DNA of 64,000 bases from a virus (Duplodnaviria > Caudoviricetes). The position numbers and the translations under genes were made by a program. Positions 1 to 64,000 of this stretch are shown here, piece after piece. Below the pieces are notes generated by a model. It was not told where the DNA came from. It worked only from the letters and a program-made list of their open reading frames with translations, and did not search any database. Numbering within the stretch: the stretch's first letter is position 1; each line of letters begins with the position of its first letter. The stretch lies in IMG/VR virus record IMGVR_UViG_2910013374_000001, positions 32,001 through 96,000 of that record; one strand, written 5' to 3'.

Positions 1-8935: not shown

Positions 8936-9121
8936 TCAGGAGGCTTTATAGCTGACACCACGGTAGGTGCAAACCTTGGGCTGGGCTCTGAGTGCCGCCG
9001 GAGACTGATGGGCGGTCGTATTGACACCGCGATAGGCGGTCTGACGCAGATGCGCCATCTGTGCATCGCTTAGGCGTTGCTGACGCTGTGCGAAGCGTTG
9101 TGCGTGTGCGAGAGGGGACAT
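8936..9121 (-). CDS. DUF4278-family small protein
   Basis: Two YRGV motifs (AYRGVN, TYRGVSY); GGAGA SD; riboswitch upstream. Confidence 0.8.
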   Translation of the reverse strand: MSPLAHAQRFAQRQQRLSDAQMAHLRQTAYRGVNTTAHQSPAALRAQPKVCTYRGVSYKAS

Positions 9122-9137
9122 GAAGGTCTCCACAGCG

Positions 9138-9195
9138 CCCTGGCCCCCGTTGCGTGGCCTGGATCTGACTGCACCCGACGACTGCCGGGTCAACG
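9138..9195 (-). promoter_or_regulatory. Glutamine-II (Downstream-peptide) riboswitch
   Basis: - strand CGTTG-A-CCCGGC(agtc)GTCGGG-TGCA..TCCAGGCC-ACG-CAACG-GG-GGCCAGGG gives P1, P2 and a 3' pseudoknot; sits upstream of DUF4278 as is typical for this motif. Confidence 0.8.
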
Positions 9196-9279
9196 TGCTT
9201 TCAGTTTACCGGTCTTTGTAGCGGTTGCGACGAACGACGACTGGGAGCCTGTACGAGTTAGAACAACCCCCTCTTTCTC

Positions 9280-9795
9280 ATGCTCAAGAAGACAGCCGCC
9301 GCCGCAATGGCCATCATCACCTTGGCTTTTGCCACGCCCGTCATGGCTTCTGATCCAGACAACGTCAAGGACTTGGCCGCCACGATCTCAGCTACAGGAA
9401 CGCAGTTCCTCAACGAGTGTCCGCCAGGGGCAAAGTTCCAGGGCGTCTACATGCCTGGTCGCCGTGTTCTGGCTGTCTGCGCTGGAGGGAAGGATCCTTC
9501 TGAGTTCAATGCTGAAGAGCAAGACACCCTGCGCCATGAGGGGATTCACCTCGCTCAGGACTGCATGGATCGCAGCTTCAACAGTGAACTGGAGACCACC
9601 CGCAACCTGATCTCTGTGATGGAGATGATGAAGCTCGCTTCCACCACCCTCAACTTCGCTGAGATCGAGCGTGCCTACAGGGAGATGGGCGCTGATGACC
9701 AGATGATCATGCTCGAGTTCGAAGCCTGGTCTGGAGCTGCTCTGCTCACGAATGCGGAGGTTTCTGACCTGATCCGCCGCGTCTGTCGCCTTTAA
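9280..9795 (+). CDS. Putative exported zincin-like metalloprotein
   Basis: Signal-peptide-like N-terminus; LRHEGIHLAQDC (HExxH) and EFEA. Confidence 0.75.
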   Translation: MLKKTAAAAMAIITLAFATPVMASDPDNVKDLAATISATGTQFLNECPPGAKFQGVYMPGRRVLAVCAGGKDPSEFNAEEQDTLRHEGIHLAQDCMDRSFNSELETTRNLISVMEMMKLASTTLNFAEIERAYREMGADDQMIMLEFEAWSGAALLTNAEVSDLIRRVCRL

Positions 9796-9848
9796 GCTGT
9801 TCTAGTTCGAACAGATACAGGCAACCTAAACCAAACAACCCCCGACTC

Positions 9849-10049
9849 ATGGAAGATCTCGTCATCAGAATCTGCTTCAAGTCGGGGTCTGTCTCTGAAG
9901 AGCGCGGGACTGAACTGCAGATCACCGCTCTCTTCGATGACGACGTCAACGGTCTGATCGATTACGTCATGGCCCTGGAGCCCAAAGCTGGTGAGATCGC
10001 TCTCTGGCAGCACGAAGGCGACCCACGCTGGGCCGAGATCGAGTACTGA
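9849..10049 (+). CDS. Small acidic hypothetical protein
   Basis: 66-aa ORF, C/A-rich leader. Confidence 0.7.
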   Translation: MEDLVIRICFKSGSVSEERGTELQITALFDDDVNGLIDYVMALEPKAGEIALWQHEGDPRWAEIEY

Positions 10050-10228
10050 TCACACTTGGAACAGGGCTCGTAGCTTGTTGCACATCGCACAAGCGGCCAT
10101 GCTTGAACTCCTCAAGCTTCTGTTCAGCAAGAAAGGCTTCTCCTGCAGGGTCCTTCCACCCGGCTCCGTCTGGGCATCCAAGTCAAAGGGCAGACAGCTC
10201 GTCGTGATCATCGACCTGGATGAACTCG

Positions 10229-10582
10229 ATGCTTGAGTCCGGAACCTCCTTCTCCTCCCCTGGGGGGAGTTTTTCGTATGTGATCCAGGGGCCTGTTTGC
10301 CGCCTGTACGACCGCGAGGAATTGCCCTGGCCCTCCTGCTCGCTGCAGTGGAAGGGCAAGCAGCCCAGCTGGAACCGGGTCGGCCGCCGCTTCGTTGGTG
10401 ACATCGCTGTCAAGCGCAACCCTTCCTATTCCGTGATTGGTATCGACCGCTCCGGGCACACCTGGGAGCAGGTGATCACGGATTTCACCTACATGAACTC
10501 CATGGCGCATCGCCGCTGGTGGTATGCCGCCTCGCCGCCTCCTGGGAAGAACTATCCGAACTATCCAGGAGACAACGGATGA
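10229..10582 (+). CDS. Conserved hypothetical protein (cyanobacterial type)
   Basis: GPVCRLYDREELPWPSCSLQWKGKQPSW motif. Confidence 0.7.
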   Translation: MLESGTSFSSPGGSFSYVIQGPVCRLYDREELPWPSCSLQWKGKQPSWNRVGRRFVGDIAVKRNPSYSVIGIDRSGHTWEQVITDFTYMNSMAHRRWWYAASPPPGKNYPNYPGDNG

Positions 10583-10800
10583 GCAACCGTGCCCTTTCGG
10601 TGATGCGCTGCTGCGCGTCTGCTTTGGCTTTGATTGCCTATGGGCTGCTCACCCACGGCATGACGACCGCCGGGATCTTCGTGGCCTTGGCCGGCCAGTG
10701 CGCCTTTATCCCCTGGTCGATCCGTAACAAGGTCTGGGACATGGTCGCCCTCGACGCCTTCTACATCGCCATTGGTCTCACTCGCCTGGTGACGCTGTGA
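10579..10800 (+). CDS. Small membrane protein (about 3 TM)
   Basis: ATGA overlap; hydrophobic segments. Confidence 0.7.
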   Translation: MSNRALSVMRCCASALALIAYGLLTHGMTTAGIFVALAGQCAFIPWSIRNKVWDMVALDAFYIAIGLTRLVTL

Positions 10801-11039
10801 TCCGTCTTTACTTCTCCCACGCCACAAGACTGCGCAAGTTCTCCCTGTGGACCGCGATGATCGGTTTTGGCGGGTTCATCGTGGGCGCTGTTGAGTTCGC
10901 TCTCTGGGTGCGAATCCTCACCGAGCTAACCCGCTTGCCGAGCTTCAAAGAAGAGGGCATGACCGACCAGGTCCGCCTCTGTTATGTGGTGCTGATCGGT
11001 TGCGTGATTGGTCTGATTCGGCTGCGCTTCTACCCCTGA
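10797..11039 (+). CDS. Small membrane protein (2 TM)
   Basis: GTGA overlap; two hydrophobic segments. Confidence 0.6.
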   Translation: MIRLYFSHATRLRKFSLWTAMIGFGGFIVGAVEFALWVRILTELTRLPSFKEEGMTDQVRLCYVVLIGCVIGLIRLRFYP

Positions 11040-11041
11040 GC

Positions 11042-11210
11042 TGACGAGCTACTCGTCACTGCACAGCTAGTCGTCAGTGAAGAGCTACTCGTCACTGGGT
11101 GACGACCTAGTCGTCATCTAGATGAAGAGCTACTCGTCATCAAGGTGAAGAGCTACTCGTCAACATATAAGAAGGTTTATAAGAAGCTCTTTAAGAAGAA
11201 GAAGAAGAAC
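11042..11210. repeat. Six 17-bp quasi-palindromic iterons plus an A/T-rich tract; candidate replication origin
   Basis: TGA(C/A)GAGCTACTCGTCA-type units at 11042, 11060, 11078, 11100, 11123, 11146, then ACATATAAGAAGGTTTATAAG... Confidence 0.75.
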
Positions 11211-11252
11211 CTCACTTCGTTCGGCAACCTCCTCCGCGTCTCCCTTCAAAGC

Positions 11253-11567
11253 GTGGACAAGCCACTCACTGATCACCAAGTCAAGCTCCTCAAAATCATC
11301 GACCACGTCAGATGGGATGAGAACGATGAGCTGGACGCTTTCGGATACCACCAAGTGCGTCGGGCGATTGGCCAAGGCGACTTCGTCATCGAGTTCGAGC
11401 TGAAGCAGGCCGTGGACCATCAGGAGTCGTTCTCAGGCCAAGGCTTTCCAACTCCACCGCCGGGTGAGGCTCGCTCTCCATGGATCGACACCTGGAATGT
11501 GCCCCTGGATCAGTACCGGCGGATCAGCACTGCCATCGACCTGTCTGGCTTCGAACCGGGCTCGTAG
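11253..11567 (+). CDS. Hypothetical protein
   Basis: Likely GTG start (VDKPLTDHQ) inside ORF 11145..11567, whose N-terminus is only translated repeat DNA. Confidence 0.6.
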   Translation: MDKPLTDHQVKLLKIIDHVRWDENDELDAFGYHQVRRAIGQGDFVIEFELKQAVDHQESFSGQGFPTPPPGEARSPWIDTWNVPLDQYRRISTAIDLSGFEPGS

Positions 11568-11790
11568 CTTGTCCTGTTCCGTACAGCTTGAACATGTTTA
11601 CGGCAAGACCCCGTCCGGTTGATCGCCTCACGGTGACCGACACCGCCTTCGTCCTCAATCTCGGCTTCTTCGCTCTGGTTGGCTTCAACACGATCCACCA
11701 CACCGATGGGCACATCACCTGGGGCGCAACCTGGGCCATGCTTGATCTCGGCTTCGTGCGCACCGCTGGATTCATCGGGGGGACAGGCCA

Positions 11791-12030
11791 GTGATCACCC
11801 GCTTCTATCTCGCCCTTGCGGCGAGCATGGCCGGCATTGGCTTGTGCTTCTACCTCGCGCCAGCTCAGCAGTGGCCCGTCACCCGCAGCGGCCTCGATTG
11901 CTCGGAGATCGGCGAGGTTCTGTCCGAGGTTCCGCCTGAACTTCGTATGCCGCTCGCTGACATCGAGGCGATCATCGAGCGCTGCAGGAATTCTGAGATG
12001 TCTCAGGCAATGCTCACTCGAACAGCTTGA
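11791..12030 (+). CDS. Small protein with N-terminal membrane anchor
   Basis: 79-aa ORF, hydrophobic N-terminus, Cys pair. Confidence 0.55.
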   Translation: MITRFYLALAASMAGIGLCFYLAPAQQWPVTRSGLDCSEIGEVLSEVPPELRMPLADIEAIIERCRNSEMSQAMLTRTA

Positions 12031-12055
12031 CATCAAGTCTTCGCTGAGCGACTCT
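12001..12055 (+). promoter_or_regulatory. Degenerate early promoter
   Basis: TCTCAG-5-GCTCAC-9-TTGACA-17-GACTCT followed by TAAGGAGTC, as at 1753. Confidence 0.5.
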
Positions 12056-12378
12056 TAAGGAGTCGAGCCCGAACCGGCTTTTTTTAAGCCTCCACCTTGT
12101 TCTAGTTCTTACCATGACCGCTACTTCACGCGAACTGCGCATCATCGAACTCACGAAGGAAGCTCAGATGCACAGCGATATGGGCAACAAATTCGGCATG
12201 TACGCGTGCCTCCGCGAGATCACATCTCTGCGCCAGCCATGACCTACTCCGTCACCTTCATGACCAAGCAGGGAGCCAGTCGCACCGAACACGTCAAGGC
12301 CGACTCGCTCTTCCTCGCCGTCCAGACCTGTCAGCACACCGACCAGGTCGCAAAAGTCCTCCGCATCGTTGAAGTCCA

Positions 12379-12651
12379 ATGATCGATCTCACCCAACACT
12401 CCGACGTCCACGTCCTGTTCCTCGAGACCACCGAGGCAGACCTCAAGGCCAAAGACAAGAGCCTCCCGAGTGACACCCATTTGGTGCGCTACATCAAAGA
12501 GGGCATCGAGCAGATCAGCGCCCTGCGGGCCTACAAGAGCGTCGACATCTTCGACGCCCTGCACGACAACGGCTGCGAAGTGCTCGAGATTCGCCGCGGG
12601 TTCGGGACCATCAGGCCGAATCTGTACGGCTTCGTGAAGACGGAGGGCTGA
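12379..12651 (+). CDS. Conserved cyanophage-type hypothetical protein
   Basis: DKSLPSDTHLVRY...VDIFDALHD...GFGTIRPNLY. Confidence 0.8.
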   Translation: MIDLTQHSDVHVLFLETTEADLKAKDKSLPSDTHLVRYIKEGIEQISALRAYKSVDIFDALHDNGCEVLEIRRGFGTIRPNLYGFVKTEG

Positions 12652-12654
12652 TCT

Positions 12655-12921
12655 ATGGCTCAGTCATCAGCCGAGAAGCGCGACCGCTTCGCCCGGATGT
12701 TCCCGCCACGTGCCCAGAAGCTTGTCGATCAGTTCCGCCTTCTGGAGAACTGCACGAGCAAGTCCAACTACGAGTGGACCGAGGACACGGTGAAGCGGGC
12801 CTGGATTGAGATCGCTAAGGCGTTGCAGACCACTGCCAAGGCCTACGACCTGGAACTGGACGTCAGCCTCAATGGCGACGAGGTCCAATTCATCGACACC
12901 AGCAAACCCCTGCCCGAGTAA
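12655..12921 (+). CDS. Conserved hypothetical helical protein
   Basis: KRDRFARM..R...LENC...SNYEW motif. Confidence 0.8.
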   Translation: MAQSSAEKRDRFARMFPPRAQKLVDQFRLLENCTSKSNYEWTEDTVKRAWIEIAKALQTTAKAYDLELDVSLNGDEVQFIDTSKPLPE

Positions 12922-13130
12922 GCCATGACCGAATTCACCACTGATCCCTACGGACCCGAGAACGTCGCCACCCTCCTCGCTGCCATGAAGCGTGTCCGGG
13001 AGCTCCGCAAGGCTGGGAGAGACCCAGAAGCCGGTGAGGTCGTCAAGCAGCACTGGCCGCACCTGTACTCCCACTTCTTCGAAGGGGAAGCACGCAGGGC
13101 TTGAGTTTGCCCTTACTCAGGAAATTCTCA

Positions 13131-13180
13131 GGGGCCTCGGCCCCTTTTTTGTTGACACCACGTCCCCCAGGATCCATGCT
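13131..13180 (+). promoter_or_regulatory. Terminator followed immediately by an early promoter
   Basis: GGGGC-CTCG-GCCCC-T6, then TTGACA(13152)-CCACGTCC..-CATGCT; TCTCAG boxes lie upstream of the hairpin. Confidence 0.75.
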
Positions 13181-13203
13181 TAACGAGTCACCGAGAGAAC
13201 GAC

Positions 13204-13473
13204 ATGCAACGCCAACTCCGCACCCCTGAAGAAGTCGCCGCTTTCAAGGCCGCCAACCTCGCAGCAAACGCCCGCAACAAGCAGGTGGTCGTGATCAAGG
13301 CCGAGAGGCCAGCACCTCGCCCGACCCAGCGCCAGCAGTTCGCAGCTGACCTGCGCGAGACCGAGGACATGATCCGCGCCGCTAAGCGCCAAGGCCTTCT
13401 GCAGGCCATCCCCGCCCTGATCGGCCGCCACAACACACTGACCGCCTTGGTCAATAACGCCGCGCTGACCTGA
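13204..13473 (+). CDS. Basic hypothetical protein
   Basis: 89-aa ORF behind promoter. Confidence 0.7.
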   Translation: MQRQLRTPEEVAAFKAANLAANARNKQVVVIKAERPAPRPTQRQQFAADLRETEDMIRAAKRQGLLQAIPALIGRHNTLTALVNNAALT

Positions 13474-13474
13474 G

Positions 13475-13876
13475 ATGTCACGCGGAGGACGCGTAGCTGG
13501 GGGCGCTTTCCCCGGCCCCTCGATCGGGTGCTTGCCAGCACTCCTGCCATTCATCGGGATGGCACTGGTCCTTGCAGCGGCAAGGCCTCTGGCGCAACAG
13601 ACGCCCGCTCCTGCGCCTGCAGCTCCGCTGGTTCAGGTCAACCTCGGGCCTGTGATCGAGAACGTGAACATCTACGTGAAAGAGGGAACGCCTCAGTGGG
13701 TGATCGAGGAAGAGCTGAGGAATCTGGGCCGAGCAAAGGCTCACTCGCCCGCCTCCCCCATGGCTGCCCGCACCCGCGCTGGTCGCACCACTCACCTCAA
13801 GACGCCGGCGATGTATTTCAGCGACTGCGAGGACGATCCAGTGCTGATGCCGCTCAAGGAGTGGAGGGAACGCTAG
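13475..13876 (+). CDS. Hypothetical protein (start uncertain)
   Basis: 133-aa ORF with hydrophobic segment and Pro/Ala linker. Confidence 0.5.
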   Translation: MSRGGRVAGGAFPGPSIGCLPALLPFIGMALVLAAARPLAQQTPAPAPAAPLVQVNLGPVIENVNIYVKEGTPQWVIEEELRNLGRAKAHSPASPMAARTRAGRTTHLKTPAMYFSDCEDDPVLMPLKEWRER

Positions 13877-14206
13877 GGCGACTGGTAGCTGTGTCTTGTT
13901 CGAGTTCGTACTATGACCGTTTTCTCTCCCGGCCCGTTCAAGGGTCACCAGCGCAAGCATTCACCCCTCGTCGACGCCGCAACGCTCAAGGCCCGCCTCG
14001 ACGAACAGGTTCGCCAATTCCGCCAGGGAGCCGAGCAGTGAGCCGCGCCTCTGATCGATTGGCGCTACTGGATCTCGCCATCGAGGCCGCAGACACTGAC
14101 GAGCTGAAACACCAGCTGATCGGTGAACGGGCTGCGCTGGCTGAGGCCTATAGGACGCCCACTCAATGACACATGCGCGACCCGGTTTTCGAGCCGGGTT
14201 TCGTTT

Positions 14207-14261
14207 TCTCAGGCAACTCTCAGTTCCGAATGTTGACACCACGTCCATCTGGGGCCATAGT
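14207..14261 (+). promoter_or_regulatory. Early sigma70-like promoter with phased TCTCAG boxes
   Basis: TCTCAG-5-TCTCAG-9-TTGACA(14233)-CCACGTCC..-CATAGT. Confidence 0.75.
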
Positions 14262-14310
14262 TGGCACAGATCGGTCGAGCAACTCTTCGGCTCCCGCTCT
14301 CACAGAACTG

Positions 14311-14655
14311 ATGAACACCACCACCACTCACCCCATCGATCACGCCATCGTCGCTTTCCTGTTCCTGCTTGAAGGCATCGCCTGGATCATCAACGAGGCC
14401 GCTGGCTTCCACGCCCCCTTAACCGCGGAAACTGCTGAGCCCGAGCTCATCGATCCCCGCGACGTCTACGCCATCGAGGCACCCGTCCACGAGCCCACCA
14501 TCACTGAGATGCCTGACTTCGCCGAGTACGTCGAGTTCATGGCTCCCTTCGACCTCGCCAAGCTCAAGGTCACCGAACTCCGCAAGCGGGCCCGAGGCCT
14601 CGCCAAGGGCGTCCACCTGATGCGCAAAGAGGAACTCCTGCAGGTGCTCGCATGA
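14311..14655 (+). CDS. Protein with N-terminal hydrophobic helix and C-terminal Rho-N-like domain
   Basis: LAKLKVTELRKRAR...MRKEELLQVL. Confidence 0.7.
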   Translation: MNTTTTHPIDHAIVAFLFLLEGIAWIINEAAGFHAPLTAETAEPELIDPRDVYAIEAPVHEPTITEMPDFAEYVEFMAPFDLAKLKVTELRKRARGLAKGVHLMRKEELLQVLA

Positions 14656-14882
14656 CCTACTCCTGCATCTTCAGGAACGGAGACGCCCGCAAGGGCCTCC
14701 TGTTCGACCAGGCCTGGGCTCTGTTCATGGCCTACCGCTTCACCACCAATCCCTGCACCCTCTCCGTGGAGATGAACTGATGGAACTGATCCTTGTCCCT
14801 GTCATTCTTCTTGCCTTGCCCTGCCTGATCATCGAGGGCTTCGGCAACTGAGCGGAATCCTGGGGGAGCCGCCTCCCCCTCC

Positions 14883-15128
14883 TTGACCACTAGAGAACTC
14901 GCCCTGGGCGTCGTGATCGCTGGCCTCTTCATCGGGGTCAGCGGTTCGTATTACAGGGCCGCTGCCTGCGGGACCGAGAAGATCTGCGACGAGTACTGGA
15001 ACGCAGCTGGACTGGCCACCAGCGGAGCCGTGGGCATGGGCTGGGCCTGGCTGACCAAGGCACCGGGCGACGACACGCCCACCAAACCGACACCGCGCCG
15101 GACCACCCGAGTGAAGAACCCGGACTGA
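14883..15128 (+). CDS. Small 2-TM membrane protein
   Basis: TTG start 30 nt after CGGAATCCT (14853); two hydrophobic helices around a Cys pair; basic tail. Confidence 0.65.
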   Translation: MTTRELALGVVIAGLFIGVSGSYYRAAACGTEKICDEYWNAAGLATSGAVGMGWAWLTKAPGDDTPTKPTPRRTTRVKNPD

Positions 15129-15222
15129 CATCACGTCCGCCGTGTGCGATCTACAGGAGGGCCAGGAAGGCCCCTCCGCCCTGTTCTGGGTCAGATCCTG
15201 CAGTCTCCTGATTAGGCGTCCC

Positions 15223-15531
15223 TCAGGGAGCCTCTTCGTCGAAGGCGCGATGTCTCGCTCTTAGCTCGCCGCCTAGAGGCGTTTCGCCTTCTGGTGTCTC
15301 GCTACGGGTCCAAGGGTCGTCATCAACCCACTTGGCCTTGATCGCTTCGATCTGTTCGTCGAGACCGGCCATTGTCTTGGCCGTTTTGTACTCCACCCAA
15401 GACGAGAACCAGTTGTCGTGGATCATCTGGGCGATTCGGTGGGTCCTAGAGAGAAGGCCCCGGTCCCAGAGCCGACGAATCAGCTCAACGACCAGGGCCT
15501 GGAGGACCACCGTGGTGGTCAAGGATTTCAC
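15223..15531 (-). CDS. Hypothetical protein co-transcribed with the holin-like gene
   Basis: GTGA overlap with 15528..15668. Confidence 0.65.
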   Translation of the reverse strand: MKSLTTTVVLQALVVELIRRLWDRGLLSRTHRIAQMIHDNWFSSWVEYKTAKTMAGLDEQIEAIKAKWVDDDPWTRSETPEGETPLGGELRARHRAFDEEAP

Positions 15532-15668
15532 TTCTTCGGCGCGTAAGGGAAGACACCGCGCAGGACTTCGATGATTTCTTGCACCACACCGTTGCCCTTC
15601 AGCGGGGTGTAGGGAAGAACCTCAGAAACAACAAGCAGAACGAGAGCTGCGACCGTGACGAATTCCAT
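15528..15668 (-). CDS. 46-aa holin-like membrane protein (not in ORF track)
   Basis: MEFVTVAALVLLVVSEVLPYTPLKGNGVVQEIIEVLRGVFPYAPKK; CGGAACCCT 32 nt upstream on - strand. Confidence 0.7.
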   Translation of the reverse strand: MEFVTVAALVLLVVSEVLPYTPLKGNGVVQEIIEVLRGVFPYAPKK

Positions 15669-15691
15669 GGATGAGTGATGTGAACTGCCGC

Positions 15692-15707
15692 AGGGTTCCG
15701 GAAGGCT
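15692..15707. promoter_or_regulatory. Back-to-back overlapping CGGAA motifs (divergent late promoters)
   Basis: AGGGTTCCGGAAGGCT; starts at 15668 (-) and 15728 (+). Confidence 0.7.
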
Positions 15708-15727
15708 CAGCCGTTCGCACTTGGTTC

Positions 15728-15910
15728 ATGTCTCTGCTTGAAGCGCATCAGATCCTGTTCAAAGGCCAGTCGAATGTGCGCCTGATGGCGACAGAAGTCG
15801 GATGCACGCTTGAAGAGCTGCAGCAGTCGTTCCGCGCTTACGTGGCCATGAATCCGATCTCCGATGACGCATGGGAGAAAGATGTCGAGCTGTCCTGGCC
15901 CTGGGCTTGA
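15728..15910 (+). CDS. Small hypothetical protein, possible HTH
   Basis: NVRLMATEVGCTLEELQQSF. Confidence 0.65.
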   Translation: MSLLEAHQILFKGQSNVRLMATEVGCTLEELQQSFRAYVAMNPISDDAWEKDVELSWPWA

Positions 15911-15911
15911 T

Positions 15912-15966
15912 TCTCAGCCGATTCTAAGTCGCACTGATTGACACCACGGCCAGCCAGGACCATGAT
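15912..15966 (+). promoter_or_regulatory. Early sigma70-like promoter with phased boxes
   Basis: TCTCAG-5-TCTAAG-9-TTGACA(15938)-CCACGGCC..-CATGAT. Confidence 0.7.
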
Positions 15967-15992
15967 GGAGGCATCGAGATCGCAGCAACCCG

Positions 15993-16337
15993 ATGACCAC
16001 CACCACCCACAAGCTCACCAACGGCGAGGGCAACTGGCTCTTCCGCATCTCCGGCGACGTCGCCACCGTGATCCAGGTCTTGCCCTGGGGCGTCACCAAG
16101 ATCGAAGACAAGATCAGCACTGCCGCTCAGGCCCGCAAGTTCTGGGCTACCGCTAAGAAGTACGGCTGCACCGAGGGTTGGACCGAACTGATGAAGTTCC
16201 GCAAGCTCACCACCTGGGAGCAGGTCGACACCTACATCGCAGCCAACTACAACATGGCCGCCGACAACGATCCCGAGGCAGCCCTGGCACTCGAGGACGA
16301 GTTCCGTGGCTGCGGTTGTTTGAACGTGGCCGCATGA
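15993..16337 (+). CDS. Hypothetical protein
   Basis: 114-aa ORF behind promoter. Confidence 0.75.
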   Translation: MTTTTHKLTNGEGNWLFRISGDVATVIQVLPWGVTKIEDKISTAAQARKFWATAKKYGCTEGWTELMKFRKLTTWEQVDTYIAANYNMAADNDPEAALALEDEFRGCGCLNVAA

Positions 16338-16485
16338 AATACATCTGGACTGGCCTGGGCATCGCGATCGGCGTTGCCCTTTGGCCAATCGTTCTACCTG
16401 TCTTCATTCTCACCCTGATCTTTGTTTGTATTTCTGACGCCCAGAAAAAGCCCAAGCCACCCACCAAGCCAACCCGTAAAGATCC

Positions 16486-16692
16486 ATGACCCAACTCACT
16501 CCTCGCCCCACCTACACCGCCCCGGCTCGTCCAAAGCGTGTCTCTCTCAAGCCTTTCATCGTTCACTACACCACCCGAGCTGGCTTCCGCGCCTCGTGGA
16601 CCCTTTCGGCTCCGACGCAATGCGCAGCGCGTTTTGCCTTCCAGGAGTTGCTTCCCACAGGCCGGATCAACCTGATCTCTCTCCAGATGTAA
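16486..16692 (+). CDS. Small hypothetical protein
   Basis: ATGA overlap; 68 aa. Confidence 0.6.
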   Translation: MTQLTPRPTYTAPARPKRVSLKPFIVHYTTRAGFRASWTLSAPTQCAARFAFQELLPTGRINLISLQM

Positions 16693-16737
16693 TGGTTCGA
16701 ATCACGACCGGTAGCCTGTGCCATTGACTGCACCTCG

Positions 16738-16947
16738 ATGGCCCTTCCCTCCTTAGATCCTGGCCATCTCCTCCTCTGTTGTCTGGCTGTCGCTGTGAAG
16801 AGACGCGATCCCGTCCTTGTCAGCCAGATTGCCGAGAAAGCCGACAAGACTCTCCCCCAGTCTCAGCTCAAGCGAGCGTTCGGACGACTCAAGGGGTTTG
16901 GCATGTCAACCGACGACCTCCTCTGGCTGGCTTCCCTCGAGGAGTGA
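16738..16947 (+). CDS. Small hypothetical protein
   Basis: 69-aa ORF. Confidence 0.55.
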   Translation: MALPSLDPGHLLLCCLAVAVKRRDPVLVSQIAEKADKTLPQSQLKRAFGRLKGFGMSTDDLLWLASLEE

Positions 16948-16952
16948 GCCCC

Positions 16953-17013
16953 AACCTTTGGTTCCGCCTGCGTTTCGTATAGGGGCGCAGATCTTGTCTT
17001 TGAGAGGACCTCG
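16953..17013 (-). repeat. Dispersed 61-bp element, copy 2
   Basis: Reverse complement of the 28-bp core at 16986-17013 plus 33-bp extension. Confidence 0.9.
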
Positions 17014-17047
17014 GCCGGAAACCTTGAGGCAGCTCTCGTCGTCACCT

Positions 17048-17593
17048 ATGCCTGCCTCTCGCGTTGGCCCCCTCTTTGGGCCCCTCCCTGAACTCGATGA
17101 AAGCTGGATCCTGATGACAGCAGACGAGACCTTGGTTTTGTACACCGCCGAGGACGTCCGCGAGTTCATTCGCGAGATCCAAGACCTGCGCGGCGCGTAC
17201 GACCAGATCCACAAACTTTCGATGGCCATGAACGGCCTCGCTGCTTACAACCCGGTCGCCGTCAAGACCGTTCTCGTTGACGTGATCCGGTATCTCGAGC
17301 TCGAAGACATCCTCAACGCCAAACAAGAGGAGAGCCCCACCAATGTCTCGCCCGACGGCTTGCCGATCATCAAGGCCGACGTGGTCGAGTACTCCGAGGA
17401 GCCTCTCAAGAACGGCACTAACTACATGGAGACCGTGCTGCAGCCAATGCGTGAGCGCATGGCACGCCTGAAAATGAGCATCTGCAGGGCTTTGGATCTG
17501 TGCAGTTATGACCTGAGCGAGGCCCCTTGCTGCGACGGTCCCACCGCCATGAAGAGCTATCGGCGCGGTGCCACTCACATGTACCGGAGCTGA
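17048..17593 (+). CDS. Putative head-tail adaptor/neck protein
   Basis: First gene of the structural block; IIKADVVEY motif; CGGAAACCT at 17016. Confidence 0.6.
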   Translation: MPASRVGPLFGPLPELDESWILMTADETLVLYTAEDVREFIREIQDLRGAYDQIHKLSMAMNGLAAYNPVAVKTVLVDVIRYLELEDILNAKQEESPTNVSPDGLPIIKADVVEYSEEPLKNGTNYMETVLQPMRERMARLKMSICRALDLCSYDLSEAPCCDGPTAMKSYRRGATHMYRS

Positions 17594-17596
17594 TTG

Positions 17597-18061
17597 ATGG
17601 CGACTCCGCTCGAGCAGTTCAGCAATGCCCGCCTTCTCGTCACGGCCCCCGGTGGCAGGGGTGGTCCGGAGACCGGTTTCCAGGAGCTTCCTGGCCAGGA
17701 GTACATCGTTCTGGCATTTCTGAAGCTGGTCAAACCGGATCGGAAGGACACCTTCAAGGGCATGGTCGACCTCAAGGTTTCGACCGAGATCGCCGAGGGC
17801 TACATCACAGGCTTCTGCCCCATCCCAGACGGTGAGGACTGGAAGACCTACGCCTTCAGGTCCGATGCGAACTACGACTCAACCGGATTCCGCTTCCCAG
17901 GATTCATGGCCCCCAAAGGGGTCGAGGTTCTGATGTCCGGTCGCCACTTCACTGTCGCTGAACTGATCGAAACCGCAGGCGTGTTCCTCGATGAGGGCAT
18001 CGGCCAGATCGTCCGCGACGTGATCGGGGATCGACTCATCGTCAAATTCGAGCGTTTCTGA
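17597..18061 (+). CDS. Putative head-closure/neck protein
   Basis: Size and position between adaptor and gp10-like gene. Confidence 0.55.
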   Translation: MATPLEQFSNARLLVTAPGGRGGPETGFQELPGQEYIVLAFLKLVKPDRKDTFKGMVDLKVSTEIAEGYITGFCPIPDGEDWKTYAFRSDANYDSTGFRFPGFMAPKGVEVLMSGRHFTVAELIETAGVFLDEGIGQIVRDVIGDRLIVKFERF

Positions 18062-18495
18062 TGGCCAACAACTTTCAATTTGAGATCAACGTTGAACTCC
18101 CGAAAGGAGCAGAGAAGACCTTCGAGCGAGCAGCTGAGCAAGCGATGAAGCAGGTGTCTGCAGAGCTCGATGGACGCTTCACCGATGCGATCAGCTCAGC
18201 TGTGTGGCCTTGGCCCTTCCCTGCGAGCAATGGCAAGGGCAGTCCCCGCTCCATCGTCGATACGGGGGCACTCAAGCAGTCAGGGGTCTTCAAGCTCTCG
18301 GGTCTGCAAGCCGAGTGGAAGTGGACCTCCAACTACGCAGCAGCAGTGCACGAAGGTGCTCGGCTTTGGAATGGCGCCAACATCCCAGCGAGGCCCTGGA
18401 CCAATGCAGTCCTCGAAGGCGGAACCTCAGCAAGCATCCCGGTCTACGACTTCTCCACGGAACTCTCTAAGAGAATCACCAACATTCTTTCCTGA
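18061..18495 (+). CDS. HK97 gp10-like tail-completion protein
   Basis: RSIVDTGALKQS, YAAAVHEG, PARPW motifs. Confidence 0.75.
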   Translation: MANNFQFEINVELPKGAEKTFERAAEQAMKQVSAELDGRFTDAISSAVWPWPFPASNGKGSPRSIVDTGALKQSGVFKLSGLQAEWKWTSNYAAAVHEGARLWNGANIPARPWTNAVLEGGTSASIPVYDFSTELSKRITNILS

Positions 18496-18572
18496 TGCCT
18501 CTTCCTCTGATCACTGCAAAGGGCTGCGGCAAAGGCGGCAAAAAAGGTGGCAAGAAAGGCGGCAAGAAATAG
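18495..18572 (+). CDS. 25-aa Lys/Gly-rich micropeptide
   Basis: TGATG coupling; MPLPLITAKGCGKGGKKGGKKGGKK. Confidence 0.55.
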   Translation: MPLPLITAKGCGKGGKKGGKKGGKK

Positions 18573-18584
18573 GCCCGGATTTCA

Positions 18585-18645
18585 AACCTTTGGTTCCCCG
18601 TGTGTTTTGTATAGGCCCGCAGATCTTGTCTTTGAGAGGACCTCG
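18585..18645 (-). repeat. Dispersed 61-bp element, copy 3
   Basis: Core at 18618-18645 plus extension, same spacing as copy 2. Confidence 0.9.
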
Positions 18646-18692
18646 ATCCGGTTCGGTTGATCCCGGAACACTCGGCCAGATTCCGAGACTTC

Positions 18693-19409
18693 ATGGCATC
18701 CCTCAAGCTCCCGTTTCAGACCGCACCAGCAGAAGAGCGGGTAGTCCTAGGGAATGAGCGCACAGGCACTCTGGAGTTTCCCGTCTACAACGATCTGACG
18801 ATCACCGAGACGGCTTTCATGGCCGCCAACGGAGCAAAGAACACAGCCTTCACCTACACATCCAAGACCGCTCTCAAGATCGCCCGCGTTGAGAACGCCA
18901 AGCCGATTGATACCCATAACTTCGTCTCCAAAGTCCTGGTCGCCTCGATGGGTGGTCAAGTGAACTTCACAGAGCTGGAATTGGCCTGGCAGGTCAAGTA
19001 CATCCGTGAACTCGAGGAGACCGCCTTCAAGGTTCTCGAGCTGTCTGTGATGCAACAGCAAGTGCTTGTGACTTGCGTGATCCGCCACCGTCTTCCAGGA
19101 ATGCACGAGTGGAATCCCGAGGACACCGCAAGCCTCCCGAGTGAACTCTGTGAGGCCATTTATGAGTTCGCTCTAAAGGAGCAGGGACGAGGAGAGGATT
19201 TCGACAAGGAGGGCGCCGTCGAGGAGGTTGCGGAAATGCTGGGAAAGTCGAAGACGGAACCTACGGAGGAGTCGAGCACCCCGACTGGGGAGACATCTTC
19301 CACCAGCTCAGAGACCTCTACCCCGGCTCCCAAGAGTTCACGCCGGAAACGTTCGGCCAGCTCAAAAGCGGATACGTCCTCGAGTGCCTCCGAGAAGGAA
19401 GCCGGCTAA
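18693..19409 (+). CDS. Tail assembly chaperone (lambda gpG-like, unshifted product)
   Basis: Contains G GGA AAG slippery site at 19241-19247, then a low-complexity S/T tail. Confidence 0.75.
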   Translation: MASLKLPFQTAPAEERVVLGNERTGTLEFPVYNDLTITETAFMAANGAKNTAFTYTSKTALKIARVENAKPIDTHNFVSKVLVASMGGQVNFTELELAWQVKYIRELEETAFKVLELSVMQQQVLVTCVIRHRLPGMHEWNPEDTASLPSELCEAIYEFALKEQGRGEDFDKEGAVEEVAEMLGKSKTEPTEESSTPTGETSSTSSETSTPAPKSSRRKRSASSKADTSSSASEKEAG

Positions 19410-19906
19410 GACGCGATCACTATCACGCTCTGGAGCTGCCAATCGCGCAGCTCTCAAGCATTCACGCCAACTTGAACAGGGACCCCAAAAGGACCCGCAA
19501 GGCCTATACGGCCGAGGACTTCTGCTTCTTCGTCGACCACGGCTACAACAAGCCGGAGGAACGAGCGGCTCGAGCCTTCATGTCTTTGGTGCAAGCCAAG
19601 CAACTCCCAAGCTTTGCTCTTGGTTTCTTCTCAGACTTCAAGCACGGCAAAGCGAGCAAGGCTCCATGGGAGGAGCAGGCCCTCGTTCACGAGAGCTTCA
19701 TTCTGCTTGCGCCGATGCCGATCGATGGTGGATTCACCGGCACGATGCTCGCTGAAAACGAAGTTGCAGGTCAGGTGATCGAGGTTCAGCACATGGGCCA
19801 AACCTGGGTGATTCAAGTACCTGACTTCAAGGACTACGTGAAGGCTGAAAACAGCATCGAGATCGATGTGGTCAGGCCGCCTGAGCCTGTTCCGCCTGGA
19901 TCATGA
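19241..19906 (+). CDS. Tail assembly chaperone -1 frameshift extension (gpGT-like)
   Basis: The -1 frame from GGGAAAG is open (GKVEDGTYGGVEHPDWGDIF...) and continuous with ORF 19472..19906. Confidence 0.8.
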   Translation, partial: GKVEDGTYGGVEHPDWGDIFHQLRDLYPGSQEFTPETFGQLKSGYVLECLREGSRLRRDHYHALELPIAQLSSIHANLNRDPKRTRKAYTAEDFCFFVDHGYNKPEERAARAFMSLVQAKQLPSFALGFFSDFKHGKASKAPWEEQALVHESFILLAPMPIDGGFTGTMLAENEVAGQVIEVQHMGQTWVIQVPDFKDYVKAENSIEIDVVRPPEPVPPGS

Positions 19907-20417
19907 CGATCGCCTCAAGATTGGACTCCCACTGCTCGCCACCTGTGCGGTCGCCCTGGGCCATCCAGCTTTCGATCTCAAGCTCACGAGTGCGGCAATA
20001 GAAGTCTTGCTTCCGATACCACTCCTTCCAGTCCTCACTTCCCTTGTCGGTGTTGCAGGACTGGCAGGCCGGGACGAGATTCCTGGTCAGGTCTTCGCCT
20101 CCTTTGCTCTTTGGTTTGACGTGGTCAAGAGTGAGAGATTCGTCGTCGATTGGTGTGGCGTTGCAAAAAGCGCAGCGGTTGTCCCAGCAGGCCTTGATCC
20201 CGTCGCGCCAGATGGCTCGGGCTTCCTTTCTATTCATTGTTTCCAGGGCGAAGAGGTAGTCCTTGTGCGTGGGCCTGGGTGGCTCAACAGAGCCGAACTT
20301 CCAGGCGGGAGAGGGATAGGTGCCGCTCACTTGCTGCAAGTGACGGAGAAGCTGCTGTTGGTCGAAAGAGCGCGACGCATAGGCTTCTCCGGCTTCTACC
20401 GGTGCGATGGATGCCAT
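19872..20417 (-). CDS. HNH endonuclease (start uncertain)
   Basis: CAFC...TLDHVKPKSKGG...NLVPACQSCNTDKG. Confidence 0.9.
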   Translation of the reverse strand: MASIAPVEAGEAYASRSFDQQQLLRHLQQVSGTYPSPAWKFGSVEPPRPTHKDYLFALETMNRKEARAIWRDGIKACWDNRCAFCNATPIDDESLTLDHVKPKSKGGEDLTRNLVPACQSCNTDKGSEDWKEWYRKQDFYCRTRELEIESWMAQGDRTGGEQWESNLEAIVMIQAEQAQAA

Positions 20418-20503
20418 AGCGTTCCCGAGAAGGCAGTGGTGGCCTGACTTTCCCGGTGGCCTTGTGCTCGGAACCCTGGACACACGAATGCGCACGCCCT
20501 CCC

Positions 20504-20935
20504 GTGATCGAGTCAGCCAACGAGATCCTGTTGAAGCTTCAGGCGGACGCAGACTTCATGGCGAACGTCGGCCACTACGACTTCGGCAGCGGGATCATCG
20601 AGACAGCTCTGACCGTGCTCGCTTCCAATCAGCACGTCCCGAACATCAAGCAAGTCGTCGGAGTCGAGGCGATCATCGGCCGCGTGCCAGACATGACCTC
20701 CAGGGCGATGGTCGCTGGCTGCAGCATCCGCGAAAAAATGTGGAGGGTCTACCTGGTTCAGTACGCAGGAAGTGACCTCGACGCAGCAATGCTTGCCGCT
20801 GATCGCATCGTTGATCTTTGTCCTGGGGCGTCTTACAGCTCAGTCGGTACAGGGGACACTCAGTCCGAGATCGCAGGTATCGAGCAGATAGTCGTCAAAA
20901 TTCCAGCTCATGCTCCGTGGGCTGATCTGAACTAG
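20504..20935 (+). CDS. Putative tail terminator-like structural protein
   Basis: GTG start 35 nt after CGGAACCCT; size and position. Confidence 0.55.
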   Translation: MIESANEILLKLQADADFMANVGHYDFGSGIIETALTVLASNQHVPNIKQVVGVEAIIGRVPDMTSRAMVAGCSIREKMWRVYLVQYAGSDLDAAMLAADRIVDLCPGASYSSVGTGDTQSEIAGIEQIVVKIPAHAPWADLN

Positions 20936-20969
20936 GGGACGGAAGACTCCAGAAGGTCGGAAGGGGCTT

Positions 20970-22037
20970 ATGGCGTCGCTGGATCAGCTAAAGAAGAAGA
21001 TCCAGGGCAACCCCGTCCTCAAGGCCGCGATCGGCGATGGCTCGATTCGCATTATTTACAAGGAACCGCCCGTCATCGACGAGGACAGGTTGTTCCGCAC
21101 CTGGACGCTTGAAGTCCTGATCGTTGACGACAGCACGTACAACGGCCTGATCCAGAAGTCCCTCGAGACGCTTGGCTTCGATGCCAGCCGCAAAGGCGAC
21201 AAGATCACAGCCGTCCTCGATGAGGCCATCACCGCCAGTGAGCGGCAGGAGATGGAGGCCGACGACAGGCAAGAACGCAAGGCCGCAAAAGTCCAGGCAG
21301 ACGAACGCAGGGATGACCTGCTGATCAAGACGCTCGAGGCCATGCAGGCCAAGATCGATGCGCTCGAGGAGAAGATCGAGTTCATGTCCCTGGTGAAGGC
21401 CAAGGGGCAAGCAGGCCCGCCCGGACGACAAGGTCCGAGTGGTGCCGCGGGACGTGACGGCCAAGATCTCCTGGCTACGGACGCCAATCTTCAGGACCTG
21501 AACGACGTCTCAGACGAAACCCCCAAGCAGGGCCAAGTCGTGATGTATCAGGAGGCGACGGACTCCTGGGAGCTGCGCTTCCCCCCAATGGGAGGCGGCG
21601 GCGGCGGTGGTGGCGGAGCTGGTGGTGGTCAGGCCAAGCTTCAGCACTGGACCGAGACAAGTGAGGGGCACCTGGTTCCCAACGGCGAGGACCAGAACCT
21701 GGGCTCACCGACTCAGCCGGTTCGCGAGATCTATGTGACGGGCAACACCGTCTACATGGACAACAAGCCGCTATCGATCAACGAGAACGAGCGGATCTCA
21801 TTTGACGGCAATCAGCTGGGCTATGGCGACGGCGACGTTTCTGAAGCTCCTGAGAACTCGGTTGCTTATGTCCGTAGAGATGGCACCTGGATCCCTTTGG
21901 ACACGGTCAACACCGATATCGAGTTGCCCACCTCCATCACTGCATACCCCAGCAACTACGCCAACATCGTCATCGACCTCGACACCGGTTTGCTCGTTGC
22001 TGTGGAACCTGAGGACGTGATCAGCCCAGAGGGCTGA
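20970..22037 (+). CDS. Fibre/anchor protein with coiled coil, short collagen repeat and fibritin foldon-like motif
   Basis: GQAGPPGRQGPSGAAGRDG; LQDLNDV..GQVVMY; EAPENSVAYVRRDGTW. Confidence 0.75.
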   Translation: MASLDQLKKKIQGNPVLKAAIGDGSIRIIYKEPPVIDEDRLFRTWTLEVLIVDDSTYNGLIQKSLETLGFDASRKGDKITAVLDEAITASERQEMEADDRQERKAAKVQADERRDDLLIKTLEAMQAKIDALEEKIEFMSLVKAKGQAGPPGRQGPSGAAGRDGQDLLATDANLQDLNDVSDETPKQGQVVMYQEATDSWELRFPPMGGGGGGGGGAGGGQAKLQHWTETSEGHLVPNGEDQNLGSPTQPVREIYVTGNTVYMDNKPLSINENERISFDGNQLGYGDGDVSEAPENSVAYVRRDGTWIPLDTVNTDIELPTSITAYPSNYANIVIDLDTGLLVAVEPEDVISPEG

Positions 22038-22095
22038 GAGAGGAAGCCTGAACTGATGGCCCACCAGTCATCGGATTCCAGCTCCTAGGAGACTT

Positions 22096-23886
22096 ATGGC
22101 CAGTTTTAAGGTCTCGCAGTTCACTGGGGTGACAGACACGACAGCAGATTCTCTGCTGCTCCTGGCGTACACCGCAGACAACGGCGCAACTTATTCCACA
22201 CGAAAGATCCGCGTACAGGATCTTCTTGATGACCTCGCGCAAGATTCAGATCTCACCAGCCTGCTCACCCTTCAAGGTGTCCCTGCAGGATCAGCTGATC
22301 TGGGCAGCTTTACGGGCGACACGATCGCCGAGGGCGCAACAATCAAGGAAGCCCTTCAGGCCCTTGAGAGCAGCCTCGAACTTCAGCAAGGCGCTCTGAC
22401 TGCCGGCAACGGTGTCGAGCTCGATGCTCAGGGAAACATCTCTTTGAAGATCGCCACCGGCGGCTTCCTTGAGTTCTCTAGCGATGAGCTAAGTGTCAAG
22501 ACTCTCGACGAAGATGACTTCGTCAGCAACAGCGACAGCCACCTCCCGACTCAGCAGTCGGTCAAGGCCTACGTTGACACCCAGATCAGCACCCTTGGCA
22601 GCGTTTCTGAAGGCGCTTATGTCAAGAAGGACGGCTCTGTCGCCTTCGAGGGTGACCAGTCCATGGGCGGCTTTGAGCTGACCAACCTGGCGATCCCGAC
22701 ACAGGATTCTTCCGCTGCCACGAAGCAGTATGTGGACCTGGCCGTTCAAGGCCTGGACCTCAAAGAGTCCGTCCGTGCAGCCACAACTGTTGAGCTTGCT
22801 CTCGTCGGTGAGCAGGTTGTTGACGGTGTGTCCCTGACGGCAGGTGATCGCGTTCTGGTCAAGAGCCAGACCGACGCCAGCGAGAACGGCATCTACGTCG
22901 TCGACGCAGGCGCTTGGACCCGTGCAGAAGACGCCGATGGCAACCCCGACGGTGAAGTCACCTCAGGGATGTTCACCTTCGTCGAAGAAGGCACGGTCAA
23001 TGGTCAGAACGGCTTCTCGCTGTCGACTGCCAACCCGATCCTTGTAGGCGCAACGGATCTCACTTTTGTTCAGTTCTCTGGCGCTGGTCAGATCACCGCT
23101 GGAAACGGCATCTCGATCACTGGCAACGAGATCAGCGTTGCTCCTGCTGTCCTTTCGGACATCAGTGACCTGGCCTCCCTTACTGGAGTGAGCGGAAGCA
23201 GCGATCTCGGGACGTTTGCTGGCGACACGATCGCCGATTCCTCGACCATCAAGGAAGCTCTCCAATCCCTGGAGACCCTGGCCGAAGCAGTCGCCTCGAA
23301 CATCGCGACGAACGACACCGAACTGGCTGATCATGAGAGCCGGATCGCTGCCAACGAGCTGAACATCGCCTCGATCGATGGAATCAATACAGCTCAGTCC
23401 ACCCGCATCTCTGACCTTCAGGATGCTTTAGGTGCTGCTGACGGTGTGCAGGACATGGGCTCCTTTACGGGTGCCACCATCACCGACAACGGATCCGTCC
23501 GTGACGCCCTGCAAGAACTGGAAACAGCTCTCGAGCAGCTGGCACTTGACTCAGGCTCCGGCTCTGCTGTTGCAGCCAACTTGGCTGAGATCACCGCCCT
23601 GCGTTCCGCTCAAGGAACTGCTAACGGCGACATCAACCTCGGCACCTTCACCGGTGGCACGATCAGCGACAACGCCAGCGTGAAAACCGCCTTGAGCGAG
23701 TTGGAAGCTGCTGTTGAAGCTGGTGCTGGCAACTACGTCAGCAAAGGCGCCAACGTCACCGAATTGGTGGCTGGAACGGTTGCAGAGACCGAGCCTGCTA
23801 ACTACCTCTTCATGGTGGTTGACCAGGCCGATGGCTCAATCAAGGTCCTCGACAAGACTTTCATCGAGACCGAAGAATCCGCCTGA
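22096..23886 (+). CDS. Virion fibre/decoration protein
   Basis: Repeated DLGxFTGxTIxDxxxIKEALQxLE units; AATKQYVD; GDRVLVKSQT..ENGIYVV; SD AGGAGA. Confidence 0.8.
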   Translation: MASFKVSQFTGVTDTTADSLLLLAYTADNGATYSTRKIRVQDLLDDLAQDSDLTSLLTLQGVPAGSADLGSFTGDTIAEGATIKEALQALESSLELQQGALTAGNGVELDAQGNISLKIATGGFLEFSSDELSVKTLDEDDFVSNSDSHLPTQQSVKAYVDTQISTLGSVSEGAYVKKDGSVAFEGDQSMGGFELTNLAIPTQDSSAATKQYVDLAVQGLDLKESVRAATTVELALVGEQVVDGVSLTAGDRVLVKSQTDASENGIYVVDAGAWTRAEDADGNPDGEVTSGMFTFVEEGTVNGQNGFSLSTANPILVGATDLTFVQFSGAGQITAGNGISITGNEISVAPAVLSDISDLASLTGVSGSSDLGTFAGDTIADSSTIKEALQSLETLAEAVASNIATNDTELADHESRIAANELNIASIDGINTAQSTRISDLQDALGAADGVQDMGSFTGATITDNGSVRDALQELETALEQLALDSGSGSAVAANLAEITALRSAQGTANGDINLGTFTGGTISDNASVKTALSELEAAVEAGAGNYVSKGANVTELVAGTVAETEPANYLFMVVDQADGSIKVLDKTFIETEESA

Positions 23887-23911
23887 TCCTGATCAGATCA
23901 ATCGGAACTCT

Positions 23912-23933
23912 GGGGGCACTTGCCCCCTTTTTT
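23912..23933 (+). terminator. Intrinsic terminator abutting a late-promoter motif
   Basis: GGGGGCA-CT-TGCCCCC-T6 immediately after CGGAACTCT and just before ATG 23935. Confidence 0.75.
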
Positions 23934-23934
23934 C

Positions 23935-24159
23935 ATGGCACCTCGTGAAGAGCTGATCGAACTTGTGGAGGCTTATGCAGCCGCGAAAAAGACCGACAAC
24001 AAGCTGCTCATCGGCATGGCCAGCAAGGCCCTGGGTGCATTTCTGAAGTCCGTCGACATCGTCAAGCCAGTCGATGTTCCTGAGGAAATCAAGCAGGCCG
24101 TCGAGGTCCAGCTGCCCAAGAAACCCGCCGCTTCACGCAGGTCAAGATCAAAAAGCTGA
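23935..24159 (+). CDS. Small helical protein (possible fibre chaperone)
   Basis: 74-aa ORF between fibre genes. Confidence 0.7.
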   Translation: MAPREELIELVEAYAAAKKTDNKLLIGMASKALGAFLKSVDIVKPVDVPEEIKQAVEVQLPKKPAASRRSRSKS

Positions 24160-24192
24160 TGCGGAAGCCTGTGGCGTCACAGCGCCACTCGC

Positions 24193-26016
24193 ATGAAGAT
24201 CTCAGGCTTTCAGGCAGTCCCGGACGGCTCGGACGAGTCCCTGTTGATGATCAGCTACACCGAAGACGGTGGCGCGACCTTCAAGACCCGGAAGATCCGG
24301 CTTGAAGACTTCATCGATGACTTTCGCGTCGAAGATCTGGCGAACGTGGGCGAGGACGTCGAGGCTTTCGATGGTGCCGTCCTGTCATGGAGCCAAGCGG
24401 ATCAGTACTGGCACGCGGTCAATCCAGCGATTGCAGCGGCCCCCGTTGCAGCGGGCTTCACCCTTGGCCTGACTCAGAAGCTTCTGGCTGAGAACCGCCA
24501 GATCGGAAAGACCGTTTTCGCTGTTCCTTACGTCTACAGCGATCGAGATGCCTTGGCGGTCGCACGCCCTGAAGGTGGAGTCGAGCGTGGCCGCTGTCAG
24601 GTCGTCAGCCTTGAAGACGGGAACACCCTCTTCGTTTACGCCAGCGGAAACGACTTCCTCACCCAGACGATCCAGGAAGGTCCGATCTTCCTGAGCAAGG
24701 GCGAGATCTATGTGATCGACGAGGTCGTCCCTGGCGCGATCATCACGATGGAAGAGGGCGGATATGGCATCTGCGAGCAGGGCAGCGGCGCCAGCGTGTC
24801 GCCCATGCCACTGCTCAGCCTTGCGCTCGGCTTCAACGATTCATTCTTTTTCGCCTTCAGGAACTCAGAAGGCCAGACCCCAGGTGGAACGGACCAAGGC
24901 TGGATCCATGTGGTGAATGGTCCGATCGCCTCGACGGTCAACCTGCAGTTCGGCAACGGCCTCCCGGTCGCGGACTACGACGGGAACTTCCAGATCGGAA
25001 TCGAGCTGGCCCCCTGGGAATATCGCCGCCTCTACACCCGAGGAAACACCGAATACCGGCTCACCAGTAGTCAGCTCTGCATGGCTGCACTGAACGCAAG
25101 CATGGGCCCGAGCCCGCGCTTCTACGACTCGCGGCTGATCATGCCGATGACGACTGACGGGATCACTTGGCCAAGGTCCGGATTCGTCTCGGCCCAGTTC
25201 CCCAGCACCCTGGTTCGCTACTGGAACAACGCTGGATTCAAGGGAGCTAACAACGATGGCAGTTTCGTCGTCAGCCCTGGCGCCCCGATCGACTCCGACA
25301 GCCAAGACGGCACAGCTGCCGCTCAGTCCGATTACGAGGCAGAAGGCGCCACCCGTTACAAGGCGGCAGGCGTGATCTCGGCCTACTCAGGCGCCGACTC
25401 AGCCGGTCTGGAAGCCACTCCTCTGCTGGCCACGAAGAACATGACCCAGCGGGTGGCCATCCCTTGTTTCGTCGCTGCTTCGGGTGATGGCGGCAACAAC
25501 GGGATTGCAGTCGCCTCTCCATTCGCTGGAAGTTTCCGCCTGTACGAATGGAACCCAGCCACCGGTCAGGCCGAAGTTGTCACGGTGGCCAACTCAAACA
25601 ACGCCTTCATCCAAGACATTCCCCTCGCGAGGCGAACGGGCTCGACACCAGCCGCGAACGCGGAGGAGCAGAACGTCCCCGCCTCAGCCATGGTCAGCCG
25701 GATCAGAGAAGGCGACAACTGCATCTGGACAGGAACTCAGGCGAGCGCTGGATTCAATGGCGGATATGTGGAAGCGACCGTCCCGATCACGGTGGTGGTG
25801 AACTCCGAGCAGAACAGCGCCAACAGCAGCACTCCTGATCGGTTCTATCGGGGAACAGGAGGACAACAGCTTCCCGGAATCCCCATCAATGACGACGAGA
25901 CCCTGATGGTCGGGATCACGCCTTTTGACATCAAGGCAGAGATCAGACGCGGAGATGACGGTCGCTTTTTTCGCCGAAAGATCAATCAATGGAACACGAC
26001 TTGGGAGATCGTCTGA
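24193..26016 (+). CDS. Virion structural/adhesin-like protein
   Basis: N-terminal domain paralogous to 22096 (KIS/KVS...SLL..YT.D.GAT..TRKIR); beta-rich body. Confidence 0.75.
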   Translation: MKISGFQAVPDGSDESLLMISYTEDGGATFKTRKIRLEDFIDDFRVEDLANVGEDVEAFDGAVLSWSQADQYWHAVNPAIAAAPVAAGFTLGLTQKLLAENRQIGKTVFAVPYVYSDRDALAVARPEGGVERGRCQVVSLEDGNTLFVYASGNDFLTQTIQEGPIFLSKGEIYVIDEVVPGAIITMEEGGYGICEQGSGASVSPMPLLSLALGFNDSFFFAFRNSEGQTPGGTDQGWIHVVNGPIASTVNLQFGNGLPVADYDGNFQIGIELAPWEYRRLYTRGNTEYRLTSSQLCMAALNASMGPSPRFYDSRLIMPMTTDGITWPRSGFVSAQFPSTLVRYWNNAGFKGANNDGSFVVSPGAPIDSDSQDGTAAAQSDYEAEGATRYKAAGVISAYSGADSAGLEATPLLATKNMTQRVAIPCFVAASGDGGNNGIAVASPFAGSFRLYEWNPATGQAEVVTVANSNNAFIQDIPLARRTGSTPAANAEEQNVPASAMVSRIREGDNCIWTGTQASAGFNGGYVEATVPITVVVNSEQNSANSSTPDRFYRGTGGQQLPGIPINDDETLMVGITPFDIKAEIRRGDDGRFFRRKINQWNTTWEIV

Positions 26017-26684
26017 TGGTTTCCCTTGACTTTGAATCGGCCCTGGCGGCCGCTTGCAGTGACGCGTCCTACGAGTACAAGCCGGTGGCTGGTTGCCGGC
26101 TGATTTGGGAGCACCACCAGGGCAGCGATTCCGTTGGGATCTATGCCTACCAAGACCAGCCAGATTGGCTTGTGTTGACCTTTCGAGGTTCAGAAGAGCT
26201 TCGTGACTGGAGCCGGAACTTCAGGGCATTCCCACGCCATCAGGGTGAGATTCACGGGGGATATGCCCGCTGTTGGGCGGGTCTGAGCCATGCGGTCGAG
26301 GAGAAGCTTGCTGGCCTTTCTTTCACTCATCTGACGATTACTGGCCACTCCATGGGCGGTGCAGTGGCGACCCTTGCGGCTTGGCAGCTGCCATGGGCTT
26401 GCCACTTGATCACTTTCGGCAGCCCTCGAGTGGTGAACCATTCGCTTGCGGAACGGATCCAAGAGAAGGTTCCAGTCGTGAGGCGCTTCGTTCATGGCGG
26501 CGATGTTGTCCCCCTCTATCCCGTTCTCCTTCATCGCCACGTCGGAGAGGTCCGGCGGATTGGTGCGGAGCGAACTTTGGTGCGGATGTTGCTCAAAGGT
26601 TTTGCTGATCACCACCCGAAGCGATATGCGGAACTGCTGGCCACTTCTTTGAAAACAACCGGTTGGGGTTCGAATCCCGACTGA
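26016..26684 (+). CDS. Class 3 lipase (alpha/beta hydrolase)
   Basis: TFRGS, IHGGY, ITGHSMGGAVA, TFGSPRV, DVVPLYP, DH; TGATG overlap. Confidence 0.9.
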   Translation: MVSLDFESALAAACSDASYEYKPVAGCRLIWEHHQGSDSVGIYAYQDQPDWLVLTFRGSEELRDWSRNFRAFPRHQGEIHGGYARCWAGLSHAVEEKLAGLSFTHLTITGHSMGGAVATLAAWQLPWACHLITFGSPRVVNHSLAERIQEKVPVVRRFVHGGDVVPLYPVLLHRHVGEVRRIGAERTLVRMLLKGFADHHPKRYAELLATSLKTTGWGSNPD

Positions 26685-26786
26685 AAGCTCTAGAGGAGTT
26701 CTTACCAGAACCAAGCCCGGAATCCTCAGACAGAAGGGGCAGGTCTCGCCACGCCCCGACCCGTCACTTCAAGGAGTTCCCTTCCT

Positions 26787-27416
26787 ATGGCTTCCTGTTC
26801 TCAGTATTCAGCCGCATTCGGCTATCAAGTATTCATCACTCCTGTCAGCGCTTGCGGCGTTGACCTGAACTCAGTCAACGGCGGCGTCGGCGCTGGTGGC
26901 TTCATCGATCCCACAGCTCTTGCTCCTGCAACCGAAAAGATTGTCGAAGGCGCTAGCGCTGCTGAGATTCTCTTGGGCGATCCTGGTGCGAACATCGTTT
27001 ATGACAACGACACTGTAACGACCGAGACAGTGTTCAAGCTCCTGGGCCTGACCAACGCAGCTCTCGAGACTGACACCTCTTCCGAGACCGTCACCACCTA
27101 CGACACCGAGTCAAAGGGTTTCGACCAGAACGTCGCTACCTCCAAGAGCTGGAGCCTCAGCTTGGAAGGTGTGAGCCAGTTCGGCGACTCCGCCTACAAG
27201 GCGCTCCGTCTTCTTGAGCTCAACTCTGTTGCTGGTTCACTCAAGTGCAAGATCGGCCGCATCGGTCCTTCCGGAACTGTTGAGTCCGTTTACGGCTACG
27301 TGACCCTGACCAACTTCTCTGAATCAGTAGAAGCAGGTTCAATCGTTTCCTGGAGCGTGACAGCTACTGGCTACGGTCCGATCTCTATCGATCTGGACAA
27401 CAGCGCCAGCGTTTAG
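26787..27416 (+). CDS. Major tail tube protein
   Basis: ETVTTYD..KGFDQ..TSKSWSLSLEG, GYVTLTNFSES..AGSIVSWS...GYG; strong SD. Confidence 0.85.
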   Translation: MASCSQYSAAFGYQVFITPVSACGVDLNSVNGGVGAGGFIDPTALAPATEKIVEGASAAEILLGDPGANIVYDNDTVTTETVFKLLGLTNAALETDTSSETVTTYDTESKGFDQNVATSKSWSLSLEGVSQFGDSAYKALRLLELNSVAGSLKCKIGRIGPSGTVESVYGYVTLTNFSESVEAGSIVSWSVTATGYGPISIDLDNSASV

Positions 27417-27983
27417 CTGACTGGAGGAGTCGCCTCCGCTTCAGTAACTGATGCCGGCATCGCTATCGCTGACGACATCTACTCGGCCCAGGCCCTGTCA
27501 ACTACAGGGTCCGGCGCTGATGCCACCGCAGACATCGAAGTCTCAGGTGGCACCGTTACCGGCTTCACCATCGTGAACGCCGGCACCGGTTACAAGGTTG
27601 CAGACCAACTGTCCGCAACCCTTCCAGGAGAGGACACCATCACTCCTGGAACTGGCGAGGTTCTCACCACCAGCTTCACCGCTGGCGATGGCCTGGACGC
27701 AGCAGACGAGACCCTTGTTGGTGTCGCCTCTTCTTCCACTACATCGATCTCTGGTGCTGGAGCCAGCTTCGACATCACCATCACCGGTGGTGCAGTTACC
27801 GACGTCCAGCTCAATGCTGCTGGCGCCGACTACGAAGCAGCCGACGAAATCACAATCTTTGCTTCCGATCTTGGAGCAACTACAGGCACCGATCTGGTCA
27901 TCACTGTCGCCACCGTCGACGAAGACACCATTTCAGCAGGTCCAGACGTCACCATCACGGCAGCCGTCTCAACCATCGCCTGA
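27417..27983 (+). CDS. In-frame C-terminal extension of the major tail protein beyond the TAG (two beta-rich decoration domains)
   Basis: Same frame as 26787, no stop for 188 codons, no SD or ATG of its own; two GxGA.A..I...GG.VT....N..G..Y...D repeats. Confidence 0.75.
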   Translation: MTGGVASASVTDAGIAIADDIYSAQALSTTGSGADATADIEVSGGTVTGFTIVNAGTGYKVADQLSATLPGEDTITPGTGEVLTTSFTAGDGLDAADETLVGVASSSTTSISGAGASFDITITGGAVTDVQLNAAGADYEAADEITIFASDLGATTGTDLVITVATVDEDTISAGPDVTITAAVSTIA

Positions 27984-28074
27984 TCATCGACCTGAAGTCC
28001 CCCACCTACCAATCCGCGACTCATCGGCAAGGACAAGGACCACGGAATACCAGGGGCCAGTTGGCCCCTTTTTT

Positions 28075-28248
28075 ATGCACGTTCCCCAGCTGGTTTATGA
28101 CCAACGGCTTGCGATCTGTAGGGGTTGCATCAGATGGCTACCAAGTGATCGCTGTAGTGCTTGTGGCTGCTTCATGTCAGTCAAGGCCAGGGCTGCACAC
28201 ATCAAGTGCCCGTTGGGGTTTTGGGAGACCTGGGCGCCGGAAGCCTGA
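28075..28248 (+). CDS. DUF6171-like Cys-rich small protein
   Basis: RLAICRGC...RCSACGCFM..K......CPLGFW. Confidence 0.75.
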   Translation: MHVPQLVYDQRLAICRGCIRWLPSDRCSACGCFMSVKARAAHIKCPLGFWETWAPEA

Positions 28249-28271
28249 AAGGACGTTGAACAGGCGACCAG

Positions 28272-31200
28272 ATGTCAGGTGGACTTGGAGAAGTCAAGGT
28301 ATCGCTAGGACTTGACACGTCCAAGGCCAAAGGCCAGATGGCGGAGTTCTTCTCCGGCATTGGAAAGAACCCTGTTCAGAATCCTTTTAAGGGCCTCGAC
28401 GAAAGCCTCAAGAAAACAGGCCAGGCCGCTAAGACACTTACAGATCAATTCAAGCCCTTACAAAAGAGTGATCTCCTCAAGGGCATCACAACTTCAACCA
28501 AGCAGGCCAAGACAGATCTCGACAGCCTGGGAACCGCGGGCAAGACCCTCAAGACAACGCTCCAAGGCTTAGGGCAAGGCGGAAATGGACTCAAGACTCT
28601 TGGCACTGACGCCAAGACGGCCTACGGCTCCGTTCAGAATCTCTCTACAGGCGCGAAGACTCTCGGGGCTGCAATCACAGGCCTGAATAGGGCCAAGCCC
28701 CTGCCTGGGATGAAGGCGACGCTGGACCAGATCAATGGCACAGCAAGAACAACCACCACAACCTTCGGGACGCTCAAGACTGCGCTCAACAATGCAGGGC
28801 AAGGCGGCAAGTCGCTGACCCAGTTGCCCACAGGGCTCAACGCCGTCAAGACAGCGCTTCAGGGTGTCAAGAATTCAACGACCGGTGTCGGCACCGAATT
28901 CACGAAGTCCAAGACCGTTGGTGAGGGATTCCTCGACTCAATCAGGAACGGCTTCAAGAATCTGGCGACTGGCATTCCTCAGGGCATCGGCCTCGCACTC
29001 GGCAACGCGATCCTGCAGCCCCTGAAAAACATCGCTGGCGTTATTCCTGCAGCGGTTGAAGAGTTCAGAGCGCTTGATGAGCAGCTCCGCTTAACCCTTG
29101 AAATTTCTGGCGCAGGTGCTTCGAAGTTTGGTGAGCTGCAGCAAGCAGTTCTGGACGTTTCGAGTCAGTTCGCAGCGACGGCTGTCGAGGTCGCAAAGGT
29201 TCAGCAGTCCTTGGCTCGCGCTGGATTCTCGCTCGATGAAATCAAGCAGGCGACCACCGGGGTCATCCAAGGCGCAGAAGCAACTGGCACCAGTTACGAG
29301 CGAATGGGCGACATCGTCGTCTCAGCTCTTGGTGCATTTGGTCTTGCTGCAAGTGACTCGACTGACGTTGTTGACACCCTGACGGTCGCAGCCAACAGCT
29401 CCAACCAGTCAGTCAATGACTTGGGAGAGGCGATCAAATACGTCGGCCCGATCGCGGCATCGACAGGTCAGTCATTGCAAGACGTTTCCCTGGCCCTCGA
29501 ACTGCTAGCCAACAACGGCATCAGGGGTTCACAGGCAGGCACCAGCTTCCGCACGATTCTGACCAACCTCCAGATCGCAGCATCAGGCGCGGGCGAGGAG
29601 TTCATGGGCCTGACTCGAGGCTCCACGCGACTGGCCAAAACCCTGAAGGTGATCGGCGCTGACATGACCGACGCCAATGGCGAACTTCTAACGGGTCGCG
29701 ACTTGATCGAGGAGCTGCAGCGCTCCATGGAAGGTCTGTCGTCTGGAGAGAAGGCGCTGGTCTCCAAAGCGCTTGCCGGCGCTGAAGGGCTGCCCGCAAT
29801 GAACTCCCTGATCAACGCCAGTACAGAGCAGATCGACAAGTTGGCCGAAGGTCTTGAGAACAGGGCAGGCAAAGCAGCTGAGCAGGCGGAGAACGCACTG
29901 GCCGGTCTGTCTGGTTCGTTCAAAGTCCTCGAGTCGAATGTCTCGGCCGCCCTGGTTCAGATCGGCGCGATCATCGCGACAGCACTGAAGCCGCTGATCG
30001 ATGCGGCCACTGCAGTCCTGGCAGCTCTGAATGGGCTCCCCGGTCCGATCAAGAACCTCCTCACCACCCTCGCTCTGCTCGGTACTGCCATCGGCGCGAC
30101 TGTGGTGGCGCTCAATCTCCTCAAAGGCACCAAGGTCTCGGGCTTCTTCCTGGAAGCGGCTGCCGGTGTCAAGAAATGGGCCGCATCGATTGCCACAGCA
30201 AACATCGGAGGGACTCTCACGACCTGGGTGAGCTCGCTCGCTGTTTTTGGGAAGAAGGTCAAGGCCACACTCATCTTGGGCCTCACCAATGCGACCAAGA
30301 GCCTGAACGACTTCAGGAAAACGCTCTCGAGCATCAAGGTCGGGAACATCCTGAACAACCTCACCGAGGGCTTCTCGAACTTCTTCAAGGTCGCCACTAA
30401 GAAGGGCATCCCTGCGGCGATGAACGGCCTCAAGGTCGGAGCAAACGGAGCTTTGGGTGCGCTTAAGGGTCTCTTGCCTGCGATCGGAGGCTTTGTAACC
30501 GCTGCGGCTCCGTTTATCGCAATCGGTGCAGGCATTGTTGCCACATGGGTCGCCATTCAACGCCGTTGGGAAGCAGCCAAGGCCGTTGCAGATCCGCTGG
30601 CGGATTCACAGTCATCGCTTGACGATGCACTTCGCAAGGCGGGAGAAGGCGGAGAAGTCGCCGCCGAGGGCTACACCGGATGGGGCAAAGCCATCGAGGA
30701 CGCACTTGGTCCGCTCGATCGCTTACTAAGTATTGCCAGCCCCCTATACAACGGCATCAAGCTCGTCGCCGAGGTTCTCGGCAAGGTCGACAACTGGAGC
30801 CGCAACAACGCCGCTGTCCAGCAGGTCAACGACGAGTATGCGAAGTTCCAGAAGTCGATGGATGCGACCAATCGGAAGATCAGCGAGAACCGCGATGCGA
30901 TGTCACGACTCAACCCGGAGTCGGAAGAGTTCGGGCGGCTGGCAACTGAGAACGCTGAACTGATCAAGGCTGAGAAGAATGCCGTTCAGGACCGCATCAA
31001 AGCGATCGACAGCACGATCGCAAAACTCAAAGAGAACGAAGGAGCGAACCGCAGAACGATCGATGCCCTCGAGGAGATGAAGGGCAAGTACCAGGATCAG
31101 CTCCCCGTCATCGAGGCGAACGAAGCCTTGCTGCGTGAAGAAAGACAGACCTATGAGGAGCTCAGCGGATCTGTTCAGAACTACACGCTGAGGCTTGATG

Positions 31201-34200
31201 AAGCCACCGAAGCAAGAGAGAAATCATTCTCAAAAGCAGATACTCAGGTCATCTACGACGAACTGGAGGCTTACAACGCGCTTAAGGAAGGCCTGATCAA
31301 CGAAGCCGAGGAGCGTGCAATCAATGCCAAGGCGGCTCTCAATGCAAGTGACGCCAAGATCAAGGCCGTCAACAACGAGATGACGGAGATTCAGGCGGCT
31401 TACGACGAAGGCGCGATCTCCCTCGATCAGTACGAAAAGCGGATGGATGCGGCCTATAAGGCCATGGAAGGCCTGACGGAAGGCCGGATCGAGACTGAAA
31501 GGGCAGCAACGGAAGCAATCAGGGCAGCGGTCGAATCGCGCATCGCTGAGTACGAGAGAGAAGCTCAGGGTGTGGCTTCAGCGATCCAGAAGATCAACAC
31601 CGCCATCGGCGAGATTCAGCAGGTTCGTGGGACTGGTATCTCAGCGTTCAAGACCCTGGCTCAGGAGGTCACAAACGCAGAGATTGCTGGGATCGATAGG
31701 GCGAAGACAGCTCGAGATCAAGCCATCGATAACAACCTGCAGAACCGGCTCAGGGCAATCGAGAAAGCTGGCTACGGAGAGAAGACAGCAGCAAGGAAGA
31801 AGAGGCAAGCGGAAGCCAATGCCGAGTCCGCACGCATGGACGCCGAGCGCAGCTACGTCAACGAGCGCAGGAACATCATGCAGAAACAGATCGACTTCGA
31901 GAAGAAAGCACTCGAAGCTCAGATCGCTCTCAAGAAGGTCGAGCTCGAACTTTGGTATGAGCAGGCAAGGGTCTCGTCAGAATTGGCCATTGCGCAGAAC
32001 GCTGCAGCCCAAGCACGAGCAGAAAACAGCGGTGACAAGAAATTGATCGAGGCCCTCGAGAAGGAGGAAGAGATCTTGAAGAAGCAGCTCGGTCAGCTGG
32101 ACCAGATGAAGAAGCTGAAGGGCGCGGTCCTGAAGGTCGAAGAAGACATCGGCAAACAGCAGATCTCAACCAAGGCCAGCGCTGAGGGTGTCGCCTCTGG
32201 TTACGGCACCGTCGTCACGAGTATCGAGTCGGTCAGCAGCGCTCTCGATGGCTTCCTGGGCGAGACGCAGCAGCTCGAGAAGTCCTGGGAGCCGCTGAAG
32301 AAAGGATTGGGCGAGATCCCCATGGACGTGAAACAACGCGTCGAAGAATCCAAACGGATCATCGAACAAGGCTTTGGCGAAGTTTCCTTCGAAGGACTCA
32401 AGCAGTCCTTGCTGGATCGTGGCTTTACCCCTGCTATTGCCGAACAGACCGCCAAGAGACTCACGAGCGCTTTCGAAACCGAGTCCGTACTGGCTGGTGA
32501 CATTGCTGCCAAAAACATCCTCGATCGTTTTGGCGATGCGATCCCAAAGGATCTGATCAAAGATCAACTCATCAACGCTTTCGTCGATGGCGCAAACGTC
32601 TCACTCGCAGAAGCTGAGCGTCGCTTCTCCGAGCTACCCAACAAGCTTTCTGCCGAGAAGGCAGCCCGGACTCTGGCCCTCGCTCTCGAAGGGGGTGTCA
32701 ACGCGGGCTACGCGGCTCTAGCGAACACACCACTCCCTCCTGGTCTGTTCAGCGGTGCAGGCGAGAAGCTCACAACAGAGATCAACTATGCAACGGAAAC
32801 GGCCAAGCCCGCGCTTGAAGGACTCGGCCAAGTAGGTCGGGCCAGCCTCGACCAGATGACGCTGGGCCTGGGATCCTCCTCCATCGAAATTGCAGAGTTC
32901 GCTCTCACCTCTGGCCAGCAGATCGCGCAAGGTTTCTCCGAGGGGAGCCGCGAAGGCTTCAACGCCATCGGAGAGGTGGCTAAGGACGGCCTTTCAACCA
33001 TCCCGACCTTCTTCAACAACAACATCGTCAGTGACATGAGCCAGGGTTTCATCACCCTTGCTGACAACTTCTCCGGCTTCTCTCAAGGGGCTGGCCAATC
33101 ACTGAATCAGTCACTGGCGGAAGGCCTTGACGAGGCAGCAACAGTTGCAGCCCCGAGATTCGTTCAGAGCATTGGCGACGTGATCATCCCAGGCATGGGC
33201 ACCATCACAGCAGCTCTGACCAATGATTTTGGGGAGGCTGGAAAAATTGCCGGTCAAATCTTCGGTGAAGAAAACACCACCGCTTTCTTGCAAAAAGCAG
33301 AGGGAATCAAGAACGGACTGATCGAGTACTTCACCGGCGGGGACCTGGACACTGTGATCAGCGGAGCGGGTGAGACCAATGGCTTCAACTTTGCCAATGG
33401 CTTCACTCAGGAATCGATCCCAGTGATCAACGAGTTCGCCAGTACCGTCGGCGAACGATTCGGGAATCTGATCCCCAAGGAGGCCATCATTGGCAACCTG
33501 CGCTTTGCCTTAGAAGACGGCACTTTCCAGGGCACTGAGCGGGCCAACGAGATCATCGCCGGTTTGCCTGACGCGATCCCCAGGGAAGAGGTCGCCAGAA
33601 TTTTGGGAACAGGCTTCGAAGAAGGAGCGGCTGTAGGCGAAGACTTCCTCAACAACATCAAGCTCGAAGGCGACACGATCGAAGAGATCGAGAGAGACCT
33701 TGCGTCCGGACTTGAGGGAGGTGCCGAAGACGGCGCCAAGAAGATCACCGAGAAGATTGATGAGACCAAAGATCCCGCTGCAGAAAAGATCGCCGACGCC
33801 ATTGGCAGCGGATTCTCCGAGGGAGCTCAGAAAGGTGGAGAGGAAGTGATCAAGTGGTCGGAAGATGCTGGCGTGAAGATCGGGGACAACCTGTCCAAGG
33901 GCGCTGAGGGTGCTTCCGAAAAAATCGTCAAAGCTTTCGACAACGAGTTCAAAGTCCTCAAAGAGGACATTGCCAACCTTGGGGATGAGATCGATGTCCA
34001 GAAAATCGAGAAGGCGATCAACAAGGGACTCAGCGAACCGATCAAGAAAGCCTCTGAGGAAATGGGCAACATCCGCCTTCCTGAAGGCTTTGCCGCCACG
34101 TTGACAGAAGCGGGAGAGGGCGCCAAGTCGATCGCCCAATCCAACTTCGCTCAGGAGCTACGCGGAGCAGCGAACGCAGCCAGGCCACTGGCAAGCAACA

Positions 34201-34736
34201 CCAGGCCCCTGTCATCGAATATCAGGAGAGCGGTCGGCCCTGCCAACTCATTGGCCCGCGCTCTGGAACGTGCCGCACGTGCCGCAGCAAGAGCAGCCGC
34301 CGCAAGATTCGCCGGTGGCCCTGTTGAAGGCGGTCAGACCTACACGGTCAACGAGCTCGGGAAAGAGATGTTCATGTCCAAGTCAGGCAGCCTCTCGGAG
34401 ATCAAGGCTCCCGCATTCGGAGACTGGCGAGCACCATCGAGCGGAACTGTTATCCCTGCAGGTATCGCCCAACAGATCCGCGACAACCGTGAAGCACAGT
34501 CAGCCGCTCAACAGATCCAATCTGTCCAGGGCGCAGTTTCTCCACGCTTGTCCGGCGAGGGCGGTGGCGGCAGCGACATGTCCAACGCAATCCTCAAGGG
34601 CCTCAAGGGTCTGGGCGGTGGCACCAATCAGCAGGTGACCAACAACGTCCAGATCACCAGCCAGGCTCCGGTCAACGATGCCTCTCGCATTCTCACTGAC
34701 CTGGCTCGACTCAGGAGCCAACGACGACGACGCTGA
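28272..34736 (+). CDS. Tail tape measure protein
   Basis: 2154 aa; TP901-type core (LARAGFS, LGEAIKYVGP, LANNGIRGSQAGTSFR); C-terminal RFAGGPV....Y.VNE.G.E. Confidence 0.95.
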   Translation: MSGGLGEVKVSLGLDTSKAKGQMAEFFSGIGKNPVQNPFKGLDESLKKTGQAAKTLTDQFKPLQKSDLLKGITTSTKQAKTDLDSLGTAGKTLKTTLQGLGQGGNGLKTLGTDAKTAYGSVQNLSTGAKTLGAAITGLNRAKPLPGMKATLDQINGTARTTTTTFGTLKTALNNAGQGGKSLTQLPTGLNAVKTALQGVKNSTTGVGTEFTKSKTVGEGFLDSIRNGFKNLATGIPQGIGLALGNAILQPLKNIAGVIPAAVEEFRALDEQLRLTLEISGAGASKFGELQQAVLDVSSQFAATAVEVAKVQQSLARAGFSLDEIKQATTGVIQGAEATGTSYERMGDIVVSALGAFGLAASDSTDVVDTLTVAANSSNQSVNDLGEAIKYVGPIAASTGQSLQDVSLALELLANNGIRGSQAGTSFRTILTNLQIAASGAGEEFMGLTRGSTRLAKTLKVIGADMTDANGELLTGRDLIEELQRSMEGLSSGEKALVSKALAGAEGLPAMNSLINASTEQIDKLAEGLENRAGKAAEQAENALAGLSGSFKVLESNVSAALVQIGAIIATALKPLIDAATAVLAALNGLPGPIKNLLTTLALLGTAIGATVVALNLLKGTKVSGFFLEAAAGVKKWAASIATANIGGTLTTWVSSLAVFGKKVKATLILGLTNATKSLNDFRKTLSSIKVGNILNNLTEGFSNFFKVATKKGIPAAMNGLKVGANGALGALKGLLPAIGGFVTAAAPFIAIGAGIVATWVAIQRRWEAAKAVADPLADSQSSLDDALRKAGEGGEVAAEGYTGWGKAIEDALGPLDRLLSIASPLYNGIKLVAEVLGKVDNWSRNNAAVQQVNDEYAKFQKSMDATNRKISENRDAMSRLNPESEEFGRLATENAELIKAEKNAVQDRIKAIDSTIAKLKENEGANRRTIDALEEMKGKYQDQLPVIEANEALLREERQTYEELSGSVQNYTLRLDEATEAREKSFSKADTQVIYDELEAYNALKEGLINEAEERAINAKAALNASDAKIKAVNNEMTEIQAAYDEGAISLDQYEKRMDAAYKAMEGLTEGRIETERAATEAIRAAVESRIAEYEREAQGVASAIQKINTAIGEIQQVRGTGISAFKTLAQEVTNAEIAGIDRAKTARDQAIDNNLQNRLRAIEKAGYGEKTAARKKRQAEANAESARMDAERSYVNERRNIMQKQIDFEKKALEAQIALKKVELELWYEQARVSSELAIAQNAAAQARAENSGDKKLIEALEKEEEILKKQLGQLDQMKKLKGAVLKVEEDIGKQQISTKASAEGVASGYGTVVTSIESVSSALDGFLGETQQLEKSWEPLKKGLGEIPMDVKQRVEESKRIIEQGFGEVSFEGLKQSLLDRGFTPAIAEQTAKRLTSAFETESVLAGDIAAKNILDRFGDAIPKDLIKDQLINAFVDGANVSLAEAERRFSELPNKLSAEKAARTLALALEGGVNAGYAALANTPLPPGLFSGAGEKLTTEINYATETAKPALEGLGQVGRASLDQMTLGLGSSSIEIAEFALTSGQQIAQGFSEGSREGFNAIGEVAKDGLSTIPTFFNNNIVSDMSQGFITLADNFSGFSQGAGQSLNQSLAEGLDEAATVAAPRFVQSIGDVIIPGMGTITAALTNDFGEAGKIAGQIFGEENTTAFLQKAEGIKNGLIEYFTGGDLDTVISGAGETNGFNFANGFTQESIPVINEFASTVGERFGNLIPKEAIIGNLRFALEDGTFQGTERANEIIAGLPDAIPREEVARILGTGFEEGAAVGEDFLNNIKLEGDTIEEIERDLASGLEGGAEDGAKKITEKIDETKDPAAEKIADAIGSGFSEGAQKGGEEVIKWSEDAGVKIGDNLSKGAEGASEKIVKAFDNEFKVLKEDIANLGDEIDVQKIEKAINKGLSEPIKKASEEMGNIRLPEGFAATLTEAGEGAKSIAQSNFAQELRGAANAARPLASNTRPLSSNIRRAVGPANSLARALERAARAAARAAAARFAGGPVEGGQTYTVNELGKEMFMSKSGSLSEIKAPAFGDWRAPSSGTVIPAGIAQQIRDNREAQSAAQQIQSVQGAVSPRLSGEGGGGSDMSNAILKGLKGLGGGTNQQVTNNVQITSQAPVNDASRILTDLARLRSQRRRR

Positions 34737-34737
34737 T

Positions 34738-34798
34738 CGAGGTCCTCTCAAAGACAAGATCTGCGCTCATATATGTATCGCCCGCAGAGCCAAGGGCT
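34738..34798 (+). repeat. Dispersed 61-bp element, copy 4
   Basis: Core at 34738-34765 plus diverged extension. Confidence 0.9.
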
Positions 34799-34831
34799 CC
34801 GGAACCCTGAACCGACGTGATCGACGGTTCT

Positions 34832-35251
34832 GTGGCCTGTATCCAACACCCTGGCATCACCGTCACATTCACCGACGGAACCACTCTGTACAAGGTTCAG
34901 ATCGACAAGTTCACTGCTGAGCCCAGGCAATTCGTTGAGGCCGGCCAACTGACATTCAGTACGTCGGGAACTGCAACCCAGTCAGGCAGCAGCCGTGCGA
35001 ACCGGATGACATGGGCGATCAGCGCCTTCGCAAGCGTCGAGACCTGTTTCAGTCTTGATGAGCTTTATCGCGCCTGGGATGCAGCAAGAGCTTCAGGCCT
35101 GACAGCTGTGGTTGCGATCACCGATCAGACCCGCGTCCGAGACCCGATCAATTCCCCCATTACTGCTTCTGCTGTTTTTACTGCTCCTCCTGTCTTCGAG
35201 CGCCGTTCAGGTGTCACGGACTTGCTGAGCTTCGGACTGACGGAGATCTGA
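34832..35251 (+). CDS. Putative distal tail protein
   Basis: About 140 aa, directly after TMP; GTG 32 nt after CGGAACCCT. Confidence 0.65.
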   Translation: MACIQHPGITVTFTDGTTLYKVQIDKFTAEPRQFVEAGQLTFSTSGTATQSGSSRANRMTWAISAFASVETCFSLDELYRAWDAARASGLTAVVAITDQTRVRDPINSPITASAVFTAPPVFERRSGVTDLLSFGLTEI

Positions 35252-35254
35252 TTC

Positions 35255-37471
35255 ATGGCATGGCTTAACAACACAGCGGTCCGCTGCACGGTCTCCATCA
35301 ACGGCGCGGACTACAGCGACGAGTTCACCGGCGGTTCTCTGTCGGATTCGAGTGTTGTCCAAGGAGGATTCGTCACGACGGGCGGGAGCCTCACCTTTCA
35401 AGACTTACCCGGATTCAGCCGCCTAGAGGACTACGACGACACGAAGTTTGGTCGTGGAGGCATTGTCACGATCGACCTGCAAACCGCAGGTTCTGAGATG
35501 CGCCGCCATCCTCGCGGTCACCTTCGCGTGATCACGGCCACCTATTCGCCAGAGACACGTTCGATGACTGTCGAGGTGGGTTGCCTGCTCACATTGCACA
35601 ACTTGACGAATGACATCACCAACCTGAAATACCTGACGGTCTTCGACTTGCCAAACGAGGCGGGGATGAGCGATCTCAGTGCCGCACTGGCTTCTGAATC
35701 GAAGTTCGCATGGCAAAAGAGCGACGGCTCGATACAGCTCTCTTCCTTCTTCGGATCTGACGGACTCGGCTCCAATAAATACCCGGCTAGGTGGGTCAGC
35801 GTTCGCGATCAGACGGCCATCGCGTCCCAGCCGCTAGGCGGAGGCAATCCAATCCCAGACCTGATCCGGTGCACCTACACCTGGGCAACTGTCGAGTCAG
35901 ACGATGGCGGCGGCGGCGATGGACCAGCTGAGGACATCGATGAAACGGTCTCTGTTTATTGGCTGGAGCACCCCGCTCAACTGAAGAAGACTCAAAAAAT
36001 ATGCACCACTGACTTGGCTGGGACTAGGACCTGCCGACAGGTCGAAGTCAATGACGGCAAGAAATCCTTCTCAGTCACTAAGACCAACAATTCAAGGCGT
36101 GTCTACGGAGCACTCGGTGCCTCTTTATCTAGCGAGATCTCAATCACGGAGGGGCCTGCTGTTGAGCTCGCTGGCGGATACTTCGGCGAGCTCTATGCGT
36201 TCAAGCTTGCTCGAGCTAACTACGTTGCGGCCAACGTTCCCCTCGACGGTCTGAACACGGTCGTCCAAGAGAAGAGAGAGAAGAGCTACGTCTACGGGAC
36301 CGGTGGCGAAGTACTCAAGACCATTGAGTACACCTACAGGAACTACATCTCGGCGATGACTACGAACGACTGGCGAGCAGGAACGTTCGACACTGGCTCT
36401 GAGTACGACCCAGAGAACCCCCCGTCGCAGGGCACTCGTGGATTCTTGACTGACATCCCCTCCGACAAGTTGTACTTATCGCAAAAGGTCACCACTGAGT
36501 GGGAGTACTTCGATGACCGCACGATTGAGAAGAAGTCCACCCTCCAATCAAGTGCTCAGTGCAACGGCGTTGGCATCTTCCCAACCCAAGGCGAGCGAAT
36601 CCTTGAGAACATCGATGCGACCAATAACGGAGTCGAAACTTCGCAGACGCGGACCAGTCGTGGAGGCTTGCTAAATCCTGACCAGCCGCCAAGGAATCCA
36701 GGCACAGCTGCGATTTCAACGAAGTCAGAGGTTTATGAGAACGAGTCTGCGAAATACACACCAACGACTGCTGGATCCATCGTCTTGAACACGAGCGTCC
36801 CTTACACGAATTTGGGCGACACAGAATCACAAGCAAGGACTAGAGCTGCCGCCTACACCCAAAACCAGCGCCAGTTACTCGAGGGCGACGCTGCTGGCAT
36901 CAGGGTGGCCGAATCGATGCGCGAGGAAATCTTTGACTACTACCCAGGGATGCCTTTCAGCTTCTTCGACCCCACGCTTGAGAAACTCATCAAGTTGAGG
37001 ATGAACGCAACGGGGTGGGCTCTTTCGACCAGTCAAGCGATCTTCTCGACCGACGGAGTGTTCATTGGTGTCTCGAATGGCACGGTCACTCTTCCCAGCA
37101 ACGTTGACGCAGTCAGCGCCAACAACGCTTTCGAGGAAGTGCTCTTCAAGAGGAATCAGACGGAAATCGCTGAGGATGCCTTTGAGGTCGCCGATCAAGC
37201 TTGCGACGTTGACCTTGACCTGCTGGCAGCTATCGAAGAGGAGCAGGCAGAACGACTCCTTCCTGACGAGCCCGACCAGATCTTTGAGGCTCTTGTGATT
37301 CAGGTTCCTGAATTTGTCGTGACGACAGGAGCACCTGAGCCGGACGAGATCTTCGTTGTCGACATTCAGAACGATGCGCCACCTGCCAACAAGACCTACG
37401 GAGTGATCAGCGCAGAAGAGTCCTTCGAGGTCATAACCGCGGACACTTTCGAGGTGACAGTTGCCGACTAG
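35255..37471 (+). CDS. Putative tail tip/hub protein
   Basis: Position after Dit-like gene; beta-rich; C-terminal acidic helix and PDxIF repeats. Confidence 0.65.
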   Translation: MAWLNNTAVRCTVSINGADYSDEFTGGSLSDSSVVQGGFVTTGGSLTFQDLPGFSRLEDYDDTKFGRGGIVTIDLQTAGSEMRRHPRGHLRVITATYSPETRSMTVEVGCLLTLHNLTNDITNLKYLTVFDLPNEAGMSDLSAALASESKFAWQKSDGSIQLSSFFGSDGLGSNKYPARWVSVRDQTAIASQPLGGGNPIPDLIRCTYTWATVESDDGGGGDGPAEDIDETVSVYWLEHPAQLKKTQKICTTDLAGTRTCRQVEVNDGKKSFSVTKTNNSRRVYGALGASLSSEISITEGPAVELAGGYFGELYAFKLARANYVAANVPLDGLNTVVQEKREKSYVYGTGGEVLKTIEYTYRNYISAMTTNDWRAGTFDTGSEYDPENPPSQGTRGFLTDIPSDKLYLSQKVTTEWEYFDDRTIEKKSTLQSSAQCNGVGIFPTQGERILENIDATNNGVETSQTRTSRGGLLNPDQPPRNPGTAAISTKSEVYENESAKYTPTTAGSIVLNTSVPYTNLGDTESQARTRAAAYTQNQRQLLEGDAAGIRVAESMREEIFDYYPGMPFSFFDPTLEKLIKLRMNATGWALSTSQAIFSTDGVFIGVSNGTVTLPSNVDAVSANNAFEEVLFKRNQTEIAEDAFEVADQACDVDLDLLAAIEEEQAERLLPDEPDQIFEALVIQVPEFVVTTGAPEPDEIFVVDIQNDAPPANKTYGVISAEESFEVITADTFEVTVAD

Positions 37472-37508
37472 GGACTGGGAACCCTAGCCGTGATGCCAGG
37501 CCCCTTGT

Positions 37509-39950
37509 ATGCCCGATTACAACTACCTGGAAGATCTCACCGATGCTGAGCTTGAAGCTCTTCGGGTCGAGGTCGCTTCACGTTGTTCGGTGTGCCAGGT
37601 CGAGGTCGAGGATTTACAGGACGCTTTAGACGATGCAAGCCAGGCAGAAGAAAACGCTCAACAGACATACGAAGACACCGTTGAAGCAGTAGTCCAGATT
37701 CCAACTGTTGTTGGTGAAACATCTGTTTCTTCGGGTGGCTCTGGTCCAGACGTTGTCGAATTCATTGCCATCGATATCCCTGTCGGCGCTGTGGTCTCCA
37801 CCGGAAATGGTGACGATGGCATCGGAGTCCTTACGAGCTGGGATGTCCCAGAGGAGTTGCGGCTCAACTTCAACATCTTGGTCTTCGTTTCAGGCGAGAA
37901 GGTTGGAGCGAATGCCCAGATCCTTGAAGCGGACTACATCGGCGGCATCCCTGACTTCCAGGACAGCATCCTTGTCTCTGACGATGGTGTGATCATTCCA
38001 GATCTGTTTGATCCAGAGGTGGAGCGCAGTCCGGATCAGACTTTCTTTGTTGGAACAGGTCCGAAGGCTTTTGAAGAGGTCTTCACGGTGAGGGTCTTCG
38101 CTGAGGTTCCAAACCAAACCTTTGATGTCAGCACATTCGCGAAACCTGCTGATCAGATCTTCAGCGTTGAGAGCATTCGGACTTACGGCATCTCCGTGGC
38201 TGAGCCTCCTTTCCTCGTAGAGGTGGGTCCAGAAGTACCCGACCAGATCTTCAGTACCAGGACGAGCGCGACTCCTCCGGACAGGACTTTTGTTGTCAAC
38301 CGTGGAGCAGAGATTCCCTCGCAGGTTTTCGAAGTACTCACAGGCAACACCTTCGAGGTCTTTACTTCTTTCGCACCTCCGGACAGAACGTTCTACGTGC
38401 AACTGGGTCCACCACCTGCCAGAGATCCGGATCAAATCTTCGGCGTCTCAGTCGGAGGCCCCGACGCTCCTCCGATCCCCGATCCTTTCCAGATCTTCGA
38501 CGTTTCAACGTCATGGGCGACCCCGGACAGAGTTCTCGACATCAAGGTCATCACCAACCGAGTGGTGGATGCCTTCGAGGCTCCCTTCTCCGTCACCGTC
38601 GGCCCAGAAGCACCGTCCCAGGTCTTCGAAGTCATCACAAGCGCCATCCCTTACGACCAACTGTTCAGCTTTGAGGTTGGACCTGAGATCCCCACTCAGA
38701 TCTATGACACTGCTGTCATCCAGGAGTTCGAGGTTGATGCCTACGAGCGCAGGGTCACCTATCAGATCCAGGAATCCAATATCTCTGGCGATGAGAACTA
38801 CATCGTCAGCGGTGAAGGCCTTGAGTTTGCTGTTGAACCAGAGATCGCTCTGAAGGTTGGTCAGATGGCTCACCTCTACGTGAACACCCCAGGGAATGCC
38901 CTTTGGATCAAGGACGTCCAAGAGGCGGGTGCAGGCGAACTCGACCCCTACTTCGTGTCAGTTACAAACCAAGGCACGACCAACAAGCTTGTGAAGGCTC
39001 AGTTCTTGCAGAGCGGGACCTTCTACTACCAGTCGGAGTTCAACGCTGAAGCCTTTGGTGTCATCGAGGTGACAGGCGTGTCTTCTGCAGCTCCTGATCA
39101 AATCTTTGATGTCTTCGTTGGAGCTGATCCCACGGGGTTCAGCGAATTGTTCGATGTGACCGTCGGCCCGGAATTCCCTGACGAGGTCTTCGTCGTGGAC
39201 ATTCAAAACGAAGCGCCTCCTGTTCACCAGATCTTCGAAAGCACTGTTGGACCTGAGCTTCCTCTCGAGAGCTTCGAAGTTCTCAGCGCAACCGCGCCGC
39301 TCTCCTACAACGTGACCAACTCTGGAGCTGGCTCGTACCTGTTCAGCGGGAATGGACTGAGTTTCGCGTCCAATCCCACACTCAATCTCGAGGTGGGGCA
39401 AATGCTCGAAATTGCTATCAATGCAGCCGGCCACCCCTTCTACGTCAGCGACAGCAACTCAAGTGGCGTGAAGGACTCCGTCACTCCTTACATCCACGAC
39501 ATCGTCGGTCAGGGGGCTGCTTTAGGAGCGATCCGCGTGATCTTCTCCCAGCCCGGCACGTACTACTACAACTGCGGTTTCCATGCCGCCATGAGTGGAG
39601 AGATCGTCGTCACGGGCGTCGGCATGGATCAGAAGATCTACACGGTGTCGCAGGCTCAGGATCGCTACACCCTCTCCGGTGAAGGCTTGCTGAATGAGAG
39701 CAACCCGACCATCAGCGTCGGTGTGAGCGAAACCTTGTTCTTGTCTGTGGTGGCACCGGATCAGCCCGTCTACATCAAACGCGCTCCTGGCACTGGCACC
39801 GAAGTCCAGAGCCCCGACTTCATGCAGCTCCTTGTGAGACAGGGAACAACTGACGGCCTTATGAAGATGCGCTTCCTGCTTCCCGGCACCTATTACTACG
39901 CCAGCTCGAACGACCAGAAGTTCGGGGGAGTGATTGAAGTCACGGCCTAA
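37509..39950 (+). CDS. Tail-associated protein with PDQIF repeats and three cupredoxin-like domains
   Basis: Many [G]PExPDQ[IV]F.V units; three P.I.L.VG...GTYYY..G.I.V domains, one with GHPF...CGFHAAM. Confidence 0.75.
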   Translation: MPDYNYLEDLTDAELEALRVEVASRCSVCQVEVEDLQDALDDASQAEENAQQTYEDTVEAVVQIPTVVGETSVSSGGSGPDVVEFIAIDIPVGAVVSTGNGDDGIGVLTSWDVPEELRLNFNILVFVSGEKVGANAQILEADYIGGIPDFQDSILVSDDGVIIPDLFDPEVERSPDQTFFVGTGPKAFEEVFTVRVFAEVPNQTFDVSTFAKPADQIFSVESIRTYGISVAEPPFLVEVGPEVPDQIFSTRTSATPPDRTFVVNRGAEIPSQVFEVLTGNTFEVFTSFAPPDRTFYVQLGPPPARDPDQIFGVSVGGPDAPPIPDPFQIFDVSTSWATPDRVLDIKVITNRVVDAFEAPFSVTVGPEAPSQVFEVITSAIPYDQLFSFEVGPEIPTQIYDTAVIQEFEVDAYERRVTYQIQESNISGDENYIVSGEGLEFAVEPEIALKVGQMAHLYVNTPGNALWIKDVQEAGAGELDPYFVSVTNQGTTNKLVKAQFLQSGTFYYQSEFNAEAFGVIEVTGVSSAAPDQIFDVFVGADPTGFSELFDVTVGPEFPDEVFVVDIQNEAPPVHQIFESTVGPELPLESFEVLSATAPLSYNVTNSGAGSYLFSGNGLSFASNPTLNLEVGQMLEIAINAAGHPFYVSDSNSSGVKDSVTPYIHDIVGQGAALGAIRVIFSQPGTYYYNCGFHAAMSGEIVVTGVGMDQKIYTVSQAQDRYTLSGEGLLNESNPTISVGVSETLFLSVVAPDQPVYIKRAPGTGTEVQSPDFMQLLVRQGTTDGLMKMRFLLPGTYYYASSNDQKFGGVIEVTA

Positions 39951-39995
39951 GGGCGTTCGGAACCCTACGGCCGAACACGCGACGCCCCCCATTCA

Positions 39996-40334
39996 ATGGC
40001 TGTCTTTTACATCGACAATGTCGCCCAGGACACCTTGACCATGGTGAAGGGCAACATCTACCGCTTCGACCAGAACAACGGGTCGAATGCTGCAGCACCC
40101 TTAAGTCTTTCCGAAACCGAGGACGGCGACAACAACGCTGGCGCCCCATACACCGTGGGCGTGAGCTACTGGTTGAACAATCTTGAGGTGAACAGGACCA
40201 CTTACCTGTCCGGCTTCGCAGGCGCCACCTCCCGCTTCATCCAGGTCCAAGTCGACCCCTCTGCACCAGCGGTCCTCTATTACTACGCAGTCGGAACACC
40301 GACCATGGGCGGCCCGATCAATATCACCACCTAA
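39996..40334 (+). CDS. Small virion protein with cupredoxin-like fold
   Basis: LTMVKGNIYRFDQ..SN..PL...APAVLYYY...MGG. Confidence 0.7.
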   Translation: MAVFYIDNVAQDTLTMVKGNIYRFDQNNGSNAAAPLSLSETEDGDNNAGAPYTVGVSYWLNNLEVNRTTYLSGFAGATSRFIQVQVDPSAPAVLYYYAVGTPTMGGPINITT

Positions 40335-40348
40335 AGGAGGGCTGAACA

Positions 40349-40786
40349 ATGCCAGTCCCCTCACAGGTATCGGCCGCCGAACTAGCGCGGGTGGCCGAGA
40401 AGTCGTACATCAACAACACGTTTCGTGTTGCCTTGGTGGATGCCCCTGGCAGCGACTTCGACGCAACCGACTCACTGTCAACGATCTTGGCGAACGAGGT
40501 CACCTCGGGGCTTGGCGGTTACAGCCGCCAGCAAATTGGCTACACCTCAGCTGACCTTGACAGCTACAACAACGGCAGGAGAGCTCTCGCTCGTAAGGCA
40601 GCCACCTTCGTTCACAACGGGAATACAGCGGAGACGGTCCGCTTCTCTCACGTCGTGCTGCTGAACCCCACAGAAACCGCTGCAGTTGCAGTCACCAAGC
40701 TCTCGGCGCGAGCAACGTTGAGTGATGGGCAGTCCGCGATCTTTTACTTCGACTTAACGCTCTACGGAGTGTTTGTGGTGGAGTAA
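40349..40786 (+). CDS. Minor tail protein
   Basis: NEVTSGLGGYSRQ motif common in small tail proteins. Confidence 0.7.
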   Translation: MPVPSQVSAAELARVAEKSYINNTFRVALVDAPGSDFDATDSLSTILANEVTSGLGGYSRQQIGYTSADLDSYNNGRRALARKAATFVHNGNTAETVRFSHVVLLNPTETAAVAVTKLSARATLSDGQSAIFYFDLTLYGVFVVE

Positions 40787-41067
40787 TGGCGAACGAGATA
40801 CAAGCTGACCTTTTAGGAGCACTGCTCAACTTTCAAGAGTTGGTCAGGACCGAGGAGGTCGTGAGTGCAAAGGAAGCGGCGCTTGATGAACGCAAAAGAA
40901 CTGATGTGACCGGCCGCTGGTGGGGTTACACCGCCGATGGTTCCGGACTGGTTCTTTACAACGGCCAGCTTTATGAAGCCGAGCTTTTATCCAATACCTG
41001 TCGCCCGAAGTACTCACCCGTGAACCTCAGAAGGACACGCCAGGGCAACTTCGTCGATTGGCAATAG
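40786..41067 (+). CDS. Small tail-associated protein
   Basis: TAATG overlap; N-terminal helix resembles that of 41326. Confidence 0.7.
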   Translation: MANEIQADLLGALLNFQELVRTEEVVSAKEAALDERKRTDVTGRWWGYTADGSGLVLYNGQLYEAELLSNTCRPKYSPVNLRRTRQGNFVDWQ

Positions 41068-41103
41068 TCCGGAACCCTACGCCGACTCAAGCGGACTCGA
41101 GCG

Positions 41104-41322
41104 GTGTCGATCAATAGGCCTGAACTCAAGAACACCATCGGCCATCGGTTCGCGACTGACACCGCCATCGCGTGGCGGACAAAGAACCCAATTACTGCAA
41201 GTCCACCAGACAACGTGCCCCTCTTCCCTGGGCAGTTGATCGCGGTCCGCACTGGACCCGCCAGCTGTGACCTTTACGTGGGATCCGACGACCGGTCTCG
41301 CTGGTTGAAAGTCGGAGGCTGA
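41104..41322 (+). CDS. Small tail-associated protein
   Basis: GTG 34 nt after CGGAACCCT; PGQL...LYVG...RWLKV. Confidence 0.65.
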   Translation: MSINRPELKNTIGHRFATDTAIAWRTKNPITASPPDNVPLFPGQLIAVRTGPASCDLYVGSDDRSRWLKVGG

Positions 41323-41325
41323 TCA

Positions 41326-44300
41326 GTGTCTACCGAAAGAGATCTCCTGAATGACCTCCTAAGGATTCAGGGCGAGATTCGTGCGATGGAACAGGAGGAG
41401 TACGAGCTCTCATACGAAGAGCCCGATCCTGGTCAGCGCCATGGAGGAATCGACGGCTCCGATACCTACGAGCAACGAAGCGGACTCAATTACACGGACT
41501 CGAGTCCTGCTTCCATCCCGCCCGGAACGCTCATCGTCGAGTCTCCGGCTGACGATCCTGGTGGCTTGATCTTTGCGGATCATCCCCGCCCTCAAAAAAA
41601 CAAGGACGGCTCCTGGACCGATGCTCCTTGCACGAACGGTGTCAGCTGCGCCGGTTCTGACTTCTGCTACTCGGACTACGAGTGCGACCGCTGCTCTCAG
41701 TGCGTCAACTCTCAGTGCGTTGAGATTGACCCCAATCGGCCCTGCAACTCCAACGCAGACTGCCCCTGCGCCCCAAGCGAAGACCAGAGCTACGTCTGCG
41801 AGAACACCCAGTGCAAGCTGACCTGCGCTGAGACACCAGACTGCCCGCTAGGCCAGGCCTGCAACCTTGACAGCTTTCTCTGCGAGCCAGGCTGTGAGAG
41901 CGATGATGCCTGCGATCCCAGCAGCTCAAACGCGGCTCCTGACGCGAAGTCCAACTCGATCTGCGTGAACTTTGAGTGTGTTCGGCCTTGTGAGCCGGAT
42001 CTCATCTGCAAGGGTCCAAATGACACCACGACGTGCCCAGAGGGCAGCTACTGCGGCGAACGTGTCGGCAAAGCTCAAGGTGATGGCGATGGCGAGATCT
42101 ATGCCTGTCTCGATGGCTGCTCTAAGAACGAGCAGTGCCAGCCAGAGATCTTTACCGAGCGATGCGATACCGATGTTGATCCCGATTGCTCAGACAAGAG
42201 CTACGCATACGAGACCTTCTGTGTCGACAACTCTTGCGTCAGGCCGTGCAATGGGAACGAAGACTGCCCTACGGACTTCGGCTATGGATGCGTCGCGGGA
42301 ATCTGTGAGTCCATTGGCTTCATCTGTGTTGGCGATGGCGACTGTGGAGATGGCGAGTACTGCAATGGCGATGGCCGCTGTTCCTCTGGATGCACCGGCG
42401 ACATCGATTGCCGCAAGGAATGTCCAGCACTATCGGAATGCGTTTCTACCTGTCCGCCGGAGCCCTCATGCTCTTGCCTGACTATCTATGGCGAGGACTC
42501 CCTCTGCGATCCGAACGACGATTCTTGGAAGCAATTTTGTGAGCGCGATCCTGCCTGCTTAGGTCGCTGTCCCAGGGATCCAGGTTGTCTTGAGAGCTTC
42601 AACCCCAACGCAGTCTGCGACCAAAACACCTGCATCACTCCCTGTCCTTGTGAAGAGGGTTACAAGTGCGAGGAGGTTGAAGGCAGATCCCCTCGCTGCG
42701 TTTCGGTGACCTCCCGGTCAACCATCGAGAAGTGTTGGGAATGGACCGAAGAGACAGTCGACGCAGACGGAAATATCGAGATCGTCGAGTTTCGCGAATG
42801 CGCTTTTATCAGCCCGAAGCTTGATGAGGATTTCTACGGCTGCGAGTGCGGCGAGCTGTGCACCAAGCAAGGCACGTGTGCCCCTGGTGTCTGTTCGGTG
42901 GATTCGGACTGTGAGAGCTGCAGCTATTGCGACGACGGAGTTTGCGTTCCAGGCTGTGATTCAGAGAATCCATGTGCTGCTGGAAAGTGCTGCCAGAACG
43001 ATGGCAAGTGCCACCTCCTTTGCGGCTCTGACAGTGACTGCCCTGACCCCGAGATGTGTCTGGCCGGCGGCTGTTGTGGCATTGCCTGCGAGCCCATCGT
43101 CACCTGCAATCAAAAAAGCGACTGTCCCGAAGGGAGCTATTGCTCAGGGGCTGGCATCTGCGAGGCGGGCTGCCAAGAGCAGAGCGACTGCGAGAACGGT
43201 GAGATCTGCTTCCAGTTCGGATGCGAGCAGTCATGCGGCGCTGGTTGTTTAGACGGAACGATCTGCGGTCCTGACGGATTTTGCATCAGTACTCCCAAGC
43301 CACCATGCAGTAACGACAACGACTGCACCGATGGCATCTGCCTCGATGGTTCCTGCAATTCGAATGGTTGCCGAACCGATTCAGAGTGTGGCCGCTATGG
43401 GATCTGCAGCGGTCAGACATGCACCAACTATTGCTTAGACGATGCTGAGTGCGCGTCTCTCAACACTGAGACCGAAGACTCAAGGTGCCAGCGCGACACA
43501 GGATCACAGGAAGAAATCAGGCAAAGATACGAGCGCCTCAAGTGGATGGAGGCGAACGGCCAAAATCCTGATCCACAAGAGCTGCAGCGCTACACGGCTC
43601 TGTTCAACAACCTGACAAAAGCTGGCAAATGTGCGCTTCAACCAAGTGGCATTGACAGTCCAGACGGTCGCACTGGATGCGAGTGCTACGAGAATTGCGA
43701 CGAGCAGGGTCGCTGCAGTCGATCAGTTTGTGCCAACACGGGCGACTGCGAGTGCGGCGACTGCTTAACGGACAACAAATGTGGCTACTGCAGACGAGAC
43801 CAGGACTGCAAGAACAGTCAGGTCTGCGACATTGCGGAAGGCGAGTCAGATGGAGTTTGCGCCACTCCTTGTATCCCGGCCTCACCCTGTGGCTCCGATG
43901 GTGATTGTCCGGCGGACAGCTACTGCCGACCCGACGCGTTCGGTCGAACTGAAGAAGAGGGTGGCGGTGCCCAGTGCACCCAGGGATGCCGGAGCGACGC
44001 GAGCTGCCTTCCGGGGCAGAAGTGCTACGACAACCGCTGCCTCCCTACTTGTTCGAGTGGCAGCGATTGCAATACGGACACGGAGCTATGTCTTCGTGGA
44101 GTTTGTGTTGAGGTTGGATACTCCTGCCTTTCTGATAGCGACTGTCCTTCCAGTGAGGGCTGGTGCTTAAACGGATATTGCGCGGAGGATATTCGCTGCT
44201 CTGGCGACGAGGACTGCTCAAGCTCTGAGGTCTGCAATCCCGCGACCAGCATGTGTGAGCAGGGTGATCGCTGCAGCTCGAGCAGCGATTGCAAGAGAAC

Positions 44301-47300
44301 ATGCGAGTCCGATCTTGACTGCGGCAATAAGCAGTGCGAATCAGCTGCCGACTGCACTGAACCTGGTCAGACCTGCAAGCAGTTCGGTTCTGTTGGCATC
44401 TGTGTCGGCGGTTCGGACTACGGAGCCTGCTCTTCTGGTCTTTGCATTGGTGGCAGTTCAGACAATCGCTACTGCGACACAAGAGGCGTCTGCCAGCAGG
44501 GTGAGGCCTGCAACAGCGACAGCGACTGCAACTTTCCCAAGAGCTGCTACAACGGCGGCTGCCAGTTCAAGCGTCGCTGCAACGGCGACAGCCAGTGCCA
44601 GCAGGGAGAGTTCTGTGACGCAGGTTTCTGTGCTGGCGATAACCGCTGCGACGGCGACTATGACTGCGTTGAGGGCTACGCCTGCAACCAGTCAGGACGT
44701 TGCTTCAACGACGATCAGCGGGTCACCGCTATTGAGATTGGCTGCGAAGACTGCCAGATCTGCAACCCCACCACTTTCCGCTGCGGGAATGAGGTTTGTC
44801 CGGGCGACGGCGACAACGGTGACAACGGCGACGAATGCCTGTCCGATAGCGACTGCGAAGCAGGCAAGTGCGTCTGCGATGGCTCTGGAGAAGATCGCTC
44901 ATGCCAGTGCATCGAATGCCGCAACGATCAGGACTGCGCGGATGCTTATGGCAGCGGGGACTTGGTTTGCGTTGAAAATGTTTGCGAGACCCCTTGCTAC
45001 ACGGGGCTTTCGACCGGCGACTGTTTCACCGGCCTCTTCTACGGAGACACCTGTGGCAACTGCCCCGACAAGTGCCCAGGAAATGCTGTGTGCACAGAGG
45101 TCGACAAGGTCTGCGGTACTTACGAGATCTTCGTAGAAGGCAAGGCCTATACGCGTCCAATCCTTTGCAAAGAGTGCGTCGGCAATTGCCAGGCCGACAG
45201 TGACTGTCCTGACGATTCGATCTGCTCCAACTCTGGCGCCACGAGCGGCCAGTGCGTCTCGTTCGATGGAACCTGTGACACCGATCTCGACTGCCAGAGG
45301 TTCAACAGCAAGTTCGGCGAGTCCATGTACTGCATGAACAACAAATGCGAAGTGGGTGAGACCTGTATCGGAAGCTCTGACTGTTCAGGACAAGAGCTCT
45401 GTGGTGGTGAAGGCTTCTGCAGGAAGGGGGTCTGCCTGGAGGATGAAGACTGCGGTGGCGGGCGCACTTGCGTCTTTGGTGCCTGTGAATTCACCTGCGA
45501 GGTGCAAGCCCTTGTCTGTGAGTGCAGTCTCGACCCCTACAGCCCTGGAATTTTGTGCCCAGAGGGATACAACTGCAACTGCGATACCAACCTCTGCAGT
45601 CGTGAGGGCTACCCCGGTATCGAGCCGACCATGGACGCGGAGTCTTGCCCAAGTGGCACTTTCTGCGACACGGCAAGAAAAGGCTGCAGGCCATTCATTC
45701 AAGGCCAGCTGGAGTGCTTCACCGATGCTGGCTGTTTTGGAGCAAAGACCTGCGAAAAAGGCCTCTGCGTTTCTCGGGATGAATTTGGAGAAGAGGTTCC
45801 CGATCCCGATCTGGGCGACAATCGCGACAACGCTAAAGCTGCTGACAACTGCGAGCCTCTCGACAAATGCTGCAACGACGAGGGGTTCTGTGACGACTGC
45901 CCCTGTGATGATGAGCACCCTTGCCAGGAAGGCTGCTGTGACCCGGAGTCGGGCTTATGTATCGACTTCAATGAGCACCCTCAAACAGAACTCGGAGCTC
46001 CCGAGTCCTGCACTTTTGGAGAGGTCTACTGCGAAGTTTTAGGTCCAGAAGGTGATCCACTCGACGTTGTGGTTCTTGGCAAAGGCAAGGGCTACCAAGG
46101 TTGCGAATTCGTCTACGAGGACGAAGATGGCATTCCGCTGAAAGATGGTGAGCGCCGCAAGGTCTGCTGGTCTGGCGCCGATCTCAGCTCGGCGCAGACA
46201 TACAAGCTGCTCGTTCAGGAATGCAAGGCCGAGCAAGAAGAGGACAAAGAATGCGAGTGCGATGAAGTGCCTCCAGAAGAAGACGAGTGCTTCCGCAATA
46301 AAGACTGCGGGAATTGCATGGTCTGCAGGTCTAAGACCTGGCAGAGCACTCCCTGCTGCCCAGTAGCGGATGAGGCTGGTAACGACAGCGTTACGAGAAA
46401 TCTCTGCCGTGCTGTCAATGGAACTTTTGAAGAAGAAGCGCCTGACGAGGACGAGGAATGTGGTTGCTTGTCCGCTTCTGACTGCGGACCCTGTGAGGCC
46501 TGCAACTTCAACGGCTTAAACGGTGAAGAGGGCAGGTGCGTGGCCAAGTGCGAGGAGCTGTGCCCCGATGGAGGCGAACTCAGTACTGGCGGAAAGTGCC
46601 CAACCTGCGAGGAGAGGTTCGGTAAGTGCGTCGAGGGAGTTTCAGCCACAGTTAAACCTGCAGGCGTTGATCCAGAAACTGGACAAGCGGTTCCGGCGGT
46701 TACGAAAAGCACTTGCCAAGTCAAGGACGCGAACCAGTGCTGCAGTGGTTTCAGTACTCCTGAAGAGGCAGGCAAAAAACGCGACTCTTGCGAGCTAAAA
46801 ACAGAGACGGATCAGAACGGCAACCTGGAAACCATCGAAGTCCCCTGGTGTATCGACTTCGACGCGGGCATCTGCGCTGGTTGCACAGAAGACAGCCACT
46901 GCTCTGGCAATAAGACCTGTAGGGGCTACCAGTGCGTCGTTCAGTGCGGCCAGGAAAATGCTGTTGATCCTGAGGCCGGTGACTGCTCTTGCTGCACCGA
47001 CGATGGCCAATGCAAAGAGCTCTACGAGAATTGGACAGAATCCCGCGCAAGCGGTGACGAAGGCCAAACCAGACCGTGCTCGTGCACACAGAATGGAATT
47101 GATTGTGCTCCTTACCAAGAAGCAGAGTCCTGCTACGCCTGGGTTCGAGTTGATGGCGGGGAAGGTGGAGATGGTGATCAAGCCAAGGCTGATCGCGACA
47201 AAAATCTTGAGCAGTTGGATGAGTATGAGAAACAAGAACCCTTGCTTCGCTTCGATCTTGAGGATGCGTTGGCCGCTGTCCCTGATGCTTGCATCAACCA

Positions 47301-49362
47301 AGACATCGTCGATGGGGAGCTAGTTGACTCTTCACGATGTCAATCAGCAAGAAATAGTGCAGCGCAAGCTGATAAAAATCTACAGGACAACCTCGGATAT
47401 CAACGCCAGCTTTCGCAACAGTTAAGGAACACGATTTACAGGCCTGCGGAATTCAAACAGGTCAGGAAATGCCAGTGTTGCGTTGATGGCATGTGTCGTC
47501 CTGAGGATGAGTGCACCTACGGAACTTGCTACCTCTGCGTCAAGAAACCGTCCAGCTACTTCCGGGCAGCTCTTTACACATCTGTTCTAGAGACTGAAGT
47601 CTGTACAGGTTGCACTGACCTGAATGGAAACACCCCTGCTCCTGGCGGCTGCACTATCGGGGAATTGGGCGAGGGATATAGCGGTGGAACGAATTCCGTT
47701 TATTTCAGCAGCGAGGAAGGGGACTGTGTGAAATACCGCTGCGAGGATGGCATCTCATGGGTGGATGAGCTTTGCACTGGAACCAATACTTCTTGGTATG
47801 ACTACTGCTACGGATCAATCATTGGATGTGTCTTCTCCTGCCGTGACAATCCCAGCGGAGGCAACACCAGCTTCTACAACTATTGGAACGGTTGGAAATA
47901 TGACATCGACTGCTCAGAGGCGGGCACGTATGCCTACAACAAGAACACAGAAGGCGATGGTGCAGATCCAAAGAAAGGCATTCGACTAAGCAAACCTGAG
48001 GAGGATAAGTTCAAGACAGCTTGCGCTTATCCGAATCCGACCGGGTGTATCCAAGGTAATTGGCTCGTTAGATACACCTCCCTTGTTCAGATCCATCCCT
48101 GTTGCCATGAGGCAATCATCTATCACGAGTGCGATCCGGAGCATCCGAACTGCGCTGCAGGACTAGAGCTCCTGTTTGAAGCTGGCGACAAGACTGGGAT
48201 CTTGAAGCGTCTGGAGGCTCAGATCAAGGCTCTGGAGAGATATCTTGAAAACCTCGACGAGGTGACGGAGCAACTCAAAGATCTCAAGGATGTTACGGAC
48301 AGAGATATTGAGCAGCTTGAAAGAGATCTGGAAAATGCAGAGATTGATGATGACAAACTTGAAGATGATTTGATCAATGCGGAGGGCTTTATTCCACAGA
48401 TTGAGGCCGATATAAAAAATCAAGAGCCCAAGGTTGAGAGTGCTACAGAGAAGCGAGATGAAGAATCAGAACAGCTTGAGGAGAGCAAGGATAAGATTGA
48501 AGAGTTGTCGATCGAGAAGGACGAACTAACAGAAGTGCTGACTATTCTCGAAGAAGACTTGGAGAACGCTCAGTCCAACAAAAATAGTTCTAAAGCAGCG
48601 GCGGAACGCAAACGGAAGGAACTAATAAAGTTGAAGAATCAGCTAGCTATTCTTGGTCAAACAATTGTTGACTACGGCTGCGAATGTCCAGGCGATTCCG
48701 ATTGCGGCGAGCTTCCCAATGCTGACAGTCTTGAATGCTTCAATCTCCTGGAGGAACGTGAAGCATTGGAGATTCGGGCTGATGAAGTTGAATCAGAAAA
48801 GGATTTTCTAGAAGGTGAACGAGATTCCTATGCGGATGAGGAAGCAGAAATCAAAGTTGAAATAAAGCCGATCAAAGATGAAATCAAGGAGCTCGAAAAG
48901 AAAATCAGCATAGAGCAGAGAAACTATCAAGTTTATTACAAGATTCTTGCCGATGCTCAGTACAAGCTTGATGAGGCGATTGCCGAGCTTGGATCCCTCA
49001 ACAATGAACTCCTATCTACAAATCAAGAGGTCATCCGCCTCACTAAGCTTCTAGAAAGGGACGTGGTCCTCGACGAAGTTGGAGATATCGAGGAACAGAT
49101 TGCCAAGAAAGAAGAAATCCTTTCCAATATCGAAAACAGCAATCAAGAAATTGCAAACGAGAAGACCGAATCTGAATCAGAACTTTCTGCGAAAGAGTCT
49201 GAGTTCGACCGCTTGAAAGATGAGCTCGATGTCCCTGTTGTTCCCGAAGCCTCTGGCCCTCCTGCGGAAGGGAAGACCATGAAGGAGCTCAACGAGGAGT
49301 ACAAGGAGGTGATTGAGGAAGATAAGAAGAAGGGAGAGGACAAGTGGTATCCAGGGCGCTAG
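41326..49362 (+). CDS. Giant cysteine-rich repeat protein with C-terminal coiled coil
   Basis: 2678 aa; dozens of CxxDxDCxxGxxCxxGxC repeats; about 350-aa acidic heptad region. Confidence 0.9.
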   Translation: MSTERDLLNDLLRIQGEIRAMEQEEYELSYEEPDPGQRHGGIDGSDTYEQRSGLNYTDSSPASIPPGTLIVESPADDPGGLIFADHPRPQKNKDGSWTDAPCTNGVSCAGSDFCYSDYECDRCSQCVNSQCVEIDPNRPCNSNADCPCAPSEDQSYVCENTQCKLTCAETPDCPLGQACNLDSFLCEPGCESDDACDPSSSNAAPDAKSNSICVNFECVRPCEPDLICKGPNDTTTCPEGSYCGERVGKAQGDGDGEIYACLDGCSKNEQCQPEIFTERCDTDVDPDCSDKSYAYETFCVDNSCVRPCNGNEDCPTDFGYGCVAGICESIGFICVGDGDCGDGEYCNGDGRCSSGCTGDIDCRKECPALSECVSTCPPEPSCSCLTIYGEDSLCDPNDDSWKQFCERDPACLGRCPRDPGCLESFNPNAVCDQNTCITPCPCEEGYKCEEVEGRSPRCVSVTSRSTIEKCWEWTEETVDADGNIEIVEFRECAFISPKLDEDFYGCECGELCTKQGTCAPGVCSVDSDCESCSYCDDGVCVPGCDSENPCAAGKCCQNDGKCHLLCGSDSDCPDPEMCLAGGCCGIACEPIVTCNQKSDCPEGSYCSGAGICEAGCQEQSDCENGEICFQFGCEQSCGAGCLDGTICGPDGFCISTPKPPCSNDNDCTDGICLDGSCNSNGCRTDSECGRYGICSGQTCTNYCLDDAECASLNTETEDSRCQRDTGSQEEIRQRYERLKWMEANGQNPDPQELQRYTALFNNLTKAGKCALQPSGIDSPDGRTGCECYENCDEQGRCSRSVCANTGDCECGDCLTDNKCGYCRRDQDCKNSQVCDIAEGESDGVCATPCIPASPCGSDGDCPADSYCRPDAFGRTEEEGGGAQCTQGCRSDASCLPGQKCYDNRCLPTCSSGSDCNTDTELCLRGVCVEVGYSCLSDSDCPSSEGWCLNGYCAEDIRCSGDEDCSSSEVCNPATSMCEQGDRCSSSSDCKRTCESDLDCGNKQCESAADCTEPGQTCKQFGSVGICVGGSDYGACSSGLCIGGSSDNRYCDTRGVCQQGEACNSDSDCNFPKSCYNGGCQFKRRCNGDSQCQQGEFCDAGFCAGDNRCDGDYDCVEGYACNQSGRCFNDDQRVTAIEIGCEDCQICNPTTFRCGNEVCPGDGDNGDNGDECLSDSDCEAGKCVCDGSGEDRSCQCIECRNDQDCADAYGSGDLVCVENVCETPCYTGLSTGDCFTGLFYGDTCGNCPDKCPGNAVCTEVDKVCGTYEIFVEGKAYTRPILCKECVGNCQADSDCPDDSICSNSGATSGQCVSFDGTCDTDLDCQRFNSKFGESMYCMNNKCEVGETCIGSSDCSGQELCGGEGFCRKGVCLEDEDCGGGRTCVFGACEFTCEVQALVCECSLDPYSPGILCPEGYNCNCDTNLCSREGYPGIEPTMDAESCPSGTFCDTARKGCRPFIQGQLECFTDAGCFGAKTCEKGLCVSRDEFGEEVPDPDLGDNRDNAKAADNCEPLDKCCNDEGFCDDCPCDDEHPCQEGCCDPESGLCIDFNEHPQTELGAPESCTFGEVYCEVLGPEGDPLDVVVLGKGKGYQGCEFVYEDEDGIPLKDGERRKVCWSGADLSSAQTYKLLVQECKAEQEEDKECECDEVPPEEDECFRNKDCGNCMVCRSKTWQSTPCCPVADEAGNDSVTRNLCRAVNGTFEEEAPDEDEECGCLSASDCGPCEACNFNGLNGEEGRCVAKCEELCPDGGELSTGGKCPTCEERFGKCVEGVSATVKPAGVDPETGQAVPAVTKSTCQVKDANQCCSGFSTPEEAGKKRDSCELKTETDQNGNLETIEVPWCIDFDAGICAGCTEDSHCSGNKTCRGYQCVVQCGQENAVDPEAGDCSCCTDDGQCKELYENWTESRASGDEGQTRPCSCTQNGIDCAPYQEAESCYAWVRVDGGEGGDGDQAKADRDKNLEQLDEYEKQEPLLRFDLEDALAAVPDACINQDIVDGELVDSSRCQSARNSAAQADKNLQDNLGYQRQLSQQLRNTIYRPAEFKQVRKCQCCVDGMCRPEDECTYGTCYLCVKKPSSYFRAALYTSVLETEVCTGCTDLNGNTPAPGGCTIGELGEGYSGGTNSVYFSSEEGDCVKYRCEDGISWVDELCTGTNTSWYDYCYGSIIGCVFSCRDNPSGGNTSFYNYWNGWKYDIDCSEAGTYAYNKNTEGDGADPKKGIRLSKPEEDKFKTACAYPNPTGCIQGNWLVRYTSLVQIHPCCHEAIIYHECDPEHPNCAAGLELLFEAGDKTGILKRLEAQIKALERYLENLDEVTEQLKDLKDVTDRDIEQLERDLENAEIDDDKLEDDLINAEGFIPQIEADIKNQEPKVESATEKRDEESEQLEESKDKIEELSIEKDELTEVLTILEEDLENAQSNKNSSKAAAERKRKELIKLKNQLAILGQTIVDYGCECPGDSDCGELPNADSLECFNLLEEREALEIRADEVESEKDFLEGERDSYADEEAEIKVEIKPIKDEIKELEKKISIEQRNYQVYYKILADAQYKLDEAIAELGSLNNELLSTNQEVIRLTKLLERDVVLDEVGDIEEQIAKKEEILSNIENSNQEIANEKTESESELSAKESEFDRLKDELDVPVVPEASGPPAEGKTMKELNEEYKEVIEEDKKKGEDKWYPGR

Positions 49363-49398
49363 TGGGTCGGAACACTCAGGCGCTTCTGACTCGTTTCC

Positions 49399-49959
49399 AT
49401 GCAGACCCCTGATTGGACTCACTTCCGCTCAGCGGACACCGACCCCGCCGGCCCCGCATGTCTGCTTGCGACCAGCTTCAGCTTGAGCGAACTACCTAAG
49501 AACTACATCTGGACAATTGGCTATATCGGCCAATGGCTTGGCCCTGAAGAGGCTGAGATCAACGCGCAGGTCAAGTCCTATTCAAGGGAGTACTTGATCC
49601 AGAGGGCTGAGGAGCTTGAGTCCAAAAAGAACGAAGCAGTGCAGAAGCAGCAACAGCTAGAAGCATTGCGACAACAGAGAAACAGCGAGCTGGACCGCCT
49701 CACCAAAGCGAACCTCGGTTTCAAAGATGAAGATGCCATCAAGCAGAGGGTCGAAGCGGGTCCGTTGAAGATGGCTCGAAGCCTGGTGAAGTCGGCCGCT
49801 GACCTGGCGACGGGCGGTGTTACCGATCCAACCGCTCGGATGGAGATCTGCAACACCTGCCCTTTCAAGGGTGACGATCAACGCTGCGGCAAGTGTGGCT
49901 GCTTCTTACCTGCCAAGACCAGGGTCAAGAAATCAAGCTGCCCGATCGGCCGTTGGTAG
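49399..49959 (+). CDS. Coiled-coil protein with C-terminal DUF6171-like Cys domain
   Basis: RMEICNTC...RCGKCGCFL..K......CPIGRW. Confidence 0.8.
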   Translation: MQTPDWTHFRSADTDPAGPACLLATSFSLSELPKNYIWTIGYIGQWLGPEEAEINAQVKSYSREYLIQRAEELESKKNEAVQKQQQLEALRQQRNSELDRLTKANLGFKDEDAIKQRVEAGPLKMARSLVKSAADLATGGVTDPTARMEICNTCPFKGDDQRCGKCGCFLPAKTRVKKSSCPIGRW

Positions 49960-49997
49960 GCGCGGAACCCTAGGCGGATTCTTGGTTCCAGACGGTT

Positions 49998-52900
49998 GTG
50001 GCAAAGCTCGATCAGATACTCCTGAAGACGAGCAACCTGAGCCAGAGGGATCTGATAGATACCCTCGAAGGTAGAGGGAGAGATAGTCGAAATAGAATTG
50101 AAAAAGGCGAGACCGTTCTTCGCTATACCGGTGCTGGCAGGCTCGGCCCGGAAGGCGAGACGGTAAACGAGTCCCCTGGTCAAGTCGAATTCTGGACAGT
50201 CAACGACAGCGAGGAAGCTGTTCAGATCTACGTGGATTTCGGAGCTGAGATTCCGCCTTGGTCGACCTCCGAGCTGCAAGAAGCCAGCATCGGTCTCCTG
50301 AAGGACGTCGACATCCTCGATGGCGCCAGCGGCGGCGAGCTATTGCTGCAAGCTGGCAAGGTTCTCACCTGGGACGGCGCCAAGCTTGTGCTGCGCGATC
50401 CACCAGGGGTAGGGGAAGGCGCCAAGATCCTTGAGTCCCTGAACAATGTTGGTGACGTCAACTATGGCTTTTACGCAATATCCCTGAACAAGTTTGGACC
50501 TGAGGGTGGCGACATTCTCCTCTACAAGTTCAACAACCTGTCCTCAAAATATGAATGGGCACCGACCAAGTTTGAGATCGATCTGTTCGATGAATTCACG
50601 ACCCGGAATCGGTTTCTCGTCTTCAACAGGACTGTCCACAAGGGCATCGAGTTTGGGAATCTCACATCTACTGCGACGTCATCTGCGCGTTTCTCGGACG
50701 CTGGCGGGGCATCCATGCTCTTCAACCAGTACAGAGGTAGGAATCTCAGCAACCGAATCCATGGCGTCGAAGCCAGTTCTTTCGGTTCCATCAATCTGTC
50801 AGTCCGAGACGGTGAAGACATCGTCATCAAACTTGGGGATGGCTATGCAAACAATGAAGGAAAACCTGGCGCTCTTAGATACGAGCGGATCGATGATGTT
50901 CCTTTAACTATTACTGACGAGAGATACTTCGCCACGCTCAAGCACGTCAATCAAGCGATACGTGATTCGGACCTTAACTTCCTCAACAACGTCAATGACA
51001 CTGGGATCATTCAGGGACAGGTTTTGTCCTGGGATGCGATCAGACAGGAATACATCCCAACATCGGGGATCGCTCCAGACCTTTCTCAGGCTTCGATCGA
51101 GAGCCTCGAAGACGTCAATGCTCAAGCCAAGGGTCGCGGCAAGCCCCTGACCTGGAACGACACAGATAACACTTGGATCCCTGAGACTTTGAGGTCGAGA
51201 GATCTTGAGTGGGACTACAACCCAGAAGGTTTTGGCAATGGGGTTTTCTCAGAAGATGATCCTCTTGGAGAGGGTTATTGCGAAGAATGCAAGGAAGAGA
51301 CTCTCGGCCAATTCACGGTTGCCAGAAACAAGGCTTATGTCTGCCTGAGAACTAGAGATCTCAATTCCAGTACGGGGAATTTCGAATCCACCTATGACTG
51401 GGTCAAGATCCTGGTCGACGGCTACAACCTGACCGAAAATCGCCGTCAATACGCTCCGAACGAGTACAGGCAGGCCTATGGCTTCGAGAAGCGAAGGGAT
51501 GCCCTTTCTCCGGCTGCCTACGAGGGAACTCTTGGATCGCTAGCCAACGTCAGTACTGCTGACGTTTTCCCAGGTGCTGCTCCTATCTACAACGCCTCGA
51601 CGTCCTCCTTCGAGATGGGCTTCCCGGCTCTAGACCTGCAGAGCTATTCGGTAGGAGCGCTCGGCGATGTCAATCTCACCGGCGCTGGTGTGGGCTACGG
51701 ACTGCTGTGGAACGGCGAGCAGTGGTACGCCAGCAGCCTGGACCAGAAAGTACGACTTGATGATCTTCAGGATGTTCAATTTGGATCCTTAGGTGTTACC
51801 AACACCAAGATGGTTGCGGCGTTCATGCTTACGGACTCCCCGGCACTTGGCCCTACTTTTGTTTACAACCAAGACGTCTCTACGACCCTCGCTGTTTCGA
51901 CTCCAAAGGACAGCTACTTCCCAGGTTCCACGGCCTACGCCCGCTGGGGAGAAAATGCTTTTGGTGGTGGTCAAGCTCCTACTCAAGGTGGAACCTATTT
52001 CTTCAACTGGAGATCTCAGCCACCGATGTCAGTGGCCGAGATTCTTGACCTCTACATTCGCTGGCCGAAGGACAACTCCTGGCAGACGATCGACGGTGAT
52101 GGTGTCATCGAGCTGTACTTCTATCCAACGCAGCTCCTCGACACCAGGACACTTTTCCGTCGCGTTTCTCTGCTCCCAGGCACCGGCGGCTACATCCTGC
52201 AACTCGATCAGACAGGCGCCTTGCGCTTTGCCGTGTCAGCACCTTCCGGCGAGATTGGCTTCACGATTTCAACGGTTTCCAACTTCATCTCGACTAACAA
52301 CTGGCACCACGTCGCTCTTGTTAAAGAGGGAGCATCCAACAGGATGTATGTCGACGGGGATCTTGTAGGCGAGGCCCTAAGCACCACCCCTTGGACAGGT
52401 GACGACATGTTCGTCATGGGTCGGAACGACCTCGATGACAACAATGTTCTGACGCATCATTTCTTCCGTGGTGTCATGTCTGACCTGAGGGTCACCAAAG
52501 GACGCAGCAAATACAGCGGAAACTCTTATTCGCAGCCTGCATCAATCGAAGCTGAGATTATTGACACCACCCCGAATGCTGGCGATTTTCTTAGTTACGA
52601 CGGCACAAGGTGGACCAATGTTTCTGGCGTTGAGGGCGACATCAGCAACAAGTCGATCAATGAACTTGCAGATGTAGATACCGGCACCAACGACCCAGCA
52701 CAGGGTGATGCCTTGGTCTGGACTGGCGCAGCCTGGGAGCCTGGCATTCCTGGCATTGGCGCCACGTGGTCGTTGAACGACATGACAGATGTCGAGACCT
52801 TCTATCAATCAGGAACTCCTTCGATTCGCTTCTCTCAGGCCGAGAAGCTCAATTTCAGCAATGCCTTCAATGCAAGTGATGACGGGGGCTCGATAAGCCA

Positions 52901-55613
52901 GGCCCGCCAGGGGAACCAGTCCTTCGGGATTGTGACCCAGTGGAACGACTGCAGTCATGTGTGCGGGTCAGGAAGCCCCTGCGGGAACGACGGCCCGTAC
53001 GCCAACGGCAGCACTTCTTACATCATGCCCACGAACAAGGGGCAGGTGATCGTCCGAGCTGAGCGGATGACGATCTCCAACGTCTTCCAGGATTGCAAGC
53101 TCGTTCCAGACACTTATCACGAGGATGCCCTTCACTACGCCGGTTGCCCCGATCGAGGAGAAAGTGATGGAAATGATCTTCCAGGAACCGTTCCGGAGAC
53201 CTATATCCCCGCCTGGGGTGTCATCCAGGACCACGTTGACGAGATCCTGCCCTACGGCAAGCTCCGCCAGCTAGGCGATGTCGCGGCGACGCTTCCCACC
53301 CTTGGTCAAGCCCTGGCATGGAATGGTGTCGAGTGGGCTCCTACCAGCACGATCGCTGCAGATGTCTCGAATAACGAGCTGAATGATCTGGGCAATGTTG
53401 ATTGCTTAAGCGCTGTTCTCGACGACTTCCTGGTTTACGACGGTCAGTCCTGGAGGAATACACCCTTCAATGTGCAACTCCGTGATCTCACGGACATGAG
53501 CGTTGAACGGTTCTATGTCGACGAACCGTTCAATACAACGAACATGAGGAATCCGCCTCGTGTCATCAACAACGTTGACCAGAACGATCGACTCAGTGAT
53601 GGGCTCATCTCAAGTGGATACAGAGGGATGCAGTGGGCCGGTGGTGCATCGGTCGCCACTCACGAAAACAAGACCACAACTCTTACCTCGGGCAAACAGA
53701 CAGGAACCCAGGTGCCGAATTGGACCTGGATCGAGCTGAATTCGTATTTCATACGCTTTGCCGGACATGGCCAGAACTGGGGAAGCCAGGGCTTACTGAT
53801 CGGTGACAACCTGCTGATCAGGTACGAGAACCAAAACCGCGACCTCAATGACTATGGGCTTTTTGATGTAGCACCTAAAGGCGTTCTAGTCGATTACATC
53901 GACCTTGGACTAGCGAACCTTGACTTGTCACCAAATACGCTCGAGCAGCTCGGAAACGTCGATACCGCTGGAAAGGCTCCGGGCTATGCCCTTGTCTGGG
54001 ATGGCACCAATTGGTCAGCTTCTCAAGGGGTAGCTGTTGACGTCAGCCTTACTTCTGTTGGCGAACTTCGTGACGTCACCAAGACTGAGAATTCAGATCT
54101 AAGTACAAACGATGGGGTTCTGAGTTTTGATGTCGGCGAATTGCGCACGAATGCACCGCAAGAAAACCTTGGCGGCATCGAACTCACCAATGAGAACCGG
54201 ACAGCACGGATCGGATGGTCTGGAGTCTGGGGCGGTTCTCCGATCATGGCCAACTCGGCCTATTCCTTGCTTCCTTCTTTTGTCCGCGTCCAAGAGCTGG
54301 AAATCCAGGTTCAAGCAGCTGGTGGTCTCCGTTACACCACCTCTCCTGGCTTAACCGACTCGACCATCCCTGCTTGGTCTCAGGTCAAGCAACAGATTGC
54401 AAGACAGGCGGCGGACTACACGGCGCTGTTCTTTATGGATGGCAACAGCTTCACTGAACGGAACTACGGCTGGCCGCTGGATGTTCAAGTCACGTCGCAG
54501 CCCAATCCGCAGTACTTCTCACCATTTGCTGATCAGTACTCATACAACCTGCGAAAAATCAACCAGGACAAGATCACGTGGTCCACTGATGATGGCGCTC
54601 CTTTCCTTTGGAACACCGACACGCTTTGGTCAATGGAGATGTGGGTTTTCATCTCCGCGTCAGATGCCAGCGATGGGAAGCTTGAGTACATCCTGGCGCC
54701 GAAAGATAGAGGCTCGGGGCAATCCAAAGGGCTTCATATCGGCCTCTGCGGGGATCAACGAAACCTCTTTTTCTTCACTCTTGACACTGCAAGCAATGAA
54801 AGTAACAGGCCCGCTAGCGGCTCTTTAACTGCTGAGGGCAACTTCGACGCTTGGAACCACGTTTATGTCGCGCACGAAGGTTCGGGCCGTCATCGCTTCT
54901 ATCTCAACGGCCAGCTTGTCAATACGATTCAGCGAAACAGTGCCTTCACGATGCCTGGAGGCCTGGCTTTTGGTGGCCAGGAAAATTCCAATGGTCAAAA
55001 CGCTAACGGCTATCTAAGCGCCGCTTTAGATGACATTCGATTCACCAAGGGCTGGCTTCCTTACGCCACTGACACAAGCAATGTCCCGGTCCCTGTTGAA
55101 CCGCTTCCCCCTGGTGCATGGAAAGCGGTCTTCGGCTCTCTTGACGCCTTGGAGGATGTCCAGTCCTCGGGGGCTTACGAGCCGTCCAACGGTCAGGTCC
55201 TGCAGTGGAACAACGTCGCTAAGGCTTGGAGGCCTGGACCTCTTGAAGCTGTCGCCTACGACGTCAGCTCCAACTCACTCACCGACCTCGTAGACGTCGA
55301 CACCACCAACTCGGTGCCCGACCAGGATGACGTTCTGCGCTGGGATGCTGCTCAAGCTGCCTGGCGTCGAAGCAAGGTCGATGGAAACGGAGGCATCACT
55401 CCCTTGGTGCAGCGAACTGCAACTCCTGGAGTTATCCCCAACCCTTCGATACTGAAGGCGGGTGAGCTGTTCTTGAACATGGCTGACCAAGTTCTCTACG
55501 CCCTGGACTCAGCTGGAGAGGCCTTCGCTTTTGCGACTGGTCAACTCGATGAGGACGGAATCCTCAGCGCAGTTGACACCACGTACGACCGCGTGGTCGG
55601 AGGAACCTTCTGA
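49998..55613 (+). CDS. Long tail fibre protein with two LamG/concanavalin-like domains
   Basis: Repeated L.DL.DV..G..L.W..W spacers; WHHVALVK..MYVDG and WNHVYVAH..FYLNG; C-terminal GELFLN domain and VVGGTF end. Confidence 0.85.
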   Translation: MAKLDQILLKTSNLSQRDLIDTLEGRGRDSRNRIEKGETVLRYTGAGRLGPEGETVNESPGQVEFWTVNDSEEAVQIYVDFGAEIPPWSTSELQEASIGLLKDVDILDGASGGELLLQAGKVLTWDGAKLVLRDPPGVGEGAKILESLNNVGDVNYGFYAISLNKFGPEGGDILLYKFNNLSSKYEWAPTKFEIDLFDEFTTRNRFLVFNRTVHKGIEFGNLTSTATSSARFSDAGGASMLFNQYRGRNLSNRIHGVEASSFGSINLSVRDGEDIVIKLGDGYANNEGKPGALRYERIDDVPLTITDERYFATLKHVNQAIRDSDLNFLNNVNDTGIIQGQVLSWDAIRQEYIPTSGIAPDLSQASIESLEDVNAQAKGRGKPLTWNDTDNTWIPETLRSRDLEWDYNPEGFGNGVFSEDDPLGEGYCEECKEETLGQFTVARNKAYVCLRTRDLNSSTGNFESTYDWVKILVDGYNLTENRRQYAPNEYRQAYGFEKRRDALSPAAYEGTLGSLANVSTADVFPGAAPIYNASTSSFEMGFPALDLQSYSVGALGDVNLTGAGVGYGLLWNGEQWYASSLDQKVRLDDLQDVQFGSLGVTNTKMVAAFMLTDSPALGPTFVYNQDVSTTLAVSTPKDSYFPGSTAYARWGENAFGGGQAPTQGGTYFFNWRSQPPMSVAEILDLYIRWPKDNSWQTIDGDGVIELYFYPTQLLDTRTLFRRVSLLPGTGGYILQLDQTGALRFAVSAPSGEIGFTISTVSNFISTNNWHHVALVKEGASNRMYVDGDLVGEALSTTPWTGDDMFVMGRNDLDDNNVLTHHFFRGVMSDLRVTKGRSKYSGNSYSQPASIEAEIIDTTPNAGDFLSYDGTRWTNVSGVEGDISNKSINELADVDTGTNDPAQGDALVWTGAAWEPGIPGIGATWSLNDMTDVETFYQSGTPSIRFSQAEKLNFSNAFNASDDGGSISQARQGNQSFGIVTQWNDCSHVCGSGSPCGNDGPYANGSTSYIMPTNKGQVIVRAERMTISNVFQDCKLVPDTYHEDALHYAGCPDRGESDGNDLPGTVPETYIPAWGVIQDHVDEILPYGKLRQLGDVAATLPTLGQALAWNGVEWAPTSTIAADVSNNELNDLGNVDCLSAVLDDFLVYDGQSWRNTPFNVQLRDLTDMSVERFYVDEPFNTTNMRNPPRVINNVDQNDRLSDGLISSGYRGMQWAGGASVATHENKTTTLTSGKQTGTQVPNWTWIELNSYFIRFAGHGQNWGSQGLLIGDNLLIRYENQNRDLNDYGLFDVAPKGVLVDYIDLGLANLDLSPNTLEQLGNVDTAGKAPGYALVWDGTNWSASQGVAVDVSLTSVGELRDVTKTENSDLSTNDGVLSFDVGELRTNAPQENLGGIELTNENRTARIGWSGVWGGSPIMANSAYSLLPSFVRVQELEIQVQAAGGLRYTTSPGLTDSTIPAWSQVKQQIARQAADYTALFFMDGNSFTERNYGWPLDVQVTSQPNPQYFSPFADQYSYNLRKINQDKITWSTDDGAPFLWNTDTLWSMEMWVFISASDASDGKLEYILAPKDRGSGQSKGLHIGLCGDQRNLFFFTLDTASNESNRPASGSLTAEGNFDAWNHVYVAHEGSGRHRFYLNGQLVNTIQRNSAFTMPGGLAFGGQENSNGQNANGYLSAALDDIRFTKGWLPYATDTSNVPVPVEPLPPGAWKAVFGSLDALEDVQSSGAYEPSNGQVLQWNNVAKAWRPGPLEAVAYDVSSNSLTDLVDVDTTNSVPDQDDVLRWDAAQAAWRRSKVDGNGGITPLVQRTATPGVIPNPSILKAGELFLNMADQVLYALDSAGEAFAFATGQLDEDGILSAVDTTYDRVVGGTF

Positions 55614-64000: not shown

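What the first reader, a model, noticed from the sequence alone, without database searches (positions are those of the whole stretch)
41326..49362. 2678-aa cysteine-packed protein in a phage tail module
Seen: about 2,200 aa of acidic CxxDxDC..C..G.C repeats (very roughly one residue in six is Cys; not counted), no signal peptide, and helical hairpin inserts. The C-terminal heptad region has two arms of about 160 aa around a CECPGDSDC...C turn, suggesting an antiparallel coiled coil. Such repeats recall secreted EGF/Dickkopf-like or myxobacterial proteins, yet a phage protein must fold in a reducing cytoplasm. Inference: a large Ca/Zn-stabilised or post-lysis-oxidised appendage for adhesion, buoyancy or shielding.
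Basis: partly seen in the sequence, partly recalled or inferred. Interest (0 to 1): 0.75.

Follow-up and report, generated by a model that had tools for sequence, protein, structure and literature searches.

The report
Giant disulfide-rich cyanophage tail protein
A 2,678-residue tail-module protein of a P-SS2-like cyanophage prophage is built from about fifty small four-cysteine modules otherwise known only from secreted proteins, which raises the testable question of how a virus assembled in the cytoplasm forms up to about 150 disulfide bonds.

Summary
The ORF is real and is one gene (41326-49362, +, GTG start). It encodes 2,678 aa (290 kDa, pI 4.1, net charge about -321) with 298 Cys.

Across 17 full-length orthologues, 232 of 298 Cys are invariant, against 88 of 2,380 other residues. 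Eight Cys pairs are lost strictly together, which points to disulfides rather than Cys4 metal sites.

The unit C-x2-D-x-D-C-x4-6-C-x3-5-C matches DUF7107/Dickkopf_N repeats of secreted bacterial proteins by profile comparison, but scores below both Pfam cut-offs. It also weakly matches LDL-receptor class A modules and knottins.

AlphaFold2 gives confident arrays of a short 3-10 turn plus a beta-hairpin.

Regular repeats cover only residues 102-1400, not 2,200 aa.

Best reading: an exposed, disulfide-stapled tail-tip appendage that displays variable coiled-coil stalks. Its oxidation route, position on the virion and ligand are unknown.

The protein family was listed in 2009 as an unknown structural protein. 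I found no description of this architecture.

The parts
41326..41628 (+). Cys-free acidic N-terminal region (residues 1-101). It has a conserved amphipathic first helix and a G-T-x-L...G-E-V-x-W-A-type segment. Presumed to attach the protein to the tail tip.
   Evidence: No Cys before residue 102. L7, L8, R19 and G67 are invariant in 17 orthologues. No signal-peptide-like hydrophobic stretch. The attachment role is inferred.
41629..45525 (+). Regular array of four-Cys modules, C-x2-[DS]-x-[DE]-C-x4-6-C-x3-5-C (residues 102-1400). It is 15.7% Cys and has extra inter-module 'staple' Cys pairs.
   Evidence: Unit HMM finds about 30 clear and about 20 weak copies. AlphaFold2 of residues 496-1000 gives mean pLDDT 83.8, with a 3-10 turn plus beta-hairpin per module. 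Cys are invariant. Paired losses. hhalign to DUF7107 segments gives 98% probability.
43450..43632 (+). First helical-hairpin insert (about residues 709-769). It is present in 8 of 17 orthologues and replaced by 6-12 residues in the other 9.
   Evidence: AlphaFold2 helices at 725-743 and 750-761. Insert lengths per orthologue.
45526..47475 (+). Irregular Cys-rich region (residues 1401-2050, 10.5% Cys). It includes a second helix / Cys-bounded loop / helix insert at about 1950-2040, which is 107-285 aa long among orthologues.
   Evidence: Composition. Conserved Cys columns. Insert lengths. The secondary structure of this insert is read from sequence only.
47476..48192 (+). Beta-rich, aromatic-rich, Cys-containing globular domain (residues 2051-2289) at the base of the stalk.
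   Evidence: AlphaFold2 strands across 2052-2287, mostly pLDDT 80-92. No family or Atlas lead. The fold is not identified.
48193..49224 (+). Antiparallel coiled-coil hairpin stalk (residues 2290-2633). Its arms of 160 and about 165 aa would span about 24 nm, and the tip loop CECPGDSDCGELPNADSLEC lies at 2450-2468.
   Evidence: AlphaFold2 helices with pLDDT up to 95. Foldseek and VIA hits are only to SMC, Rad50, MukB, chemoreceptor and dynein-stalk hairpins. This is the least conserved part, at 23-27% identity to the closest orthologue. Tip Cys content varies from 5 to 27.
49225..49362 (+). Conserved C-terminal tail (residues 2634-2678, ending W-Y-P-G-R) plus the stop codon. Presumed to pack back onto the beta domain.
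   Evidence: K2623, P2637, P2640, L2655 and W2674 are invariant or nearly so. 45% identity to the closest orthologue, against 23% in the stalk. The packing is inferred from the hairpin topology.
41104..41322 (+). 72-aa ORF directly upstream. It is the counterpart of P-SS2 gp083, a minor virion protein.
   Evidence: 57-67% identity to the same position in P-SS2 and three IMG/VR loci. P-SS2 ORF083 gave 2 peptides in virions.
49399..49959 (+). 186-aa partner gene with a coiled-coil middle and a C-terminal DUF6171-like Cys cluster (C-x2-C-x9-C-x2-C-x-C-x14-C-P-x-G-x-W). Candidate non-virion assembly factor.
   Evidence: Always directly downstream of the giant gene, at 57-68% identity. DUF6171 and phrog_13558 matches. 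P-SS2 ORF085 gave 0 peptides in virions. The function is inferred.

Best explanation
This is the orthologue of P-SS2 gp084. It is a low-copy virion protein of the tail-tip and fibre gene block of a P-SS2-like temperate cyanosiphovirus, here present as a provirus.

The chain has five parts:
- A Cys-free N-terminal region of about 100 aa, presumed to attach it to the tail tip.
- A backbone of about 2,200 aa made of small modules whose Cys form intra-module and module-to-module disulfides. This could give a highly acidic, protease- and shear-resistant rod or beaded string. A length of order 100 nm if extended is my own estimate from module sizes and was not measured.
- Two inserted helical hairpins of variable length that project from this backbone.
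- A Cys-containing beta domain.
- A terminal antiparallel coiled-coil stalk of about 24 nm whose tip carries a variable Cys-bounded loop or knob.

The conserved scaffold most likely holds these fast-evolving stalks and tips out from the tail, to make first contact with the picocyanobacterial surface or another ligand.

The protein has no export signal and the provirus encodes no thiol oxidase. The disulfides are therefore most likely closed late, either in the dying cell or in oxic, Ca-rich seawater after lysis. The local, short-range pairing pattern would make unassisted oxidation feasible. The conserved downstream DUF6171 Cys-cluster protein may keep the chain competent until then.

Shown:
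- gene, family, synteny
- virion presence of the orthologue
- Cys conservation and pairwise loss
- module type
- predicted stalk

Inferred:
- disulfide state in virions
- position on the tail
- extended shape
- binding role
- timing of oxidation
- chaperone role of the neighbour
For: Gene and family:
- P-SS2 gp084 matches over residues 1-2404.
- There are 17 full-length orthologues of 2,660-3,506 aa.
- An exhaustive HMMER scan of 1.84 billion representatives found only 16 hits below 1e-30, all giant orthologues or fragments of them.

Virion protein:
- P-SS2 ORF084 is listed as 'unknown structural protein' with 43 peptides. ORF085 had 0 (PMC2784084).

Tail context:
- The major tail protein, a 2,154-aa tape measure protein and fibre-like genes with lectin domains surround it.
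- The block 144-738-813-112-145-93-72-GIANT-186-1871 is conserved in P-SS2 and three IMG/VR loci.

Structural Cys:
- 232 of 298 Cys are invariant, against 88 of 2,380 other residues. Cys number is even in 13 of 17 orthologues.
- Eight pairs are lost together in the same sequences. The 123/148 pair is absent from two orthologues, P0003 and P0006.

Module type:
- Distant hits are secreted bacterial proteins with DUF7107 and Dickkopf_N repeats.
- hhalign of phage double units against those DUF7107 segments gives 98% probability, E 6e-14.
- A profile of the units hits VLDLR class A modules at E 6e-6, and knottins and Dkk4 weakly.
- Foldseek gives local matches to the EETI-II knottin (target TM 0.75) and Dkk4.
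- All of these solved relatives are disulfide-bonded extracellular modules.

Structure:
- AlphaFold2 mean pLDDT is 83.8 and 81.8 for the two segments.
- The stalk model matches only antiparallel hairpins.

Exposure and diversification:
- The giant protein is 29-35% identical between loci, while its small neighbours are 57-85% identical.
- The stalk is 23-27% identical to the closest orthologue, against 50-60% elsewhere.
- The helical inserts and tip Cys knobs vary as cassettes.

Precedent:
- Cyanophage Pam3 has DTT-sensitive, MS-confirmed disulfides linking its fibres to the baseplate (PMC9942802).

No viral oxidase:
- No Erv/ALR, DsbA or glutaredoxin is encoded. Thioredoxin folds occur only with the class II ribonucleotide reductase.
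Against: - No direct evidence exists for disulfides in any virion of this family. The P-SS2 proteomics reduced and alkylated the samples.
- I could not read Cys-Cys distances from the models, so the connectivity within the basic four-Cys unit is unknown.
- The position on the virion is inferred from gene order only.
- No receptor-binding fold was recognised in the beta domain or the tips.
- Fast divergence of a coiled coil can reflect weak constraint rather than selection.
- Forming roughly 149 correct disulfides without a catalyst is demanding.
- pTM is 0.45 for both models, so the overall shape (rod or compact) is not established.
- Virion incorporation has not been shown for this particular provirus.
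Confidence: 0.55

Rival explanations
1. The Cys are metal ligands rather than disulfides, either Zn(Cys)4-type or other thiolate clusters. The protein would then fold and stay reduced in the cytoplasm, and the virion would carry a metal-stabilised rod.
For: The protein is made in a cytoplasm without an export signal. No viral oxidase was found. Each unit has four Cys. The neighbouring DUF6171 proteins look like zinc ribbons. A weak PDB profile hit to Nab2 zinc fingers has E 0.17.
Against: C-x5-C is the dominant spacing (94 of 297 gaps), with only 22 CxxC. There are only 10 His in 2,678 residues. Cys are lost in twos, not fours, and across module borders. All sequence and fold relatives with solved structures are disulfide modules: LDL-receptor class A, knottin, Dkk. 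The related repeats occur in secreted proteins.
Confidence: 0.15
2. It is a virion protein but not an adhesin. It would be a passive structural or protective element: a polyanionic brush or strut that stiffens or spaces the tail-tip fibres, prevents aggregation or sticking to particles, or raises particle durability in seawater.
For: Extreme negative charge of about -321 at pI 4.1. No recognisable receptor-binding domain. Several other long fibre genes with lectin-like domains lie downstream and could do the binding. Disulfide-rich modules are typical of mechanically and proteolytically robust proteins, which is general knowledge.
Against: The stalks, their tips and the inserts vary as cassettes while the scaffold is fixed. 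The protein diverges much faster than its neighbours. That pattern is more usual for host-facing parts.
Confidence: 0.2
3. It is an internal or ejected protein, such as a second tape-measure-like or tail-lumen protein or a head-associated protein, rather than an external appendage.
For: A weak PHROG hit to a tape measure family (phrog_2335, E 3e-5) and long helices. A DUF6171 gene precedes the true tape measure gene and another follows this gene.
Against: The hit covers only the coiled coil (2294-2609) and is of the compositional kind, as are the SMC and Rad50 hits at 35 bits against cut-offs above 500. A bona fide 2,154-aa tape measure protein is present upstream. A chain of knotted disulfide modules and a folded hairpin stalk is ill-suited to passage through a tail tube, which is inference. 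The gene lies among distal fibre genes.
Confidence: 0.07

Closest known systems
Cyanophage P-SS2 gp084 (ORF084, 2,613 aa; Sullivan et al. 2009, PMC2784084)
   Same: It is the orthologue. Homology runs over residues 1-2404 at 29% identity. It has the same position in the same gene block, including the upstream 72-aa gene and the downstream 186-aa gene. MS found it in virions.
   Different: [quoted passage not shown] The paper has no occurrence of the word 'cysteine'. The present copy sits in a provirus and differs in stalk, insert and module number.
DUF7107 (PF23416) and Dickkopf_N (PF04706) Cys-rich repeats of secreted bacterial and eukaryotic proteins
   Same: The motif is the same, C-x2-D-x-D-C-x2-G-x2-C-x2-G-x-C in tandem. 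Profile-profile probability is 98%. There are reciprocal weak HMMER hits.
   Different: The phage segments stay below both Pfam cut-offs: 21.4 against 24.6 bits, and 17.2 against 25. The carriers of the known repeats have secretion-type domains (PPC, LTD, Por_Secre_tail). The phage protein has no signal peptide and is made in the cytoplasm. DUF7107 itself has no known function.
LDL-receptor class A modules and squash-type knottins (for example VLDLR LA repeats, EETI-II)
   Same: They are small disulfide-bonded modules with C-x5-C and acidic residues. The unit profile hits VLDLR at E 6e-6. The local fold match to EETI-II has target TM 0.75 and rmsd 0.6 A over 24 residues.
   Different: The alignment to LA modules is out of register with the phage unit. 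LA modules have 6 Cys and a defined Ca cage, whereas the phage unit has 4 Cys. There is no global structural match.
Disulfide-linked tail fibres of freshwater cyanophage Pam3 (PMC9942802)
   Same: It is a cyanophage tail appendage whose integrity depends on disulfides formed without a known viral oxidase. This was shown by cryo-EM, MS and DTT treatment.
   Different: Pam3 uses a handful of inter-subunit disulfides on ordinary folds. Here the whole 2,200-aa backbone is made of Cys modules. There is no sequence relation.
Antiparallel coiled-coil hairpins of SMC/Rad50/MukB, chemoreceptors and the dynein stalk
   Same: The predicted architecture is the same: two helices of about 160 residues fold back on each other, with a functional element at the apex.
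   Different: There is no ATPase head, hinge, zinc hook or microtubule-binding domain. The NCBIfam scores are far below the cut-offs. The tip Cys are not conserved. The likeness is of shape, not of family.

Membership tests
P-SS2 gp084 family (giant Cys-rich virion protein of P-SS2-like cyanosiphoviruses) | Full-length sequence homology with a conserved Cys scaffold | tested here: met
   tblastn covers 90% of the query at E 0. Among 17 orthologues, 232 Cys are invariant.
P-SS2 gp084 family (giant Cys-rich virion protein of P-SS2-like cyanosiphoviruses) | Conserved position in the tail-tip gene block, between the 72-aa gene and the 186-aa DUF6171 gene | tested here: met
   The order is the same in P-SS2 and in three IMG/VR loci.
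P-SS2 gp084 family (giant Cys-rich virion protein of P-SS2-like cyanosiphoviruses) | Presence in purified virions | not testable with these tools
   This is shown only for P-SS2 itself, by MS with 43 peptides. This provirus has not been induced or analysed.
DUF7107 (PF23416) | Score at or above Pfam's gathering cut-off | tested here: not met
   The whole protein gives no hit. The best 200-aa segment scores 21.4 bits against a cut-off of 24.6.
DUF7107 (PF23416) | Tandem C-x2-D-x-D-C...C...C motif with profile-level similarity to bona fide members | tested here: met
   hhalign of phage double units against DUF7107 segments of P0037-P0049 gives 98% probability, E 6e-14. Cys-rich composition may inflate this score.
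Dickkopf_N (PF04706) | Score at or above Pfam's gathering cut-off | tested here: not met
   The best segment scores 17.2 bits against a cut-off of 25. The Dkk4 N-terminal structure is only a weak local fold match, with probability 0.44.
LDL-receptor class A module | Six Cys and a C-terminal acidic Ca cage (C-D-G-x-x-D-C-x-D-G-S-D-E) | tested here: inconclusive
   The unit profile hits VLDLR LA repeats at E 6e-6, with high bias and in a shifted register. The phage unit has 4 Cys and only D-x-D. Pfam gives no LA hit.
Tail length tape measure protein | Homology to tape measure families beyond coiled-coil composition, and position directly after the tail tube and chaperone genes | tested here: not met
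   Only phrog_2335 matches, at E 3e-5, and only over the stalk. The true tape measure gene at 28272-34736 scores up to E 3e-88 and holds the canonical position.
SMC/Rad50 family | ABC-type ATPase head, and a hinge or a CxxC zinc hook at the coiled-coil apex | tested here: not met
   Scores are 35 bits against cut-offs of 567-1087 and cover helices only. The apex has C-E-C-P-G-D-S-D-C, and its Cys are present in only 6-41% of orthologues.

The most novel reading that the evidence does not exclude
Virions of this phage lineage carry a protein with up to about 150 structural disulfides that cannot form in a normal reducing cytoplasm. Infectivity would then depend on an undescribed oxidative maturation step. 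This could be a phage-driven redox shift or catalyst in the infected cyanobacterium, for which the conserved DUF6171 CxxC protein next door is a candidate. Alternatively it could be an extracellular, post-lysis 'curing' of the tail appendage in oxic, Ca-rich seawater. In either case a module class known only from secreted proteins would have been recruited into a cytoplasmically assembled tailed phage.
Probability: 0.3. Interest if true: 0.85.

Novelty: new variant of a known kind. Interest (0 to 1): 0.66.

Why it matters
Structural proteins of tailed phages are normally Cys-poor, because they fold in a reducing cytoplasm. Here the tape measure protein has 0 Cys in 2,154 residues, while its neighbour has 298.

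A conserved virion protein built from disulfide modules of the secreted-protein type challenges that rule. It also makes one question directly testable in a culturable system, P-SS2 on Prochlorococcus MIT9313: when and how do phage particles acquire their disulfides, and does redox state gate adsorption or stability in the sea?

The protein also offers a natural example of a very long, modular, cross-linked scaffold that displays variable coiled-coil stalks. That is of interest for phage host-range biology in the most abundant marine phototrophs and for protein engineering.

Tried and rejected
- Pfam, NCBIfam and PHROGs on the whole protein gave only coiled-coil-type hits.
- Foldseek against the PDB with the repeat model gave no match at E <= 0.001. 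VIA-align against 48,161 chains gave nothing above Z 3.4, and those rows cover only the helical insert.
- phmmer of residues 801-1085 against PDB sequences found nothing.
- The beta domain (2051-2289) could not be identified. Pfam gave nothing and the ESM Atlas gave no usable hit. In the fold searches the coiled coil filled the lists.
- The N-terminal 100 aa might be a paralogue of the upstream 93-aa protein. BLASTP found nothing. hhalign aligned only the first 20-residue helix, at probability 1.5%. I rejected the idea.
- A Rad50-like zinc hook at the stalk tip was rejected because the tip Cys are not conserved.
- A search for a phage-encoded oxidative-folding enzyme found no Erv/ALR, DsbA or glutaredoxin. 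The two thioredoxin-fold hits lie next to or fused to a class II ribonucleotide reductase and are most simply its reductants.
Nothing can be said.
The picocyanobacterial host is inferred from the nearest phages and from a Glutamine-II riboswitch in the window.
- Literature searches for DUF7107, or for Cys-rich or disulfide-rich phage fibres, found no description of this protein.
- A global analysis of Cys co-occurrence over all variable columns was too noisy because of alignment gaps. Only the near-invariant Cys gave clean pairs.
Full report
**The sequence**

The window encodes one uninterrupted ORF at 41326-49362 on the + strand, 2,678 aa from a GTG. Orthologues begin with the same helix (M..DLLNDLL.IQ.EIRA.E), so this start is right and the database version that begins at Met21 is 20 residues short.

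The composition is extreme:
- 298 Cys (11.1% overall). The first is at residue 102 and the last at 2471.
- 15.7% Cys in residues 102-1400.
- 20% Asp plus Glu, a net charge of about -321, and pI 4.1.
- A mass of 290 kDa.

There is no hydrophobic N-terminal or transmembrane stretch. Every other large structural ORF of the 106-kb provirus has 0-0.9% Cys, and the tape measure protein has none in 2,154 residues. The feature is therefore not a compositional accident of the genome.

**Where it sits**

The record is an IMG/VR provirus of 106,484 bp that CheckV rates 99% complete. The identical protein is also on record from a 2.73-Mb contig, so this is a prophage in a small bacterial chromosome.

The nearest isolated phages are the Prochlorococcus siphovirus P-SS2 and Synechococcus siphoviruses. 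The major tail protein is 52% identical to P-SS2 gp076. The window also carries a Glutamine-II riboswitch, a class I know from marine picocyanobacteria and their phages.

Upstream lie the major tail protein and a 2,154-aa tape measure protein with PHROG E-values down to 3e-88. Downstream lie long fibre-like genes with ConA/laminin-G lectin domains.

The block 144-738-813-112-145-93-72-GIANT-186-1871 aa is conserved gene for gene in P-SS2 and in three IMG/VR contigs.

**What is known about the family**

The P-SS2 orthologue is ORF084/gp084 (2,613 aa, 29% identity over residues 1-2404). Sullivan et al. [quoted passage not shown] The downstream ORF085 gave none (PMC2784084).

The samples were reduced with DTT and alkylated before digestion, so those data say nothing about redox state. 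The paper never mentions cysteine.

The family is rare:
- 17 full-length proteins of 2,660-3,506 aa were found in 5.8 billion clusters.
- 16 hits fell below 1e-30 in an exhaustive HMMER scan of 1.84 billion representatives.
- Three loci were found in IMG/VR.
- Only P-SS2 was found among 50,697 phage records.
- No orthologue was found in one genome per species of 185,579 species.

**The cysteines are the structure**

In the alignment of 17 orthologues (33-54% identity), 232 of 298 Cys are invariant, against 88 of 2,380 other residues. Most of the remaining invariant positions are Gly, Asp and Pro. Thirteen of 17 orthologues have an even number of Cys.

Among the Cys that are nearly invariant, losses come in twos in the same sequences. 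The pairs are 123/148, 440/448, 508/532, 555/583, 787/810, 1263/1281, 1664/1712 and 2049/2057. The 123/148 pair is absent from two orthologues, P0003 and P0006.

Several of these pairs are the 'extra' Cys of C-x-C or CC doublets in adjacent modules, so they look like module-to-module staples. Pairwise gain and loss is what disulfides predict, and it is not what Cys4 metal sites predict.

Three further observations point away from zinc:
- C-x5-C is the dominant spacing (94 of 297 gaps).
- There are only 22 CxxC motifs.
- There are only 10 His in the whole protein.

**The module**

The repeat unit is about 20-25 aa: C-x2-[DS]-x-[DE]-C-x4-6-C-x3-5-C. There are 18 exact C..D.DC motifs. An HMM built from the units finds about 30 clear copies and about 20 weak copies, nearly all between residues 114 and 1390. 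Beyond that point the protein remains Cys-rich but is irregular.

No Pfam, NCBIfam or PHROG family reaches significance on the whole protein.

The weak tail of the exhaustive search consists of secreted bacterial proteins. They carry DUF7107 and Dickkopf_N repeats next to PPC, LTD, Por_Secre_tail and Ig-like domains. One of them sits beside an RHS toxin gene in a bacterial MAG. The only relatives in the genome collection are Myxococcota proteins.

Phage segments match DUF7107 and Dickkopf_N just below the cut-offs: 21.4 against 24.6 bits, and 17.2 against 25 bits. A profile-profile comparison of phage double units with bona fide DUF7107 segments gives 98% probability. A profile of the units also hits VLDL-receptor class A modules at E 6e-6 in a shifted register, and hits knottins and Dkk4 weakly.

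Formal Pfam membership is not met, and DUF7107 has no known function.

**Predicted structure**

Residues 496-1000, folded with 27 aligned sequences, give mean pLDDT 83.8. Each unit is a short 3-10 turn at D-x-D-C followed by a beta-hairpin. A two-helix hairpin is inserted at 725-761.

There is no global PDB match. The local matches are to the EETI-II knottin (target TM 0.75), the Dkk4 N-terminal region, megalin/LRP class A repeats and TNFR Cys-rich domains. A Foldseek-independent search found nothing above Z 3.4.

Residues 2040-2678 give mean pLDDT 81.8 and contain the following:
- a beta-rich domain at 2052-2287
- a helix at 2290-2449
- a 19-residue loop, CECPGDSDCGELPNADSLEC
- helices at 2469-2577 and 2581-2633
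- a small conserved C-terminal element

All significant fold hits are intramolecular antiparallel coiled coils: SMC, Rad50, MukB, chemoreceptor and dynein stalk, with Foldseek probability up to 1.0 and VIA Z up to 14.8. The best viral hit, C7F4D0_2 at E 1.6e-20, is unnamed and is probably the P-SS2 protein; I did not check this.

At 0.15 nm per residue the stalk would be about 24 nm long, which is arithmetic on the model. pTM is 0.45 for both models, so the overall shape of the array is not established. I could not read coordinates, so I have no Cys-Cys distances.

**What varies**

The Cys scaffold is fixed, but the helical parts behave as cassettes:
- Insert 1 is 42-49 aa in 8 orthologues and 6-12 aa in the other 9.
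- The segment 934-1097 is seven Cys modules in the query's clade. In nine of the orthologues it is 62-127 residues with only 3 Cys, and in three it is only 13-14 residues.
- Insert 2 ranges from 107 to 285 aa.
- The terminal stalk ranges from 399 to 561 aa, with 5 to 27 Cys in its tip region.

Against the closest orthologue, the stalk is 23-27% identical while the rest is 50-60%. Across related loci the giant protein is 29-35% identical while its small neighbours are 57-85%.

This pattern fits an exposed, host- or environment-facing protein. Weak constraint on coiled coils is an alternative explanation.

**How it most likely works**

I read it as a low-copy tail-tip appendage with three working parts:
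- an N-terminal region that presumably attaches it to the tail tip
- a long, acidic, disulfide-stapled modular backbone
- projecting coiled-coil stalks whose variable tips make contact with a ligand, most plausibly on the picocyanobacterial surface

The protein has no export signal. The provirus encodes no Erv/ALR oxidase, DsbA or glutaredoxin, and its thioredoxin folds go with the class II ribonucleotide reductase. The disulfides are therefore most likely closed late, either in the lysing cell or in oxic seawater. Short-range, mostly local pairing would make that feasible.

The conserved Asp residues of the motif and the LA-module likeness leave Ca binding open.

Cyanophage Pam3 provides a precedent for functional, DTT-sensitive disulfides in a cyanophage tail (PMC9942802).

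The conserved 186-aa neighbour has a coiled coil plus a DUF6171 Cys cluster, and its P-SS2 orthologue is absent from virions. It has a paralogous small gene just upstream of the tape measure gene, in both this provirus and P-SS2. That placement suggests assembly factors for long helical or Cys-rich tail proteins, but this is inference. The Atlas shows only that such proteins are common in tailed phages.

**Rivals**

- A metal-thiolate reading is possible but disfavoured, for the reasons given above.
- A passive structural or anti-fouling role cannot be excluded, because no binding fold was recognised.
- An internal, tape-measure-like role is unlikely. The true tape measure protein is present, and the similarity is confined to coiled-coil composition.

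**Verdict**

- The protein family has been on record since 2009 as an unknown virion protein. I found no description of its architecture, Cys conservation, module kinship or the redox problem it poses.
- I class it as a new variant of a known kind: a phage tail appendage built from a module class otherwise seen in secreted proteins.
- The scan had noted this same stretch in another window (e1-5884234), but only its title was shown to me, and it did not change my reading.

Noticed in passing
window 28075-28248 (+) and 49399-49959 (+); L001 4238-4390: Two paralogous DUF6171-like Cys-cluster domains (C-x2-C-x8-9-C-x2-C-x-C-x13-14-C-P-x-G-x-W). One is a small ORF just upstream of the tape measure gene, and the other is the C-terminus of the 186-aa gene after the giant protein. 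The upstream copy also exists in P-SS2, in an unannotated 75-codon frame between gp076 and gp077.
   Followed up: partly
window 41326-41385: The database version of the giant protein starts at Met21 (2,658 aa). Conservation of the first 20 residues in orthologues shows that the GTG at 41326 is the real start.
   Followed up: yes
window 9138-9198 (-): A Glutamine-II riboswitch aptamer (RF01704, 43.2 bits against a gathering score of 33) lies inside the provirus. This fits a picocyanobacterial host.
   Followed up: partly
G000:C1:21096-24067 (outside the window; L005): A class II (B12-dependent) ribonucleotide reductase carries an N-terminal thioredoxin-fold domain with a CEPC motif. It is preceded by a 97-aa thioredoxin-like protein with an unusual CGWC motif. 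They are probably dedicated reductants of the reductase. These are the only thioredoxin-fold hits among the redox families searched (Erv/ALR, thioredoxin, glutaredoxin, DsbA) in the provirus.
   Followed up: partly
G000:C1:103641-106484 and 762-1706 (outside the window; L007, L008): A tRNA-Met gene lies at 103641-103716, next to a 481-aa minus-strand ORF with no NCBIfam hit that could be the integrase. An M23-family peptidoglycan peptidase ORF runs to the record's end. A lambda Bet-like recombinase lies near the other end. The provirus borders were not mapped.
   Followed up: no
L001 22874-23431 (P-SS2 gp085): The RefSeq record names this 186-aa protein 'DNA-directed RNAP'. Nothing here supports that name: it is the conserved DUF6171 Cys-cluster partner of the giant gene, and it gave 0 peptides in virions.
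   Followed up: partly
window 26787-27983: The frame of the major tail protein stays open after its TAG stop into the 136-aa ORF at 27573-27983. Another reader of this scan proposed stop-codon readthrough here. I only noted that the two ORFs share a frame.
   Followed up: no
window 49998-57958: The 1,871-aa and 781-aa proteins after the partner gene carry ConA/laminin-G-type lectin domains (PF13385; E 6e-24 in the first, but only E 1.2e-3 and below the cut-off in the second). They are better candidates for conventional receptor-binding fibres.
   Followed up: no
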